DNA from: a virus
Strand: one strand, 5' to 3'
DNA length: 64,000 nt
IMG/VR virus record: IMGVR_UViG_3300022225_001767
Under the pieces are notes generated by a model. It saw only the letters and a program-made list of their open reading frames with translations. It ran no database searches and was not told the DNA's origin. This document shows, piece after piece, positions 1-64,000 of this stretch; within the stretch, counting starts at the first letter, position 1, and each line of letters opens with the position of its first letter. Made by a program: the position numbers and the translations under genes.

Positions 1-109
1 CGGCCACTCTTGCACCATTGAATGCACACTTACGTTTATAATCGTTTACCGCGTGAGGCTTCAAGGTTAATTGGTAGGGCTTGAACATTCACATTCGGAG
101 AACGCTATT

Positions 110-736
110 ATGAGCAACCCATTACGCCACCTTGCCACCGCCATTGTTACTGCTTGTCAAACTAAAGACAACGCAAAACACGTCAAACAGAGCACCGTCC
201 TTGATGTTCTTACTAAGCATGAAGGCTACAGAAGTATACAGGCGCGAGACAACGCAACTGCTACGCGTAACGATGACAAACCACTGCCATCGGACGTTGT
301 CGCATTGCGAGGGCTTCTTTACGCCAACTATCCACATTCTGACTTACTTCCCATAGAACTTGGTGAAGCCATCACATTTAAAGGCTCCCTCGTTTCGCAC
401 CCTGATTGGGGATGCGATGCACCCTTCGCCGTCATGTGGGATTTACTCAGTAATGAACTACATGCAGCGGTCGATGAGCTTGAGCGCTGGAACCGCTTGT
501 GCGACCGCCTTGAAGACGTTATTGAGTCTGGCACTGACGCTATAAACGAAGTGTTGATTGCTTTCCCACCACGTATTGCGCAGTTTCTTCACGCAGAGTT
601 TGATGAAGTGACCGACGACACCATGTTGCCTGTTAAACAGGCTGCGGAGAAATATCGCGCCCTAGAGCGCTTTCAATCTGATGTTGAGAGTGTCACGGAT
701 GCGCTTCGCAATGCCCGTTCGGCACAAGACAGATAA
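110..736 (+). CDS. Hypothetical protein with Glyoxalase_8-like N-terminal helical motif
   Basis: GGAG RBS before ATG 110; VKQSTVLDVLTKHEGYRSIQA. Confidence 0.75.
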   Translation: MSNPLRHLATAIVTACQTKDNAKHVKQSTVLDVLTKHEGYRSIQARDNATATRNDDKPLPSDVVALRGLLYANYPHSDLLPIELGEAITFKGSLVSHPDWGCDAPFAVMWDLLSNELHAAVDELERWNRLCDRLEDVIESGTDAINEVLIAFPPRIAQFLHAEFDEVTDDTMLPVKQAAEKYRALERFQSDVESVTDALRNARSAQDR

Positions 737-822
737 CCATCAATTTGTGGCCTGTGTTTGTTGACACAGGCTGTGTTTGTTGTTAATATAATAACCGTCA
801 ACACAACAACAGGAATGCACAC

Positions 823-1065
823 ATGAAAGTATCTCGTTTACTTGAACTCAACGAAGACCGTCGCATGAAAAAGGCGAAAACGGAAGACTTGCACGGTACG
901 GTAACGGTCTCTGATACGCTCGCTTGCTTGGACACCTATACGTTCATCAGACAAAAAGAAGAAGGCTTCTACTTGCTGAACGTTGACCCCCTCAGCGAAG
1001 AAATCACCAGCATTCTGGTTAAATCAGAGTTCCTCAGTGCAGACGTGCTGGCTATCTTTAAATAG
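823..1065 (+). CDS. Hypothetical protein
   Basis: Follows repeat 761; AGGA RBS. Confidence 0.8.
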   Translation: MKVSRLLELNEDRRMKKAKTEDLHGTVTVSDTLACLDTYTFIRQKEEGFYLLNVDPLSEEITSILVKSEFLSADVLAIFK

Positions 1066-1132
1066 CCACTTCGTTTTACGCTACAGCTAGGCGCTTCGGC
1101 GCCTTCACAGTCTCATTGATAAAGGGAACGCC

Positions 1133-1624
1133 ATGTATAAGCATGTCACCGTTACGCTCATTCGCGCATTTTTTGCCAACGTTAAATCATTAGCTGTATT
1201 GGTTAACCGAGTGCCTGTCTTAACCTCAGATCAAGTGGGGGATGACGAGGTCTTTGAGCGTTTAGCATCGACGCTGATCGCCCGGTTAAAGGAAGCCCAT
1301 AGTCATGTGGACTACGGCATCTACGACGTCATTATGAGTACGACATCAGCAGAAGTGGATTGGGTTAAAACCATCGACTACCTCACAGAGAAGAACATAC
1401 CGCCCACATCGTCTGATACCGCCATGTATGTCAAAGAAGTCACGGTCACCGATCCTGACACGCAACTTCCCGTCGACATCGTTATCTACAAAGACCGTGG
1501 TACTGACGCCATGTTTGGCGTGGACAGCGCATACATATCAAGGCTCGGAGACGATGAAGGCGTGATCAGCCCTGTTAGCGGAAAAGGTGTTATTCTCGTT
1601 GAGCCAGAAGAAACCTCTTCCTAA
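1133..1624 (+). CDS. Hypothetical protein
   Basis: AGGGA RBS; 163 aa. Confidence 0.8.
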   Translation: MYKHVTVTLIRAFFANVKSLAVLVNRVPVLTSDQVGDDEVFERLASTLIARLKEAHSHVDYGIYDVIMSTTSAEVDWVKTIDYLTEKNIPPTSSDTAMYVKEVTVTDPDTQLPVDIVIYKDRGTDAMFGVDSAYISRLGDDEGVISPVSGKGVILVEPEETSS

Positions 1625-1726
1625 CGAGCAGCGACAAGACGAACCAAGCCACCGTCAGCCTTTTTAATTAGACCATGGCGACACAGCACACACTGTGATT
1701 GCCATGACTCCTACGGAGCCTTTGTT

Positions 1727-2197
1727 ATGTATATCACGACTTACGAAACGCGACACTTTGAGTTTATTGCCGTAGGCACCACGCCTGAGAGCGCCAAGAC
1801 TGGACTGGACAGTGCCGTTCAGCGCCACGGTAAGATCTACCCTGACTGCAACGCAGAAGAACTGTTAAACGACATTAGAGATGACGGCGTTAACCTCTAC
1901 TTTATCCCCTGCGGAGAAGGCATCAATATGCTTTCTTCAGACTGCGAGACATTTAACGGCCCGCATAACAATGTCAGCGTTCCGTTAACCATTAACATCT
2001 ATAACGGCATAACGCCAACCAACCCAGCGCCAACGCAACGCTGCATCCCGCTTCATGGTGTTAGCGACATGCTGAGTCATGCGTCCCAATTACTTGCTGC
2101 ACGAAAGGCGTTACGTGAAGGGCGTATAACCGAAGCCGCATTCGATGCACTGTTCGATGAACTTGATGAGTCATTGTCGACATACTTGTCTGAATAA
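1727..2197 (+). CDS. Hypothetical protein
   Basis: GGAG RBS; 156 aa. Confidence 0.8.
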   Translation: MYITTYETRHFEFIAVGTTPESAKTGLDSAVQRHGKIYPDCNAEELLNDIRDDGVNLYFIPCGEGINMLSSDCETFNGPHNNVSVPLTINIYNGITPTNPAPTQRCIPLHGVSDMLSHASQLLAARKALREGRITEAAFDALFDELDESLSTYLSE

Positions 2198-2260
2198 ATT
2201 TTGTTGCACTTTGTCAAATTTATTGATATATTTAAACTGTCAACACAACAGGAGAGAAAC

Positions 2261-2458
2261 ATGCACCTTAGTCAACTTATCGACAACGCTTGCGAGGCTG
2301 TAACCAACATTAACCTTACGCTGCAAAAAAGCAAGATGGCGCTCATGTCAGATGCCTCATTCACACAAGAGCAAAAGCAAGCCATTTTAACAATGCTGGA
2401 GCCAACTGAAAGCGCAATATCACAAGCTACTCAAAGCTTCGTCATTTCGGAAGAGTAA
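2261..2458 (+). CDS. Hypothetical protein
   Basis: Start moved to the ATG after repeat 2204 and AGGAG. Confidence 0.8.
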   Translation: MHLSQLIDNACEAVTNINLTLQKSKMALMSDASFTQEQKQAILTMLEPTESAISQATQSFVISEE

Positions 2459-2552
2459 TCTTTCCTTAATTCACGCGACACACTTGTCGGAAATATTGAC
2501 AACGCTCTCTGACTTTGAGACGCTGACATGGTCAACACAACAGGAGAATGCC

Positions 2553-2789
2553 ATGACGCTTAATGACTTTGTCTTATCTCGCCAACGAGCAATAAGCGCT
2601 AATTTTGCATTACGTAATCGCGCTCCCTACTCCCGACAACGCAATCCTGAAAGGGTGCTTCAATGGCGTGCGCAGCAGCGTGCTACAATACGCCGTTTCA
2701 TCCAGGAAGTCAGGCTTTCGGAAAACAAAGATACCGCTCATATCATGAGTAAGGCCGTCGCCAACTTGGTGACACCTAAGTTTAACTAA
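2553..2789 (+). CDS. Basic hypothetical protein
   Basis: ATG after repeat 2496 and AGGAG. Confidence 0.8.
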   Translation: MTLNDFVLSRQRAISANFALRNRAPYSRQRNPERVLQWRAQQRATIRRFIQEVRLSENKDTAHIMSKAVANLVTPKFN

Positions 2790-2813
2790 TACGAGCAATA
2801 TGTCGGTTTCTTA

Positions 2814-2864
2814 TTGACAACACTCTCAGTTTTTGAGATACTAATCCTGTCAACACAACAGGAG
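2814..2864 (+). promoter_or_regulatory. Type copy of the repeat: sigma70 promoter with shared leader and RBS
   Basis: -35 TTGACA 2814-2819, 17 bp spacer ending TGA (extended -10), -10 GATACT 2837-2842, predicted +1 near G2849 of GTCAACACAAC, AGGAG RBS, ATG 2871. Confidence 0.9.
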
Positions 2865-2870
2865 AGAGAC

Positions 2871-3140
2871 ATGGCTTTATCTGAACAAGCAATGATCAGC
2901 AAAATCAATAAGGCGCTACCAGAAGCGAACGCCGTACCTATGGCTGAATTTTACGGCGACCCGTCACGTAAAGGCATCTGGCTACGAGGCAGCGAAGAGT
3001 TTGCATCAGATGGTTTACCTATCTTTAACGCAGGCACTATCGAGGACGCTCTGCACCCTACACTACAAGCTATCGTCGATGACAATGGCTGGTACGGCGA
3101 ACCCTATGACGGTGGCACGCTAATGCTATACAAGGTGTAG
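2871..3140 (+). CDS. Hypothetical protein
   Basis: After repeat 2814; C-terminal GWYGEPYDGGTLMLY resembles 3778..4062. Confidence 0.85.
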   Translation: MALSEQAMISKINKALPEANAVPMAEFYGDPSRKGIWLRGSEEFASDGLPIFNAGTIEDALHPTLQAIVDDNGWYGEPYDGGTLMLYKV

Positions 3141-3142
3141 CC

Positions 3143-3448
3143 GTGTGCTGGGCCACGCCTTATATCACTAAGTTGCAGCGAGGCGAAACCGTGTCGTTTC
3201 GTCCGCGAGGCAACTCAATGACAGGGCGCATATCGTCAGGACAAAAGGTCACCGTGCGCCCTCTTGGCAGCGACGAGGGCCTTAAAAAACGTGATATTGT
3301 GCTCTGTACGGTATCAGGGGTGCAGTATTTGCACCTTGTCACTGCGGTGCAGCCAGGTCGCGTCCAAATATCCAACAACCACGGCAAGGTTAATGGGTGG
3401 ACACCGATAAAAAATATTTACGGCAAGTGCATCCGCGTAGAACCGTAG
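3143..3448 (+). CDS. S24/S26 peptidase-like protein
   Basis: FRPRGNSM..I.SGQKV.V...DIVL...YLHLV; GxSM serine motif. Confidence 0.65.
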   Translation: MCWATPYITKLQRGETVSFRPRGNSMTGRISSGQKVTVRPLGSDEGLKKRDIVLCTVSGVQYLHLVTAVQPGRVQISNNHGKVNGWTPIKNIYGKCIRVEP

Positions 3449-3482
3449 GTGCACATGTTAAAAACGAGTTGAGGAAATAACG

Positions 3483-3692
3483 ATGGCGAATAAAAGACGC
3501 CCTTACGGGATTTATAAAGGCAACCCTGAACACATCTCGCCCTACGGGCCGGATGTTGCAGACTGCCAAGAGTTTCTTCCTCAGGGAGAACGCATTCGCA
3601 ACAAGAAAGCGAAACGTCGCTACCACAACAAAGTGGCACGAGCGACGGCTAAAAAAGCCATGAACGACGATGTTCGCGATAGCTTTTCTTGA
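3483..3692 (+). CDS. Small basic hypothetical protein
   Basis: GAGGA RBS. Confidence 0.7.
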   Translation: MANKRRPYGIYKGNPEHISPYGPDVADCQEFLPQGERIRNKKAKRRYHNKVARATAKKAMNDDVRDSFS

Positions 3693-3777
3693 TTTTTCTG
3701 GATGTTCTTCACGCGATTATTGACAAAAAACACAGCTTTTGCAATACTCGCTCTGTCAGCACAACAGAGGAAATATT

Positions 3778-4062
3778 ATGGTCTTACGCAACATCCCAAC
3801 GGTCTACATATCCGTACTTGAAAATGGCACTTTCAATATGGTCGACCGTCATGTAAATTTTCGTGTAGGCGACGAGGGGCAACTTTTTTGTTCAGACATC
3901 GACGCCATCAGCTACGATTGCGAAGTCAGAGGCTATCAGTGGATTGCCCCTGCACTTGAACAATGGGCAAAGAAGCAAAAGGGCTACTGGGAATGGGAGA
4001 ATGCGGAAACTATTGTTTTCGTACACGAAAGTGATCAGGTTCGTTTTCGAGCCCCACAATAA
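3778..4062 (+). CDS. Hypothetical protein
   Basis: After repeat 3720; GAGG RBS. Confidence 0.8.
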   Translation: MVLRNIPTVYISVLENGTFNMVDRHVNFRVGDEGQLFCSDIDAISYDCEVRGYQWIAPALEQWAKKQKGYWEWENAETIVFVHESDQVRFRAPQ

Positions 4063-4112
4063 ACAATGAGGGGGGCACCCCTTATTCAATCTATGCAAAA
4101 TAAGGTTTATCT

Positions 4113-4484
4113 ATGAACAACGCATCACAACCACAGGGCGACACCCTTTATCTTAGCCGACAGATTGCCGCACGCCTCACCGATTTCGTCAAGGCAACCA
4201 AATCGCCCATTATTATCACCAACCCGTGGTTGGCTCAGGCGCTGTTTATGCTAAAGCGAACATTGCCGCTTCGTTATGATAACGCGCCATATGCTGATTT
4301 AGAGTACTTGTTTACGCAATACCCTGGCTTCTCTATTGCATTTGTTAACGAAAACATTGCAATTGGATGGGAAGGTTGCAACGACAACCCCTTAATACCC
4401 ATTGACCTTGCGACGTTAGGTAATATGCTTTGCCCTACATCACGGGCGACGCTGCGAAGCATCATTGATTTGGATGAACAATAA
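4113..4484 (+). CDS. Hypothetical protein
   Basis: TAAGG RBS. Confidence 0.75.
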   Translation: MNNASQPQGDTLYLSRQIAARLTDFVKATKSPIIITNPWLAQALFMLKRTLPLRYDNAPYADLEYLFTQYPGFSIAFVNENIAIGWEGCNDNPLIPIDLATLGNMLCPTSRATLRSIIDLDEQ

Positions 4485-4834
4485 TGTCACGACTATCATC
4501 TAAAGCGATAAACGCCTTTCTCAGCGAGAACTTTGGAGGTGAACTCTCTGCTAATGTGGCCGCCAGCACGACATCTGAACTCGTTCAGATCATGACGGAT
4601 GCAGGCATCCCACCCGGCGAACCCGAAAATGACAGCGTGCTTTTAAGCGATATTCGCGATGTCATCGTTGAGCTTGCGGCAGTATACGAGTGTTTGCTTA
4701 ACACGACGAACACGGGCGCGCCACTGGCAATTGACATCCCCTCAATAGAGACACCATTAGGGCAGCGTATCAACGACATCTTACCTCGCCCAGGTGAAAC
4801 CCCTAACATCAACGATAACAAAGGCAGAGATTAA
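4484..4834 (+). CDS. Hypothetical protein
   Basis: TAATG stop/start coupling. Confidence 0.75.
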   Translation: MSRLSSKAINAFLSENFGGELSANVAASTTSELVQIMTDAGIPPGEPENDSVLLSDIRDVIVELAAVYECLLNTTNTGAPLAIDIPSIETPLGQRINDILPRPGETPNINDNKGRD

Positions 4835-4835
4835 C

Positions 4836-5114
4836 ATGGGCCCTTACGACAACGAGACCGGCAAGTACCTCTTTGACAATGATATTATGTCAGCACACTG
4901 GCTTTACCATGATGACAGTGAATCACTGTATATTATCGGGCGTGATGAGCACGGCTTTGAAGGCTATGGCAATGATGATGACATCGAGGCGGCGCTTTTT
5001 GCGCTTACTGACAGCGAGTTAGACAATGACGCGCTCATGGAAAGCAAAGGCTTTACGCTTGTGCCAGACCCGCTACGCCGCTTTGGTGTGAATGAAGGTT
5101 ATTACGCGGCATAA
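4836..5114 (+). CDS. Acidic hypothetical protein
   Basis: ATG directly after the upstream stop; D/E rich. Confidence 0.75.
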   Translation: MGPYDNETGKYLFDNDIMSAHWLYHDDSESLYIIGRDEHGFEGYGNDDDIEAALFALTDSELDNDALMESKGFTLVPDPLRRFGVNEGYYAA

Positions 5115-5203
5115 CGTTGCAAGAGGCGGCCTTTTGCCTAATTTACTTGACAACGCTCACACCATTTGAGATACTTGTCTTGTCAACACAACAGGAGGCC
5201 GTC

Positions 5204-5425
5204 ATGCCGTCAATATGCAAATACTGTAATCAACCCGTTATCCTTTCACCTTCAGCGTCAGAACGCGCAAAGAAGAGTGATAAGCCGGCATCGTATTACA
5301 CTGCGCTTTTTCCCAATCACTCTGAATGTGAAGTGGCTGCGAGAAGTGCAGGCTCTGTTGCGCTAATGCGCAGTATCAAAAAGCAGCGTGCTGCCGAGCG
5401 CGTCACTTATCCACTTGGGCAGTAA
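5204..5425 (+). CDS. Small hypothetical protein with CxxC...HxxC
   Basis: After repeat 5147; AGGAGG RBS. Confidence 0.8.
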   Translation: MPSICKYCNQPVILSPSASERAKKSDKPASYYTALFPNHSECEVAARSAGSVALMRSIKKQRAAERVTYPLGQ

Positions 5426-5450
5426 GCTGCCCTCACAAGGAATCTCAATC

Positions 5451-6071
5451 ATGAACGAAAAACGCTACTTTTACTTTGTCAGCACGCCTGATGCAGCCAA
5501 AGCGATATTGAGTAACTTTGATGCCAACATCGCCCCTAAGCGTGATGAAATTGTGAACTCGCTTTATATCGAAGCCGGTGGTGCCGTCGCGCATACTGAA
5601 GCGTCCAACTGGGGCAGGGCGTCTAGCATTCGCTATTTGGTCTACCCCGTCGCTCACCCAATTGTGTCTGCCTCGCACATTAAAGTCCATGACACCCGTG
5701 AGCATAACGGTGAGAAAGTGGCGATTGTCGGTGGCAAAGGCAATCATAAGCTTGGTAAGGCACTGAACGCCCTTGTTGCCAAAGCCAATGACGCACTGAC
5801 CGAGTATCCGTACCTTAGCGACTGGTTTATTTCTTCTAATAACCTGATGCGAACCATGATTGGCGATCGCGTGCCTAACAGCAGCGCCAGTTCAATGATA
5901 TCGACAAACTTCGGTATTGCCAAAGATGATAATGGCGAGGATGTTGCTGTGCTTCGCGTGCCCAAGTACACCGAGCGCACGGGCGATGCCCCGCCTGTTG
6001 ACGAGCCCGTTGATGTGCCGGAAGGTTTTAGTGAGATCACGTATGGTCAGTTTTTCGACCTCGTCAACTAA
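5451..6071 (+). CDS. Hypothetical protein
   Basis: AAGGA RBS; 206 aa. Confidence 0.8.
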   Translation: MNEKRYFYFVSTPDAAKAILSNFDANIAPKRDEIVNSLYIEAGGAVAHTEASNWGRASSIRYLVYPVAHPIVSASHIKVHDTREHNGEKVAIVGGKGNHKLGKALNALVAKANDALTEYPYLSDWFISSNNLMRTMIGDRVPNSSASSMISTNFGIAKDDNGEDVAVLRVPKYTERTGDAPPVDEPVDVPEGFSEITYGQFFDLVN

Positions 6072-6202
6072 TCCTCACCGCACTCGTGCATCGAACAAAC
6101 AAAGCCATCTTGATTGATGGCTTTGTTTTATTGCATACAAAAGCTTGACAACACTCACCGTTTTTGCGATACTAAACCTGTCAACACAACCGAGGAAAAA
6201 CG

Positions 6203-6709
6203 ATGGAACATCTCAAAACTATTTTTGGCTCAGTTCTACTTTTTGGCGCTATTGCTTATGGCGCATCAGCGTTCCCCGCTAAACAAGACAATACGTTTGG
6301 GCACGTTGAGTTAGGTCAGGCGACCAATGTCCCTAACGTCGTAGATGGCGTGCTGTATCAATCAACACCTGCCATTGCCTTTCCGACCACAACGGACAAG
6401 CGCCTTACGGCGTTCTTACCGACGGGCATTGAAGGCAAGGTCACAGCCGTCAAAGGACAGTCAGGGAAGTATGTGCCGGTCAAGGTTGACTACAACTTAT
6501 CGTATCGTTACGACGATATACAAAGCTGCCAAGATGCCATGCGTCTTATCCGCACGCGTTATGCGTCAATGGGGATTGCAAAGCAATCGCTTGAATTGGA
6601 CGGTTGTACGCAAAGTCTTGATGGTAGAGCGTTCAAAAAACCCATCACCTTAACAGTATCACAGCGTATCCACGACAGTCTTTTTGTCGACATCATCACG
6701 CGCACCTAG
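6203..6709 (+). CDS. Exported hypothetical protein
   Basis: After repeat 6145; signal peptide ending ASA. Confidence 0.8.
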   Translation: MEHLKTIFGSVLLFGAIAYGASAFPAKQDNTFGHVELGQATNVPNVVDGVLYQSTPAIAFPTTTDKRLTAFLPTGIEGKVTAVKGQSGKYVPVKVDYNLSYRYDDIQSCQDAMRLIRTRYASMGIAKQSLELDGCTQSLDGRAFKKPITLTVSQRIHDSLFVDIITRT

Positions 6710-6771
6710 CGTCACGAGGCAGGGCACACGCCCTGCCACTATCAACCAGTATCAAAGAGCGATTTTTTGTT

Positions 6772-6924
6772 ATGAATAACGTTGAACGTGAGCGCCGTGA
6801 GCGCAACTTTCTTGCTGAATGCGGCTTTGATTTAGACAACGGTTACTTTAGTGAAGATGTTGATTTTTGGCGACGCCAAGAACCCTCACTGTACGAATAC
6901 CATATAAAAAACCCCCTTGCTTAG
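6772..6924 (+). CDS. Small hypothetical protein (50 aa)
   Basis: Own translation MNNVERERRERNFLAECGF... Confidence 0.5.
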   Translation: MNNVERERRERNFLAECGFDLDNGYFSEDVDFWRRQEPSLYEYHIKNPLA

Positions 6925-6938
6925 CACGACTGAATTTT

Positions 6939-7196
6939 ATGAACAATCAAGTAGCAAAACTCATATCAGAACTACTGTCATCCACGTTTAAGCGCACAGA
7001 GAAGTGCATTGATGGACACCACGGCAAGGCGCTGATTGATGCATTGAAGGCGCAAGGTGTTCGTTCTGTACGTAACACTGCGGGAGAGCGACGTGACAAT
7101 ATCAATGCAACATTAAATGCCAGGTATGCGACGTTTACAATCACAGAGTCTACTTGTATGGGACCATTCACTGCCATAGTGATGCAGAAACACTAA
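6939..7196 (+). CDS. Hypothetical protein
   Basis: ORF in the gene run; start uncertain. Confidence 0.6.
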   Translation: MNNQVAKLISELLSSTFKRTEKCIDGHHGKALIDALKAQGVRSVRNTAGERRDNINATLNARYATFTITESTCMGPFTAIVMQKH

Positions 7197-7337
7197 CTTA
7201 ACGTGAGCTGCTCAGCGAGGGCAGAGAGTGGACAAAAATCGGCTTCCACTAGAAACGCCAATAGACTCTAGTTTTGTCAATACGGTGTCGCTACCTTTTT
7301 GACAAGATTACCCGTCAAGTTAACCAAGGACACATTC

Positions 7338-7637
7338 ATGAAAAAAGCAAAACCAAGTGGATTTTACGATCTAGAAAACCCAGAGCAGTTTAATGACTTT
7401 CAAAATAGCCTTACCCCATACGCCCAAGATGATGCTATGGGAGGCGTTTACGGGATTGAACTTGGAAAGACAGCAGAAAGAATTGAATTAGATAACCTAT
7501 ATTCACTTTCTCAAATTCAAGAGTCGAAATTTGACTTGATTATTGTTGATTACGGTAATAGCGCAGGTGATGCTTCTAAACTATTTATTAATATCAGCAC
7601 TTTATCTGCTTTCTGGCTAGATGAAAGCCCGCTTTAA
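7338..7637 (+). CDS. Hypothetical protein, AT-rich
   Basis: AAGGA RBS. Confidence 0.7.
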   Translation: MKKAKPSGFYDLENPEQFNDFQNSLTPYAQDDAMGGVYGIELGKTAERIELDNLYSLSQIQESKFDLIIVDYGNSAGDASKLFINISTLSAFWLDESPL

Positions 7638-7704
7638 ATAGTTGAGAGCCTCATTGAGACGCTTTTTCTTTTTTATCAACATAGGCGTACATCAAGGAAA
7701 CAAC

Positions 7705-8133
7705 ATGAATACTGAAACGCAACGCATCATCAACGTAGGCAATTGGACACTTGTTATCAACCAGAATGAAGGACAGAGTGCAGAATCGCCACGCGAAGAC
7801 GTCGTGTCGTGTATCGTGACTCACAACAGCTTCACACCGGTGGTAGACACCGATCAAGATATTGGCGCTGAAGATGAATTGGGCTATCGCCTCACCGCGA
7901 AAGCGATTGAGCGCAAGTATGATGTTGAGGGTGAAGCACGCCTTGACCAAATATGCGAGAACGTTTCCGCGTTTGGCCTTACTTTTTCTATTGTGATAGA
8001 CAGTGATGAACACTTCAATTTATATGTGAAAGCGGTGTGTGAAAAACGAGACGTCAAGCATGTCAGCATCGATGATGGCAATGACGCGGTGCCACCTTGT
8101 GAACTAATGATAGGTGTTGCTTGTTCTCGTTAG
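7705..8133 (+). CDS. Hypothetical protein
   Basis: AAGGA RBS. Confidence 0.75.
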   Translation: MNTETQRIINVGNWTLVINQNEGQSAESPREDVVSCIVTHNSFTPVVDTDQDIGAEDELGYRLTAKAIERKYDVEGEARLDQICENVSAFGLTFSIVIDSDEHFNLYVKAVCEKRDVKHVSIDDGNDAVPPCELMIGVACSR

Positions 8134-8216
8134 CGTTTTAATACGCCATCGCCATTGACAACACACTCACCTTGTGAGATACTCTTTTCTGTCAACACAG
8201 CAAAGGAAAAACACGT

Positions 8217-8987
8217 ATGCATCCCATCTTATCATCACTGTCATTAACTGCGAATGAACGTGGCACAAAAGCTTTTGTGGCCGCATTTTCAGATACACCA
8301 GACGGTATGTCACTTTCAGCATCTGGCACAGTGACAGGCGCGTCTAGCCAAGCCCCAGACAAGCTTACTATGATGGCAGCGCTTCTTTTTTCAGAGGTAG
8401 ATAATGTGGGTGGCTTTTCGATTACCGTAGAGCAGTGGGCCCACGATAACACTTCTGATGATGAAACCACACAGTTGCGTGTATGCGTTGCCGACGATTC
8501 AGGTGACAACACAGCGACATTTACGCTTGGTTTTCGCGACCCCAACAACGAGTTAAACGCATTAAGCCGCATGGTGTCAGTCAGTTCGCTGGCAATGGTT
8601 GAGGCATGGTGTCAATACGTGGTGGATGCGGACATTATTTCACAGGATGTCTACCGCTCAACACTACTGCTTGGGCTTCAAATCCGTGGCCTATGGCGCA
8701 AAGATGATATGCCACTGGCTGAACTGGTGAACGAATGCAAAGATGCCGACCCCGTTTTGTTTCATGCCACTACGGATGAATTGCGAGAGGCCGCTGTCCG
8801 TCGTATGCGCCATGTGCTTGTTACGGATGCGATGCCGAGCTTTGACGTTATGGAGCTTAAGCTTTACGTTGACCGCTGTGAGCAAACGATTAATATGCGT
8901 GACATTAGTTCGCAAAAGAAGCCCTTTTTCCTGTCTGACCGTCGCCAGCACATTGGTAAAAAAGCGCGCCGTATGCATCGCGGCTAG
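8217..8987 (+). CDS. Hypothetical protein
   Basis: After repeat 8155. Confidence 0.85.
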   Translation: MHPILSSLSLTANERGTKAFVAAFSDTPDGMSLSASGTVTGASSQAPDKLTMMAALLFSEVDNVGGFSITVEQWAHDNTSDDETTQLRVCVADDSGDNTATFTLGFRDPNNELNALSRMVSVSSLAMVEAWCQYVVDADIISQDVYRSTLLLGLQIRGLWRKDDMPLAELVNECKDADPVLFHATTDELREAAVRRMRHVLVTDAMPSFDVMELKLYVDRCEQTINMRDISSQKKPFFLSDRRQHIGKKARRMHRG

Positions 8988-9070
8988 TCGTGCGAGGGCG
9001 TTGTTTTCATTGACAACGCCCTCACACCATGAGATACTATTCCTGTCAACACAGCAAAAGGAATACCTCT

Positions 9071-9511
9071 ATGTCTACGACGAAAACAATGGCTTACGCG
9101 GATGCGTTAGCGATAAAAATTCTTGCAGCTAAAGCATTAGGTCAAGAGACCACCTGCCATGACATTGCAACAAAACAATTGCAATGTGAGACGCTGCACC
9201 CTATGGATGGCGCTCGATTAGAACGCGAAGCCACGGCCATTCACAATGCGCTTGCGGCCAACGAAGCCAAGATGAAAGAAGCCAACCTTGTTGCACAGCG
9301 CCTCGCCGTTGAATACGGTTTTGCTCAAGCTTCAACCTCATACTTAATCTCAGATATTGATTATGATGAGGGCCATGATGCATTACCCACCTCACTTACC
9401 ATGACGCTGGATACGCCGTTGGACGGAGAAGCGCTTCAAGAACGTGCCTCCGACTTTATCTCAAACGAAACCGGCTTTTGTCATAACGGCTTTAGCGTTT
9501 CACTGGCATAG
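9071..9511 (+). CDS. Hypothetical protein
   Basis: After repeat 9010. Confidence 0.85.
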   Translation: MSTTKTMAYADALAIKILAAKALGQETTCHDIATKQLQCETLHPMDGARLEREATAIHNALAANEAKMKEANLVAQRLAVEYGFAQASTSYLISDIDYDEGHDALPTSLTMTLDTPLDGEALQERASDFISNETGFCHNGFSVSLA

Positions 9512-9523
9512 GAGGAGTACATT

Positions 9524-9760
9524 ATGTCACCTTTGAATGCATACCTTGACCACCTCAACAAACGTCAAGCTTTCTTTAATGCTAAACCTTACACCTTACC
9601 TGACGACGCGGTGCGTGTATTGCAAACGGTGGAGTGTGATCTCAGCCCTGAAAACCTTCATGCTGACGGTGAACGTTCACGCAGTGATGTCAAAGCACGA
9701 CGCGACTTTTTAGAGCGGGTTAAGCAAGAGATTGACGACATGCTTCAAACGACAGCCTGA
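9524..9760 (+). CDS. Hypothetical protein (LSPENLHADGE)
   Basis: AGGAGG RBS. Confidence 0.8.
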   Translation: MSPLNAYLDHLNKRQAFFNAKPYTLPDDAVRVLQTVECDLSPENLHADGERSRSDVKARRDFLERVKQEIDDMLQTTA

Positions 9761-9861
9761 TTCGAGATTGTCGAACACATCAACACAAAAATGTGATACC
9801 TTCTTTATATCATTTTTATGCCACTGCTGACGGTGGCATTTTCATTTACTGAGGAATAAAT

Positions 9862-10482
9862 ATGGTTAAACTACGCACTGACAACATTAACCCAAAACAT
9901 CTTGCGCACATTGTGTGTGTTGACGCTATGCATTTTGTAAACCGCAGCGAAGATGGTTTTTGCGACTTCACGCTAGAACCAGGCGATATCATCATTGCAC
10001 GCCGCCACGAGCTTGAAAGAGATTATCGCTTCCGTCAAGTTATGCCTATGCTGGTGTTTACGCACAAGGGCAAAATCTGGGCATATCGCCGCACTGAAAA
10101 AGGCGGTGAAAAGGGGCTTCATAACAAGGTTGCTGTGGTGGTGGGCGGTCATTTTGACCTTGGCGACCTAGTGTATGATAAAAGTGTCATTGATCTTGAA
10201 AAGTCACTTGAGAACGCTACTGCGCGTGAAATTGACGAAGAGGTCTTATTGAATGGGGCCAACGTGGTGAGTCAAACCAAGTTGGACAAAGTGATCACTG
10301 CTGATGAGACCGGTGTTGATGCGAAACACGTTGCCTTGGTTACGATGATAGAGCTTGATGCCATGACGGTAGAAAGCAAAGAAGACGAGCTTGAGTCTCT
10401 CGGCTTCTTTTCGCCTGATGAACTGCTCAATGGCGACTATGCCCTCGAAACGTGGGCGACCATGATTTGCAAAATGATGTAA
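9862..10482 (+). CDS. NUDIX-family phosphoesterase (COG4112-like)
   Basis: E..Y.FRQVMP, YRR..KGGE..LH.K..V.VGGH, and Nudix-box-like REIDEE. Confidence 0.8.
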   Translation: MVKLRTDNINPKHLAHIVCVDAMHFVNRSEDGFCDFTLEPGDIIIARRHELERDYRFRQVMPMLVFTHKGKIWAYRRTEKGGEKGLHNKVAVVVGGHFDLGDLVYDKSVIDLEKSLENATAREIDEEVLLNGANVVSQTKLDKVITADETGVDAKHVALVTMIELDAMTVESKEDELESLGFFSPDELLNGDYALETWATMICKMM

Positions 10483-10632
10483 GATAAAAAACGCATCGCT
10501 AAAGTAACGCGGCATAGGTCGCGTTACTATTCTTGATTATTTACAATAATAAAAACCACCTTCACCTCGCCGCACTTGACAAAATTCACACGCTTTGAGA
10601 CACTTATACAGTCAACACAACGGAGAGAACAC

Positions 10633-10938
10633 ATGCCACTAACGCCAGCACAAAAACGCGCAACCGATCCAGTTCGTTCAGCATGGAAAGCAATGCCTAA
10701 CCACAAACTTATTCCTGCGCTGGAGTCTCGACTTGGAAAAGACGTTACCGTGCGCGTGTGTAACAGCACCAATCGCCATATCAAGGTTATCGGACCTGCA
10801 CGAACCGTTGAGCTTTACGCAACCACGGGACTGGTTAACTGCGCGCCACACAATAATCTGAAACCGTGCAAGTTTACTAATATGATGCCCTCACGTGCCA
10901 TTGAACGTGTAGCGACACTTGCCACGCAAGGCTGGTGA
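10633..10938 (+). CDS. Basic hypothetical protein
   Basis: After repeat 10576. Confidence 0.8.
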   Translation: MPLTPAQKRATDPVRSAWKAMPNHKLIPALESRLGKDVTVRVCNSTNRHIKVIGPARTVELYATTGLVNCAPHNNLKPCKFTNMMPSRAIERVATLATQGW

Positions 10939-11009
10939 TAACGTTTTGGCAACATTAACGCTGATGCACGCATCCAATGTGATGCACAACACTGACAACG
11001 AGGACTTAC

Positions 11010-11585
11010 ATGGATAGACTATCATTATCTATTAATGGCAAAACCATCAATGCCACGCTAATTAAATGGCAACACTTACGCTTCTATATTCAAGACGATG
11101 TTAACCTTAATGAGTTTGAAATCTACGCTCGCCGTGCGTCATCTGACGTGCCTAGCACCATGCATGTGACGACAAACACACTGCGCGAGCTTAATGCACT
11201 TGGCTTTGTTCCCGTTTACTTTGATATAGAAACGACAGAGCAACGTGGCACACAGCTATCCCTTGCGCTGGTGCATCAAGATGATTACTCATCTGCCCTT
11301 AGCGTCATCGATCGCACTTACGAACCTGACGGCCTCAGCAAATTTCACGCTCAGTTATCGGACATTGACGATTCGCTCGTTTTTAATGATGAGGTAAGCG
11401 AGTATATAGTCTGTATCACTAACGACAACTGTGACAAGGAATGGTTGCGCGTCGCCACACGTCTTTCTCTGTATGCAATGGAATACGATGCGGTGGTGAA
11501 AGCGCTAGGATACACTATCGACATTAATCCTGATAAAGAAGAGGTGAGCTTTACATCATTACCTCAATCAAAGCACTTGATTTAG
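11010..11585 (+). CDS. Hypothetical protein
   Basis: GAGGA RBS. Confidence 0.8.
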   Translation: MDRLSLSINGKTINATLIKWQHLRFYIQDDVNLNEFEIYARRASSDVPSTMHVTTNTLRELNALGFVPVYFDIETTEQRGTQLSLALVHQDDYSSALSVIDRTYEPDGLSKFHAQLSDIDDSLVFNDEVSEYIVCITNDNCDKEWLRVATRLSLYAMEYDAVVKALGYTIDINPDKEEVSFTSLPQSKHLI

Positions 11586-11632
11586 GTCATTGCTAAAGGT
11601 GTCGTTTATTAGTCACTTTGAGTTTCAGCATA

Positions 11633-11664
11633 AGAAAAGGCAGTTCGAAAGAACCGCCTTTTTT
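11633..11664. terminator. Bidirectional intrinsic terminator
   Basis: AAAAGGCAGTTC-GAAA-GAACCGCCTTTTTT between convergent genes. Confidence 0.8.
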
Positions 11665-11690
11665 GTATGTTAAGTGAGTTCTGTGGCGTG

Positions 11691-12038
11691 CTATTCGCTT
11701 CCTTCCAGCCTTGCGATTTTACGCTCTACTTGAGCTGGAGAGTTTTTGCCAGACGTACGAATACCTTTTTCTTCAAACACAATGTTTCTCACCTTGTTCA
11801 TGTTTGACGTTTCACCACGTCCAATGTTCATCTCAACATGGACTCGCTCAACCTCTTGGTATACGCGCAGGTCTTGATAGGCTTCAAGCAGGCTCGTTTT
11901 CAGCTTACGCCTATTCCATATCGCATTGGTTGTGATTAATAGCCCCACCAGCGCGACAAGTGAACCAAAAATGGTTGCCGTTGCTTGTATGAGCGATGAC
12001 AGGATGCGTGGCTCTTGGAGTAGTTGTTCAATGTTCAT
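11691..12038 (-). CDS. Single-pass membrane hypothetical protein
   Basis: After minus-strand repeat; N-terminal hydrophobic helix. Confidence 0.8.
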   Translation of the reverse strand: MNIEQLLQEPRILSSLIQATATIFGSLVALVGLLITTNAIWNRRKLKTSLLEAYQDLRVYQEVERVHVEMNIGRGETSNMNKVRNIVFEEKGIRTSGKNSPAQVERKIARLEGSE

Positions 12039-12050
12039 GGCTGTTACCTC

Positions 12051-12097
12051 GTTGTGTTGACGTAGTCAATTTTACTAAAATTAACATCATAAGTCAA
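12051..12097 (-). promoter_or_regulatory. Minus-strand copy of the promoter repeat
   Basis: TTGACT-N17-TAAAAT...GTCAACACAAC-GAGG upstream of ATG 12038. Confidence 0.85.
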
Positions 12098-12176
12098 CTT
12101 TTTTGAGGTTTTTGGTGTGAGCTATGAGGGTAAAACTCGCCCCAGAAAAAACGGGGCGAGGTATGAAATTGAGATG

Positions 12177-12938
12177 TTAGCGCGCGGCGCTCTTACGTCT
12201 TTTTAGACCGGCTAAAGACAACAACCCCAATCCCGCCATGACAGCGCCTGGCGCGCTTACATTGGCTAACCGGGCATTAGCATTATTCTCCACCAGGGAC
12301 ATATCTTCTTGCGTGGTCAATGTGGCGCCACCGTCAGCAACCAGGTAAACGCCCCGACTTGCTGCTGTTGCGTCTAACGTATATGACTCATGCGTGTAAT
12401 CAATATAGGAATACGAATAATACCGCGTTCGCTGCGTTGTCATCGGATCTTTGAACCAACGTACACCCGCCATATTCACATTGCCTTCATTAACATACAT
12501 GCCGTAGGAGTAATAGTCATGTTCTACATTCCATGACGAACCCGATATGCGCTTGTACGTCCACCCGAACTGAGCACTAAAATCGTCAACAATTTCTTGT
12601 ACTGCTGGTGAGCTTTCGCGGTTGTTGTAATAATAGCGAGATTGACTGGTGTCATATCCCGTTAAATCAGTCACAATATCCTGTACTTCAAGTGCCGTTG
12701 CAAAACGCCACCCGTCAAACAAACCGCCCTCGCCGAGCTCTGCACTCACCTGGTTAATTGACATCCCTTTTGTCTGGTCAAGCTTTAACCACTCTATCCC
12801 GGTGTCATAGTCAAGAAAAGCAAGCCCGTCACCTTCTGCCTTCCAGTCTAGCGGAATATAGTTTGCAGCGTTTGCACCACTTACCATTGCAATGGTTATT
12901 GCAAAAGCAGCAACACCTTTTTTGAAAAAATTTTTCAT
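12177..12938 (-). CDS. Secreted PEP-CTERM-like (exosortase-sorted) surface protein
   Basis: Signal peptide MKNFFKKG...ANA; C-terminal NVSAP-hydrophobic-KRRK. Confidence 0.8.
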   Translation of the reverse strand: MKNFFKKGVAAFAITIAMVSGANAANYIPLDWKAEGDGLAFLDYDTGIEWLKLDQTKGMSINQVSAELGEGGLFDGWRFATALEVQDIVTDLTGYDTSQSRYYYNNRESSPAVQEIVDDFSAQFGWTYKRISGSSWNVEHDYYSYGMYVNEGNVNMAGVRWFKDPMTTQRTRYYSYSYIDYTHESYTLDATAASRGVYLVADGGATLTTQEDMSLVENNANARLANVSAPGAVMAGLGLLSLAGLKRRKSAAR

Positions 12939-13197
12939 ACTTCTTCCCCACTTTACATTTGTATGTTTATCCTTAAATCGCCCCACTCCATGCAATGCTT
13001 ATGCCGCCTTTTTCACGCATTTAAAAGCGCACCCGCAGTCGTTCAGCGCCTTGTATATTCACACATTTACACTCCTTATGGATATACACCCACCAGTGTA
13101 AAACAACCTGACACTTGCAGCACCATAAAACAAACCATTGACACCCCACACAGACTGTGAGATACTAACATTGTCAACACAACAAGAGAACTTCGCT

Positions 13198-13506
13198 ATG
13201 AGCAAAACCAGACTTCAGAACATCTACACCACACGCCTTATCAGCAGCAACACAGATGGAAAGCGCGATGATGGCACCGTGGTTAAAATCAATTACCAGG
13301 TCGACCTGGTGACGGCTTTTGACAACTCACCAGGAGCGGATGACTATGATCCTGAAATTCCTATGCGAAGTGGGACCAAAATTAGAATCACATACCGCAC
13401 ACCTGAGTCTTTCCGAAACAAAGTGTTCTTTGCACTGAGAGAGCAAGCTGAACACGTCATCTCAGAGCTTCAAAACCCTAACAGTGATCTTTACGCCGCT
13501 GAGTAA
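13198..13506 (+). CDS. Hypothetical protein
   Basis: After repeat 13138. Confidence 0.8.
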   Translation: MSKTRLQNIYTTRLISSNTDGKRDDGTVVKINYQVDLVTAFDNSPGADDYDPEIPMRSGTKIRITYRTPESFRNKVFFALREQAEHVISELQNPNSDLYAAE

Positions 13507-13590
13507 AAGCGCCATTAAGTGCGTTATCATTGACAACGCACTCACATTGTGAGATGATACACGGGTCAACACAACAAAGAAGGTAATTCC

Positions 13591-13995
13591 ATGAATAGAC
13601 GTAATGTCATTGCACGTATCGACTGCCTAACATCAGACAGCTGCCCGCTAACCAAAGGCTTGCCTACCTATATCGAGGTAGAGGTCGCATTTAATGATGG
13701 CAGCGTTCCGCGTGCCCGTGGCGGTAAGCCACCCAAGCGTTATGAAGCCAATGCGCAGCTTAAGTCACGCGACGGCAGCTTTGTTAAAGCCTATGGCGGT
13801 AAAGGTGTCACTATGGGATTAAAGGAAGCGGCACGCTTTAGTGTTAAAACGCTTGAGTCCTTATCTCTGCCTAGCGCTGATGTTGAGAAGCTCGTTGCGC
13901 GCGTGTGTGAAATGAGTGGGCTCACACTCAGTGAAAAAGGCGAGGCTCAGATGGCTTATCTTAAAGACACTGAGGCTGCCAAAGAGACAGCCTAA
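13591..13995 (+). CDS. Hypothetical protein
   Basis: After repeat 13530. Confidence 0.8.
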   Translation: MNRRNVIARIDCLTSDSCPLTKGLPTYIEVEVAFNDGSVPRARGGKPPKRYEANAQLKSRDGSFVKAYGGKGVTMGLKEAARFSVKTLESLSLPSADVEKLVARVCEMSGLTLSEKGEAQMAYLKDTEAAKETA

Positions 13996-14014
13996 CGCTA
14001 CATTGTTGGCGTAA

Positions 14015-14173
14015 CTATACGTTACGCCGCCCTGCATACCCAACAGCCAAACCTAGCGCTGAAAGTGCGACAGGGGCTACTGTTTGTAGTTCGGGTAAAA
14101 ATAAAGCGATAAGTGATATTCCCAGCGCCACGGCACCACCGAACACGACGCCATATATTCCGTTAGTCATCAT
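14015..14173 (-). CDS. Small two-TM membrane protein (52 aa), absent from the ORF track
   Basis: AAGGAGG RBS; MMTNGIYGVVFGGAVALGISLIALFLPELQTVAPVALSALGLAVGYAGRRNV. Confidence 0.7.
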   Translation of the reverse strand: MMTNGIYGVVFGGAVALGISLIALFLPELQTVAPVALSALGLAVGYAGRRNV

Positions 14174-14299
14174 CCAACCTCCTTGTGAACATGATGTTAA
14201 TAATAGCAGATTATTTTATTTGTGATAGCCTTTTTATTTGACAACGCTCTCAGTTTTTGAGATACTAACCTTGTCAACACAGCAGCAGGATAAAACACC

Positions 14300-14689
14300 A
14301 TGAGCACTACCGTTCAAGCGTCAACCATTACCCCAGAGCAGGTTGCTTTCTTCATTGAACGCGCCAGTCAGGTTCGCACCTCTTTAACGCTATCAGCACG
14401 AGACGATGGCAAAAAGAACACTATCCGACTAAAACCCTTCCAGGATTTCACGGATGAAGGGGATGACAACGGAGAAGGTATCGATATTCTTGTCAATGGC
14501 AAAGAGGGTTTTGGACGCTTGCATTTAGTTGAAGATCCTGAGAACCCTAATGACGACATGCTGTCTGGCTCATGCCTTGGCTTTGATCTTGTCGTGTCAT
14601 GGAGAAAAGCCGATGAAGTGTGTGGCGCACTTGCCAATACGCTTGTCTCGACGCTTGACGGTGAATGGGCATTTAAAGGCTGCAACTGA
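14300..14689 (+). CDS. Hypothetical protein
   Basis: After repeat 14238. Confidence 0.85.
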   Translation: MSTTVQASTITPEQVAFFIERASQVRTSLTLSARDDGKKNTIRLKPFQDFTDEGDDNGEGIDILVNGKEGFGRLHLVEDPENPNDDMLSGSCLGFDLVVSWRKADEVCGALANTLVSTLDGEWAFKGCN

Positions 14690-14738
14690 GCCTTTTTATC
14701 TCCTAGCACCACGACTATTAACTAGAGGACATATCGGC

Positions 14739-15104
14739 ATGAATGAGCTTCGCATCCCACAGTGGTACCTTGCATTAGCAAGCACGCTACACCTTAACAT
14801 CGTTTTCCCTATCGCGATGGTTCTTGGTAGCGTGGTAGCCGGTCTCACGCTCACAGAGGCAATGAGTGGCTTCTTAGCAGGCACATTGGCTTTTACCTTC
14901 TTGATGCTTGCCTACACGCTCAACAAAGGGTATGGGCGTGGCAACATCATCACACGCGCTTTATTTACGTTGTGTGTGTTCTTGGAGGTGCCAGAGCACA
15001 ACGACAATAACGCGGGTCTTGCCTACTTCTTTATTTTTATTGCAACAGGGCTTGTTTTATTGCTCATCCAGCTCTCGTTGCTTGGTGCGCGCCTCATAGC
15101 ATAG
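14739..15104 (+). CDS. Membrane protein
   Basis: GAGGA RBS; several hydrophobic helices. Confidence 0.75.
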   Translation: MNELRIPQWYLALASTLHLNIVFPIAMVLGSVVAGLTLTEAMSGFLAGTLAFTFLMLAYTLNKGYGRGNIITRALFTLCVFLEVPEHNDNNAGLAYFFIFIATGLVLLLIQLSLLGARLIA

Positions 15105-15182
15105 CGCCACGCAACTCATTACACTCTATTTCCAACTAGCCTGCGGGCGTATCCGCAGGCGAATACACCAAGCGAGGTTTTT

Positions 15183-15431
15183 ATGGCAGCAACGGTTCTC
15201 TTTGTTTCACCCGAAGATGCTGAGGTGCTACGCAAGTACATGACGCCGGGAGACAGCAATCAAGGCATCGCGCTTATTTTTAGCAAAGAGGCGCAGACCG
15301 CGCTTGAGGATGCAGGCATAGAAGATGGCGAAACGGTCGATTATGACTTTGGCGGGGACGCAGACGCTTACGTTGAAACCGTCAACACCGTCACGCATCA
15401 CTTTGTGCTTTCGCAAAAAGACAACGCGTAA
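15183..15431 (+). CDS. Small acidic hypothetical protein
   Basis: GAGG RBS. Confidence 0.75.
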   Translation: MAATVLFVSPEDAEVLRKYMTPGDSNQGIALIFSKEAQTALEDAGIEDGETVDYDFGGDADAYVETVNTVTHHFVLSQKDNA

Positions 15432-15452
15432 GCGGCACTCAGCGCTCTAACA

Positions 15453-15477
15453 AAAAGACCCTAAAGGGTCTTTTTTT
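15453..15477 (+). terminator. Intrinsic terminator
   Basis: AAAAGACCC-TAAA-GGGTC followed by a T-run. Confidence 0.8.
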
Positions 15478-15478
15478 G

Positions 15479-15674
15479 TTGACTCTAGTTTGTTCGTTTG
15501 ATATATTTAAGTTGCTCCGATGGAGTGTAGGCCATACGACCTACGCCGCCCCTTTGGCCAAAATCGTAAGCAACATCTTTACCTATTCACCTGTGGTACG
15601 TTACATACAACGACATAACACCTTGGGTGCGATTGGGAACGGGGCACAAGCGCACCATTAATGAGGAATACCTT
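15479..15674 (+). promoter_or_regulatory. Box-less promoter with ~160 nt structured leader
   Basis: TTGACT-N17-TATATT; GTTGCT/AGCAAC closes an inner GTAGG/CCTAC hairpin; GGTGCG/CGCACC stem just before the RBS. Confidence 0.6.
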
Positions 15675-16646
15675 ATGTCATTACGTCAACAGATCGTGTC
15701 TAAATCACACATGCAGGGGCTACGAGACTCACTGCGAGAATCATTCTCCCCGAATAAGCTTGCTGTCCTGCTATCACACACCATTAATGATCCTGCTGTC
15801 CAGGCTGCAATGAGCAAAGCCATCGGTTCAAAAGGCGAGAGCAAGCTCGACGTGCGCGTCGCCGACGACATCACAGCCACCCTGCTTGGCTTTAATAACA
15901 CCCATGAAATGTTCGCGCATTACAATAGTGTGACGCATGTTCGTCGCTGGGAGTTTTTACACAAAAACAAACACGAAGACTATGCACCCGACTATTTGGT
16001 TGAAGTTGGCGTCCACTTTTCTGTACTTGATGCCATCGCCCTAGAGGACAACGATTTCGAACATGATCGCATTGATGAACGTTTTGAGCTCCTTGCTATG
16101 GATGAGGCCTACCCTGCCAGTGATGAAGATCTCGCAACCTGCATCACGTCAAAAAGCGATGCGCCTGCGGTTGTGTTATCGATGTCAAGAGATGGCCTGT
16201 TTGATGACATTAAAATGTCAGACAGCGCAATGGCGTCACAGGCATTCACCTTGCTCGAATCAATGATTTTAACCACAAGCGCCGGCATCCCCTTTGCACT
16301 GGATAGCGACGAGGTAATGAAACGCTACACGCTCTCTGATATGGCGATATTCTCGGTTTCCCAGGATGTCGTTGATAGCGAGCTAGACCTCCTGACCGTC
16401 TTTCTTGAAGAGGGGGTGCTGGAGGGGACAATCACCGTTCCACTACCAGCCGCATTGCTACCACTCGCGCCACTTTCAATCAGAGACGGCATGCATATCT
16501 ATACGTTACTGGATGGGTACACACTGCATTTTTCTCCGGCATCGATGATGTTCATCTTGGCGCACAACGACGCACCCTGCTTTGGCGGCGGCATACACCT
16601 CCATGAGGACGACCTTCGACGTCAGGCATTTACTGGCTTGGCGTGA
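15675..16646 (+). CDS. Hypothetical protein with helix-GFNN motif
   Basis: GAGGA RBS; DDITATLLGFNNTHEM; stop codon lies in the IS right end. Confidence 0.8.
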   Translation: MSLRQQIVSKSHMQGLRDSLRESFSPNKLAVLLSHTINDPAVQAAMSKAIGSKGESKLDVRVADDITATLLGFNNTHEMFAHYNSVTHVRRWEFLHKNKHEDYAPDYLVEVGVHFSVLDAIALEDNDFEHDRIDERFELLAMDEAYPASDEDLATCITSKSDAPAVVLSMSRDGLFDDIKMSDSAMASQAFTLLESMILTTSAGIPFALDSDEVMKRYTLSDMAIFSVSQDVVDSELDLLTVFLEEGVLEGTITVPLPAALLPLAPLSIRDGMHIYTLLDGYTLHFSPASMMFILAHNDAPCFGGGIHLHEDDLRRQAFTGLA

Positions 16647-18037
16647 ACTACCCAGCGACATCGCTTCGCTCTGATCACTGGGCTTCTACAGTCTAGCTTT
16701 GAAGCTAGGCCGCTTCTTTTTTCTCAGATCCAACAGCAAACTTCGATAGCTCGAAGGCTTTCGCTTTACTAGCTGATTTCTGCTGAGATATGGGGATTAC
16801 CCTTGCGACGATCCCAGCCGCAATTAAGTCTGTCTCACCTGTTTTTGCTATGCTTTTAGCCGCTGAGAAGTCGCGGTTTTGATACGTTCCGCAAGCAGTA
16901 CAGGTGAAATATCTATCGCTCAATGTTAAAACATGGCGTTGGCCGCATTCTGAACAAATCCCTGTGGATTTTTCAAAGCGACCAATTTCGTGATAGAGCT
17001 TACCTTCCAACTCAGCCTTGTATTTCGAGAGCTGGGTAATTAAGCCCATCACATTGTCAGCCACCATACTGCCGTTGAACTTTTGCATCGCTTTCACATT
17101 CAAATCCTCAAACACCAGAATATCAGTTTCATTGGCTATCTGTCGTGACACTTGATGTGCAAAGTCGAGTCTTTGCCGTGAGATTTTGCCGTGAAGCTTA
17201 TTGATGCGTTGCTTGGTCTTTTGCCAGCGATTAGACCCTTTCTTTCGCCTTGCAAGCTGGCGTTGCAAGTGGCTTAATTTCTCTTTTGATTGTTTTAAGA
17301 ACTTCGGGTTGTTGGCAGTAAAGCCATTTGAGCCCACTACCGTTTGCTTAGAGTTAATATCAAAACCTGTGATGCTTTCCAGTAGTTTTTTAGCGGCTTT
17401 ACATTCCACTTCTTGCGTAATGCTGCATTCCCATTTTCCATGACGATACTGGACAGTAACGGTCTTAATTTGGCTCACTAAGTCGCGGTGTAAGATGATG
17501 GGTATTTTACCCACTTTTGGGATGCTAATAGAGTCATTTTCAATGCGTATGCAATTGGAATTGTTCACCGCTCGAAAGCTGTCATTGTGAAGCTTCTTTC
17601 GCTTATAAGAGACTTTATGTTTTGGAAAACGTTGCAACCGACCTTTTGAAAAGGCGTTTTTTAGTGCTGTTTCCAGATCTCTTGCGACTTGCTGGGCTGC
17701 TGCTGAGTCAAACGCCTTTACCCAAGCAAACTCATCAAAAGACTTTAGTTCTTTGAGCAATGAAGCCATATCCCTGTAAAACAAGAACGTCTTATCGTAC
17801 TCGTATCGACGCATTGTTTCAGACAACAGCAGGTTCCAAATGCCACGGGCTGTTGCACCAAACTCAATGAGTCTAGCCTCCTGCTCCAGCGTTGGCTTAA
17901 GCCTGTAATTGTATCTGAGCGTCTTTTTCATATACTGTATAGATTACTGTATATAGTAGAGCTGTCAACCTGAATTTACCGATTCATCCCCGCGACATCA
18001 CTTCGTTCTGATCACGGGGTTTTCTCGGCAACATTAG
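16643..18037 (-). mobile_element. IS200/IS605-family element, tnpB only (non-autonomous)
   Basis: Related subterminal hairpins at ~16651-16683 and ~17988-18019; right end ...GTAGTTCAC; TTTAT next to the inferred left end; no tnpA. Confidence 0.8.
16705..17931 (-). CDS. tnpB: RNA-guided endonuclease TnpB
   Basis: N-terminal YRLKPT.EQ; RuvC GFDIN / FEDL / NRD; Zn finger CSEC..CTAC. Confidence 0.95.
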   Translation of the reverse strand: MKKTLRYNYRLKPTLEQEARLIEFGATARGIWNLLLSETMRRYEYDKTFLFYRDMASLLKELKSFDEFAWVKAFDSAAAQQVARDLETALKNAFSKGRLQRFPKHKVSYKRKKLHNDSFRAVNNSNCIRIENDSISIPKVGKIPIILHRDLVSQIKTVTVQYRHGKWECSITQEVECKAAKKLLESITGFDINSKQTVVGSNGFTANNPKFLKQSKEKLSHLQRQLARRKKGSNRWQKTKQRINKLHGKISRQRLDFAHQVSRQIANETDILVFEDLNVKAMQKFNGSMVADNVMGLITQLSKYKAELEGKLYHEIGRFEKSTGICSECGQRHVLTLSDRYFTCTACGTYQNRDFSAAKSIAKTGETDLIAAGIVARVIPISQQKSASKAKAFELSKFAVGSEKKEAA

Positions 18038-18106
18038 ATAAACGCACACGGCGCTTGCGTGGCACGTTCACTGTCACGCAATACGTAAACAACAAGGAAA
18101 TATATA

Positions 18107-18284
18107 ATGGTTAACTTTGATTTGGGTCCTAAAGGGGCCGAAGCAAGATGACAGCAAATGCAGAGACTTGTTTTGGGTCAATGCCCAAGGTGAATGGTGG
18201 TCTGAAAACGACCAAGAGTGGGTGCCAGCAGAGCGCTATGACGTAACGTGGCTGCAAACGATTGCCGCTAAGTACGCGGCATAA
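18107..18284 (+). pseudogene. Frameshifted small gene
   Basis: AAGGA RBS; MVNFDLGPKGAEAR* continues in a shifted frame as DDSKCRDLFWVNAQGEWWSENDQEWVPAERY..YAA*. Confidence 0.5.
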
Positions 18285-18397
18285 TAAATTAAGTTTTGAC
18301 TTTCGCTGTTTTTTTAGGAAAACATGAAAAAAACGTTGACAATAAACACAGGTTTTGCGATACTAATCCTGTCAACACAACAACGGAGTAACACTTT

Positions 18398-18748
18398 ATG
18401 TCAACACTGACTGCCTCACTTAAAACAGCAATCTTGGCTTCATGCGCAAGCATTCAAGCGCGTATGGACAACAACGACGACAGCACAAACATTGCGGGCG
18501 TGGATGCACTGTTCAAAGAAGCGGTAGAGGCCTCTCTTGAAAACCTTGCGGTAAACATTAAACGCGTCGATGATACCTTCATGGAGTGGGTCAATGCGAT
18601 GAATACCGTAGAGGCAATTGAGGCTGCTGAGGAAGAGGGTGACGACGATGTTGATGATATCGATGACGCTCACGAAGCAGTAGAGTTTACTCAGGGCGAG
18701 CTTGCTGATGCGCTGCGTGATTTGCGCAACGCCGTGGAAGCAATGTAG
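18398..18748 (+). CDS. Very acidic helical protein
   Basis: After repeat 18336; EEEGDDDVDDIDD. Confidence 0.85.
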   Translation: MSTLTASLKTAILASCASIQARMDNNDDSTNIAGVDALFKEAVEASLENLAVNIKRVDDTFMEWVNAMNTVEAIEAAEEEGDDDVDDIDDAHEAVEFTQGELADALRDLRNAVEAM

Positions 18749-18866
18749 TTATCGTTAGCGGGGAGATATTTATCTACAATAATCTCCCCACGCTTATAAA
18801 AAAACATTGACAATACACACAGCATTTGAGACACTAGCCCTGTCAACACAACAACGGAGCAACACC

Positions 18867-19358
18867 ATGATTTCAACCCTAACCAAAGCTGAATGCATCG
18901 ACGCGCTATCTCACTTTGATCGCGATGACATTGTTGTAGCAACATGCACGTTCGGTGACCGCGCTAGAACGATGCAGGCAGTACCACTGGGCGACCTTAC
19001 ATCTGGCTTTATCACCTCATCGAGCTACTCAGACTCTGGGTATGCCGTGGTTGAGGAGGGCGATGAAGATGACAGCGACACCCCTATTCACTTCTTCGAA
19101 CCGGGCGACGTCTCTGAACATATGACGGTAGGCGACTTTCTCGATAACCTAACGGGACTTGATGATGACGACCTTGTTGTCGCTGCGTGGAACTACGGAG
19201 ACCGCGGAAATACGATTCAGGCGATTGGTTTTAATGAGGTTAATGAGGTTTATCTTAACCGCAGCCCATCCTCGGACTCTGGCTACGCCGTAGTTGAGGA
19301 GGGGGATGAGGATGATGACGCAGTGCGCGCGCTGGTCATCAACTACGAGGCCCTTTAA
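18867..19358 (+). CDS. Very acidic protein with internal duplication
   Basis: After repeat 18807; GDR..T.QA...SDSGYAVVEEGDEDD occurs twice. Confidence 0.85.
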   Translation: MISTLTKAECIDALSHFDRDDIVVATCTFGDRARTMQAVPLGDLTSGFITSSSYSDSGYAVVEEGDEDDSDTPIHFFEPGDVSEHMTVGDFLDNLTGLDDDDLVVAAWNYGDRGNTIQAIGFNEVNEVYLNRSPSSDSGYAVVEEGDEDDDAVRALVINYEAL

Positions 19359-19430
19359 GTAACACTATGCGGGTGGCGATTTGCCACCCCTATCAAGACC
19401 TAACACAATCATCGTTCAACAGGAGCTATC

Positions 19431-19799
19431 ATGTCTCACGCATCAACGAACAATAAACAAAAAACAAACCGTGTTAACGTGGGGAAACTGTGGACAGCGC
19501 TGCGAGATAAACTGAATGCGCAATCGTCGCTATTGGCGATGAAGCTTGATGATGTGCTCAAAATGGAACAAAAACTTAATGCTGAAAACGGGGTCTGCGG
19601 CAGTGAGTACATCGCCAAAACCTCCCTGCTCTATCATATTGCGAGCCAGCCGTTAGGTAACATGAACTATAAGTTAGTAGGTCAGATGCGAGATAGCCTT
19701 ATCATTGTGCTTACACTCGTCTTAGCCACTAACCCTGAGAGCGATTACTTATCCGAATACGAAGGTGCCTTGGCAACCATTCTAATGAATCAAGGATAA
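19431..19799 (+). CDS. Hypothetical protein
   Basis: AGGAG RBS; lies just upstream of the candidate antisense RNA. Confidence 0.8.
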   Translation: MSHASTNNKQKTNRVNVGKLWTALRDKLNAQSSLLAMKLDDVLKMEQKLNAENGVCGSEYIAKTSLLYHIASQPLGNMNYKLVGQMRDSLIIVLTLVLATNPESDYLSEYEGALATILMNQG

Positions 19800-19845
19800 G
19801 GATAATGCGCCCTGATGCGTCAACCATCAGTATTGAACTTAAAGT

Positions 19846-19992
19846 CCCGGCACCTGTTGTTTTGTTGACGTAAAACGCCTTCGCCGGGCACCCTTTACGT
19901 CGGCGGCCTGTTGTGTTGACGCCTTCTCGCCGCCGACCCTCACATTGTTGTGACGACAACGCCCGTACCAGGTTATGCTGGCGGGCTTTTTT
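19846..19992 (+). ncRNA. Candidate multi-hairpin antisense RNA against the shared 5' leader
   Basis: Stems CCCGGC/GCCGGG and GTCGGCGGC/GCCGCCGAC enclose CCTGTTGTTTTGTTGACG and CTGTTGTGTTGACG (reverse complement of CGTCAACACAACAG); then a small third hairpin and an intrinsic terminator GCCCG..CGGGC-T6. Confidence 0.6.
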
Positions 19993-20095
19993 GCGCCTGT
20001 TAAATTTGATTATTTTCAATTTAATGAGAAAAACATTGACAACGCACGCATAATTTGAGATGCTCACCTGGTCAACACAACAACGGAGAATGACA

Positions 20096-20281
20096 ATGTC
20101 AGAAAAGAAAATTCAATTAGTTCGCGAGGTCGCGAGCGAAGCAGGCAAGCTTAAACGTAAAATCATCAATGCGCTTGATGAGTCTAACCCAAAATCGTAC
20201 GAAGTGTCTCAGGCAGTCTCACAGCTTATGGCTGATCTTAATGAGCTTGTGCAAAGCGCCCCTGTATCCGACAACGGTTAA
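20096..20281 (+). CDS. Small helical hypothetical protein
   Basis: After repeat 20036. Confidence 0.75.
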   Translation: MSEKKIQLVREVASEAGKLKRKIINALDESNPKSYEVSQAVSQLMADLNELVQSAPVSDNG

Positions 20282-20332
20282 CTGCGCCTGTGCGCCCATT
20301 GTGGCGCACACCCATGTAAAGGAATTCATAAC

Positions 20333-20923
20333 ATGAATAACGCTGTTCCACTATCTGAAGAATACCTTGATGCGCTACGCTCTGGCATCAATGGCAAAAG
20401 CACTGCGTTTGTTTCGTTGTTACTGGTCGCGTTTGACGAGCTGTGCGATGCAGAAACCCTTGAGGCGAATATCGCCGCCATACTTGAAGCCAATGCGGGT
20501 GGTGCCGCGGATGTTAATGCCGTTATCCCCATGGCGGTTCAGTTCCGCACCTGCGCTCGCTCATTTGCTGCCCTACCACCTGAGTACAGTCAGGCTGAGC
20601 TAGAGGACGCGAATGCGTTACTTAAAACCCTGGGTTACACTATTGATTTAGTCACGATATACGCCAACGTCATAAGCCGCATTCATTTTGCTAAAGAGGG
20701 CGTGGTGCTACGCGACTTAGTCAACAACGGTGACACGCCAGAGGATTTGATTGCGCCTTACCCTGACGAAGCCCCTGAAGGCAAGGTGAGAGAAACGTGG
20801 CTGGCACGGGTCAAAGAAGTGGGTCGCGACGACATTGTGGCATGGCATGACGATGTGATGGCTCGCCATGATGATGGGGATGCGATCATTACCATGATAC
20901 TGACGCAATCAGAATGGGAATGA
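20333..20923 (+). CDS. Hypothetical protein
   Basis: AAGGA RBS. Confidence 0.8.
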   Translation: MNNAVPLSEEYLDALRSGINGKSTAFVSLLLVAFDELCDAETLEANIAAILEANAGGAADVNAVIPMAVQFRTCARSFAALPPEYSQAELEDANALLKTLGYTIDLVTIYANVISRIHFAKEGVVLRDLVNNGDTPEDLIAPYPDEAPEGKVRETWLARVKEVGRDDIVAWHDDVMARHDDGDAIITMILTQSEWE

Positions 20924-21089
20924 CACGTTGTGACAACATCCATTTGAAAGGCGCACTGCGCCTTTTTTTGCTTCCCCCTCTGGCGGTTTCGTCGTTTAAT
21001 AATCAACCACTGTGCACAAAATTATTGACAACGCTCTCAGTTTTTGCGACACTTATCCTGTCAACACAACAACAGAGAGAAGCCTCACT

Positions 21090-21434
21090 ATGAGCAACGA
21101 ACAATCACCATCGACTTCAGAGCTTGAGTCCACCGTGTTAGACTCGCTAGCGAACCATCAGCCTGACACCACACTCGTGAAAACACTCGTGGGTGAGTCT
21201 ATGGGAGAGCGCAATGTCTCTGAGGACGCGGACGCCGATGAGCTTCTTTCGGCATATGAAAATTGGGCGCATGCCGTAGGCGAACTTAAACTCGCTGAAG
21301 ACACCTACTACAACGCTGACATGGAGAGCGAGGAAGCGGAGGAGGCAGAGCAAGAAAAAAATGCGGCTGAAAGCGAAGCGTCTAGCTATGCCAATGACGT
21401 CAAACGCGCACTGCGCACCTACCTTGGCAGCTAA
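21090..21434 (+). CDS. Very acidic helical protein, possible paralog of 18398
   Basis: After repeat 21025. Confidence 0.85.
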   Translation: MSNEQSPSTSELESTVLDSLANHQPDTTLVKTLVGESMGERNVSEDADADELLSAYENWAHAVGELKLAEDTYYNADMESEEAEEAEQEKNAAESEASSYANDVKRALRTYLGS

Positions 21435-21548
21435 CGTCAATCGCTATTTCTGACATTGGCCTTGCGTGTGCGAGGTCAAACCCATTGACAACGCTCTCAG
21501 CATCTGAGATACTAACCTTGTCAACACAACAACACAGAGAGCGCGCTC

Positions 21549-22052
21549 ATGAAAAAGAATGTATCACCACGATTTGAACTGCCACCGGCGATTAAAAATC
21601 TTGCTGCTCAGTTAGACAAAGATAAGATAAGCTACCGCAGCGAAAATCGACTTAAAATGTCGTCGCTTTTATCTTTCTTGGATATCAGCTTCACAACACC
21701 TGAAAGTTTTCTAGGCAAAGGGAATGGATGGTCGTGTTATTATAATGCCGAGTACGGGATTCAGATTGACGGCGCTTTCCCTCTTGGTGCAGGTGGCGTA
21801 GAATACCTCAGCAAAATCCAAGTAGAAGGCGCAAGGTTGAATAGTGTCTACAATGACTACGTGACTATCTTCTCGCTGTGGGATTTTCTTAATGAAGAAG
21901 GCCGTGCGTATGCGTTGAGTGTGTATGCTGAGGATATTCAGAAACTCAAAGAAGAAAAGACCGCTGAAGTCAACGCCGCTCAAAAGGCGCTTGATGATAT
22001 CGTCAACGCAGAACAGGCGCTCTCTCAGTCGCTGTGTAGCAAGGCGTCATAA
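21549..22052 (+). CDS. Hypothetical protein with C-terminal coiled coil
   Basis: After repeat 21485. Confidence 0.8.
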   Translation: MKKNVSPRFELPPAIKNLAAQLDKDKISYRSENRLKMSSLLSFLDISFTTPESFLGKGNGWSCYYNAEYGIQIDGAFPLGAGGVEYLSKIQVEGARLNSVYNDYVTIFSLWDFLNEEGRAYALSVYAEDIQKLKEEKTAEVNAAQKALDDIVNAEQALSQSLCSKAS

Positions 22053-22159
22053 TGTAACGGTATGCGCTTTACGAGAGTAAGGCGCAATACGCACTTAATC
22101 TTGACAACACTCTCAGTTTTTGAGATACTCATCCTGTCAACGAAACAGGAGTTTACATC

Positions 22160-22438
22160 GTGTTTAACCCTAACGATAACCCCATTTTCTACAGCAACAT
22201 GACAGATGATGAGGTGCGAGATGATGATGCAGAGTATGAGGCGATGATGCAGGGGGCTGAACCAACTTCATTGCCTATAGAAACACCTATCATCGACACG
22301 AGCGAACTTACGCCATTTGACCCAAATAATGGCCTTATTTTTACGAGCGAGGCCAGCGAAGACGAACTTTATGCTGACTTCGCGTTGGACTGCGCAACGT
22401 ATGACGCAGCATCAAACAGCGAACATGGAGACCAATAA
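22160..22438 (+). CDS. Very acidic protein with duplicated F(N/D)PN..IF motif
   Basis: After repeat 22101; GTG start, AGGAG RBS. Confidence 0.8.
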   Translation: MFNPNDNPIFYSNMTDDEVRDDDAEYEAMMQGAEPTSLPIETPIIDTSELTPFDPNNGLIFTSEASEDELYADFALDCATYDAASNSEHGDQ

Positions 22439-22439
22439 C

Positions 22440-22607
22440 ATGCGTACAAGCTTTGTAGCAACACAAAAAAACGGCGAAACCTTACGTGGCATAGCGCATA
22501 ACCTTGCTGACTTCCTAACTCAGATAAACAAAGAGCATGGCGTGACCGCGGAGGATATCACCAATATCTCAACATCAAAAGCACCTGCGCCATTGTCGTT
22601 ATCATAA
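22440..22607 (+). CDS. Small hypothetical protein
   Basis: GGAG RBS. Confidence 0.65.
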   Translation: MRTSFVATQKNGETLRGIAHNLADFLTQINKEHGVTAEDITNISTSKAPAPLSLS

Positions 22608-22665
22608 AACGTTACCTGCATGCCTCTATCACAAGAGTCATGCAGCGCTTTCAGGGAAATAGCGC

Positions 22666-23100
22666 ATGACAACAGACATTGCACCAAACATCAGTAAGGC
22701 ATACCTTTTATCCCAGGGTTACAAAAACGGCGCTTTTGCTTATGCAATAGAGGTGCTTCAGTGTCGCATTCAGTGCAGCCCACCCGCGCCTCTTTGGCTT
22801 TCATCGGTAGGTCGCGCAACATGGAACAGTGACGAGTTTTGCTTTCGCGGCGAACTTTGCCCGAGGCAGGCTATATTTACGCCTTCACTGGCGGAACACC
22901 CGTTTATTATCCCTCCCCATCCTTGCAACGGACGCTATCGCACAAGACTCTTTGTTAATGATCTGCATCTTCCTGAGTCCAAATTGTATATTCAACAGGG
23001 TATTGAGCGCGCGCTTACTGAAAAGGCGCGGATGCATCGTCGCGTAGCACCAACACGGTATCCACCGCGAAAAGACAACCTTGTTATCGAACTTTACTGA
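22666..23100 (+). CDS. Hypothetical protein
   Basis: AGGGA RBS. Confidence 0.7.
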   Translation: MTTDIAPNISKAYLLSQGYKNGAFAYAIEVLQCRIQCSPPAPLWLSSVGRATWNSDEFCFRGELCPRQAIFTPSLAEHPFIIPPHPCNGRYRTRLFVNDLHLPESKLYIQQGIERALTEKARMHRRVAPTRYPPRKDNLVIELY

Positions 23101-23340
23101 CTTGGCACACAGCTCACTAGACACTCTCTCTTGTTAACACCATAACTTTTAGTGCAGCGGGGCTCACATGACTCGTTCGCACAGCAAGTGGTGCAACAAT
23201 CATCTCGTTTTCCTAAACCCATCAAGAAAACCCAGATATTCGCGCGAAGAATGTTTATGGGTGGCTCACAACTGGGCGCTCTGACCTGACAGGCAACAAC
23301 AGACCACCAGCGGCAGTCTGCTGTTAGGTCTTAGAACCCC

Positions 23341-25512
23341 CTATTCATTCTCTTGTGGCAAGGCCGCTTGCTCACGTGCCGCCTCACACGCGTCTTTAAT
23401 GGCGTTAAACACCTCGTACGCCACGCTATTAAGCTCTGGCGGTGTGTCACTATTGGAAAACCCTTTAGCTTGCGCCAATCGTCCCGAACTGCGTTCAAAT
23501 TGATAGGTGAACGTTTCATCAGACCTATTACCTGTAGACAGGGCGAAAATCACCGCTGAGCCATCCGTACAACGGTCAGCATAGTAGCGTGTGCCTACAC
23601 AGTGATGTTGAGCACGACCTAATGCACGGAGGGCTTTTGTGTCCTCCGGCAGTGTTAGTGTGACGTGTGACGGGAGGCTTTCAGTGATAGTGTCAAGCTG
23701 CGCAATAGCATCGGCCTGATAGAAACGCGCATTGACGGTACTGATTGAGAAGTCACGTTGCTGCTTGTTGCTTAAGTAGCTATGAAATGCTTCACCGTAG
23801 TCTTTCTTAGACGCAAGCCATTTACGCACCAACGCACACTGTTTGGCGCTTTCATCAGGGCAATCTCGTGCAATGAGCGTTGCTAACATACGAAACACAT
23901 CTCGCGCTTCGGTAATGGCGTTATCCATCACAACGGCTACCATTTCATCGTGTGACAAAAAAGCCAAACAGGTGCGTAGTGACGGCGCATCAATGGCAAG
24001 CCCTGCGCGCTTCTGCGCCTGTTTACCTGTGCCTAATGCACTATTAATCTGCGCAAGAAACTGAATGTATCCGTGACGGTCGAGTTTGCCACGTGAATTG
24101 GTAAACACGCTCTGCAATGCGCTTAGTGCGGTCAAGGACTCCGCCTCTTGACTGTCGAACAAGAACTGCACCTCTTGAGGGTGTTTTGAACCAATGAGCA
24201 TTTTGGTCATCGCCTTGGGCGAATTAACACTCTTGAAGTCAAACAGATCATACCCGTAATCATTATGCAAGATGAGGTAGTTCTTTAATGACGTAAGCAA
24301 CGCGAACGCGGGGCTTTCATTGAAGAGTGTTTTATCATAATCCTTATTAGAACTCATAATGCTCTCACGTACACGGTAGAGACACTTAAACGTGCTGTCT
24401 GAGACATTGGGGTGCATCGCGACACGCATTTGGATAGTGTGATCGGGGTCGTACGCCAGCATATCCAAGATGCCCGACGGGACATTACCACTGCTTAGCA
24501 GCTTGCGTACTAATAAGGAGTCAACAGGCTCGCGCTCGATGAATTGTGAAACGACCTCCGGTGACAATGTATCTACGCGGTCAAGAATGGCGTAGCACAA
24601 CGCGTCACAGCTGCCCTGGTATTCCAACAGCATCGCTTCCGCTTGCGCATCTGAGAAATTAAGCCGGTGAAAACCTTCATCAATACCGTATTGAGAGGCG
24701 TCGCACTTAACCAGCTCAATAAAATCGGATTGCTTCATGTCAGCGTTTTTAAATGCGGCGTCGTACACATCCGATACATACCTTGCTCGACAGTCTGTAT
24801 TGGCATTGTTTTGCACATACGCTAAAACTTCGCGAAATTGCTCCATCGTATGTTCGTGATTATCTAGCAACGCAATGCGTATCCGGCATGTGCTATTAGG
24901 CTCTATTTCCAGCGCTAACAGGCGATTAAACAACGAACGTGAACATGCGGCGTTTTCAGCCACTTTGATGTATATGTTGGTATGGAGCGTCTTATCTTCA
25001 ACGCGTGGAACAGCAGCAACGATATCGCTCAATACAGCATCACATGACGCAGCTTGCCCCATTTCAGCAAGCAGCGATGCATTATTCATTGCAATAATAG
25101 CATCAGCACGTTCCCACGGGAATGCGCGATGATTGACTATGTTCTGCGCCATGAAACTTACATTTCCGTCAGAATACTCACCATCAATAACGCGATTGAG
25201 AAGACGGTTATACAGTGCCTCTGGCACTCGCTCGCTGTACAGTGAAAGCACATCCAGCGCAGGATTAAGCGCCAGCAATTCGCTGACCTCATTGTCGCTA
25301 AATGCGGGGTGATTGAGCATCTGTGCCATACTCTCAATACTTTTAGCATTGGCGTAGTACCCCGCCACAAATCTCGGTGTCTCGCTTTCTAATACATCCC
25401 GCATGATACACTTGGGGAAATTAGGTGCACTCAGTGCGACCTGCATCTTTCGCGAGCAGCAGCTATTAAACATTTTTTTTAGTTGCGATGGACTGTAATA
25501 ACGGTGAGTCAT
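23341..25512 (-). CDS. Large helical-repeat protein with PcfJ-like C-terminal domain
   Basis: 723 aa; NP-containing LRV/HEAT-like repeats; LRALGRAQHHCVGT.YY...IFAL...QAKGFSN. Confidence 0.75.
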   Translation of the reverse strand: MTHRYYSPSQLKKMFNSCCSRKMQVALSAPNFPKCIMRDVLESETPRFVAGYYANAKSIESMAQMLNHPAFSDNEVSELLALNPALDVLSLYSERVPEALYNRLLNRVIDGEYSDGNVSFMAQNIVNHRAFPWERADAIIAMNNASLLAEMGQAASCDAVLSDIVAAVPRVEDKTLHTNIYIKVAENAACSRSLFNRLLALEIEPNSTCRIRIALLDNHEHTMEQFREVLAYVQNNANTDCRARYVSDVYDAAFKNADMKQSDFIELVKCDASQYGIDEGFHRLNFSDAQAEAMLLEYQGSCDALCYAILDRVDTLSPEVVSQFIEREPVDSLLVRKLLSSGNVPSGILDMLAYDPDHTIQMRVAMHPNVSDSTFKCLYRVRESIMSSNKDYDKTLFNESPAFALLTSLKNYLILHNDYGYDLFDFKSVNSPKAMTKMLIGSKHPQEVQFLFDSQEAESLTALSALQSVFTNSRGKLDRHGYIQFLAQINSALGTGKQAQKRAGLAIDAPSLRTCLAFLSHDEMVAVVMDNAITEARDVFRMLATLIARDCPDESAKQCALVRKWLASKKDYGEAFHSYLSNKQQRDFSISTVNARFYQADAIAQLDTITESLPSHVTLTLPEDTKALRALGRAQHHCVGTRYYADRCTDGSAVIFALSTGNRSDETFTYQFERSSGRLAQAKGFSNSDTPPELNSVAYEVFNAIKDACEAAREQAALPQENE

Positions 25513-25524
25513 TATGTAAACCCT

Positions 25525-25574
25525 GTGTGTTGACGATTTATGCCAATTATATCTAAATAAAGCCGTTAAATCAA
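25525..25574 (-). promoter_or_regulatory. Minus-strand variant copy of the promoter repeat
   Basis: TTGATT-N17-TATAAT-N11-GTCAACACAC upstream of ATG 25512; divergent from the copy at 25625. Confidence 0.75.
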
Positions 25575-25684
25575 CATAAAAGTGCGAGCGTTGCCCTCGC
25601 TATGATGCCGCAAAACCAAAACAATTGACTTCACTCACAGGCTGTGAGACACTTCTTTTTGTCAACACAACACAGGAATACATT

Positions 25685-26203
25685 ATGACAATTGTACTGC
25701 AAACAGCACTCGCACCGACGCAAATGGTTCAGCACGTTGAAAACTTATTTGCTGCAATTGAACGCCACTATATGGTTGAGCACAGCGAACGCAGCGCCAG
25801 CTACGGGCTGTCTATTCAGTTCGGACGTAACCCCATCAAAGAAAACAGCTTAAAGTTTGTACCTAAAGATGACAGTGGCTATATGGAACTGTACATTTAC
25901 AACATCAGTGATACGCTAGCTAAGAAGCTAACCGGAAAAAGTGCGGTTGAACTTGGTGAAGAGGCAAAACGCCGTCGAGAAGAGGGGAACGCACGGATCA
26001 GCGAGGCATACGCCGAGCCCGTTGCCTCATTTTTTGGTACTAGTGGCGTCAATCTTGATGTTAATACCTACATGGGCTCAACCGTTAATGTGCACTACAC
26101 CTTCCACACGATAGATGAAAACACCCTATCTGTGATCAGCACATTACTACAGCACTGCGGCATGACGCCAAAAGCACCGAGCATTATGGCCTACGCCCTG
26201 TAA
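25685..26203 (+). CDS. Hypothetical protein
   Basis: After repeat 25625. Confidence 0.85.
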   Translation: MTIVLQTALAPTQMVQHVENLFAAIERHYMVEHSERSASYGLSIQFGRNPIKENSLKFVPKDDSGYMELYIYNISDTLAKKLTGKSAVELGEEAKRRREEGNARISEAYAEPVASFFGTSGVNLDVNTYMGSTVNVHYTFHTIDENTLSVISTLLQHCGMTPKAPSIMAYAL

Positions 26204-26303
26204 TGGCTAAGAGCGCGGACGTTTGGGTTCGCGCTAAAAACCAACTTGACAACACTCTCAGATTTTGAGATACTTGTTTTGTCAACACAACGCAGGAATT
26301 TTT

Positions 26304-26546
26304 ATGTCGCCGACCGCTCTTTTGCTTATCACGCTGGCTTCTATTTTCGTCTTTTACTTATGGCCGATAATTGTTTACCCGTTCCAGCTACGCCCCTATA
26401 CAATCAAAAACAGTTGTGACCGCGACTGTGGCATTATCTGGCTCACGCAAAAAGAGTGCACAGCCATCACCACCGACATTGATAACGCCACGCTTCACCG
26501 CGCGCCATTTAGACCTGCGCTTCTGGACTTGCTGAAGAGAAATTAG
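26304..26546 (+). CDS. Small membrane-anchored protein
   Basis: After repeat 26246. Confidence 0.75.
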   Translation: MSPTALLLITLASIFVFYLWPIIVYPFQLRPYTIKNSCDRDCGIIWLTQKECTAITTDIDNATLHRAPFRPALLDLLKRN

Positions 26547-26566
26547 CCTGCTTACTGGGATTAACT

Positions 26567-27079
26567 ATGCAAAAAATAACACTCACCTTGTCTGCGTTTG
26601 ATATTCAAAACATCGGCGCTGACGTAAGAAAATTACACGTCTTAACCCAAGATGACACCGATCAAAAGGAACTGTATAAACGCGTCGAGTCACTGACTGC
26701 GTTCAGACAGTTTGTGCGCGATAAGTTGGTGCGGTTAGATAAAATTGACGCCCTCGATAGTGGGAAACTGCCCAAGAATCTCGCGGCTTGCTTTTACAAG
26801 GCTGAAGGTGAACGTAACGGGCTTAAGCACCAAGCCAATCAGCTTAAAAAACGCGTCGCTCAAGAGGGCGCTTATTACTTCAATCTTTACGTCGAAGAGG
26901 TGCTCTTCAAAGTCTATGACGCCTGCGTCGGTGATGACTTTTACACCCACCCTCACGGGTATGAGGCTTACCAGATTGCCTGCAAAGAGATTGCTGAACG
27001 CTATCCTGAGTATTACAGCACCGTTATCGCTGTCATTAGTGTTGCATTGGGTGCATCGCAATCACACAAAAAAGATTGA
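26567..27079 (+). CDS. Hypothetical protein
   Basis: 170 aa; stop codon overlaps the next -35. Confidence 0.8.
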   Translation: MQKITLTLSAFDIQNIGADVRKLHVLTQDDTDQKELYKRVESLTAFRQFVRDKLVRLDKIDALDSGKLPKNLAACFYKAEGERNGLKHQANQLKKRVAQEGAYYFNLYVEEVLFKVYDACVGDDFYTHPHGYEAYQIACKEIAERYPEYYSTVIAVISVALGASQSHKKD

Positions 27080-27135
27080 CAATACACACAGTTTTTGAGA
27101 TGCTGGTCATGTCAACACAGCAATGAGGAAAACAC

Positions 27136-27405
27136 ATGGCCTTCATCAAAACCGTAAACCTTTGGGATCCCGCTATCGCCCGCCAAATCGAGGATGGCAC
27201 GCTTGTCCTTCAAACAGGCCAATGGGTAACGTGCGGGAGTGATGGCATGAAAAGCCGCTTTGTCGGGTTTGACGCGAAGCGGAAAACCTACGATGTCGTG
27301 CACGGCGCCACCATTGAGGAAGTTAACCGACGCTTTGCTGAACGCATCAAGTTTCGTCGATTAGCACACAAACGCCACCACGACATGCGTGCGCTTGCAG
27401 CATAA
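27136..27405 (+). CDS. Hypothetical protein
   Basis: After repeat 27076. Confidence 0.8.
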   Translation: MAFIKTVNLWDPAIARQIEDGTLVLQTGQWVTCGSDGMKSRFVGFDAKRKTYDVVHGATIEEVNRRFAERIKFRRLAHKRHHDMRALAA

Positions 27406-27460
27406 CGCGCTAGCGGGCCTGTAGGCTCGCTTCCACCACCACGTTTTACCAAGGATCATC

Positions 27461-28375
27461 ATGAACAATACAAACACAGGTCACATTGAACTAACGACTG
27501 AATGCGGCACCCCGCTTCGCGCTATCGTCATCGACAGCGGCACGCCTGACGTTCCATCGACCATCCAATTTTTCGATGCTGACGCCTCATCAGTGAAGCC
27601 GGTTTCAGAAATCTCCCAGACCCTGTTTACCATCTCTTTTGAAAAAGGGTTGTACAAGGAACGCTTTGTGTTGCCTGACGCACCTCAATCCACCAGCCTT
27701 AACTTTGATCAAGCAGGTAAACTTTACGCTTGGCTTGATAAAGGCCGGGACACGCTGTCTCCTTTCATTGAGCAGCCTTTATTGGGCGAAAAACAGCGTC
27801 GTAAATTGCTTTCCATGCTTATTTCGCTTGCTGCAAAAATCAACACCATGCCGGATAAAAGCTATAACGTAGACGTGGTCAAAGTGCGCTATATACCGCT
27901 ACTCATTTTGCAGATCACGCAAGGGCAAAAGCCTTCTTTGGCCGCTATCATTGCCATTGAAAATTTAATCAACCCAGAAGGTGACGCAGAAATGTGGTCG
28001 ACCGACATGCTGGCCTTTCTAAAGGAAGCAGGGTTGCAGGATGTTCTCAAAATCGTTGTGTCTACCATGAAGCAGGCGAGTGAAAGGGAGAGCGTCGCTT
28101 GGATCACTAAAGCAATACAGGGGGGCTCGCCACTCACACGCTATGTATGGTCAGACTTCAACCCTTTCATCTTCGCCGAGCAGTATTATCGAATCTGCCC
28201 TGCAAGCATGCAAAAACGCTTGCTGTGCGCTGATCCTCATATTTTTGAGGTAATGTTACACAACGGCGAAATTGACGTGCAAACGCTCTCTTACGACGAC
28301 TTGATGTTGTTTTTGTCATTGGTAGATGATCCTGCCGAAATCGCAGCAAAACTTAACGATGTCACCACTGGGTGA
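27461..28375 (+). CDS. Two-domain hypothetical protein
   Basis: C-terminal part paralogous to 46493..47140. Confidence 0.85.
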   Translation: MNNTNTGHIELTTECGTPLRAIVIDSGTPDVPSTIQFFDADASSVKPVSEISQTLFTISFEKGLYKERFVLPDAPQSTSLNFDQAGKLYAWLDKGRDTLSPFIEQPLLGEKQRRKLLSMLISLAAKINTMPDKSYNVDVVKVRYIPLLILQITQGQKPSLAAIIAIENLINPEGDAEMWSTDMLAFLKEAGLQDVLKIVVSTMKQASERESVAWITKAIQGGSPLTRYVWSDFNPFIFAEQYYRICPASMQKRLLCADPHIFEVMLHNGEIDVQTLSYDDLMLFLSLVDDPAEIAAKLNDVTTG

Positions 28376-28437
28376 CATCGGCCTTGACAACCCTCACTTA
28401 TTTACACTTATCCTGTCAACACAACGCTGAGGAAGCC

Positions 28438-28800
28438 ATGTCAGAATTAATGCACCGTCAAATAACACGCGCCGCCACATCACTCGGCTGGTCAGCATCA
28501 GAAGCAAACCTTGATGTTTTTGCCACTAAGCGCACCGGCGGCATACCAGGCGCACAAGAGGCTCGCCTATTGTTAGGTTATGAAGGGCGTCGCGTCCGCT
28601 TAACCGGCGAGTGTATTATCGATGGTGTCAATGTGCTATCACACCTCACAGGCTATGTGCCTACCAACGCGAGCGTTACGGACATTAACTTGGCCGTCAG
28701 TGGCTTTATAGGGGTGGTGCACGCGACGCTTGATGATGTCAAAATGTCTCGTATACATCACGCGAAACTTATATCGCGCCACGGCCTTGCTTTTCACTAA
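28438..28800 (+). CDS. Hypothetical protein
   Basis: After short-spacer repeat 28384. Confidence 0.8.
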   Translation: MSELMHRQITRAATSLGWSASEANLDVFATKRTGGIPGAQEARLLLGYEGRRVRLTGECIIDGVNVLSHLTGYVPTNASVTDINLAVSGFIGVVHATLDDVKMSRIHHAKLISRHGLAFH

Positions 28801-28820
28801 TCACGCATTGGATATTACCT

Positions 28821-28994
28821 ATGTCACAAAAACAAACCGAATTCGCCCTTTGTGTTCGTCAAAAACAGTTTGTCATCACACGTAATGGTCACACCATGTT
28901 CTTAGAGGATGTGCTAAAGGAAATTCATGCGCTACAGCGTGAAAACGCAGAACTTCGCCACCAGCTTGCATTACGCACAAAAGAAAGCGGCTAA
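28821..28994 (+). CDS. Small coiled-coil protein (57 aa)
   Basis: Own translation MSQKQTEFALCVRQKQF... Confidence 0.55.
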   Translation: MSQKQTEFALCVRQKQFVITRNGHTMFLEDVLKEIHALQRENAELRHQLALRTKESG

Positions 28995-29269
28995 CTACTT
29001 TTTGCGTTAATATCACAACGTGAGTTCAGGTATTGATATGGAGAAAACAATGGCTACATCTGGCTTTGAAAGCGCGATAGATGAACATATCGAGCGCCAC
29101 ATAAATCCTGATGAATCATCGCCTGAAAAGGCAGGGGAAGACGGTGAGAACGTGGTTGATAGCATCGACAGTGAAACAGCGTAGCTGCGCGTAATATTGA
29201 GCCGCACCCATTGACAACCCACACTGATTGTGAGACACTACATGCAGTCAACACAACAGAGTCAATGCA

Positions 29270-29740
29270 ATGAACAAACAACGCATCACCCCTTTTGCAA
29301 TCACAGCGCCTGTTTTTCAAAAAGGTAACACTTTTACGCAAATTAAAACAAGCGCCCGTCTTCTACCTTCTTGCATTACCTCTGAAGAACATGCCAACAT
29401 CAATGTAAAACCCAGCTTCAGCCGATGCGCTTATCGTATCACCCAACCCGCATTAAGCGATGCACCTTCTCGATTGCGCGCGGTGCCGACGAGTCGTTTA
29501 AAATCGCAATCTGTCTGTTTTGACCATGATGACTTTGGTTGTATAACGATAACCCGTCACAACATCGACTTTTACTGTATTTCTGTCATCGTACCCGACG
29601 ACATAGAAAGTAAGGCGGTGGCAGATATGGAACAGGCGCTTGTGAGCATCTATTATGATACACTAAACAAACTTGTTGGCGAGTGTCGTGACATGTTGTC
29701 GCTTATGACTGCGCACATCGAAGCAGCAACAAGCCGTTAA
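29270..29740 (+). CDS. Hypothetical protein
   Basis: After repeat 29211. Confidence 0.8.
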   Translation: MNKQRITPFAITAPVFQKGNTFTQIKTSARLLPSCITSEEHANINVKPSFSRCAYRITQPALSDAPSRLRAVPTSRLKSQSVCFDHDDFGCITITRHNIDFYCISVIVPDDIESKAVADMEQALVSIYYDTLNKLVGECRDMLSLMTAHIEAATSR

Positions 29741-29766
29741 GCTTAATTAAAACAAGGAGTACGCTT

Positions 29767-30378
29767 ATGTACATCACTGCTATGGCTTCAGCGCTAAACT
29801 ATGCTGATGCGCTACTTGCTACCATCGAATCTCACCTTGCTCAGAAAGGCGACAAGTCTGACAATGACAATGATATTGACATCGAGACGCCACCCACATC
29901 ATTCCTAATGAGCGTTGACATCAAATTGGCGGCATTAACGCTAGAGGCAAAATCCGCTCATCTTGCATGGCAAGCCCAGTCTATCCTTTTGCAAAGTGCC
30001 CGAGATAATCATGCCTCCCCGCACCTCATTGCTACTGAGAAAGAGAAACTCGATGTTGCATTGGCTAATGCGCACAACGCGTTGAAATCCCTTCGTGAAC
30101 ACCTCAACACGTGCCACATTAAACCCAAGAAAACATTACCTCACCATATGGAGTTTCGGGCTGGCGGCGAACGCTTTGTTGCCTCACTAACGACAGAGCA
30201 CTCAGTTGATTTCAGTCTCTCTTACGAAGGCAAAAGGCAAATGCGCTGTTCCCTGCCAAGCCTCCGCTTTGCACTAGATAAATGCGAACTAAGGGGCAGT
30301 GGTGGAAACGTATTCAGCCTACCTGAAAAAACGCAAAGTCTGATCATGGATTGGGTTGCGGCCATCGTGGACAGTTGA
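29767..30378 (+). CDS. Hypothetical protein
   Basis: AAGGAG RBS; layout similar to 30452. Confidence 0.8.
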   Translation: MYITAMASALNYADALLATIESHLAQKGDKSDNDNDIDIETPPTSFLMSVDIKLAALTLEAKSAHLAWQAQSILLQSARDNHASPHLIATEKEKLDVALANAHNALKSLREHLNTCHIKPKKTLPHHMEFRAGGERFVASLTTEHSVDFSLSYEGKRQMRCSLPSLRFALDKCELRGSGGNVFSLPEKTQSLIMDWVAAIVDS

Positions 30379-30451
30379 CACGTTCCCTGTTGACTTTTCA
30401 CACTACTCTTGAGATAATTTAACCGTCAACACAACTCGGAGTTAATCCATT

Positions 30452-31120
30452 ATGAGCAAGCCTTTATTTAACACTGCCGTTGATGCCGCAACAGCAGCAC
30501 GGCTTTTTGCCAAATCAACACTGGATGCGGCAGCAGGGGAGACAAGCACGGCTATTGCAGACATTGCAAGCCTACCCACAGAAAGCATCTCTCTGGTAAG
30601 CCAACGGCTTGCTGTTCAAGTCGCATTGGTCAACAGCGCGATTGTCGAGTGGTCAAGATGCGCACTTTCACATTACGCCTTTAAAACCGCTGCTGAGTTC
30701 ACCTCAGATAACGCTGAGATGAAAGCAGCACTTGAACGAGAGATGTGCACCCACCAAGGCGCTGTAAACCGTGCCAAAGAGACCGCTGCGATGCATGCCG
30801 CATCATTACTGTCTGTGGCAAATGACATACTTGGTTTGCGTGTATCGACTAAGAATATGGATATTGTTCATCGGCGTGAAGCGTTCGCTGTCACGCTGAC
30901 GGTTCATCCACCCGAATCTGGCGAGGATGATTCACTTGTACTAGTCAACAAGGAGAATCAAGAAGCCTACACAGTCTCGGTATCAAGCTTTTTGAAACAA
31001 GCTGATGATGTTGGTAGCGTCGCGTTCACAGGCAGAGAAAAAACATACCACTTGATCTCGCCGTCCGTTGAGCTCGTTTACCTATGGATTGACGCCAACA
31101 GACCGCCAGCTAAGCCTTAG
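30452..31120 (+). CDS. Hypothetical protein
   Basis: After repeat 30390. Confidence 0.85.
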   Translation: MSKPLFNTAVDAATAARLFAKSTLDAAAGETSTAIADIASLPTESISLVSQRLAVQVALVNSAIVEWSRCALSHYAFKTAAEFTSDNAEMKAALEREMCTHQGAVNRAKETAAMHAASLLSVANDILGLRVSTKNMDIVHRREAFAVTLTVHPPESGEDDSLVLVNKENQEAYTVSVSSFLKQADDVGSVAFTGREKTYHLISPSVELVYLWIDANRPPAKP

Positions 31121-31136
31121 CGGACACATTGAACGT

Positions 31137-31167
31137 AAAAAAAAGAGGCTACACCAAGCCTCTTTTT
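31137..31167. terminator. Bidirectional intrinsic terminator
   Basis: A-run-GAGGCT-ACACCA-AGCCTC-T5. Confidence 0.75.
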
Positions 31168-31182
31168 ATGGTAACTTTAACG

Positions 31183-31308
31183 CTACTTTTTTCGTCTACG
31201 CGCTGCAAGCAAGCCTAACAACCCAAAAGCGCTAATGGCTAATGGTGCGGATGCATCAATCAGATTACCTTGCGCGTTAAGCGCAATGCCGTTCATTGAA
31301 TATTTCAT
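31183..31308 (-). pseudogene. Isolated PEP-CTERM-like sorting-signal fragment (41 aa)
   Basis: MKYSMNGIALNAQGNLIDASAPLAISAFGLLGLLAARRRKK*. Confidence 0.65.
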
Positions 31309-31366
31309 TGACAACACTCTCAGAGTTTGAGATACTGGTTTTGTCAGCACAACAATGAGGTTTCAC

Positions 31367-31624
31367 ATGATCATTCATACCGAAAACACAGCGAAGAAAG
31401 CACCTGAAACGTTTTCGTACTATTTCAGCCACGCCACCGGAAAAATGGTGCACTTTGCTTCTCGCACCAATGCAGTGAATTCACCTTCCATGCTGATTGA
31501 GATTGTTGTCGATGCCCACCTTTATGCGCAAGACATTGATGTTATTCTTGATATCAATCTTCCTAAAGCCCAACAGGCCGCGACAGCTGCTATTGAAAAA
31601 CAACAAAGTGAGGCAACTGTATGA
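31367..31624 (+). CDS. Hypothetical protein
   Basis: After repeat 31308. Confidence 0.75.
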   Translation: MIIHTENTAKKAPETFSYYFSHATGKMVHFASRTNAVNSPSMLIEIVVDAHLYAQDIDVILDINLPKAQQAATAAIEKQQSEATV

Positions 31625-31980
31625 CTTACAGTATAAAATGGGACACGCTGAAAAAACGCGCCATAAAACACTTTATGGGTGAAACCGATATCAACAATGG
31701 CCTGATTGGAGGGGCGAGCCGAGACCTTGCTATTGCGGCCATCATGAAACACAACATCACACCTTCGTCATCGCCACTATGCGATGAAAGCAACAACAAC
31801 TGGCGCGCCCTTTTTGAGGCTGAGCGTCAAGAGGGTCAGCGAACCATTTCGCATTGGGATGTTAGATTGGCGCAGACGCTTATCGCAAAATTTCCTACCA
31901 TTATCAGCGCTAAATATGCCAATGTGAAACCTGATGCTGATGTGAATGACAAAGGCGAATGGGTGCTCTTTTTCTCTTAG
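31621..31980 (+). CDS. Hypothetical protein
   Basis: ATGA coupling. Confidence 0.75.
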   Translation: MTYSIKWDTLKKRAIKHFMGETDINNGLIGGASRDLAIAAIMKHNITPSSSPLCDESNNNWRALFEAERQEGQRTISHWDVRLAQTLIAKFPTIISAKYANVKPDADVNDKGEWVLFFS

Positions 31981-32066
31981 TGTAACGCAGCAATAGACGT
32001 AAACCTGTTGACAATCCACACAGGTTTTGAGATACTAACCTTGTCAACACAACAGGAGATAACGCT

Positions 32067-32771
32067 ATGTCAACTTTCGAGAAACAATGGGGCACACTTC
32101 ATTTTTCTAAATCAGGCTACCCCGCTTTTGTGCGCCTTGTAAGGAAAGAGTACAACAGCTACATCGCGGAACTGCGCGACAACGCCTTAAAGGCACACGC
32201 TAAATTAGCCAAGCTTAAGCCTCGCGAGCGCAAGGGGGCGTTTGATAGCATGGTCTCTAGGAACACACTATACCTTAATCCTCCGCGTGAAAGTCACAAT
32301 TGTCTCGTTTACTCAAACGGCTTTGAGTCATCGGCTGCCGACTTGGACAAGCTTCGCGATGAAATGTTTCGCGGCAAAAATGACGCGCTGACGAAGCCAC
32401 GCATGGGAAGCTTTCCAACGCTCACAAATAAACAGACTTCCTTTAGCATTGATTGTGATGACGGCACGTTTACACTAGAGCAGTGCAGTGACGGCTCAGG
32501 GACGCTACATTGGCTCGTGCAATGGGATAATCATGCCGTTCGAGACGCTCAAAACACCGGCACTTACAGTGCGGTAGATGCCGCATTATCGAACCACAAA
32601 TGGAGACGCAATGAAGGGGGCGAGTGGTACTATGAGGATGAGCATTCTCGCGAAGCCGCAGAGGAAAATGGCACAGAAAGCACATCTGTATCCTCTCGAT
32701 TCGGGCCGCTAGGCGAACAGATGCATCATGATCGTTTCAACTTGTCTCGCGGCAAACGCAGGCGCGCTTAA
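32067..32771 (+). CDS. Hypothetical protein
   Basis: After repeat 32008. Confidence 0.85.
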   Translation: MSTFEKQWGTLHFSKSGYPAFVRLVRKEYNSYIAELRDNALKAHAKLAKLKPRERKGAFDSMVSRNTLYLNPPRESHNCLVYSNGFESSAADLDKLRDEMFRGKNDALTKPRMGSFPTLTNKQTSFSIDCDDGTFTLEQCSDGSGTLHWLVQWDNHAVRDAQNTGTYSAVDAALSNHKWRRNEGGEWYYEDEHSREAAEENGTESTSVSSRFGPLGEQMHHDRFNLSRGKRRRA

Positions 32772-32834
32772 CCCTTAGCAGCAAACACAACGGCACAGCA
32801 TAGGGTTGTGCCGATTATTTAAGCGGGAGACACT

Positions 32835-32987
32835 ATGGCATTGCCTACATTCCATGAATTACTGTCACTTGGCATCAAAACGTATGGTGACGCTGATAGC
32901 GAAAGCGCAGACGGCATTTATGAATTAAATGGTGAGACGTATGTTTTAACAGGCACCACGGTTATCAAGCAAAGTGATGTTGATTAG
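32835..32987 (+). CDS. Small hypothetical protein (50 aa)
   Basis: GGGAG RBS; MALPTFHELLSLGIKTYG... Confidence 0.6.
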   Translation: MALPTFHELLSLGIKTYGDADSESADGIYELNGETYVLTGTTVIKQSDVD

Positions 32988-33058
32988 GCTCATCGTCTAT
33001 TGACAACGCTCATCGAATTTGCGATACTAACCCTGTCAACACAACAAAGGTTAGCCCC

Positions 33059-33574
33059 ATGAACTCAGCTTACGCACATGCCAATTTTATCTTTTTGCTT
33101 CAACTTTCAGGTGAAGCCCTTAATTACGCGCTTGCTGATGCCATGAGATTGTCACCTCGCATCAATACCGCAACAGGCCGTACAGAAGTTCCTGTGACGC
33201 CAAAGCTTGAGCGAGTCATGAGTATAACTTTTCCTGAAGCGGAATACGGCAGCATGGTTGAATTCTCACCTGCCACTAACCCTGTCCACGCAGTGATCAT
33301 TCAAAAGTCGTTTCGCATTAACGCCAAGCGTTTTGATACAACAGGCGACAAGTTCATTCCGCTTCGTAAAAACAATACCACGTTTTCCCCTGACGATTCA
33401 CGCAAAGCGGCCTACTTGACGGGTGATACGGTTATGGAAGCCACCACGCGCCTTGCGCTAATGCTGACGTTAGGATTGCATGGTATTAAAAACAACCTCC
33501 ACGGCTATGATGCAGAAAGCGTGAAAATCAATTTTCGCCCCAGTGTCTTAGCACGCCTTCGGACTTTTCCGTAA
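33059..33574 (+). CDS. Hypothetical protein
   Basis: After repeat 33000. Confidence 0.8.
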   Translation: MNSAYAHANFIFLLQLSGEALNYALADAMRLSPRINTATGRTEVPVTPKLERVMSITFPEAEYGSMVEFSPATNPVHAVIIQKSFRINAKRFDTTGDKFIPLRKNNTTFSPDDSRKAAYLTGDTVMEATTRLALMLTLGLHGIKNNLHGYDAESVKINFRPSVLARLRTFP

Positions 33575-33664
33575 GGCGAATCACCTATTAACACATCGTT
33601 TTATGTTGACTTTTTTGCTCAAATTTGAGACAATTTAATCGTCAACACAACCAGAGAGAAAACC

Positions 33665-34150
33665 ATGAGCAAAACCTTTAATCTTTTCGCGCCCGTTGTA
33701 TCTGATTTGAACACCGTTGTTCAGCAGAACAAAAATACTGTATCTATCGCTTCACTTGTCAGTATTGCGGCAATCGCAGCCTTTCAAGCCACCATCAATA
33801 TGGGCAAGCAGGATGTGATCACGAAGGTAGGCAAGCTTGACCCTGACTTCATCTTAACAGAAACTCGTCGCCCATTGTCGTTTTATGAACAAGCAGTGGT
33901 GTGTGCGGCTGAAGCGACCATCATCGAAACCCTGTCACTTCACAGCATCACGCCAGATGAAAAAATTCGTGATATCATCGTAGAGCAATGGATAAACGAA
34001 GGGGCGTTTTTGACGGCTTCTCGCAGCACCGCAGGGTCAATGATGACAGAGGCAGAGCGTGCCGCTGCACGAGGCCGATCTGAAGAAGAAATTCTTGCCG
34101 AATTAGCTTCCGCAGAGGGCGGATGTGCGGGTGGTGCATGCACCATATAG
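33665..34150 (+). CDS. Hypothetical protein ending CAGGACTI
   Basis: After repeat 33606. Confidence 0.85.
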   Translation: MSKTFNLFAPVVSDLNTVVQQNKNTVSIASLVSIAAIAAFQATINMGKQDVITKVGKLDPDFILTETRRPLSFYEQAVVCAAEATIIETLSLHSITPDEKIRDIIVEQWINEGAFLTASRSTAGSMMTEAERAAARGRSEEEILAELASAEGGCAGGACTI

Positions 34151-34256
34151 GGTGCACTTTCGCCACTTCTCACTTTTAGGTACGTTGCACGAAACGGCAG
34201 CCTGTTATGACACGCTGCCAACATCACCACGTTATAATCACCAACAAGGACACACT

Positions 34257-34976
34257 ATGCGTACGTCATTTGTCACCTTGCTGTTTTCTGTCTTTCTGTC
34301 TACATCGGCTTTCGCTGTTGATGTCGTAAAGAAAAGCAGTAGCGGTATTTGCCACGACACCAGCAGCAGCTGGTATGAAAAAACGAAGAACTTCACAGCC
34401 TATGCCACCATGGAGGCCTGTATTGATTCTGGTGGACGCGCACCGCGCAATTACACCGGCACCAAACCGAAAGACAACCTGCCGCAAGGCGAACGCTATG
34501 ATCGCGACGCATGGGAACACTGGGTGGATGACGATAATGATTGTCAGAACACGCGCGCTGAGGTCTTGATTGCTCACTCAACGACCCCCGTTCTTTACAA
34601 TAACATTATCAAACGATGTTATGTGACACGGGGGAAGTGGTATGGCGTCTACTCCGGCAAATTCTATTATGACGACGACGATCTTGATATTGACCACATT
34701 GTGCCCCTTGCTTATGCGCATGCGCACGGTGGTGATAAATGGAGCGCCGCTCAAAAGCGTGCTTTTGCCAACGATATGGACAACCTTCTCCCTGTTAGCG
34801 CATCATTAAACAGGCAGAAATCGGCAAAAGGGCCGACTGATTGGATGCCGCCCTATCAACCTTACCGCTGTGAGTATTTGGGTGAGTTTGACGGCATTAT
34901 GAAAAAGTACTCCCTTGAGTATTTCCCTCACGAACTGCGCGTTATCAACAAAATGAAAAGCGCCTGCGGTATGTAA
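34257..34976 (+). CDS. Secreted HNH endonuclease (DUF1524-like)
   Basis: Signal peptide; CQNTRAEVL, DIDHIVPL, FANDMDNLL, NRQKSAKGP..W.P. Confidence 0.85.
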   Translation: MRTSFVTLLFSVFLSTSAFAVDVVKKSSSGICHDTSSSWYEKTKNFTAYATMEACIDSGGRAPRNYTGTKPKDNLPQGERYDRDAWEHWVDDDNDCQNTRAEVLIAHSTTPVLYNNIIKRCYVTRGKWYGVYSGKFYYDDDDLDIDHIVPLAYAHAHGGDKWSAAQKRAFANDMDNLLPVSASLNRQKSAKGPTDWMPPYQPYRCEYLGEFDGIMKKYSLEYFPHELRVINKMKSACGM

Positions 34977-35002
34977 ACACCAAGACGTTTATTGCATGTA
35001 CT

Positions 35003-35030
35003 AAAAAAGCGCCTCATTTGGCGCTTTTTT
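35003..35030. terminator. Bidirectional intrinsic terminator
   Basis: A6-GCGCC-TCATTT-GGCGC-T6. Confidence 0.85.
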
Positions 35031-35051
35031 GATTTGTGACCCTTATCGGCA

Positions 35052-35432
35052 TTAGCACAGCAGGTCGACAACAACGGCCAATCGCCGCTTCTGTTCATTT
35101 AATGCTTCCGCAAGAGTAACCAGTTCATCGTCGGCATCCGCCATTTGAGCCAGCATTACGATGCGCTTTGTGTGCTCTGCAATACTATGCGACAATTCCG
35201 ACTTCATTGTTTCGAGGTCGGCCTTTGATGGTGTAGACGCATTAACCTTTGAAGTGAGCGCCTGCATATCAACACCTTTTAACGTTCTGCCGATATGAAT
35301 GTTACCCGACAGTGGGTTTAAGGCATTGCTAAAATAGAAACCATGCTTATTCTTTCTGAGCGTTAAATGCATGGCTTTTTCTTTTGTGATAAGCGCACTT
35401 AAATGCACTTGTGTTACCGTGACTTCAGACAT
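35052..35432 (-). CDS. Hypothetical protein
   Basis: AAGGAG RBS. Confidence 0.8.
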   Translation of the reverse strand: MSEVTVTQVHLSALITKEKAMHLTLRKNKHGFYFSNALNPLSGNIHIGRTLKGVDMQALTSKVNASTPSKADLETMKSELSHSIAEHTKRIVMLAQMADADDELVTLAEALNEQKRRLAVVVDLLC

Positions 35433-35507
35433 TGCTTTTCTCCTTGGTGGTGAAGTTAAATTATACCACCATATGACCTATTTTCCAATTGCTTTTGCCC
35501 TTCTTAT

Positions 35508-36122
35508 TTAGCGCGACGTTAATACGTCATACTCTAAACTGTTCCTCACAATACTGCCCATGATCTCAGCAACATCAACCAGGCCTTGCTGCTCAAGTGT
35601 CACCAGGGCTTCTTTTAACAAGGGGTGGTTGGCCAGCTCTCGCGCATCATCACTTAACGCCTCTGCGGTAGACTCGTGCGCGTCAGCGGGCACATCGCTC
35701 ATATCATCCACTTGCTGTGCGTCCAATATGTTTGATGACACTTGTGATTTCCACATATTTATTTTTTGCTCGCATGCTTTCAATGCATCATTTGGCGCAT
35801 CTTCATCGCTATGCTTCTGTTGAAATACATGCGCTTTAGGGGGGAGGGCGGCCAGCACGTCTGACGCCCTAACCTCGTGTGTATCGTCAAGTAACGCCCC
35901 CGCTTTCGCTTGGATTTTTAGCCAGTTGTACAGGCCATCAATAGCCGCAGAGGGAGCAATCACCGGTGCCGGTGTTAATTGATTGGTTAGTATCGCAATA
36001 TCAGCACAGTTTTGCCCTTTTGCGATGGCGCTTCGCAGTCGCGTGGCGGGCATCTTCGTGTGCTGCGCAGTGTCTTTTGAAAATTGGTCGAGTGAATGTT
36101 TGCTATCAATAATAATAAACAC
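35508..36122 (-). CDS. Hypothetical protein of the structured-leader class
   Basis: GAGGA RBS, GTG start; RLRSAIAKGQNCADI. Confidence 0.75.
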   Translation of the reverse strand: MFIIIDSKHSLDQFSKDTAQHTKMPATRLRSAIAKGQNCADIAILTNQLTPAPVIAPSAAIDGLYNWLKIQAKAGALLDDTHEVRASDVLAALPPKAHVFQQKHSDEDAPNDALKACEQKINMWKSQVSSNILDAQQVDDMSDVPADAHESTAEALSDDARELANHPLLKEALVTLEQQGLVDVAEIMGSIVRNSLEYDVLTSR

Positions 36123-36370
36123 AATAATATCCTCTTTGTCGTCGGTATAAGGTGATGAGTTCGGCCATTGCCCAACAACCGACTAAAAAGTCATATTGTG
36201 GTTGATGCAAATAGTGGTTGATGCAGTTTACCTTACTCAGGCAGACCATAAGACAGGTCGGCGAGTGGCCGTAGAGGGATGCCGTCCCAAGCACCGGCTT
36301 ATCAGATGCATAACATGCAAATGGGCAGCGCTATGGTGAAAATAATATCAACATCAACCTGTGCTGTCAA
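36123..36370 (-). promoter_or_regulatory. Box-less promoter with ~215 nt structured leader
   Basis: TTGACA-N17-TATTAT; GTCGGT/ACCGAC stem just before the RBS. Confidence 0.6.
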
Positions 36371-36377
36371 CATAAAG

Positions 36378-36408
36378 CAAAAGGGCTGCAAGCGCAGCCC
36401 TTTTTTTG
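36378..36408. terminator. Intrinsic terminator
   Basis: AAAAGGGCTGC-AAGC-GCAGCCC-T7. Confidence 0.8.
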
Positions 36409-36416
36409 ATCACCCA

Positions 36417-37187
36417 CTAACTCGAAAGCGTAACTAAAAAACATCCTTCTGGAATATCATCACGTGGTACCACAGCAAGGCCTGATGTCGTTTGGATGTC
36501 ATGAAAACAAGCCAAAAACCCAGTCTTATTACGCAGCGTTTCCATAACATCTTCGCTGCTTCCATCGAAACCAACAGGGACATGAATGGCGACGACAGAG
36601 TAAACGCCCTGAATGCGGTCGATCACATGCTCTTCAAATTGGTCAATAGCGCCGATGTTTACTTTATCTGCACCCATAAGTGTGGTTGAACTTGCATCTG
36701 GCATCACCCACTCTTCATTGGTGTTTTCATTAATATAAAGCGTAAAGCGCTTCGTATCACTCGTTTCAATAATATCTTGCATGGCGTATTCTGCCATGCA
36801 GTGAACGGTTACATCACCCAATAAACTCTGCTTGAATTGCTGTTCGCCATTCGGGAAGCCGATAAGTTTTAAGGTAATATCGCGGAGGCGGTCTCGCCCT
36901 TTACTTTTATCCGTATTTATCGTGATATCGAGTGTGTCAGCAAGGATGCGCTTGACGTGCTCCTCAGTGACACAAAGTGACGCTTCGTCTTTTACCTCTG
37001 CCATAGGGTTGTTGACATAAGTGTTAACTTCACCTTTTACGACAGGGTACGCCAAGCATGAGCAAAGGGGGCATTCGCAGGTTGTGAAAGACTGACCGCT
37101 ATCGAAGCGCTCACTTGCACGTCTTACAGCATTAAATTCGCTTTCATTTTGCGTAAAGTTACAGTTATCGCAGCGATAATACATCAT
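36417..37187 (-). CDS. Zn-ribbon plus helix-GFPN protein
   Basis: Start moved to MMYYRCDNC after GAGGA; CDNC..CPLC; DITLKLIGFPNG. Confidence 0.75.
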   Translation of the reverse strand: MMYYRCDNCNFTQNESEFNAVRRASERFDSGQSFTTCECPLCSCLAYPVVKGEVNTYVNNPMAEVKDEASLCVTEEHVKRILADTLDITINTDKSKGRDRLRDITLKLIGFPNGEQQFKQSLLGDVTVHCMAEYAMQDIIETSDTKRFTLYINENTNEEWVMPDASSTTLMGADKVNIGAIDQFEEHVIDRIQGVYSVVAIHVPVGFDGSSEDVMETLRNKTGFLACFHDIQTTSGLAVVPRDDIPEGCFLVTLSS

Positions 37188-37421
37188 CGTATTCCTCATA
37201 GTATGACAGGTTGCGTCTACGTTCCTCAACTTGTCACGTATCGTGAACAAGTATGATGTTTTTTGCGTCATCGTAAATGGATGTTTGCGTTGCGTTATCA
37301 GCACTGCGTTATGCAGTTGTAGACGAGCCAAGGCCGCCGCCTCACATACACCACCATCAACCAATTGGTGTGGCGTCATACGTGTTAAGCCTATTATCCA
37401 TAAATCTTGGAGTGTTGTCAA
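37188..37421 (-). promoter_or_regulatory. Box-less promoter with ~200 nt structured leader
   Basis: TTGACA-N17-GATAAT; GTGACAAGTTG/CAACCTGTCAT stem before the RBS. Confidence 0.6.
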
Positions 37422-37517
37422 TGGGTTTATTTTTAATAAGGTTTTCTTTTTATGCTTGACAACGCACTCAGAGTTTGAGATACTACATCTGTCAACACAA
37501 CAACTCAGGACGCCATT

Positions 37518-37991
37518 ATGACGACCCCAACATCTACCATTGCACCGTTTGTTATTCCTGCGAACATTATCGCATCACTGCCAGATTACAGTGATGTCAG
37601 TGACACACTGCCATCCATGCAGAGCGAGCTACTTAACGCTGATGCGAATTTAAAGCTTGATGCTGATGCCGCAATGACCATTGCTATGAAAATGGGCGAT
37701 GAAGCTAAAGGTCTACTTGATTGGACGCTGCTTGGGGCGTGCGGGTGGACGTTGAGCACGTTAGATGCGAAAGCTAAGAGTCGTTTCGTCGACTGGACTG
37801 AAGTTATGATAGACGCTATCACCAGCGACGACCAATGCCCGCTTAAAGAGACCGGCAAGGTTATTCTTCATTGGTCTGAAGCGGCACCTGCATCACGTGC
37901 AGCAGTAGATGCGTTTTACGTAGCGCTAATGGGGAAACCATTGACGACGCTGTTCAACGAAATTAACGCTGAAATCAGCAACGCACACTAA
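37518..37991 (+). CDS. Hypothetical protein
   Basis: After repeat 37456; two similar G(W/K).L.TL helices. Confidence 0.85.
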   Translation: MTTPTSTIAPFVIPANIIASLPDYSDVSDTLPSMQSELLNADANLKLDADAAMTIAMKMGDEAKGLLDWTLLGACGWTLSTLDAKAKSRFVDWTEVMIDAITSDDQCPLKETGKVILHWSEAAPASRAAVDAFYVALMGKPLTTLFNEINAEISNAH

Positions 37992-38044
37992 TAACGAGTG
38001 GTGCAAGGTGCGATGGCGCCTTGCATCAACGAGGACGATTTGTC

Positions 38045-38482
38045 ATGAAAATGAAGCTTATTACTTACACCCGAAAGACGACCATTGAGAATCTTAATAC
38101 GCTCATCAAAAAAGGCCGCTACACCTTTCCGGCTGATGTGGCAGACATCAAGGACTTGTCGCTGATTGCTACCGCCGCCGTCGAGATGATTGCATCTAGC
38201 ATCGATCTTCCTCCGGCATTGGCTATTGAGGACGACAATGGTTATTTTCACTTCATCGCTAATTACCAGACACTTTACGCGTTAACAGCGTTCCTCAACG
38301 GCAATATCACGCTCACTGAAAGCGTTATCGATGACAGTGTCAGTAATATGAAAGCTGATGAACTTGATTTACATCTTTATGAGCGCATTGTCGACAAGTA
38401 CTTCACTGTATCTTCATGTCTTGGTAAAAACCTTGTGGAGCCTGAAGTAGAAGAGCTTGTCCGCCGTTACAATTTACTTTAA
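38045..38482 (+). CDS. Degenerate DUF262/GmrS-like (ParB/Srx fold) protein
   Basis: IDLPPALAIEDDNGYFHFIANYQTLYALTAF resembles the P.P...DG...IDGQQRL region. Confidence 0.5.
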   Translation: MKMKLITYTRKTTIENLNTLIKKGRYTFPADVADIKDLSLIATAAVEMIASSIDLPPALAIEDDNGYFHFIANYQTLYALTAFLNGNITLTESVIDDSVSNMKADELDLHLYERIVDKYFTVSSCLGKNLVEPEVEELVRRYNLL

Positions 38483-38558
38483 ATCACGGAAGGGCGAGAT
38501 ATCATTTTCGCCTTTCCTTCACTACAAATTAACCCCCCACCACCACGAAGGGAAGAGT

Positions 38559-39056
38559 ATGAAAACTGTAAATGTAGGCTATCTGGGTATTACCATTTCA
38601 CACTGTGAAACAAACAAAAACAATGCCTCAATATCATCTAACATGAAGATGAAAAACACGGAAGGCAATGCAGCATTTAACCTTGCCGTCGCGCACCTTG
38701 AGTCGCTTATTTTAGGTCACTTTATCGCAGGTGTAGATGTGACTTCACAAGATTACCAGACGGGCGTGATGGCCATGTACGAATCGCTTAAAGACTTGGC
38801 TGAAGATCTTCATGATGAAAGCGGCAATGGTATCGTTCGCGTGCAAAAATACTGTCGCGTTAACGCCATTGTTGATCAAAGCATCACCTACGACATTAAG
38901 AAGTCAGATTGGACAGCATCACTTGACGAGCATGGCGACGAAAAAGACGCGTTGGATGCGCTCATCAGCGACAAGCGTGTGACTTGCACTCTCATTGACA
39001 ACGACGTTGATGAAGTCAATGCCGAGTTTGATGTTAATGTCGAGCGCTTGAGCTAA
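38559..39056 (+). CDS. Hypothetical protein
   Basis: AGGGAAGAG RBS. Confidence 0.75.
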   Translation: MKTVNVGYLGITISHCETNKNNASISSNMKMKNTEGNAAFNLAVAHLESLILGHFIAGVDVTSQDYQTGVMAMYESLKDLAEDLHDESGNGIVRVQKYCRVNAIVDQSITYDIKKSDWTASLDEHGDEKDALDALISDKRVTCTLIDNDVDEVNAEFDVNVERLS

Positions 39057-39142
39057 CTTGTGTTGTGGCACGGCAATAAAAACATTGACAACTCACACAG
39101 CATTTGAGATACTGTTCCTGTCAACACAACAGGAACTTTATT

Positions 39143-39583
39143 ATGGATGCCAACTGCTACCACTTACGCTATGTCGATACTCGTGATGGGCTTCAGCCAC
39201 CGCAAGGTGCGGAACTGTACAATCAGCTCAATGGTGCACCGCTACATGCAGGCGATAAGCTCATTATGCAGGACGGACAGCTGCTGGCGAAGGTGGTTAG
39301 CAACCTAACCGACTTCACCGAAGATTTAACACAGGAGCAGTGCGACGACATTTTGTCTACCGCACCAATGCTGGTGGTCTGTCAGCGAAACACGGGTGGC
39401 ACGGTAAGCTTCACACGACGCGCGTACGCCGAGCGTCAAGTGATGACTGCCGACGGTGTTATCATGTCACAATATCTCGTTAAAGCCTTTGGTGAGGCTG
39501 CATGGGTAAACAAAGGTCGTTTGGAAATTCTGCTCAATGAGTGGCAGTATCAGTCGGAAAAAGAAGCAGGTCGGGTGATTTAA
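39143..39583 (+). CDS. Hypothetical protein
   Basis: After repeat 39085. Confidence 0.8.
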   Translation: MDANCYHLRYVDTRDGLQPPQGAELYNQLNGAPLHAGDKLIMQDGQLLAKVVSNLTDFTEDLTQEQCDDILSTAPMLVVCQRNTGGTVSFTRRAYAERQVMTADGVIMSQYLVKAFGEAAWVNKGRLEILLNEWQYQSEKEAGRVI

Positions 39584-39655
39584 TTCACCTGACGGCTTGA
39601 CAACGCACACTGATTTTGAGATACTAACCCTGTCAACACAACAGAGAGATTTACC

Positions 39656-40048
39656 ATGAACGCACTGACTCACGCACAACGTCAATTTATCGATACCTTT
39701 GAGGGCGAAAAACGCGACCAAATTACCGACACGCTTTCGCGCGGTGAGGTGCTTTTTGCTGAGGTTGTCATTTGTATGAGCGGCCAATACTCAACAGGCT
39801 CTTTAGGTGATGTCGAGGATGCAATCCCTGCCCTTGATGTACGCAGTGAAATCGAAGCATGCATCGCTGAAAACGTAGAAGAATATGAGCGTCAAGTCCG
39901 TGAGGGTGAACGCGATGAAGATGACGAGTGGGAAGGTGACTTGATGGCTGTTCGCTGGAATGGCGACGACACGCTGTCATTCTATACACCGGAAAATCTT
40001 GATGAGGAAATTACTCGTCAAACGCTGGCTGAAGTGTGCGGCCATTAG
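39656..40048 (+). CDS. Very acidic hypothetical protein
   Basis: After repeat 39597. Confidence 0.85.
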   Translation: MNALTHAQRQFIDTFEGEKRDQITDTLSRGEVLFAEVVICMSGQYSTGSLGDVEDAIPALDVRSEIEACIAENVEEYERQVREGERDEDDEWEGDLMAVRWNGDDTLSFYTPENLDEEITRQTLAEVCGH

Positions 40049-40118
40049 GTCGCCTTATTACCGGCTCTTGGTATTGTCTGCAACACAGGCAGCAACCGCT
40101 TTAATGCTAATTTTTATA

Positions 40119-40170
40119 CCTTGGTGATGTGCTGACACACTCACCCCAGCCCGCCATGCGCGGGCTTTTT
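40119..40170 (+). ncRNA. Hairpin plus terminator module carrying anti-leader sequence, copy 1
   Basis: GGTGA-TGTG-CTGA-CACA-C-TCACC, then GCCCGC..GCGGGC-T5; TGTGCTGACA is the reverse complement of TGTCAGCACA. Confidence 0.55.
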
Positions 40171-40273
40171 CTTATCTCTCATTACATCAAAATCTTGACA
40201 ACACTCGCAGTTTTTGAGATACTAACCTTGTCAACACACATCGCCCCAGCGATAACAAATAAGGTTAACATTT

Positions 40274-40501
40274 ATGCCCACTCATCCATGCAGCATCAGT
40301 GATGCCATCAACACCTGCGCAGGGGAGCTCCCAGAGGGATGGCGAGTGCGACTTGATATTGAACTACACGGCTCAGGCATGTCCATCATCGATCCGGATG
40401 GCAATGAACACGATTTTGACAGCGGAGGCGAAAGCCTTGCCGATGATTTTCTTTACGCCCTTGAATTGGCGAAACAAAAACACAACAAGGAAAAATCATG
40501 A
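40274..40501 (+). CDS. Small hypothetical protein
   Basis: After repeat 40195; TAAGG RBS. Confidence 0.75.
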   Translation: MPTHPCSISDAINTCAGELPEGWRVRLDIELHGSGMSIIDPDGNEHDFDSGGESLADDFLYALELAKQKHNKEKS

Positions 40502-40926
40502 TAGAGACCACTTCTCGATGCATTGCGTGCATCACCAGCGCCGCATTTCGCGCCACCGGCATCACTGAAGATGATGCCAATAACGGCAAACTTATGTTTT
40601 TTTCGCCAAGCGGTAGCAGCATTCTCATGCAGTATGAGAATCTGATTTACCAATTAGTCATTCTCAGCGATGAATCTGACCATGATTGGCTGAACCCGAG
40701 TATCCTGCGGGTAAGAAACTTCAATCTTGGCGGAGAGCCCTCTGATGAGGCCAAAAAGGAGATTACCGCAATCTGGCAGAAAGGGCTTGACGCTTGGATT
40801 AGAGAGGTAGCTGACAAAGACAATGACGCGTATCTTCCAACACCACTACGCAACCGTTTGTCGACACTAATGAAAGAAGAAATTGCCGCGCTAAAAAAGC
40901 AAAATCGTCACCACGCAAGCGCATAG
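40498..40926 (+). CDS. Hypothetical protein
   Basis: ATGA coupling. Confidence 0.75.
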   Translation: MIETTSRCIACITSAAFRATGITEDDANNGKLMFFSPSGSSILMQYENLIYQLVILSDESDHDWLNPSILRVRNFNLGGEPSDEAKKEITAIWQKGLDAWIREVADKDNDAYLPTPLRNRLSTLMKEEIAALKKQNRHHASA

Positions 40927-40995
40927 CATACCTTTCACTCATTCACATTGCGCCCATTGCTTGACGCGTGGGCACAACCGCACTGGAGCATCATT

Positions 40996-41289
40996 ATGCA
41001 ACTTTTTGGCATCCACACAACAGAATTTGAAAACAATGACTTTATGCTACTTAATTATGCAGCGTTATGCACGACACAACGTGACATTGTTTTTATTACC
41101 AGTAACGAAATAGACGCTCAAGAGCCTACTGGTGATATTGTAGGTGAATCTGTTGATGTTGAGTTCAATAATCAGTGTTTTTCGTTCGAGTGTGACCAAG
41201 GTTCGCTCACACAGCAAGGGCAAGCTGACTTTGACAATTTTCTCAACAGCACGCTATTTCCTGCTATCAAAAATGGAGCCCCCCTCTAA
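40996..41289 (+). CDS. Acidic hypothetical protein
   Basis: GGAG RBS. Confidence 0.7.
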   Translation: MQLFGIHTTEFENNDFMLLNYAALCTTQRDIVFITSNEIDAQEPTGDIVGESVDVEFNNQCFSFECDQGSLTQQGQADFDNFLNSTLFPAIKNGAPL

Positions 41290-41573
41290 TGGCTCGCTCA
41301 CAGGAAGCGCGCACCATCGACTTGTTGGCCCATAGAGCACTTGTTCGCAAAAATATGGGGCGTGATGGCAAGGCCATGATGTTGGAGGATGGCTCTCTGC
41401 GGCCGCACTCGATAGTCATGAACACCTCTAACATTCATGTTAAAGTGGCTATTGCCGATCCAAAGTCGCACACTGTACGCATCTCAGATATTGATTTGGT
41501 TACGGGGATGTCTAACTATCACCTTGAAAAGACCTTTTTCAACATGGCTCTGTTTGATGAGGTTGAAGCATAG
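41289..41573 (+). CDS. Hypothetical protein
   Basis: TAATG coupling. Confidence 0.7.
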   Translation: MARSQEARTIDLLAHRALVRKNMGRDGKAMMLEDGSLRPHSIVMNTSNIHVKVAIADPKSHTVRISDIDLVTGMSNYHLEKTFFNMALFDEVEA

Positions 41574-41797
41574 TGGGATTTTCTGTTGCCAAGGAGTATC
41601 ACTGGTGCGTGATTGCACTCATCTTCGGCGCATTCAGCCTGCTGTTACTGCTTATATGCGCAGTCATCGGCGTTGACAGGAGCGCGGTGGAGCCCAGTGC
41701 ATTCTATGCCATCATAGGCGCCGGAGCCATCAACTTGATGTGCCTTTGTTTCCTCTGGTTAAGGTATGTAGACAAACTCAAATACATTGACGACTGA
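41573..41797 (+). CDS. Small two-TM protein
   Basis: TAGTG coupling; hydrophobic. Confidence 0.65.
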   Translation: MGFSVAKEYHWCVIALIFGAFSLLLLLICAVIGVDRSAVEPSAFYAIIGAGAINLMCLCFLWLRYVDKLKYIDD

Positions 41798-41906
41798 TAC
41801 CGCATTGATGTGCTTTGTTGCCTTGTGAACAAAACAAGAAAAAGTGTTGACATAACTCACAGGCTTTGAGATACTAATCCTGTCAACATAACACGAGGAT
41901 ACACCA

Positions 41907-42170
41907 ATGCAAACCACTCAGTCTTACCTGCTTTTCCCGGTTAAGCCCAGCTACCCTATTGACGAGGACGGCACAGAAGGCACCTTGGAAGAACACTTGG
42001 CATATGTCGATAATGGCGGTACACCAGACATGTGGGACAGCGTAGAAACTGAGAACATCATGGATGTATTCAAACAAGTTCGCTACTCAGGCCTTCACCT
42101 TATCATCGTACGCAACGATGGTGATCCTGAAGTTGTCGGGGAATTTGACCCGTCAGAATATTCAGATTAA
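41907..42170 (+). CDS. Acidic hypothetical protein
   Basis: After repeat 41847. Confidence 0.8.
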   Translation: MQTTQSYLLFPVKPSYPIDEDGTEGTLEEHLAYVDNGGTPDMWDSVETENIMDVFKQVRYSGLHLIIVRNDGDPEVVGEFDPSEYSD

Positions 42171-42222
42171 CGTTATTAACCACGGCTGCAATAGCGGCCG
42201 TGGGAGCTACCAGTGAGGCAAC

Positions 42223-42447
42223 ATGAAACCGACTCTTATTGCACTGTGCATTTTGCTACTTTGCGCGATAACCGCGTCATCGGGCTGCACGCTTCAACGC
42301 CAGGTCGTGGCGAGCGCCTCTCTTGCCGATGAAGCAACAATGGATCACGTTACTGCGGCATTCCTTCGCGACACAGCCACGGTGACATTGACGACCCCTC
42401 AGGGGCGTGTCATACGCACATCACGTGCGAGGCAGTACTACTTTTAA
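42223..42447 (+). CDS. Small exported or lipoprotein-like protein
   Basis: GAGG RBS; hydrophobic N-terminus, SSGC. Confidence 0.65.
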   Translation: MKPTLIALCILLLCAITASSGCTLQRQVVASASLADEATMDHVTAAFLRDTATVTLTTPQGRVIRTSRARQYYF

Positions 42448-42448
42448 A

Positions 42449-42504
42449 CCTTGGTGATGTGCTGACACGCTCACCACCAGCCCGCCACTGGCGGGCTTTC
42501 TTTT
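42449..42504 (+). ncRNA. Hairpin plus terminator module, copy 2
   Basis: CCTTGGTGATGTGCTGACACGCTCACC..GCCCGCCACTGGCGGGC-TTTCTTTT. Confidence 0.55.
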
Positions 42505-42585
42505 GGCTGTTGAGTCGCGCCACCATTGACAACCTTCACAGATTCACGTTACAGTTTTATACAGACAATAACAAGGGATGCTCGC

Positions 42586-43137
42586 ATGAGTACAGCAACA
42601 CCTGAAACACCAACGCACTTTCAAATAGGCATGAACACATTCACCGCAGAAATCGTTGCTGCGGCAATCACTGTCCCCTTAAAAATGCTCAATTTTTCAC
42701 GATTCGATAATGCTCATGATGCGCTCGACGAAGTGAAAAAAATCACTACTGAGCGCCTCCCTGATCAAACCGCGTTAACCACATACTGTGGCAGTGAACT
42801 GGTGGCCAAACTCAATGAAGACACACCTGTCGCCATTTACGAGGTGTATCGTTCGCTCTCCCCTCTGGCACCCAAGGCTGACGCTTTGACGCTAAAAGCG
42901 ACGGAAGGGAAAGGTATCTTTTTGTGTTGCTTGCCGTCTTACGGGGCCAGAACACTGGTCAATTTATTTGTTGCCACTTACATTGACACGATCATCGATG
43001 AAGTGAAGCGCTTCGACACAGACGGGCATGTTAGTAACGTGCTTAAGAACGAGCCGCGTCGTTTTCCTTTGACACTTTCTGCCATCTTAATGGCAAGTCT
43101 TGGACGCACTGCCTACGATTTGTCACTCGCGGCTTAA
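42586..43137 (+). CDS. Hypothetical protein, paralog family with 49301 and 56623
   Basis: FSRFD..AL..T.ERL; YGARTLVNLFVATYIDT. Confidence 0.85.
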   Translation: MSTATPETPTHFQIGMNTFTAEIVAAAITVPLKMLNFSRFDNAHDALDEVKKITTERLPDQTALTTYCGSELVAKLNEDTPVAIYEVYRSLSPLAPKADALTLKATEGKGIFLCCLPSYGARTLVNLFVATYIDTIIDEVKRFDTDGHVSNVLKNEPRRFPLTLSAILMASLGRTAYDLSLAA

Positions 43138-43162
43138 AAGCATAGACAACAAGGATAATGTG

Positions 43163-44416
43163 ATGAGAATTAAATCGATAAATGAAGGAAAGGCGCTGCT
43201 TTTGCTTGAACGACACAAACACTGCGACCAGACCATGCACGCACTTTCCCGCGCATTATATGTTGGCATAAGAAACAGCCTCATCACACTGCTAGGCGCG
43301 CTGCTTCTATTGGTTGCGCTCTCAGATATAAAAGCGACAACATTAATGTTTCTCGCTTTCATAGGTGCCATAGCGCCTCTTTTCTACATCGCTGTGCACG
43401 CGTTCTTTGAGCGACGTGACGCTATCCGTCGAGGTGATCACAATGGCATCCTTAAACTTGCCCTGCGCCTGCCCGAACAAACCAGTAAAATTATCCCTTA
43501 TGGGCTGCCTTTTGGATTGAGCGTAATTTTTTACGAAGCGTACTCCACCCTCACTACGGGCACGTTCGCATCCTCCATGCTGCTAGGCACATGCCTTATT
43601 GTGACGGTCTATAGCGCGACGCTTTTCTTATTCAATAGCGCTAAACCTGCGCATGAGGCGAGAAATAAAAAGAGCGCGATGGATGTCGCACTCAGTGAAT
43701 TTGAAACATCAGATAGCGGCAAGCAGACCGCAGTGCTTAAGCGTTTTGGATTTTATCTTTCCAGCAGCCATAACAAATTTGGCAGCCTTCTCACCTCAAA
43801 AGAAGAGCAATCAGCTGTTATTGAGGCCGGTAAAGGTGTGATTAAAAGCCACAGTCAGGCCCGGGACGCTATTTACCTTCAAAACGGTTTAATGACTTGT
43901 CTTATCACAGTGGCCACGGTCATTTTTATGTACATTGCTCATCATGGATTAGTCACGCTAACTGACTCGCAAGCAGCTTCATACCCACTCTCACTAATGA
44001 TGGGGTTGTTCGGACTTTACGTCGGGCGTCACATTGGACTTAGCTTGTCTGTCAACCCAACGCTTGACTTCACTACGACCAATGAACAAGATGCTTATGA
44101 CCATACGGGACCACGAGCAAGTGACTTGATACGTTCACGGGCATTTTCGGTCACCTCTCCCCTTATTCCTGTTGTCATGATGGCACTTGCTCTAGCCCCT
44201 TCGACGCTATTTTCGTCGGCAACGGCCGAGGTTGCGTTCCAGCTTGCATTGATCACGTTCTTGCCATTGCTTTTAAATGCTGCGGTGACTCGAATGTCAC
44301 TGAGCATCATTGCCAGCACGGAACGTGATATTGATGCGCTAAGGCGTGATGTAGAGTATGCTAAGAAAAAATCCAACGTCTTGCAGTTCCATCGCAAGCA
44401 TAAAGCGAGCGCTTAA
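43163..44416 (+). CDS. Multi-pass membrane protein
   Basis: About 8 hydrophobic segments; AAGGA RBS. Confidence 0.8.
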   Translation: MRIKSINEGKALLLLERHKHCDQTMHALSRALYVGIRNSLITLLGALLLLVALSDIKATTLMFLAFIGAIAPLFYIAVHAFFERRDAIRRGDHNGILKLALRLPEQTSKIIPYGLPFGLSVIFYEAYSTLTTGTFASSMLLGTCLIVTVYSATLFLFNSAKPAHEARNKKSAMDVALSEFETSDSGKQTAVLKRFGFYLSSSHNKFGSLLTSKEEQSAVIEAGKGVIKSHSQARDAIYLQNGLMTCLITVATVIFMYIAHHGLVTLTDSQAASYPLSLMMGLFGLYVGRHIGLSLSVNPTLDFTTTNEQDAYDHTGPRASDLIRSRAFSVTSPLIPVVMMALALAPSTLFSSATAEVAFQLALITFLPLLLNAAVTRMSLSIIASTERDIDALRRDVEYAKKKSNVLQFHRKHKASA

Positions 44417-44472
44417 CATGGTAGGCAACCTGTGTTACAATGACAATGTCAACACAACACAGGTTATTCTCT

Positions 44473-44970
44473 ATGGATCCATGCTACATCGAACAAACCA
44501 AGATTGCTCACGGTCATGATCACAAAGGTCGTGACCTTACGATAGACAATTCGCAAACACCGGTTAAATGCGCGCGCTTCTTCTGTGTTTACCCGAAAGA
44601 GCAGAACGACCAAGGTAATATCGTCACTTACCAGTATTCAGAACAGACACCTCTTGGTATTCGCCATGTCACGCTGTCAGCAGACACGGTTAAGACGTGC
44701 TTTGTTAAGCATCGTCCTGTTGAGCACGGTGATACACTGAAGGCCAAGGTGGACACCAAAGGTTACATCAAGTGCGTCAACAGCGCCCCCCTAACCTTAG
44801 CGATAAAACAAGGTGAGGTTCTCACGTGCATCAACAGCAAGCTTAATACGTTCTGCAAGGTGGGTGAACCACATCGCATCTTCGGAATAAATCGCATGCT
44901 GATAGGAGACTATGCTCACACCATTGCCGATCCTGACGAGTTCCTTGTATTACCTTATATAGAGACGTAG
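44473..44970 (+). CDS. Hypothetical protein
   Basis: After variant repeat 44413. Confidence 0.75.
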   Translation: MDPCYIEQTKIAHGHDHKGRDLTIDNSQTPVKCARFFCVYPKEQNDQGNIVTYQYSEQTPLGIRHVTLSADTVKTCFVKHRPVEHGDTLKAKVDTKGYIKCVNSAPLTLAIKQGEVLTCINSKLNTFCKVGEPHRIFGINRMLIGDYAHTIADPDEFLVLPYIET

Positions 44971-45081
44971 GCCGCAGTTGCCACACCTCTTATCGGCTGC
45001 AAAAAAACACAAAAAACTGTTGACAACATACACAGGTTTTGGGATACTAATCCTGTCAGCACAACAACACAGGAAAACATC

Positions 45082-45480
45082 ATGAGCTTCATGCGTGAAC
45101 AAGCACTTAAAGCCCGTCGCCAAGTACTAAACCTCCACCTTAAAAAGTTGGATGCAGCCTTTCGCTCGCTTAAAAAAGACAAAGGTTTCGCGGCAGCACG
45201 TCTTACCAAAGATCACCACGACTCTGGCCAGGTGCGCTCTGAACTTGCTGAGGAAAAACTGGGCAAAGGGGCGCTAGATAGCGGTAACCTTTATGCGTTT
45301 TGTGGCATCATTAAGCGTGGGTGGACGACGCTACCAAATCAAACGTCTATCTTTTGGAATAGCACGGTTCCTAGCTCTCGCAAGATCATCGTCGACACGA
45401 TGCAAGACGCAGGGCTTGTTGTCACGAACCCTGACGCTCCTCACGAAGCGGTTGTGGTAAAGTTAAGTGATGCGGCATAG
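45082..45480 (+). CDS. Hypothetical protein
   Basis: After repeat 45020. Confidence 0.8.
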   Translation: MSFMREQALKARRQVLNLHLKKLDAAFRSLKKDKGFAAARLTKDHHDSGQVRSELAEEKLGKGALDSGNLYAFCGIIKRGWTTLPNQTSIFWNSTVPSSRKIIVDTMQDAGLVVTNPDAPHEAVVVKLSDAA

Positions 45481-45531
45481 CCGCATTCACTGCTCTTCAT
45501 TTTACTAACGCAACACTATAGGCAAAAAACA

Positions 45532-45834
45532 ATGAGTACTCCTACAGAAGCCATCGAAAATGCAACATTTGATTGCGCTGAACCCGTCATGAATGCGCTA
45601 CCTGATAGCGTTAATCACGCTAACCCCAATGGGGCACGCGCGAAGCAGGGATGGCGCGCCCTTCATGGCTACGCAAAACACATTTACGGAAGCAGTGGAG
45701 GCGAACCTGTCGAGCAGGGAGTACGCGACTTGCTATCTGATCTCCAGCACACATGCGAACATCTTAACATCGATTTCATGGAAGCGCTGGAGCGTGCTAG
45801 TTCCGTCTTCAATAGTGAGAAAGAACATCCATAA
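45532..45834 (+). CDS. Hypothetical protein (DLLSDLQH helical motif)
   Basis: ORF in the gene run. Confidence 0.75.
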   Translation: MSTPTEAIENATFDCAEPVMNALPDSVNHANPNGARAKQGWRALHGYAKHIYGSSGGEPVEQGVRDLLSDLQHTCEHLNIDFMEALERASSVFNSEKEHP

Positions 45835-45910
45835 ATGTCTCTTTTTTATTGACAACACTCTCAGCTTTTGAGATACTAACCCTGTCAACACAACGGTCTC
45901 GGAGAGCACT

Positions 45911-46429
45911 ATGAAAACATTGTTTGTCCCACTTGAGTTAATTACGCCAAATAGCGCGCAAATTGCTGGGCAAAGCATCAAAGCAACCGTATGCCAGAGC
46001 AAAATGTTTTCTTCCGATAGCATGCTTTCGCCTAACGTTAACTTAAAAGGCTACGATGCTCTCTCGCTACTTGGCGCTATCCTTGGTGATACTGGGGGCA
46101 ATACATCACCTGACGCTATCCCTGATGGTCGTGCTATTTTCGATGTAACGTTCTCGGCCTTTTACATCAACGACCTTAACGAACCCGAATACATTGATAT
46201 ATGTGTACAACGACAATGCCTCCCAAAGGACGCGCAGATCACTGAACGTGATACCACCATCATTGACGCGGTATTTTATGCCAAAATGGATGTGGTTGGC
46301 GATGTCAATTGCCCACTTGACGAGGATATTGTCAACGAGGCTCTCGCAGAATATAAGGAAGAACACCTGTCTGCGGCTCTTGGCGCGGTCGGCTGGCGTG
46401 TTAGCATTACACCCAAAGCCCTCAAGTAA
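45911..46429 (+). CDS. Hypothetical protein
   Basis: After repeat 45849. Confidence 0.8.
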   Translation: MKTLFVPLELITPNSAQIAGQSIKATVCQSKMFSSDSMLSPNVNLKGYDALSLLGAILGDTGGNTSPDAIPDGRAIFDVTFSAFYINDLNEPEYIDICVQRQCLPKDAQITERDTTIIDAVFYAKMDVVGDVNCPLDEDIVNEALAEYKEEHLSAALGAVGWRVSITPKALK

Positions 46430-46492
46430 CACGGTTTATATTTTTAGGTGAAGCCGTTTCGCTTCACCTCAACTCAACACCAAGGCGTCATT

Positions 46493-47140
46493 ATGAACTC
46501 TACAACCCTTTTAGCTTCACTTCGCATTGATGAAGAGCAAACGTTACTGACCCCTCAGCAACAGCTTGCACTCATTAAACGCACCACTGCACTGGCACAA
46601 AAAACGCCATCTCGTCTTACGCCAGATACTAATAAGGCATGGCAATTAGGCCGCTACTGGCTACCCCTTATCTCAAAACAAGCGACTCACGGCCATAAGC
46701 CTTCTCTCTCGGCACTACTTGAGATCGATAACATCATTGGGAGTCCAGACAGTGACACATGGTCTGATACTCTTCTAGGTTGGCTTTCTGACGCAGGGCT
46801 TGACGGTATCAGCAAGGCGGAGGTGGCTGCAATTGACGATATGAACGACACCGCAGAAAATGAAAAAATTGAGCAAGCTATCGCCACGGCCTCACCGTTA
46901 GCGCGCTATATCTGGGCAGACATTAATCCCAATGCAATAATGACCTATGCATATCAAGCATGTTCAAAGACGATGCTCCAGCGCTTATGGGTGCTCGACA
47001 GTACGGTCATTGATATCATGGTCGACAATGATGATTTCAGTTTAGCCAGCCTAACCGCTGCTGAACGTGCCTTAATGATGGCACTTTCCGATAGTCAACA
47101 CGACATTATTAAAGCGCTGGCCAGCCAGGCATCTAATTAG
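46493..47140 (+). CDS. Hypothetical protein, paralog of the 27461 C-terminal domain
   Basis: KPSL.A...I.N.I; SPL.RY.W.D.NP. Confidence 0.85.
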   Translation: MNSTTLLASLRIDEEQTLLTPQQQLALIKRTTALAQKTPSRLTPDTNKAWQLGRYWLPLISKQATHGHKPSLSALLEIDNIIGSPDSDTWSDTLLGWLSDAGLDGISKAEVAAIDDMNDTAENEKIEQAIATASPLARYIWADINPNAIMTYAYQACSKTMLQRLWVLDSTVIDIMVDNDDFSLASLTAAERALMMALSDSQHDIIKALASQASN

Positions 47141-47251
47141 ATTTTTATTACCCATAAAACCAAGGTTGTTTGCAACCTTGGTTGTTTTTTTATTGACAAT
47201 TAACACAGATTTTGAGATACTAACCCTGTCAGCACAACAGAGGTTACTCGC

Positions 47252-47590
47252 ATGAATACCACCTACGCTAAACGCGTTCTTACGCCCAAGTCAGACATTG
47301 TCGCCATCTACATTGGTTTTATCGGTGATACGCTTTATCTTTTTGAGTGCAACACCAAAAATCAAACGGTGCGTCAGTTTAAACTTAGCCTAAAAGACCG
47401 CACCATCCCTGATGAGCATCTTGCTAAAGCCATTGCCGATAAAGGATTGGCATTCAATCAAGTCAAGGTTTACTCTCACCCTGATTACATTGAGTATTTC
47501 AAGCGCGGGGCAGCAGGTACAAAGTCGATTAAACAAGACTTTTGGGTACGCACTACCGCAAGAAACCCCAACATGAAACGTGTCGCATAA
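47252..47590 (+). CDS. Hypothetical protein
   Basis: After repeat 47193. Confidence 0.8.
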   Translation: MNTTYAKRVLTPKSDIVAIYIGFIGDTLYLFECNTKNQTVRQFKLSLKDRTIPDEHLAKAIADKGLAFNQVKVYSHPDYIEYFKRGAAGTKSIKQDFWVRTTARNPNMKRVA

Positions 47591-47673
47591 CGGCACGTTC
47601 TTCATCTTTTTTGTTGACAATCAACACAGATTTTGAGATACTGATCCTGTCAGCACAACACAGGTAAAAAACG

Positions 47674-48288
47674 ATGAACACACCTCTTTCAGATACCGCA
47701 AAACAATACGCATTCATGGCACTAATGTTTCGCCAGCGTTTACTTCCTCGCTGGAATCGCATGTACCTTATCGAAAACGAAAATGTACTAGAGCATACTG
47801 CCGAAGTCACGATCACAGCACTGCTTTTAGGGTTAATCTCTAAGCATGAGTTTGGCAAAACCATCGACATAGGCAAGCTTCTATCTTACGCTATCCTGCA
47901 TGACGGTGAAGAAACGCTAACCACGGATTTGCCTTCCCCTATCAAACGCTCTTCACCTGAGTTCTACGATATGTGGAAAGCCCTTGAAGTTGAAAACGAA
48001 AAACTGCTTTTCAGCAAACTTCCTGATTACATGCGCAGCGAAATCGAAGCCATTTGCCATGACAAGTCTTATGAGACTGAATTGGTAAAAGCCGCAGATA
48101 TTTATGTCGCGCATAACAAAGCATCACGCGAGTTTGCGATGGGTAACGTACTAGAGTTCAAAGTTGCCGTTAAAAAATGCGAAGCGGCTTACCTTGAATA
48201 CGCAGAAAAATACCCTGAGTTAGCGCGCCTACATGAATACTTTGGCGGCTGCATGCACATGAGCCTTGATGAACTTATCGAGGCATAA
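47674..48288 (+). CDS. HD-domain 5'-deoxynucleotidase (YfbR-like)
   Basis: LPRW...ENVLEH...ILHD.EE..TDLPSPIK...VKAAD. Confidence 0.85.
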   Translation: MNTPLSDTAKQYAFMALMFRQRLLPRWNRMYLIENENVLEHTAEVTITALLLGLISKHEFGKTIDIGKLLSYAILHDGEETLTTDLPSPIKRSSPEFYDMWKALEVENEKLLFSKLPDYMRSEIEAICHDKSYETELVKAADIYVAHNKASREFAMGNVLEFKVAVKKCEAAYLEYAEKYPELARLHEYFGGCMHMSLDELIEA

Positions 48289-48365
48289 AAAACGGGGGCA
48301 ACGCCCGCCCCCACATTCACAAAAAATCACTCACAACAAGTCTCACTAAAAGTGAAAATAGACTT

Positions 48366-48890
48366 ATGAAAACACGCATCACACGCACACTAATGAGCGC
48401 AGCCTTAGCCATGAGCGCTTTATCTGTTAGTCATACCGCACTGGCAGAAGGCGAAACGATAAAAGGCATCGTGCCTATTGAACAAGCCAAAAACGCTAAT
48501 GTGAAAACATGCCTTAAAGCCGTTACAGATATTTCTAACTTTCTTATCGGTGATGGTGAGCATGGCGCGCATGGCACTTGGGCAACAGATTCACAAGATT
48601 CACATTATACTGCCGTCATTGAGCGCGCGTATAGTGACGGCTCAATGACCATGAATATTGTTGCCGCCCCCACCGCAGACGGCAAATGTGTCGCCCAGTA
48701 TACCAAACATATCATTTTTGAAGAAAACTGCATGAGTGCGCTAAAAACCTTTGATGGCATCGAAATAAAAGGCTCACTGGCGCAAAATGTGACATACATC
48801 AAGCACAATTTAGTTGATATGTATATGAATCCTATTGGCAAAAAAAATGAGTATTGCCATGTGGTCAGAAAAGAAGTGATGACATTCTAA
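48366..48890 (+). CDS. Exported Cys-containing protein
   Basis: Signal peptide ending ALA; 4 Cys. Confidence 0.8.
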   Translation: MKTRITRTLMSAALAMSALSVSHTALAEGETIKGIVPIEQAKNANVKTCLKAVTDISNFLIGDGEHGAHGTWATDSQDSHYTAVIERAYSDGSMTMNIVAAPTADGKCVAQYTKHIIFEENCMSALKTFDGIEIKGSLAQNVTYIKHNLVDMYMNPIGKKNEYCHVVRKEVMTF

Positions 48891-48955
48891 GTATTGAACT
48901 CACATTGCCGAAAGCGCCTTGTGGCGCTTTTGCATCACGTTTACAGGAATCTAAC

Positions 48956-49180
48956 ATGCCTTCAAACGCAAAAAATCTGTTAAGTGAGTGGAGTGCTCAC
49001 AAAGCAAGCCAACTTATACCTTGGCGGTATAACCTTCGTTCAGAAACCCTTTATGCCAACCTAGACAACAAAAAGGTTAAAATGAACAGAAAGATCCGCA
49101 GTATATTCCCCAGAGGGAAGCGGTTTGATCGCATCGCTAAAGATTGTGTTGCTGTACCTAAAGATCTTCAGGACGAGTGA
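48956..49180 (+). CDS. Small basic protein
   Basis: AGGA RBS. Confidence 0.65.
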   Translation: MPSNAKNLLSEWSAHKASQLIPWRYNLRSETLYANLDNKKVKMNRKIRSIFPRGKRFDRIAKDCVAVPKDLQDE

Positions 49181-49300
49181 TGAAAATAACATAGCGCAGT
49201 AGTTAGCCACATAAAAAGGCGCTTTCTCTACTTTCCTGTTGACAACACTCTCAGGTTTTGAGATGCTAACCCCTGTCAGCACAACAACAGGAACACCACG

Positions 49301-49855
49301 ATGAAAATCACATCCGCTTTTTTACCAAGCTACGCATTCTCAGTCGACATTTCACAGACGGTACTTTCCTGTATTGCCGATACCATAACCGCACCATTCG
49401 ATAACGAAGACTTTTCATCGTTTGCTTCGCTTGATGATGCGCTTAACCACATTGTCACACAAACACAGCAACGCCTTGCCACAGAGCAAGATAAGGTGCT
49501 AAGTCAGGCAGAGTCAACATTTGACTCGCTTGTCGATACAACAATCAATCACTTCTATGACGGCTTTTCGCCGATTGCGCTTTACGCCGACCGCATTACC
49601 CTAAACCACAGCTACAATGTACCTATGCACCACTTGATGCTCTGTAGTGCATGTACGATGGTAAATACATTTGTTGCGCTTTACGTTGATGTGCTTATCA
49701 AAGAGGCCGTTCGCTTTGACGCCGCCGCTTGCACATTGAAAGGCAGCGTTAAGGGGGATTCTACCTTATTCCTCAAAAACCTTAACGACATACTTCAGCA
49801 ATCGATGGGTTACGTCGAATATGACATAAGCCGCCTTTCTCAACTAGGCCTGTAA
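49301..49855 (+). CDS. Hypothetical protein, paralog family with 42586 and 56623
   Basis: After repeat 49239; TMVNTFVALYVD. Confidence 0.85.
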   Translation: MKITSAFLPSYAFSVDISQTVLSCIADTITAPFDNEDFSSFASLDDALNHIVTQTQQRLATEQDKVLSQAESTFDSLVDTTINHFYDGFSPIALYADRITLNHSYNVPMHHLMLCSACTMVNTFVALYVDVLIKEAVRFDAAACTLKGSVKGDSTLFLKNLNDILQQSMGYVEYDISRLSQLGL

Positions 49856-49960
49856 TGCACAACACGCGCCCTTTCCGCGAGGGCGCGCCGCCAAAAAAAT
49901 TGACAACGCACTCAGTTTTTGAGATACTGTTCTTGTCAGCACAACAACAAGGGTTACATC

Positions 49961-50638
49961 ATGGGTTGGGAATTTTGCAGCTACACAACGGACATTGATA
50001 AGGTCAACGAACCTCAGCTTTTTGCGGGCAATGAAGTTGGGTTGCCTACGCGACTTAATAATACACTTTATATTGACGAGAACGATGCAGCCAACGCGCT
50101 TTGCGATGAACTCGACAAGCTAGGCTGCATGTACGCAACATATATTGACTTCGAGTCGAGCAGCACTCCCCTCAAGAACGCACGCGTAACCCGCGCCCAT
50201 GAGACATTTAAAAAACGCTCTGAGCGCCAGTGCGAAGTGACATTGGCAGCAATACAAAAGGCAGAAAACCTTAAAACGCGAACATGCCCTAAGTGCAACA
50301 AGCGCGTTTCTATGCAGCGCTATCACCGTAACTTTAGCTACTTTAGGTCGAGTGTTAGTCACTCGCCTTACCATTCGTCATTCGGGGGTAGCTGCCCTCA
50401 TTGTGGCGACGACACACTGCCGCTAACGCAAGCCCAACGCCAATCTATCGAGAAGGCAAGAGTAAGAGCCGCAGACGCTTATGACGTATGGCAGAACGAG
50501 AAAGAAAAGGCCGTTCGCGCCATGCATAAGGCGGGCAAGCTTGGTACTAAAGCCGTGGTGGTGGGTATGCTGCATGAGATTGATGCGCGCCCCTACAACG
50601 ATGAACACTTTGATGAAGATGAGTACGATGATTATTGA
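49961..50638 (+). CDS. Zn-ribbon protein with acidic tail
   Basis: After repeat 49900; CPKC...CPHC. Confidence 0.8.
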   Translation: MGWEFCSYTTDIDKVNEPQLFAGNEVGLPTRLNNTLYIDENDAANALCDELDKLGCMYATYIDFESSSTPLKNARVTRAHETFKKRSERQCEVTLAAIQKAENLKTRTCPKCNKRVSMQRYHRNFSYFRSSVSHSPYHSSFGGSCPHCGDDTLPLTQAQRQSIEKARVRAADAYDVWQNEKEKAVRAMHKAGKLGTKAVVVGMLHEIDARPYNDEHFDEDEYDDY

Positions 50639-50740
50639 TCATCGTACGTTTTTCTTACAGACAACCTAAACAACCTATTGACAAATAACACAGATTTTGC
50701 GATACTTACCCTGTCAGCACAACAACACAGGCAACGCATT

Positions 50741-51442
50741 ATGACCACCTATCATCAACTTGCATTCCATGCGGCTTTTCGCCCAGCAAAATACCACTCG
50801 AACCACGCTGATTTGTTGCGTGAGCGTGCCAGCGATTTTGTTAATCCTGCTGCACGCATTGCATTAACTTACCCTGCATTAACACGCGTGCTTGATCACG
50901 CGGCTAACGCCTTTTCTTCGACCTCTGTTGTTGATGTATTTAGTGATGCGAAACGTTCAGCACAACGCATTGACGGCCTCTTTCTCATGTTGGTGTGTGC
51001 GGAGCGTCTTAATTTAGAAAACCTCAATACGCAACCCCGATCACCTGTCAGTGAAGCGGACATCAAGCGGGCCGAGGCGTTACTTGATGACTTAGGTAAA
51101 CTTAGAAAAGCCATCGATATTGCCAACAAAGGTATTACAGCAGACCACCTCACCTACGTAACAGGTACGCCTTGCCCTGCACAAGCGACACCTGATGACG
51201 TAAAGCTTATGTGGGTGGTATTTATGTTTCACGATATGTGTGTGAATTATAGCAACGGCATGTCCACGATTGGGCTACTCGACCCCAATGCGCCACCAGA
51301 ATGTAAAGCCCTGCGAGAACGTACCGCCAAGGTGATGGAAGACGCTTTTTTTCATCTTGCTACCCACTACATCGCATTTTCAGAGGTTGCAGCGATACGC
51401 GGTTCGCAGTCTACTCACACGGCACCACCATTGGTACAGTAA
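50741..51442 (+). CDS. Hypothetical protein
   Basis: After repeat 50678. Confidence 0.8.
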   Translation: MTTYHQLAFHAAFRPAKYHSNHADLLRERASDFVNPAARIALTYPALTRVLDHAANAFSSTSVVDVFSDAKRSAQRIDGLFLMLVCAERLNLENLNTQPRSPVSEADIKRAEALLDDLGKLRKAIDIANKGITADHLTYVTGTPCPAQATPDDVKLMWVVFMFHDMCVNYSNGMSTIGLLDPNAPPECKALRERTAKVMEDAFFHLATHYIAFSEVAAIRGSQSTHTAPPLVQ

Positions 51443-51559
51443 TCGCCAAGCGGCAGTCGTAAACATGATTATTGTGAGCGACTGTTGCCAAAACCATTGA
51501 CAACTATCACAGATTTTGCGATACTGATCCTGTCAGCACAACACATCAGGGTAACCATC

Positions 51560-52183
51560 ATGGCACTATTTCAAGCGCTTGCGCAACTTGTTAACGGTAA
51601 AACGTCACCACAAGAAAACATTGACTCCAATCAACCTGTTGATACAGGTGTGACTATCATTTCGGGCATAGATCCTCGCGCCACCAGCGAAGCGAAGCTT
51701 ATTGCACCTGCGCCACTACCGCACATTAGCCGTCGCTCACTGAAGCGTGTAAAGCACCGCGTTCCCGTGCCTGAAACATGCCCTTACTGCGGTCATGAGC
51801 ATGTCGAGTTAGTGGAGCATAAAACCGTTTATAAGCGTAGCTATGGAGAGTGGCCTTACCTTTACCTATGCCGAAATCAAGAATGCGGTGCCTACGTAGG
51901 TGTTCATCCTCACACTGATATACCGCTTGGCACGCTGGCTGATGCGGCCACTCGCGAGGCACGCAAAGCCAATAAAAGCTGGTTTATGCGCCTTATGAAG
52001 CGTCAGCAGTGCGGTCTTAATATTGGCTATCTATGGTTGTCTCAAGAAATGAACATTCGCGCTGAGCAATGCCACTGGTCAATGTTTGACGTTGAATTGT
52101 GCGAGCAGGCAGGCGCTATCTGCAAGGCAAAATTTGAAGATGGTACGATCCTCATGCCGAAGCACTTCTCTCGCTCAAAATAA
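51560..52183 (+). CDS. DUF3268-like zinc-finger protein
   Basis: CPYCG...YLC...CGAYVGVH..TDIPLGTLAD..R.AR. Confidence 0.8.
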   Translation: MALFQALAQLVNGKTSPQENIDSNQPVDTGVTIISGIDPRATSEAKLIAPAPLPHISRRSLKRVKHRVPVPETCPYCGHEHVELVEHKTVYKRSYGEWPYLYLCRNQECGAYVGVHPHTDIPLGTLADAATREARKANKSWFMRLMKRQQCGLNIGYLWLSQEMNIRAEQCHWSMFDVELCEQAGAICKAKFEDGTILMPKHFSRSK

Positions 52184-52190
52184 CCTCTTT

Positions 52191-52244
52191 TTGGTGCTGT
52201 GCTGACATACACACCCTGCCCGCCACGCGCGGGCTTTTCTCTTT
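52191..52244 (+). ncRNA. Hairpin plus terminator module, copy 3
   Basis: TTGGTGCTGTGCTGACATACACACC..GCCCGCCACGCGCGGGC-TTTT. Confidence 0.55.
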
Positions 52245-52331
52245 CTTAACATTGGTTATTTTCAATTTTAACATTGACTTAACCCTGATTATAAGAGACA
52301 ATAAACAGGTCAACACAACAAGGTATACTCC

Positions 52332-53108
52332 ATGGGAAAAACCACTAAGCCCCCTCTCTCAAATGTCACGCCTAAACCGACAGGCACCACCACGATATTC
52401 GACGAGTTATGCCATCTGCCGAAAGCCCAACAACAATGGGAAAACCGCACTTACATCAGTTTTGATGATGGCGACATCAGAGACAGCCTTGATATCCTGA
52501 CGCTTGAGAATGAGCACCTCTGCGGCCAGAGCGAGCCAGAATTTACTACAAGAGCAGGTGGACGCTATCAAGACACCTCGCTTACTGATTTTGTGGGCAT
52601 TGGCCTTAATCGTGACGATAGCGCCTTGTCGTTTGAAATAACCAATGCCGCAGACAGCGTTTTTGCGCCTGTCGAGTTAGCCGAGACATTTGTATGGTAC
52701 GTTGTGATTGATACGCGCACCAGCACCACAACCGTACACTATGCAGACTCGCATTTATCGATGGCATTTTCGCAAGCCACATGGGCGCAATGGCAGCAAT
52801 GGCTGATAACGTACCAACCGTTGCTGCATGTGCATGAGTACCGACAATTTATCTCTCCTTATTCACCTAACTACGAGGAAAAAGCGATGTTATTTTTAGT
52901 TGTTTATCACCCTGAAGGGGAAGAACCGCGTTCTGCGCTGGCTGAAGCGCCTAATGAAGATGTGGCATGGGATGCCGTTGCTGAGCGTCACCACCTTAAT
53001 GCTGGCACCTCGCCTGAAGACGAGGAGCTTTATCTCGACCACACCAAAGTGCTAGACAGCATGCTTAAAGAGGCGCAAGTACCTTATACATTAACATCGA
53101 CGCGTTAA
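52332..53108 (+). CDS. Hypothetical protein
   Basis: After repeat 52274. Confidence 0.75.
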   Translation: MGKTTKPPLSNVTPKPTGTTTIFDELCHLPKAQQQWENRTYISFDDGDIRDSLDILTLENEHLCGQSEPEFTTRAGGRYQDTSLTDFVGIGLNRDDSALSFEITNAADSVFAPVELAETFVWYVVIDTRTSTTTVHYADSHLSMAFSQATWAQWQQWLITYQPLLHVHEYRQFISPYSPNYEEKAMLFLVVYHPEGEEPRSALAEAPNEDVAWDAVAERHHLNAGTSPEDEELYLDHTKVLDSMLKEAQVPYTLTSTR

Positions 53109-53195
53109 TATCTGCATGAATTTTCTTGGCTGTGTTGACAACGCACTCAGACTTTGGGATACTAACACTGTCAACACAACCAAGGAGAAAGCCTC

Positions 53196-53351
53196 ATGGC
53201 ACAATCTAACGAAAATAAAGTTTGGATGGCGTATAACCACAACGACACGCCATTAATGAAATCACCCGCATCGCTTGAGGATGCCAGGGCTGAAGCTGAC
53301 GCGTACACCTACGCGACAGGCAATGCTTCTTATGTAGACAAGGCTAAATAA
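53196..53351 (+). CDS. Small protein (51 aa), absent from the ORF track
   Basis: After repeat 53135; AAGGAG RBS; MAQSNENKVWMAYNHND... Confidence 0.75.
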   Translation: MAQSNENKVWMAYNHNDTPLMKSPASLEDARAEADAYTYATGNASYVDKAK

Positions 53352-53551
53352 GAAAAGGCTCATAAGAGCCGTTTCTTCACGCATTACAAAATCGCAAAAG
53401 CGAATATAGATATGTGGTGATACGTTGCAAAGAAGACGATTGCCAACTCGCCTTTTTTTGCATATAAAACAAACACCAATCACTTTTTGTATTGACAACA
53501 CTCTCAGCTTTTGAGATACTAACCCTGTCAGCACAACTTAGGAGCATCACC

Positions 53552-53893
53552 ATGCCTGCAATCGATACGCAACAGCAACGCGACAACGCCATCAAAGGTA
53601 AAACTCTGGCCTTTATCGGTGACGCCAATTGGGACCTCTATGCGCAACCTGATGGACGTCTTTGGGCCATTCCAAAACCAGACTGCCTTGGCTGTCATAT
53701 GAGTCCTTTTGGAGACAGACATCACGTCAAGAGACTGATGGACAAGGGTTACTTCACTTCCACGCCGACGGATGCAGGACTTGCACTAATGGAGGGGCTT
53801 TACACAAGGCTGATTACCGATTCGAAAGGGAAGCGTTTTGGGATTTTAGGCTTCGACATACCCGACGGCCTTAGGACAGCTTTCGCAGCCTAA
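53552..53893 (+). CDS. Hypothetical protein
   Basis: After repeat 53492. Confidence 0.8.
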   Translation: MPAIDTQQQRDNAIKGKTLAFIGDANWDLYAQPDGRLWAIPKPDCLGCHMSPFGDRHHVKRLMDKGYFTSTPTDAGLALMEGLYTRLITDSKGKRFGILGFDIPDGLRTAFAA

Positions 53894-54002
53894 ATATGAG
53901 GTGCGCGGCTGGTTAATTATGGGTCAGCCGCATTTTCTATTGACAACACTCTCAGAGTTTGAGATACTTATCTTGTCAGCACAACATTAAAGGTATATCA
54001 CA

Positions 54003-54368
54003 ATGGAACAGGTTCTTTTTCTTGCATACGCTATCACAGGCATGGACTACGAGTACGAGAACGAAGCGTTGCTTCTCCCTACGCCAGATCTCGATGCAGC
54101 GAAAGCGGCATGCTGGGATTTTCTTTTTGCCAATGATATCATGGGCAACGACGATGAGTACGCGTTGGCGCGTGTAGACAAAGTTGTAGTGGGTCAACGT
54201 GACAGCACCGAAGTGGTGTGGCATTCGCGTGAGGAGCAAAAGCAAGTGGACCTTGAGATTGCAGCCGCAGAACAAGCGCTTGCACACAAAGAGCGCAACC
54301 TCGACAATGAGGCGTGGCTGTATTGGGACATGGAGCAGGCGCTTATGGGCCAGCGGGTGATGCATTAA
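54003..54368 (+). CDS. Acidic hypothetical protein
   Basis: After repeat 53940. Confidence 0.8.
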   Translation: MEQVLFLAYAITGMDYEYENEALLLPTPDLDAAKAACWDFLFANDIMGNDDEYALARVDKVVVGQRDSTEVVWHSREEQKQVDLEIAAAEQALAHKERNLDNEAWLYWDMEQALMGQRVMH

Positions 54369-54413
54369 TCGCCCCCTAATGTAATACTTTTTCAACCAGA
54401 GGGCGCACATCAC

Positions 54414-54908
54414 ATGGATATAACCAACGAAGATCCACAAACAGACATCACCCTGAATACTATTGGGCAAGCCTTATTATGGATGTGGCGTGGCGTCGGT
54501 TTTTTCGCGCTTCTTGCGGTCATTTCGTTGATGGCACATTCTTATGCCACATTGCCCGACTTTGAGCCTCACACTTTTAAGCTAACGACGTCGTTTTTAA
54601 TTATGGCTATGTGTATCGGCTTGATAATCGCCAAGCTTGCTCATACCGTTGCATTCAGGTATCAAAATGTCACCCGAAACCAGCCTCACAGTACGTCGCA
54701 TGATGCGCAGGTGGCATTCGACCTGGTCAGCACAGCATTGATTGCACTGTTTACTAATTATGGTGCCATTATCGCGATAGACATGCTGACATCTGCCGAA
54801 AACACCATGTGGGATAGTGTTTTTATAACCGCTGCGTTGGGATTTAACACACTGTTTGTCATCCTCACCTCCGATTTACGGAAGGTAATAAAGCCAGATG
54901 TCGATTAA
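54414..54908 (+). CDS. Four-TM membrane protein
   Basis: GAGGG RBS; hydrophobic helices. Confidence 0.75.
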   Translation: MDITNEDPQTDITLNTIGQALLWMWRGVGFFALLAVISLMAHSYATLPDFEPHTFKLTTSFLIMAMCIGLIIAKLAHTVAFRYQNVTRNQPHSTSHDAQVAFDLVSTALIALFTNYGAIIAIDMLTSAENTMWDSVFITAALGFNTLFVILTSDLRKVIKPDVD

Positions 54909-54989
54909 ACATAATGCAAAAAAACATTGACAACGCTCTCAGCTTTTGGGATACTGTTCCTGTCAGCACAACAACACAGGAACAGTACC

Positions 54990-55502
54990 ATGGCACTATT
55001 TGCTATCAAAGCCTTACCCCTTAACCTTTCTCCGATGAATCTACGCCCTGAATTGGGTGAAATCGAAATCGACACCGACACACTTGAGAAAGCCAGAGAT
55101 GTTGCTCAGTCGCGCGTCCCATCAGATAAACCCTTCATGATTTGCCCGTGGCGCGAAACCACCAAGTGCTTCACAGTGGGCGACCGCGAATTCGTCTTCC
55201 CGTCAACGCTTTACCGCTACAACGGCAAAGATTTCGATGTTCATCAAGGCAAATGCCTAAGTGATTCACCTGCGTCAGGCCAATTCTTGAATAAGAGTGA
55301 TGCAAAGCGTGATTATGATAAGCATGCGAAACTTGCTCAGGATAAGTTTGACAAAGCGCTTGCGCACCTGAAGGCCATGGAGGCGCTAGGTGTTAGCATT
55401 GATTACCACATGGCTGGCGATACGCATGGCATCTATGAAGATTACATGTATCTTGAAGTACAAGAAGGCCCTTATACCTTCGAATACCGTTACGGCAGCT
55501 AA
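54990..55502 (+). CDS. Hypothetical protein
   Basis: After repeat 54927. Confidence 0.8.
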   Translation: MALFAIKALPLNLSPMNLRPELGEIEIDTDTLEKARDVAQSRVPSDKPFMICPWRETTKCFTVGDREFVFPSTLYRYNGKDFDVHQGKCLSDSPASGQFLNKSDAKRDYDKHAKLAQDKFDKALAHLKAMEALGVSIDYHMAGDTHGIYEDYMYLEVQEGPYTFEYRYGS

Positions 55503-55512
55503 CACCAACATT

Positions 55513-55538
55513 AAAGCCCGCATTTTACGGGCTTTTTT
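55513..55538 (+). terminator. Intrinsic terminator
   Basis: AAAGCCCG-CATTTTA-CGGGC-T6. Confidence 0.75.
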
Positions 55539-55609
55539 ACGCAAAACCCATTGACAAAAAACACAGATTTTGAGATACTGTTCCTGTCAGCACAACACGG
55601 GTTACCACC

Positions 55610-55918
55610 ATGAACACACTATCGAATAAAACAATGTTTGATCACGATGCCGCAGACAAGACGTTCCCCATCTCAAAGCGTCGAAAATCACTGCTTCGTT
55701 ATATTCGTGAGCATGGTTGGGTAAAAGCCACCTGCATGGCAACAAAACTGGCCACTGGCTACCCTAAGCGCGCCAGAAAAGCAAACAAAACTTACGGCCA
55801 CGCGCTAAAGTCACTGTGGCTTCGTGGAGAGCTTGAGGGGATCAAAATAAACGGTGTTTGGCATTACACACAAGCCGCCCCGTATCACGACCGCTCGCCT
55901 ATTTCACGCGGTAAATAA
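55610..55918 (+). CDS. Basic protein, possible winged helix
   Basis: After repeat 55551; LLRYIREHG...LKSLWLRGELEGIKINGVWHY. Confidence 0.7.
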   Translation: MNTLSNKTMFDHDAADKTFPISKRRKSLLRYIREHGWVKATCMATKLATGYPKRARKANKTYGHALKSLWLRGELEGIKINGVWHYTQAAPYHDRSPISRGK

Positions 55919-55953
55919 ACCACAACAACACTTTTCGTCACTAGGGAAACAGC

Positions 55954-56547
55954 ATGAAAAACATCAAAATCGGTCTTTCTTCTATCTACAATTCACATCA
56001 TTTTGAAGCGGAGCTTATCAACGGTGATAGTGAATTTTCTTTCCCGCGAGAGTCAGGGGCTGACAATGCATGCCGCCGCGCCGCACAAAACCTTCGTGAT
56101 ATGGCAGAAAAATTCGACATGCTCGCACTGGCGGTGAACCCAAATAACGCAACGACCATTAACAGCGTCAATAAACCTATGAGTAAGCGCGCACAAGATT
56201 TCGTGCGAGATAACCCCGCAGGTTCTGATTTTGTCTTTCGTGCAGATCGCACAGGCTCGCACTATGAAGACGGTACGGTTTATTACAATTATCAAGGTTT
56301 AGTTGATTATACATTCGACAATATCTTTGATGCGGCTCGCTACTTGATAGACGGCGCGACAGATGTGCCACACTACAGAGCAGATGCTGTGGGCAACCGC
56401 CTTGATGATGGATCTATTTCATTCTGGTCAGCAAGCTATGATGATGATGAACTTGACCTTGATGATGATGGTGGCACCGTCTACACCAAGCCCGAGCGCG
56501 TTGATGAAAATGGCGAGGTCGTGGACGAGGACGACAGTGTGTCGTAA
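55954..56547 (+). CDS. Hypothetical protein with acidic C-terminus
   Basis: AGGGA RBS. Confidence 0.8.
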   Translation: MKNIKIGLSSIYNSHHFEAELINGDSEFSFPRESGADNACRRAAQNLRDMAEKFDMLALAVNPNNATTINSVNKPMSKRAQDFVRDNPAGSDFVFRADRTGSHYEDGTVYYNYQGLVDYTFDNIFDAARYLIDGATDVPHYRADAVGNRLDDGSISFWSASYDDDELDLDDDGGTVYTKPERVDENGEVVDEDDSVS

Positions 56548-56622
56548 TTACGGCACACTATTGACAACCCTCTCATATCTGTGAGAGGATTATTTTCGTC
56601 AACACAACAACGAGAATGCATT

Positions 56623-57186
56623 ATGAACAGCACTACAACACAGCACAACAGCCAGCCTAATGTTTTTGAAATTGGTTATTGCAGCAATGTATCTGAAGCT
56701 ATTTCAGTTGCCATCTGCGTACCTTTAAGTACATATGATTTCTCAACGTTTGATACGGTGTCTCAAGCGCTTGAACAGATCGCTATAATGACGAAAAAGC
56801 GACTTGATAACGCCCCAGCATTAGTTGAAAGCTACGGCAATGAACTTACCTCTCGCATCAACAGTATGAAAATGAACGTTACTGATGAGGTGTACGACGC
56901 ACTTTCGCCCCTTGCTCGCAGTGCAGACAACCTGACCATTGAGGTTGTCAATAACCGTGAAGGCCACGTGCCGCTTAATAAGTTAAGCATCTATGGCGCA
57001 CGTACGCTCATTAACCTTTTTGTTTACACCTACATCGATACGTTGATGGAGATGGTCAAGAAGTATGATGTTGAAAGCGCGCTTGATGATATGCTACAAA
57101 ACGACCCCGCTAAATTCTGGATGACACTTGATGATTTGCTGACGAGTTGCGCAGGCTACCCTGATTTTGACATGACGCGTATCTAA
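56623..57186 (+). CDS. Hypothetical protein, paralog family with 42586 and 49301
   Basis: After repeat 56561; YGARTLINLFVYTYIDT. Confidence 0.85.
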   Translation: MNSTTTQHNSQPNVFEIGYCSNVSEAISVAICVPLSTYDFSTFDTVSQALEQIAIMTKKRLDNAPALVESYGNELTSRINSMKMNVTDEVYDALSPLARSADNLTIEVVNNREGHVPLNKLSIYGARTLINLFVYTYIDTLMEMVKKYDVESALDDMLQNDPAKFWMTLDDLLTSCAGYPDFDMTRI

Positions 57187-57201
57187 CACGCTTTAGTTTC
57201 A

Positions 57202-57254
57202 CCTTGGTGATGTGCTGACACACTCACCCAAGCCCGCCATGCGCGGGCTTTTTT
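57202..57254 (+). ncRNA. Hairpin plus terminator module, copy 4
   Basis: CCTTGGTGATGTGCTGACACACTCACC..GCCCGCCATGCGCGGGC-T6. Confidence 0.55.
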
Positions 57255-57267
57255 GACTCTTTTTTGG

Positions 57268-57487
57268 TTGACTTTATCGCTTTAGTTGGTATAATTAACT
57301 TCAATATTTAGGTGATTCGGCCTAGATGTTACCAAGCGTATAACGGCGCGGATTGCTTCACCCTCCAGGCGACTGGCACGGCATCACGTTAACACACAAT
57401 CTACAGTATGTTTCTTTGCAGCATTATTCACAATGGCCGCACAGGACAACGGGTGAACTCTTATGTATCGGTCAATTGAGGATAATT
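57268..57487 (+). promoter_or_regulatory. Box-less promoter with ~185 nt structured leader
   Basis: TTGACT-N16-TATAAT with TG extension; AATATTTAGG/CCTAGATGTT stem. Confidence 0.6.
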
Positions 57488-58267
57488 ATGTCAACGCTAC
57501 AACAAAAACTTCGCACGCTTATCAGCCAACACAGCGATGGCCCTCGCGCCTTTGCTTCTTTGCTTTCCGCATCGCATAATGCCTTCTTTGGAACACCACT
57601 TAACGAGTCTAAATCCAAGGCATTTGGTGCAGTGATAGCAGGCGTTAAAAACGCCCACGTGTTCTCATCCCTCACCAACACCGAGTCAGCAGTAACACGC
57701 ACCACATCTTCGCTTATTAGTATCTGCTCGCGCACCCACGACCACCTCTATGGCGAAGGATATTTCGACTTTTACTACCCTGTTTTCACTTGCGATGAGA
57801 CGTCGAACTCTGTGGGGATATTTACAACGGCCCATATGGATGATGATGAGTTGTGCGTCAGAGTGACCCAATCCATTAAAGCGTTTGATGATCAAATAGG
57901 TGAGTTTGTTGAATGCGTGCTAGCACCTTGCGGCGCAACCTGTAGCATGAAGCTTATTAGTACAAATGGCGGCAACTCCCGTCTAATTTTCCGTATTGAT
58001 TACCTTAACGAAGATGCGCAGCAACGCTTGCAGGAAGCCACGCAGCCCGACATCGTCAAAACCGCCGAGTTATGTGCGCGCGCTAAACAAGAGCCTAAGC
58101 GATGTAATGTGAGTTATGCATCCACATCCGCTCTCAGGGCGATGCAGACGCTGGAACTTTCTCGCATTATTGAGGCTATTGGTGCCATACCGCATCCTGA
58201 CTTTACCACACATCAAAGCCACCTCGCTTTGTTTGATGGTTACGTTCCTTACAAGGCATTGGCGTAA
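57488..58267 (+). CDS. Hypothetical protein of the structured-leader class
   Basis: GAGGA RBS; KAFGAVIAGVKNAH. Confidence 0.75.
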   Translation: MSTLQQKLRTLISQHSDGPRAFASLLSASHNAFFGTPLNESKSKAFGAVIAGVKNAHVFSSLTNTESAVTRTTSSLISICSRTHDHLYGEGYFDFYYPVFTCDETSNSVGIFTTAHMDDDELCVRVTQSIKAFDDQIGEFVECVLAPCGATCSMKLISTNGGNSRLIFRIDYLNEDAQQRLQEATQPDIVKTAELCARAKQEPKRCNVSYASTSALRAMQTLELSRIIEAIGAIPHPDFTTHQSHLALFDGYVPYKALA

Positions 58268-58374
58268 TCGCGTACACTGCGGGTTGAGGCGTTCCTCAGC
58301 CTGCAAAAAAACATTGACTTAGCACACAGGCTTGTTACACTGTTCTTAGTCAGCACAACAAGCAGGTAACCCGC

Positions 58375-58890
58375 ATGAAAACACAGTACACTACAGGTTC
58401 AGCATCAGACGTAAAAGAATTCATTACTATTATGTCTAACATGGCCGTCGATCACCGCGAGGGCAATCAGCCTATGATTGAGGAACGCAAAACAGGCGTC
58501 TTTTTCTTTGTAAGCATCTATCAGTATTCAATTTCGTTTATTGCTGAAGTCCAAGATCCAACACTCATCACGGCTTTTCGGGACAAGCTGGCATGGAATA
58601 AGGACAATTTGTTTTCTCAGGTACCAGCACTCGATGCCGCATCGAAAACACTGCATGATGCACGTAACGATTACATCGAGAAAGAAACCGACTTAATACG
58701 CGAGTCTGCGTCATCACCCAAGGAATTCCTTGATATAAAGCTATCACGAGACCTGCTTGGGGAGGCGGAGGCTGCAACACCTGATGAATATCGCGCGTAT
58801 TGCGACGCATCAAACAAGGTTTTCGTTGGCGCAAGCGGCTTGCACCCCAACGATTACTTTAAGCAACTAGGGGTCAGCGTGCGCTTTTAG
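58375..58890 (+). CDS. Hypothetical protein
   Basis: After repeat 58314. Confidence 0.8.
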   Translation: MKTQYTTGSASDVKEFITIMSNMAVDHREGNQPMIEERKTGVFFFVSIYQYSISFIAEVQDPTLITAFRDKLAWNKDNLFSQVPALDAASKTLHDARNDYIEKETDLIRESASSPKEFLDIKLSRDLLGEAEAATPDEYRAYCDASNKVFVGASGLHPNDYFKQLGVSVRF

Positions 58891-58968
58891 CGCGCCTTGG
58901 CGCTACACGGCGCGTCAAAACACAAGCTATTTACACCACCACTTGCTAACATAACACGGGCATTCACG

Positions 58969-59379
58969 ATGAAAAAACGCGAATATTTTCTTATCCATCA
59001 CCTTCTTGATTTTACTGTCATCAGTTTAATTTTATTTTATCTATTAACGGCAAGTGACACCTTAAAAAGTGTTATTTTCTGGCTATGTTCGGTTTCTCTT
59101 GCTGTCATGTTCCTCAGCAGTTTCTTTATTTACGCTGGCGTAAAAAAAGCCCCTCATGCGCTAACAAGCCCAATGAAAGAGCGTGTCGCGAGCCGTCGTT
59201 ATGGCAATACGTTCATTGATATCGCGGTGTCACTGTTAATTGCGCTAGCCATCTCGCCCATACTGGGTTTCGCATGGTATGCCAACACGCTTATTGCTCA
59301 GCGCGTCACAGCAATACACAACCTCGCCTATCATCAGCATCAACAATCGCTGAAAAGCGGCAATAATGATGCAACCTAA
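58969..59379 (+). CDS. Membrane protein
   Basis: Three to four hydrophobic helices. Confidence 0.7.
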   Translation: MKKREYFLIHHLLDFTVISLILFYLLTASDTLKSVIFWLCSVSLAVMFLSSFFIYAGVKKAPHALTSPMKERVASRRYGNTFIDIAVSLLIALAISPILGFAWYANTLIAQRVTAIHNLAYHQHQQSLKSGNNDAT

Positions 59380-59459
59380 GCAACCATATTTCTTTTTTGT
59401 TGACAACTAACACAGCATTTGAGACACTATTTCTGTCAACACAACAACGGAACCGCATC

Positions 59460-59978
59460 ATGAAAATACTCACACTTTCTGCAAACGACATCCATACGCT
59501 TGCGGCCAATGTTAACGCGTTTAAAGAGACCATCCGCAAGCGCGCAAAGAAAATACCAAAGGGCTACGGCAATACACCAACGGAACGCACCGCAAAAATC
59601 AACGCTATGGCGCGCACGCAAGCGCTATACACCTTGCTGGCGAACCACGACCTTGCTGCCATTGAAAAGATCGAAGACGACCGCTCAGCCAGCGAATTTG
59701 CCAACGATCTTTTCTCAGCTGACAATCATCCTGACATGCACCCTTCAACCTTGTCGCGCCAACGCAATGCACTTGAGAAAAGAGTTGAAGAGGTGGGCCT
59801 TTTTACGGTGGAGCTTATTGTCAATGGTGAGAGCATTAGCGCAATTGGCGGTTTCGTTGGTGATGACTTTTATGGCTCTGGCTACGATGATGACTTCTAC
59901 CGCGAAGCCATTGAATTGCTTTCCGATGAATACAAGAACTTCATCGAAAGCGCACAAGCCGTCCTTGACGTCATCTAA
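59460..59978 (+). CDS. Hypothetical protein
   Basis: After repeat 59400. Confidence 0.85.
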   Translation: MKILTLSANDIHTLAANVNAFKETIRKRAKKIPKGYGNTPTERTAKINAMARTQALYTLLANHDLAAIEKIEDDRSASEFANDLFSADNHPDMHPSTLSRQRNALEKRVEEVGLFTVELIVNGESISAIGGFVGDDFYGSGYDDDFYREAIELLSDEYKNFIESAQAVLDVI

Positions 59979-60058
59979 CTAAGTGCCACACCTCCTCATC
60001 TCGCCTTATTAGTGAGATGAGGGGGCCTGTCAGCGCAACATTATAAGGAAACGCCACT

Positions 60059-60475
60059 GTGAGTTATATGTCTGACTTCAGTCACCTACAAGCGCCTAGA
60101 ACGCGTATTGAACGACAATTTAACGCCGCTGCCAGCGCACTAGTTAAGCTGGTGGAACGTAAAGCATGGCGTAGCCGACCGCTAGCTACGCTTGGCGCGT
60201 GCGCCCTCGTATACTGGGCCAACACCGCGTTTGCTCTGTTATTTTGTACAATGGGGCTGTACCCACTTATTGTGCTTCAAGCTATTCCGTCCTTTGAACA
60301 GCACCCCGTGCTAGTCTCTTTTATACTTTGTCACGGCATGACCGCCGCAATGAGTGGCCTTACTTACAGCATTGACAGAAAACGTCGCCATGCGGATGCG
60401 TCGCTGCGATACAACGCTTGGCGAGAAAGTGAAATGAGACGTCAATCACTCTACCTTAATTACCATCAACGATAA
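60059..60475 (+). CDS. Two-TM membrane protein
   Basis: TAAGGA RBS; half-repeat CTGTCAGCGCAAC at 60027. Confidence 0.7.
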   Translation: MSYMSDFSHLQAPRTRIERQFNAAASALVKLVERKAWRSRPLATLGACALVYWANTAFALLFCTMGLYPLIVLQAIPSFEQHPVLVSFILCHGMTAAMSGLTYSIDRKRRHADASLRYNAWRESEMRRQSLYLNYHQR

Positions 60476-60486
60476 GGCCGTCAACC

Positions 60487-61161
60487 ATGACCATCAAAGA
60501 CAACGCCCTATTCACAGAAAACACCTTGCTTGGCTTTTTCCTTGCGCGTATTGCAGGTGACAGCGGTGAGTCTATCGCTACCATCGTAAACAGCGTGCTA
60601 AGTGAAGCGTCTGTCCATTACCTTGAGGACTCGGTGTGGTCTATTGAGACCAGCAATGAAGATAATGACAACGCGTTACTTAGCAGTGAAGATGTTTTAG
60701 GTATCATCGATGATGCGCTCAGCGATGATGTGGAGAAGCTGCTTTCTACTATTCACGAATATACCGATTTGACCGTTGTTCGTGTCGATGGCGGCTTCCG
60801 CGTACAATCCTCTATCACTGGCATTGCGAAAAATCCACCACTGCAAGGCAAAGCGACGGTGCTGGAGACATCAAGTGGACGTGTATGGTGTACCGTCACA
60901 GATGAGAGCAGTCTCATTATGATAGGTCACCAGATGTACAACGCACTAAGAGAGCCTAACTTTGCAAAAATGTACAGCGGTCGAATGCGGCTCTTTTTCT
61001 TGATGGAAAAAAGCAGCGATAAGGTTCTCGTCAATGCCTCTTTTGATAAAATCGATCTCAAAGAAGGTATGATATTGGGGCCAAAAAACATGCCTTATAA
61101 CTCGCAGTACGAAGACGACGTAAAGCAACTTCGCGATTACGTTGCAAAATTAGAAATATAA
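60487..61161 (+). CDS. Acidic protein with degenerate PcfJ-like C-terminus
   Basis: SLIMIGHQMYNAL...Y....RLFFL...GPKN. Confidence 0.7.
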   Translation: MTIKDNALFTENTLLGFFLARIAGDSGESIATIVNSVLSEASVHYLEDSVWSIETSNEDNDNALLSSEDVLGIIDDALSDDVEKLLSTIHEYTDLTVVRVDGGFRVQSSITGIAKNPPLQGKATVLETSSGRVWCTVTDESSLIMIGHQMYNALREPNFAKMYSGRMRLFFLMEKSSDKVLVNASFDKIDLKEGMILGPKNMPYNSQYEDDVKQLRDYVAKLEI

Positions 61162-61287
61162 GATAGGGCGGAATCTAGCTACCAATCCTTTCAACGGCGA
61201 GTGTTGTCATAATAGGTAAAACTTTATTGACAACACTCTCAGTCTTTGGGATAATAACTCTCGTCAACACAACAACGGAGTTTATCC

Positions 61288-61698
61288 ATGCCAGAACAAA
61301 CCATCACCCCTGACTTTGATGCCGCGTTAAAAGAATTTGGCTACTTTGACGACAGCACCACCGTGATTAAATTGTCTTTAAAGATGAGTGGATTAACTGA
61401 GCAGCCCGCGTTCAGCTATCAACCGACGCCTACGCCTGGTCTCACATGGGGCAAAGATGAAGTTTGCATAAACGGTTCTCGCGTCCAGAAATCATCGCTT
61501 TACGTTCCTGGTCTTACACGCTTTGAAGATCCTTTGCCCTTTCATTATACGCCAAACCTTTACGTGTACACGACGCCTGCGCTTAAAACGCAAGCGATTG
61601 CTGATATGAAGCAGGGGATGCGCGCTATTCTTACTCGCAAGAAGATGGAAGCCGAACGCCTCATTGCGGCCTTTGACGAGGCGATAGATAGCCTGTAA
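61288..61698 (+). CDS. Hypothetical protein
   Basis: After repeat 61227; C-terminal helix AIADMKQ resembles 29270. Confidence 0.8.
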   Translation: MPEQTITPDFDAALKEFGYFDDSTTVIKLSLKMSGLTEQPAFSYQPTPTPGLTWGKDEVCINGSRVQKSSLYVPGLTRFEDPLPFHYTPNLYVYTTPALKTQAIADMKQGMRAILTRKKMEAERLIAAFDEAIDSL

Positions 61699-61924
61699 CC
61701 TATAGGGTGGCGTACGTGCTGTGCGTCACCGCAACCAACACTTATACGATCGATAAGGAGAGTATGCTATGACGTTCGCCTCAGATGAACATCACTTGGA
61801 TGACAACACCCCTGTAAGCCTACCATCTTGGTAGGCTTTTTGGCTTTTCTCACACAAAAAACTTGACAATCCACACAGTTTTTGCGATACTGATCCTGTC
61901 AACACAACAACGAGAGAATATATC

Positions 61925-62509
61925 ATGGCTATGACCATCAACTATGCACCGTCACTAGACTGCTTTTCACCGAATGCCATTGGTGTAGAAAATGCGTTTG
62001 AAGCATTATCCGAGGTGGCAGCACTTTACTTCATTGATGGCGAGCTAAGAGAGCTTGCGTTCCTTGAGCCTGCATCACCGAGCAACAATCTTCTTGCTGT
62101 AGACTTATCATCACCGATCAGCGTTCGCAATGCTGGCGACAGCTTGATTGATGATGCATCACCGTCACTTTACGTTGATACCCTTGTAGTATCACCTGCA
62201 ATGTTAGCCGACATGAAGCCGTGCAACGATACCTTTACCGCGATAGCAAGAGCCGCTGCGCCTCGTAGCTTTTCGGTGACGGTAACGTCAGAATATATGA
62301 CTATCATGTTTGACGCGACCCTGTCACGCCCTCATGGTAGCGTATTAAATGGCCTTTCGCTCACGCTAACGCCAACCTATTATGCAACCGATGATTTCTC
62401 TTGGCGCCAAGGCGACGCGTGGCCTGATGCGGGTCGTAGCGTAGAAGATGTTATCCCTCGCGCTATCCGACGCCTCGCAGCCGAAGCGGTGTACAACCAA
62501 GCCTTTTAA
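61925..62509 (+). CDS. Hypothetical protein
   Basis: After repeat 61863. Confidence 0.8.
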   Translation: MAMTINYAPSLDCFSPNAIGVENAFEALSEVAALYFIDGELRELAFLEPASPSNNLLAVDLSSPISVRNAGDSLIDDASPSLYVDTLVVSPAMLADMKPCNDTFTAIARAAAPRSFSVTVTSEYMTIMFDATLSRPHGSVLNGLSLTLTPTYYATDDFSWRQGDAWPDAGRSVEDVIPRAIRRLAAEAVYNQAF

Positions 62510-62770
62510 CTCTGTGGCGGGGTGCTGTGCGCCCCTTTTGCTACGCGAACACAAAAGCAACGTTTATGCTTGCAGATCGTATCGAAGATTACCTTAGTGG
62601 ACACTTTGAGCGCATGCAGGGCGCATCCTCGCGCGCTTTAGCTGCGAGTTAAGCCCTGCGGTTTTATTTGTTATGCTTGATAATGGCTTTCGTACACATT
62701 TAACTTACGGTTGATTTTTGTGTAAGGCTAAAATATTCTTTATTTAGTGGCTAGGCAAGGTGTTTGATTA

Positions 62771-64000
62771 ATGGCAATGCGTGGATTTAGCATCGATATA
62801 ACTGATAAGGTTAATAGCAATCAAGCTATCACCTTCGCTCAGTGGATCGGTGCGTCCAACGTCATGCGCAATCAAAAACTTACTGAGTACAAAAGCCTAC
62901 TCGCTGCCCAGAAGGGCAGCGAGATAAACAAGGCTTATAGCCATATACGCAAAAATAAAGCTCTCTCTTTCTTAAAAGATATACCTGTACAGCTCATGCG
63001 TAATGCAGCTCAGGACATATTTGAAGATGTAGAGAAGTGGCGTAAAGGGCTTGTTAGGTTCCCCAGGCACAAAGGGCGCAGCCGCAAACGTAGCATTCGT
63101 ATCACAAAAGAAATGTTTGTACTGGAACCGTTAGGCGAAAATAGGTCGCTTCTCACGTTCTTCGACAATGCAACGCAAAAGCATCAGCGCCTGTTCTCTA
63201 TACAGCTAGGCTACGCGCCACAACAGTTATGCAAACAATTCCGCATTTCGCGGCAAGGTAGGCGCTTCTACCTATCAGGATCGTATAACGACGGCGCAGA
63301 TTCGGCAACGAACGAAGAGCTACTAAAAGGCTTTGTGCAACAAAGCCTCAGTGATGAAGAACTACTAGCCCAAATCACAGGCATTGATCGCGGTGTTAAA
63401 TTGCCCATTGCGACAAGTGATGGTTTGCGTAAAGCCTACAGTCCAGAAAAGGCTGAAAGACTTAGGCAGCTAGCGCGCAAGAAAGCCAGATACCAACGTA
63501 TACTTGCAGCAAAGAAACGCCGCAACGGCAACAAAAATACCAAACGCGTCGAGTCTAAAGAGCAGCAAAAGTTGGCGGGTAAGATCGCGAACTTCGATGC
63601 TAAAACAGCCCGAATTAGGCACGACTTCCTGCATCAGACTTCGAAAGAGGTGGTACTAGCAGCCAAGCCCATTATCGCTTTGGAAGACTTAAAGTTAGGC
63701 AATATGACCAAGCGAGCTAGCCCAAAGCGCGGCGTGCATGGGCGTGGCTATGTGCGTAACCGAGCACGCGCTAAGAGTGGTCTAAATAGAAGCTTGCTTA
63801 ATGTAGCTTTAGGAAAGCTTGGTGATTTCATCAAATATAAAGCGAACGACTACGGCAAGGCCGTCGTCGAAGTGAATCCCGCAGGTACGTCGCAGACGTG
63901 CCATGTGTGCGGTGAAAAGAACACGATAAGACCTCAGCAAGATACATTAATTTGCCTTAATGGCTGTGGAACTTTTCACGCGGACGACAATGCTGGCATT
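62771..64000 (+). CDS. tnpB: Second TnpB (IS200/IS605 family), runs off the window end; absent from the ORF track
   Basis: Own translation MAMRGFSIDIT...GIDRGV...HDFLHQTS...LEDL.LGNMTKRA...AKSGLNRSLL...TSQTCHVCG...CLNGCG..HADDNA. Confidence 0.93.
   Translation, partial: MAMRGFSIDITDKVNSNQAITFAQWIGASNVMRNQKLTEYKSLLAAQKGSEINKAYSHIRKNKALSFLKDIPVQLMRNAAQDIFEDVEKWRKGLVRFPRHKGRSRKRSIRITKEMFVLEPLGENRSLLTFFDNATQKHQRLFSIQLGYAPQQLCKQFRISRQGRRFYLSGSYNDGADSATNEELLKGFVQQSLSDEELLAQITGIDRGVKLPIATSDGLRKAYSPEKAERLRQLARKKARYQRILAAKKRRNGNKNTKRVESKEQQKLAGKIANFDAKTARIRHDFLHQTSKEVVLAAKPIIALEDLKLGNMTKRASPKRGVHGRGYVRNRARAKSGLNRSLLNVALGKLGDFIKYKANDYGKAVVEVNPAGTSQTCHVCGEKNTIRPQQDTLICLNGCGTFHADDNAGI

Follow-up and report, generated by a model that had tools for sequence, protein, structure and literature searches.

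About a hundred small genes of a very large uncultured marine mobile element share the same predicted 11-base message start, which comes in two forms, with A or G at base 5, and the two forms occupy separate domains of the element. This two-form array is real; the mechanism behind it is unproven. Comparison of related sequences indicates that the tag form is inherited together with its promoter–gene cassette, and a hairpin found in the stretch dominated by the G form is exactly complementary to the G spelling, which suggests two RNA-addressed sets of genes.

The 64,000-nt stretch of DNA analysed here (the window) is a section of a long one-directional array of single-gene cassettes. Contigs of the element, which is about 300–450 kb in size, reach 447 kb, and the same layout was recovered in independent metagenome assemblies from several projects. 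Each cassette contains, in order, an A-tract, a sigma70-type promoter, the predicted transcription start, the 5′ tag, a ribosome site and a small ORF. The promoter, predicted from its sequence to be of the sigma70 type (a −35 TTGACA and a −10 hexamer separated by 17 ± 1 nt, the TG extension being optional), reads TTGACA, 14 nt, TGnGATACT in about 40 of the 54 plus-strand promoter-plus-leader copies in the window. The predicted start is the G located 7 nt past the −10, and the predicted tag is almost invariant, GUCA(A/G)CACAAC (in DNA, GTCA(A/G)CACAAC), its two forms differing at +5. No relatives were found among INPHARED phages (megablast and tblastn), PLSDB plasmids (megablast) or IMG/VR and GTDB genomes (pattern scans), and a literature search with the tag sequences returned unrelated primers only. 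Comparison of the proteins of the G-form run with Pfam and PHROGs gave a YfbR-like HD domain and a DUF3268, the remainder being orphans, and the G set had no functional theme.

GTCAGC was found in 14 of the 54 copies. The first-pass annotation had described a regional switch from GTCAAC to GTCAGC, and the switch holds: 12 of the 16 copies at 45055–58349 carry G, compared with 2 of the 35 before 45 kb (leaders 3755 and 31343), whereas the three copies from there to the window end are all A. The two early G copies had been listed before, as 3720 and 31308 counted from the −35 element, but among a total of 38. A scan for the best contiguous block of copies picks exactly those 16 (hypergeometric p 4e-7), and none of 5,000 label shuffles (0/5000) matched the observed clustering. 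The cassettes concerned are as follows.

45020..58360, plus strand: G-form run, 16 promoter-plus-leader cassettes, 12 of them tagged GTCAGCACAAC
45055, 47228, 47649, 49275, 49935, 50713, 51532, 53527, 53975, 54962, 55586 and 58349, plus strand: G leaders in the run
45849..45894, plus strand: A-form promoter and leader within the G run (leader 45884)
52274..52319, plus strand: A-form promoter and leader within the G run (leader 52309), with an atypical −10 region, after the module at 52188
53121..53483, plus strand: A-form cassette within the G run (leader 53170, 51-aa ORF); an indel, with 64 nt in its place in relative L008
56550..57197, plus strand: A-form cassette within the G run (leader 56598, gene to 57186); missing from relative L027, where the module directly follows the preceding gene
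1..45000, plus strand: A-form domain in the window, 33 A-form and 2 G-form cassettes
3708..4042, plus strand: isolated cassette of the G form within the A domain (leader 3755); missing from relatives L007 and L042
31308..31353, plus strand: second isolated G-form promoter and leader in the A domain (leader 31343)
12051..12098, minus strand: A-form promoter and leader driving ORF 11691-12038(−)

The tag complement at 12051 was considered as an antisense RNA and rejected, as it is the genuine minus-strand leader of ORF 11691-12038(−).

The G region begins where it had been placed, at 45020, but 58360 is not its end: the G run resumes past the window end, and contigs continuing beyond the window show a G domain that starts at 45 kb, spans about 61 kb and ends about 42 kb past the last base of the window. 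On the composite map, 45–110 kb holds 50 G and 13 A copies and 0–45 kb holds 2 G and 31 A (Fisher 1e-12). A sister lineage dominated by G was rejected as an explanation, since the 290-kb contig starts right at the window end and is thus the downstream part of the same genome. Within the window, G and A promoters are otherwise indistinguishable, so that G is not a promoter family of its own there. Nor does recent duplication of G promoters explain the G run of the window: G–G promoter distances are no smaller than A–G ones (14.1 versus 15.5, not significant), and the leader-associated genes of the window include one paralogue pair only.

Base +5 is A or G in all 167 promoter-anchored copies (96:71), the sole other base at this position being that of a single GTCATC copy on the composite map. 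It also shows the highest spatial autocorrelation among 40 polymorphic promoter and leader positions (z 4.7, next 2.45), and overall promoter similarity falls with distance (Mantel rho 0.15). Among leaders of genes whose products are at least 70% identical in amino acids, 143 pairs are concordant in form and 3 discordant; of these three, two come from one toggle between orthologues, and paralogues make up the other. DNA-level comparisons of orthologous leaders showed no form switch, and one leader toggles between G and A in 97.7%-identical relatives, with no module changing alongside. The relatives found all represent this one element and do not differ in layout; their module seeds are invariant and that one leader toggles alone.

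Cassette indels are located at the promoter repeats, and the G-form outliers are paralogues of G-domain genes: the protein of leader 3755 is 74% identical to that of a G-led gene situated about 1.3 kb after the window stops, and the gene of leader 31343 is 63% identical to a paralogue located in the distal G domain. Recombination at the promoter repeats adds, removes and copies cassettes, which explains the exceptions in both domains. The earlier proposal of two sub-regulons or two fused ancestral blocks fits on the side of the blocks, since the two domains have paralogous genes in common (10 A/G pairs, 0 A/A and 5 G/G); the matched loop change that went with it does not (see below). These observations also feed an account, possible though on balance unlikely, in which ancestry is everything: which purine stands at +5 would be almost neutral and would label two arrays, ancestral or duplicated, now joined in one genome. 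Movement of the tag form with its cassette, outliers that are indels or transposed paralogues, the split of the paralogue pairs, the decay of promoter similarity with distance and the toggle between close relatives are all as this account predicts. However, since +5 is always A or G in promoter-anchored copies and is held in orthologues, it is constrained rather than free, and it clusters far more than the other polymorphic positions.

The 'CUGA hairpins' reported at 40–57 kb proved to be a conserved 3′UTR module of a hairpin plus a terminator. It has 12 copies, all at 40–103 kb of the composite map, that is, in the G domain and the 5 kb before it, as counted from the window start onwards, with about 100 kb more of the A domain lying further upstream. 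The 5′ arm and loop of its hairpin are the exact complement of the G tag from +1 to +9, or of 10 nt when the base before +1 is included. This 10-nt complement, TGTGCTGACA, occurs four times on the plus strand, at 40128, 42458, 52198 and 57211, compared with about 0.15 expected per strand (0.31 over both strands, from shuffles), and every copy lies in a CUGA-tetraloop hairpin just upstream of an intrinsic terminator. The four modules of the window are the following.

40118..40172, plus strand: anti-G module copy 1, in the 3′UTR of an A-led gene; hairpin GGUGAUGUG-CUGA-CACACUCACC with a GC-rich intrinsic terminator after it
42448..42502, plus strand: anti-G module copy 2, immediately downstream of the stop codon at 42447; its 3′ arm has A changed to G, which retains a U-G pair
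52188..52242, plus strand: anti-G module copy 3, with a variant stem and the loop CUGACA, in the 3′UTR of the G-led gene 51560-52183
57201..57256, plus strand: anti-G module copy 4, in the 3′UTR of the A-led gene of leader 56598; it shares 98% identity with copy 1

Chance, with a repeat-rich sequence producing both the clustering and the complementarity, has in its favour only the post-hoc choice of boundaries in the first-pass annotation. It is already refuted by the permutation, by the expectation for the 10-mer and by the layout repeated in independent assemblies, and is given practically no weight here.

The modules begin 1–70 nt past stop codons and before the mRNA's own terminator, a 3′UTR-derived placement, and each is followed by an intrinsic terminator with a GCCCGC(C) stem, a 3–5-nt loop and a T run. 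The terminator stem has one compensatory change in relatives, and the first hairpin has a U-A to U-G change. In the main form of the module, most of the G-tag complement is inside a stable 9-bp stem and CUGA alone is exposed. Over the window, no Rfam family reaches its gathering score; weak matches to Trp_leader and Yfr1 (E 0.02–0.06, far below gathering) reflect the terminator hairpin only. The module pattern has a single match in GTDB, in a Niveibacterium MAG, which equals the number expected by chance.

The modules do not follow the G leaders locally, as the idea that the antisense loops switch together with the leaders would have it. Two of the four window modules (40.1 and 42.5 kb) precede the G run, three of the four end A-led transcripts, and the nearest leader is G in five cases and A in five upstream, with the same count downstream, no different from other terminators. 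Cis pairing, in which the 5′ tag would bind the 3′ module of the same transcript, was likewise rejected as a form-matched rule, because the upstream leader of the non-redundant modules is G in five and A in five. This absence of a local tie suits the ancestry-only account, which sees in the module an ordinary 3′ stabiliser and terminator derived from an inverted G-type leader, its complementarity having no regulatory use; the reverse complement of the module indeed resembles a G leader through the CAGG/AAGG ribosome-site-like tract. Yet a fossil would not be expected to hold GUGCUGACA invariant in all 12 copies, in two unrelated stem and terminator contexts, while the flanks diverge.

A different element matches the A form. 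The UUGA hairpins had been located correctly at 19.9 kb, and their complementarity to the tag, like that of the CUGA hairpins, is real.

19844..19992, plus strand: predicted A-form anti-tag RNA element, in the 3′UTR following ORF 19431-19799

It consists of two GC-stemmed hairpins, with UGUUGUUUUGUUGAC and CUGUUGUGUUGAC in their loops, together with a third, smaller hairpin and a terminator. The anti-tag sites, at 19859 and 19910, are within the two GC-stemmed hairpins and have UUGAC loops, the second of which is perfectly complementary to GTCAACACAACAG over 13 nt. Between ORF 19431-19799 and the element there is no repeat-type promoter, and neither around 19.9 kb nor around 40.1 kb did the Rfam family of C4 antisense RNA give a match at E ≤ 1. 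The two architectures, a two-hairpin 3′UTR RNA and a short hairpin–terminator module, are unrelated, and no A-form version of the module occurs in the roughly 200 kb examined. The compensatory change of target and anti-target that had been proposed is thus not borne out, as elements that are not homologous cannot have arisen by compensatory substitution within one antisense gene.

The predicted pairing of the two elements differs in its selectivity. In cofolding, the module gives a ddG of −13.7 with G tags, −8.5 with A tags and about −2.6 with random controls, a predicted preference for G over A of about 5 kcal/mol, and an in-silico A-to-G swap brings the A tags to −12.9. Co-adaptation past +5 is marginal (0.8 kcal/mol, p 0.047). 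The 19.9-kb RNA pairs about equally with both forms (−12.0 with A tags and −12.9 with G tags). These predictions agree with the earlier suggestion that UUGA can pair with both forms and CUGA with one only. Seed complementarity exceeds chance, with perfect complements of 13 nt for the A form and 10 nt for the G form.

Recognition by a protein or by RNA polymerase would account for the tag in another way. Here +1 to +11 would be a DNA or nascent-RNA site for a factor encoded by the element, such as a timing regulator or a modified polymerase, the A and G forms would be two temporal classes, for example immediate and delayed, and the module would be an inverted site at gene ends. The tag overlaps the predicted start with operator-like invariance, early and middle gene blocks of phages are typically contiguous, and the classes differ array-wide at several promoter positions and in ribosome-site flavour (GGAG in 32% of A and 6% of G leaders; CAGG in 21% and 56%). 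But no candidate factor was found and nearly all the genes are orphans, the 19.9-kb complement sits in two hairpin loops on unrelated GC stems, a feature of RNA display, and the module stem's change from U-A to U-G is neutral in plus-strand RNA only. We consider this explanation quite improbable.

The reading that we tentatively prefer combines cassette-inherited A/G domains, as block ancestry, with RNAs from the 3′ elements that pair with the tags, one through wobble and one with the G form only. RNA fragments bearing the 3′ elements would pair with the first 9–13 nt of cassette mRNAs, and in part with the ribosome site, and could alter their translation or stability. The UUGAC RNA would reach both tag forms by G-U wobble and the CUGAC module the G form only, so that the array would have two channels, one broadcast and one for G alone. 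As for the regional clustering, it would mainly be block ancestry, and would stay sharp because +5 is constrained. A bolder version, which we regard as doubtful, is a self-addressed two-channel control in which 3′-end hairpins silence or stabilise every message with the matching 5′ address, for more than 100 genes and with no protein regulator; such control would be hierarchical, UUGAC acting on both addresses and CUGAC on the G address only. Should the pairing prove functional, the element would have the first large gene array of the bacterial world addressed by an identical 5′-terminal mRNA tag, with two tag forms and form-specific antisense hairpins within the transcripts' own 3′ ends. Such pairing would provide a compact programmable switch for whole gene blocks, and a natural experiment in how antisense specificity (A-U versus G-U versus A-C) partitions regulons. 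Even if the pairing has no function, the array offers a clean case of promoter-repeat-mediated cassette turnover in a 300–450-kb uncultured element, in which one constrained base keeps a record of block ancestry.

Large lytic phages such as T4 have arrays of near-identical early promoters. As in these, dozens of small orphan genes of the element point the same way, and each is preceded by a strong sigma70 promoter that has an A-rich tract upstream and an extended −10. Unlike the element, arrays of the T4 type are not known to have an invariant transcribed 5′ tag, two tag forms or complementary hairpins. Between phages P1 and P7, the specificity of c4 RNA differs through matched base changes in loops and targets, the kind of pair that had first been proposed here. 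The c4 antisense RNA of the P1 and P7 immI region (Citron & Schuster 1990, cited in PMC8198154) comes from a mobile element and pairs, by its exposed loops, with short target sequences repeated upstream of the genes it silences, as is predicted for the element. However, c4 has two sites in one operon, whereas here about a hundred separate mRNAs carry the target at their 5′ termini, and both specificities are found in one genome, on non-homologous RNAs that have no Rfam match. Enterobacteria have 3′UTR-derived, Hfq-dependent small RNAs, for example CpxQ, SroC and DapZ. Like these, the module has its seed just upstream of its own intrinsic terminator, is predicted to be made as the tail of a coding transcript, and has targets with A/C-rich (AAC)n tracts adjoining the ribosome site; unlike these, it recurs on 12 or more transcripts, is directed at the tag that the element itself has in common and has most of its seed within a stem. 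GcvB uses a G/U-rich RNA region to act on many mRNAs through a common C/A-rich leader motif, and a similar use of one RNA region for many mRNAs is predicted here. In contrast to the dispersed host genes and degenerate motifs of GcvB, the shared motif of the element is an exact 11-nt 5′ terminus, in two forms that occupy separate domains of the genome.

Repeat finding and direct reading revealed ~55 copies of one promoter–leader unit in the window, all but one on the + strand, ordered as A-rich tract, TTGACA(AC), 14 nt, TGnGATACT, 6 nt, GTCA(A/G)CACAAC, ribosome site and ATG. The unit reads as a sigma70-type promoter with an extended −10. Because the G of GTCA lies 7 nt past the −10, it is the predicted transcription start, which would place the tag GTCA(A/G)CACAAC at the mRNA 5′ end and its variable base (A form or G form) at +5. 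Both GTCAAC (94 versus 35 expected) and GTCAGC (60 versus 37 expected) are enriched, and the genes 3′ of the leaders are small and nearly all orphans. In all promoter copies the start region repeats the −35 box in inverted orientation (for example, (G)TTGACA, ~29 nt, TGTCAAC at window 32006–32053), so in read-through RNA the tag could base-pair with the −35 sequence transcribed from its own promoter.

The G form occurs in 14 of the 54 plus-strand copies tabulated: 2 of 35 upstream of 45 kb (leaders 3755 and 31343) versus 12 of 16 across 45055–58349, the three copies 3′ of 58349 within the window all being A. Exactly those 16 copies scored best among all contiguous stretches scanned (p 4e-7), a result matched by 0/5000 label shuffles; a runs test on leader alleles gave 14/5000. 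The numbers given for this enrichment in the first-pass annotation are correct. Relatives were not found in phage, plasmid, IMG/VR or GTDB collections; a metagenome scan returned 43 marine contigs, many 78–99% identical to parts of the window, and a look-up of the protein at 61925–62509 matched contigs of up to 447 kb. One of these long contigs, L047, matches window 51.9–62.6 kb at 99.95% identity, and the 290-kb contig Ga0208895_1000001 starts exactly at the window end. Tags, and the 3′UTR hairpin–terminator modules complementary to the G tag, were counted on a composite of the window and the first 46 kb of that contig.

Tag alleles and modules on the composite map
0–45 kb: G 2, A 31, modules 2
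45–110 kb: G 50, A 13, modules 10

Allele counts differ between the two intervals (Fisher p 1e-12), so the 45-kb switch is the edge of a G domain of ~61 kb, in which the A copies at 59–62 kb (n=3) form an island. The switch had been placed at 45020–58360; its start stands and its extent is larger. The final tag of the composite lies near 106 kb: no tagged promoters were detected from ~41.5 to 46 kb of the 290-kb contig, nor in the rest of it by a strict pattern scan. All 12 modules fall between 40 and 103 kb, with none in 0–40 kb. Promoters change in flavour along the array; the −35 of the distal G domain (L051:10481–15880; ~36–41.5 kb of the 290-kb contig) is TTTACA, not TTGACA, and TGCGATACT stands there in place of TGAGATACT. 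The element was found on L046 (LARK21-1 scaffold_1, 447 kb), L047 (364 kb) and L050 (263 kb). Its very long contigs come from several independent projects, one a hydrothermal-vent metagenome, and 213 blocks of the assembly collection list the 61925–62509 protein, so that the element is both widespread and abundant.

Orthologous promoters always carried the same allele as the window, even with flanks just 75–85% identical. Protein-homology pairs of at least 70% identity were concordant in 143 cases and discordant in 3, two of which are a single event (G in contigs L023 and L028, A in L031; 97.7% identity) and the third a pair of paralogues. Pairs below 50% identity, which are paralogues across the A and G domains, were concordant in 15 cases and discordant in 11. 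Cassettes of promoter, leader and small gene are gained and lost at the promoter repeats.

Window cassettes missing from related marine contigs
3708–4042 (leader 3755, G): missing from L007 and L042
21081–21483 (A): missing from L036
53121–53483 (A): missing from L008
56550–57197 (A): missing from L027

Both G outliers of the A domain lead genes paralogous to G-led genes of the G domain (74% and 63% amino acid identity), and indels account for two of the four A copies interrupting the G run. Paralogue pairs number 10 between the domains, 5 G/G and 0 A/A, a pattern that fits two related arrays joined within one genome, as in the 'two fused ancestral blocks' proposed earlier, and that by family count is only suggestive. 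The immediate cause of the switch is cassette and block ancestry. Other segments also vary: 60 bp replace window 43142–44391 (1250 bp, most of the 438-aa ORF 43100–44416) in L009, and L014 and L038 carry additional ~730–790 bp segments at promoter repeats 31301/31308 and 32986/32999. The window ends in a TnpB/IS605-type element (62610–64000; TnpB ORF 62771–64000+) that is polymorphic, with window 16643–18037 listed alongside; L047–L050 lack it at that site, and L045 has a 96%-identical copy elsewhere, between the positions corresponding to 56549 and 57481.

Across 167 promoter-anchored copies, +5 is A or G without exception (96:71), the only other frequent tag polymorphism being A/G at +10; GTCATC occurs once on the composite. 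In spatial autocorrelation along the composite, +5 ranks first of 40 polymorphic positions (z 4.7 versus 2.45 for the next), and promoter similarity decays with distance generally, more weakly (Mantel rho 0.15, 0/999). When the whole array is compared, several promoter positions distinguish the two classes, and ribosome-site GGAG occurs in 32% of A and 6% of G leaders, CAGG in 21% and 56%; inside the window, A and G promoters are inseparable apart from +5. A protein or polymerase class marker is an improbable reading of the allele.

A tag-complement search (both strands, 12-nt tag, ≤2 mismatches) gave these minus-strand matches other than −35 boxes.

12051: promoter-linked leader driving ORF 11691–12038(−)
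19859, 19910, 19947: sites in the 3′UTR element with UUGAC loops, 19844..19992 (+)
40126, 42456, 52196, 57209: G-type sites, in the modules at 40118, 42448, 52188 and 57201

The first was ruled out as an antisense site, being a true minus-strand leader. The 19.9-kb sites lie 3′ of the stop codon of ORF 19431–19799, with no repeat-type promoter between; the predicted fold has two GC-stemmed hairpins, with UGUUGUUUUGUUGAC and CUGUUGUGUUGAC in their loops, then a small hairpin and a terminator. Just 5′ of these hairpins in the same 3′UTR, a small hairpin at 19811–19831, CUGAUG-(CGUCAAC)-CAUCAG, carries the sense motif GUCAAC in its loop and could pair with them intramolecularly. The four G-type sites belong to a 53-nt repeat (family D12) that begins 1–70 nt past stop codons and folds as GGUGAUGUG-CUGA-CACACUCACC followed by a GCCCGC terminator (z −3.2 to −4.4); the 10-mer TGTGCTGACA has 4 + strand copies versus ~0.15 expected. 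Neither element has an Rfam match. Search and folding recovered the UUGA hairpins at 19.9 kb and CUGA hairpins at 40–57 kb noted in the first-pass annotation.

Within every module copy GUGCUGACA is invariant while the flanks diverge, and a second module form (L013:5518–5597) keeps the invariant sequence in a ~10-nt loop with a different stem and terminator, which points to selection acting on that sequence as such. Cofolding counted the cost of hairpin opening.

Cofold ddG of the module (kcal/mol)
with 44 G tags: −13.7
with 41 A tags: −8.5
with A tags switched in silico to G: −12.9
with random segments: about −2.6

Discrimination by the module comes almost wholly from the single base, and the 19.9-kb RNA gave −12.0 with A and −12.9 with G tags; the argument that UUGA pairs with both alleles through G–U and CUGA with one therefore holds in prediction. 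Four A-form leaders (window 8191, 9045, 14273, 27111) carry CACAGC, a +10 change that, like the +5 change, would keep a U–G wobble with UUGAC-type RNA. The proposed compensatory change of target and anti-target is a misfit: the A- and G-complementary elements share no homology, and no A-form module exists in the ~200 kb examined.

Other features also sit poorly with that compensatory change. Three of the four window modules end A-led transcripts, and the leaders nearest to modules split 5 G : 5 A both upstream and downstream, no different from those at other terminators. The complement lies largely within the 9-bp stem of the main form, and one leader toggles allele with the modules unchanged. 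The regional switch is genuine and belongs to a larger organisation in two domains, of which the G domain has its own allele-matched hairpin module. An ancestry-only account, in which the module is non-regulatory, is rather unlikely, though less so than a class marker; a two-channel antisense scheme is the best single reading, and we hold it tentatively.
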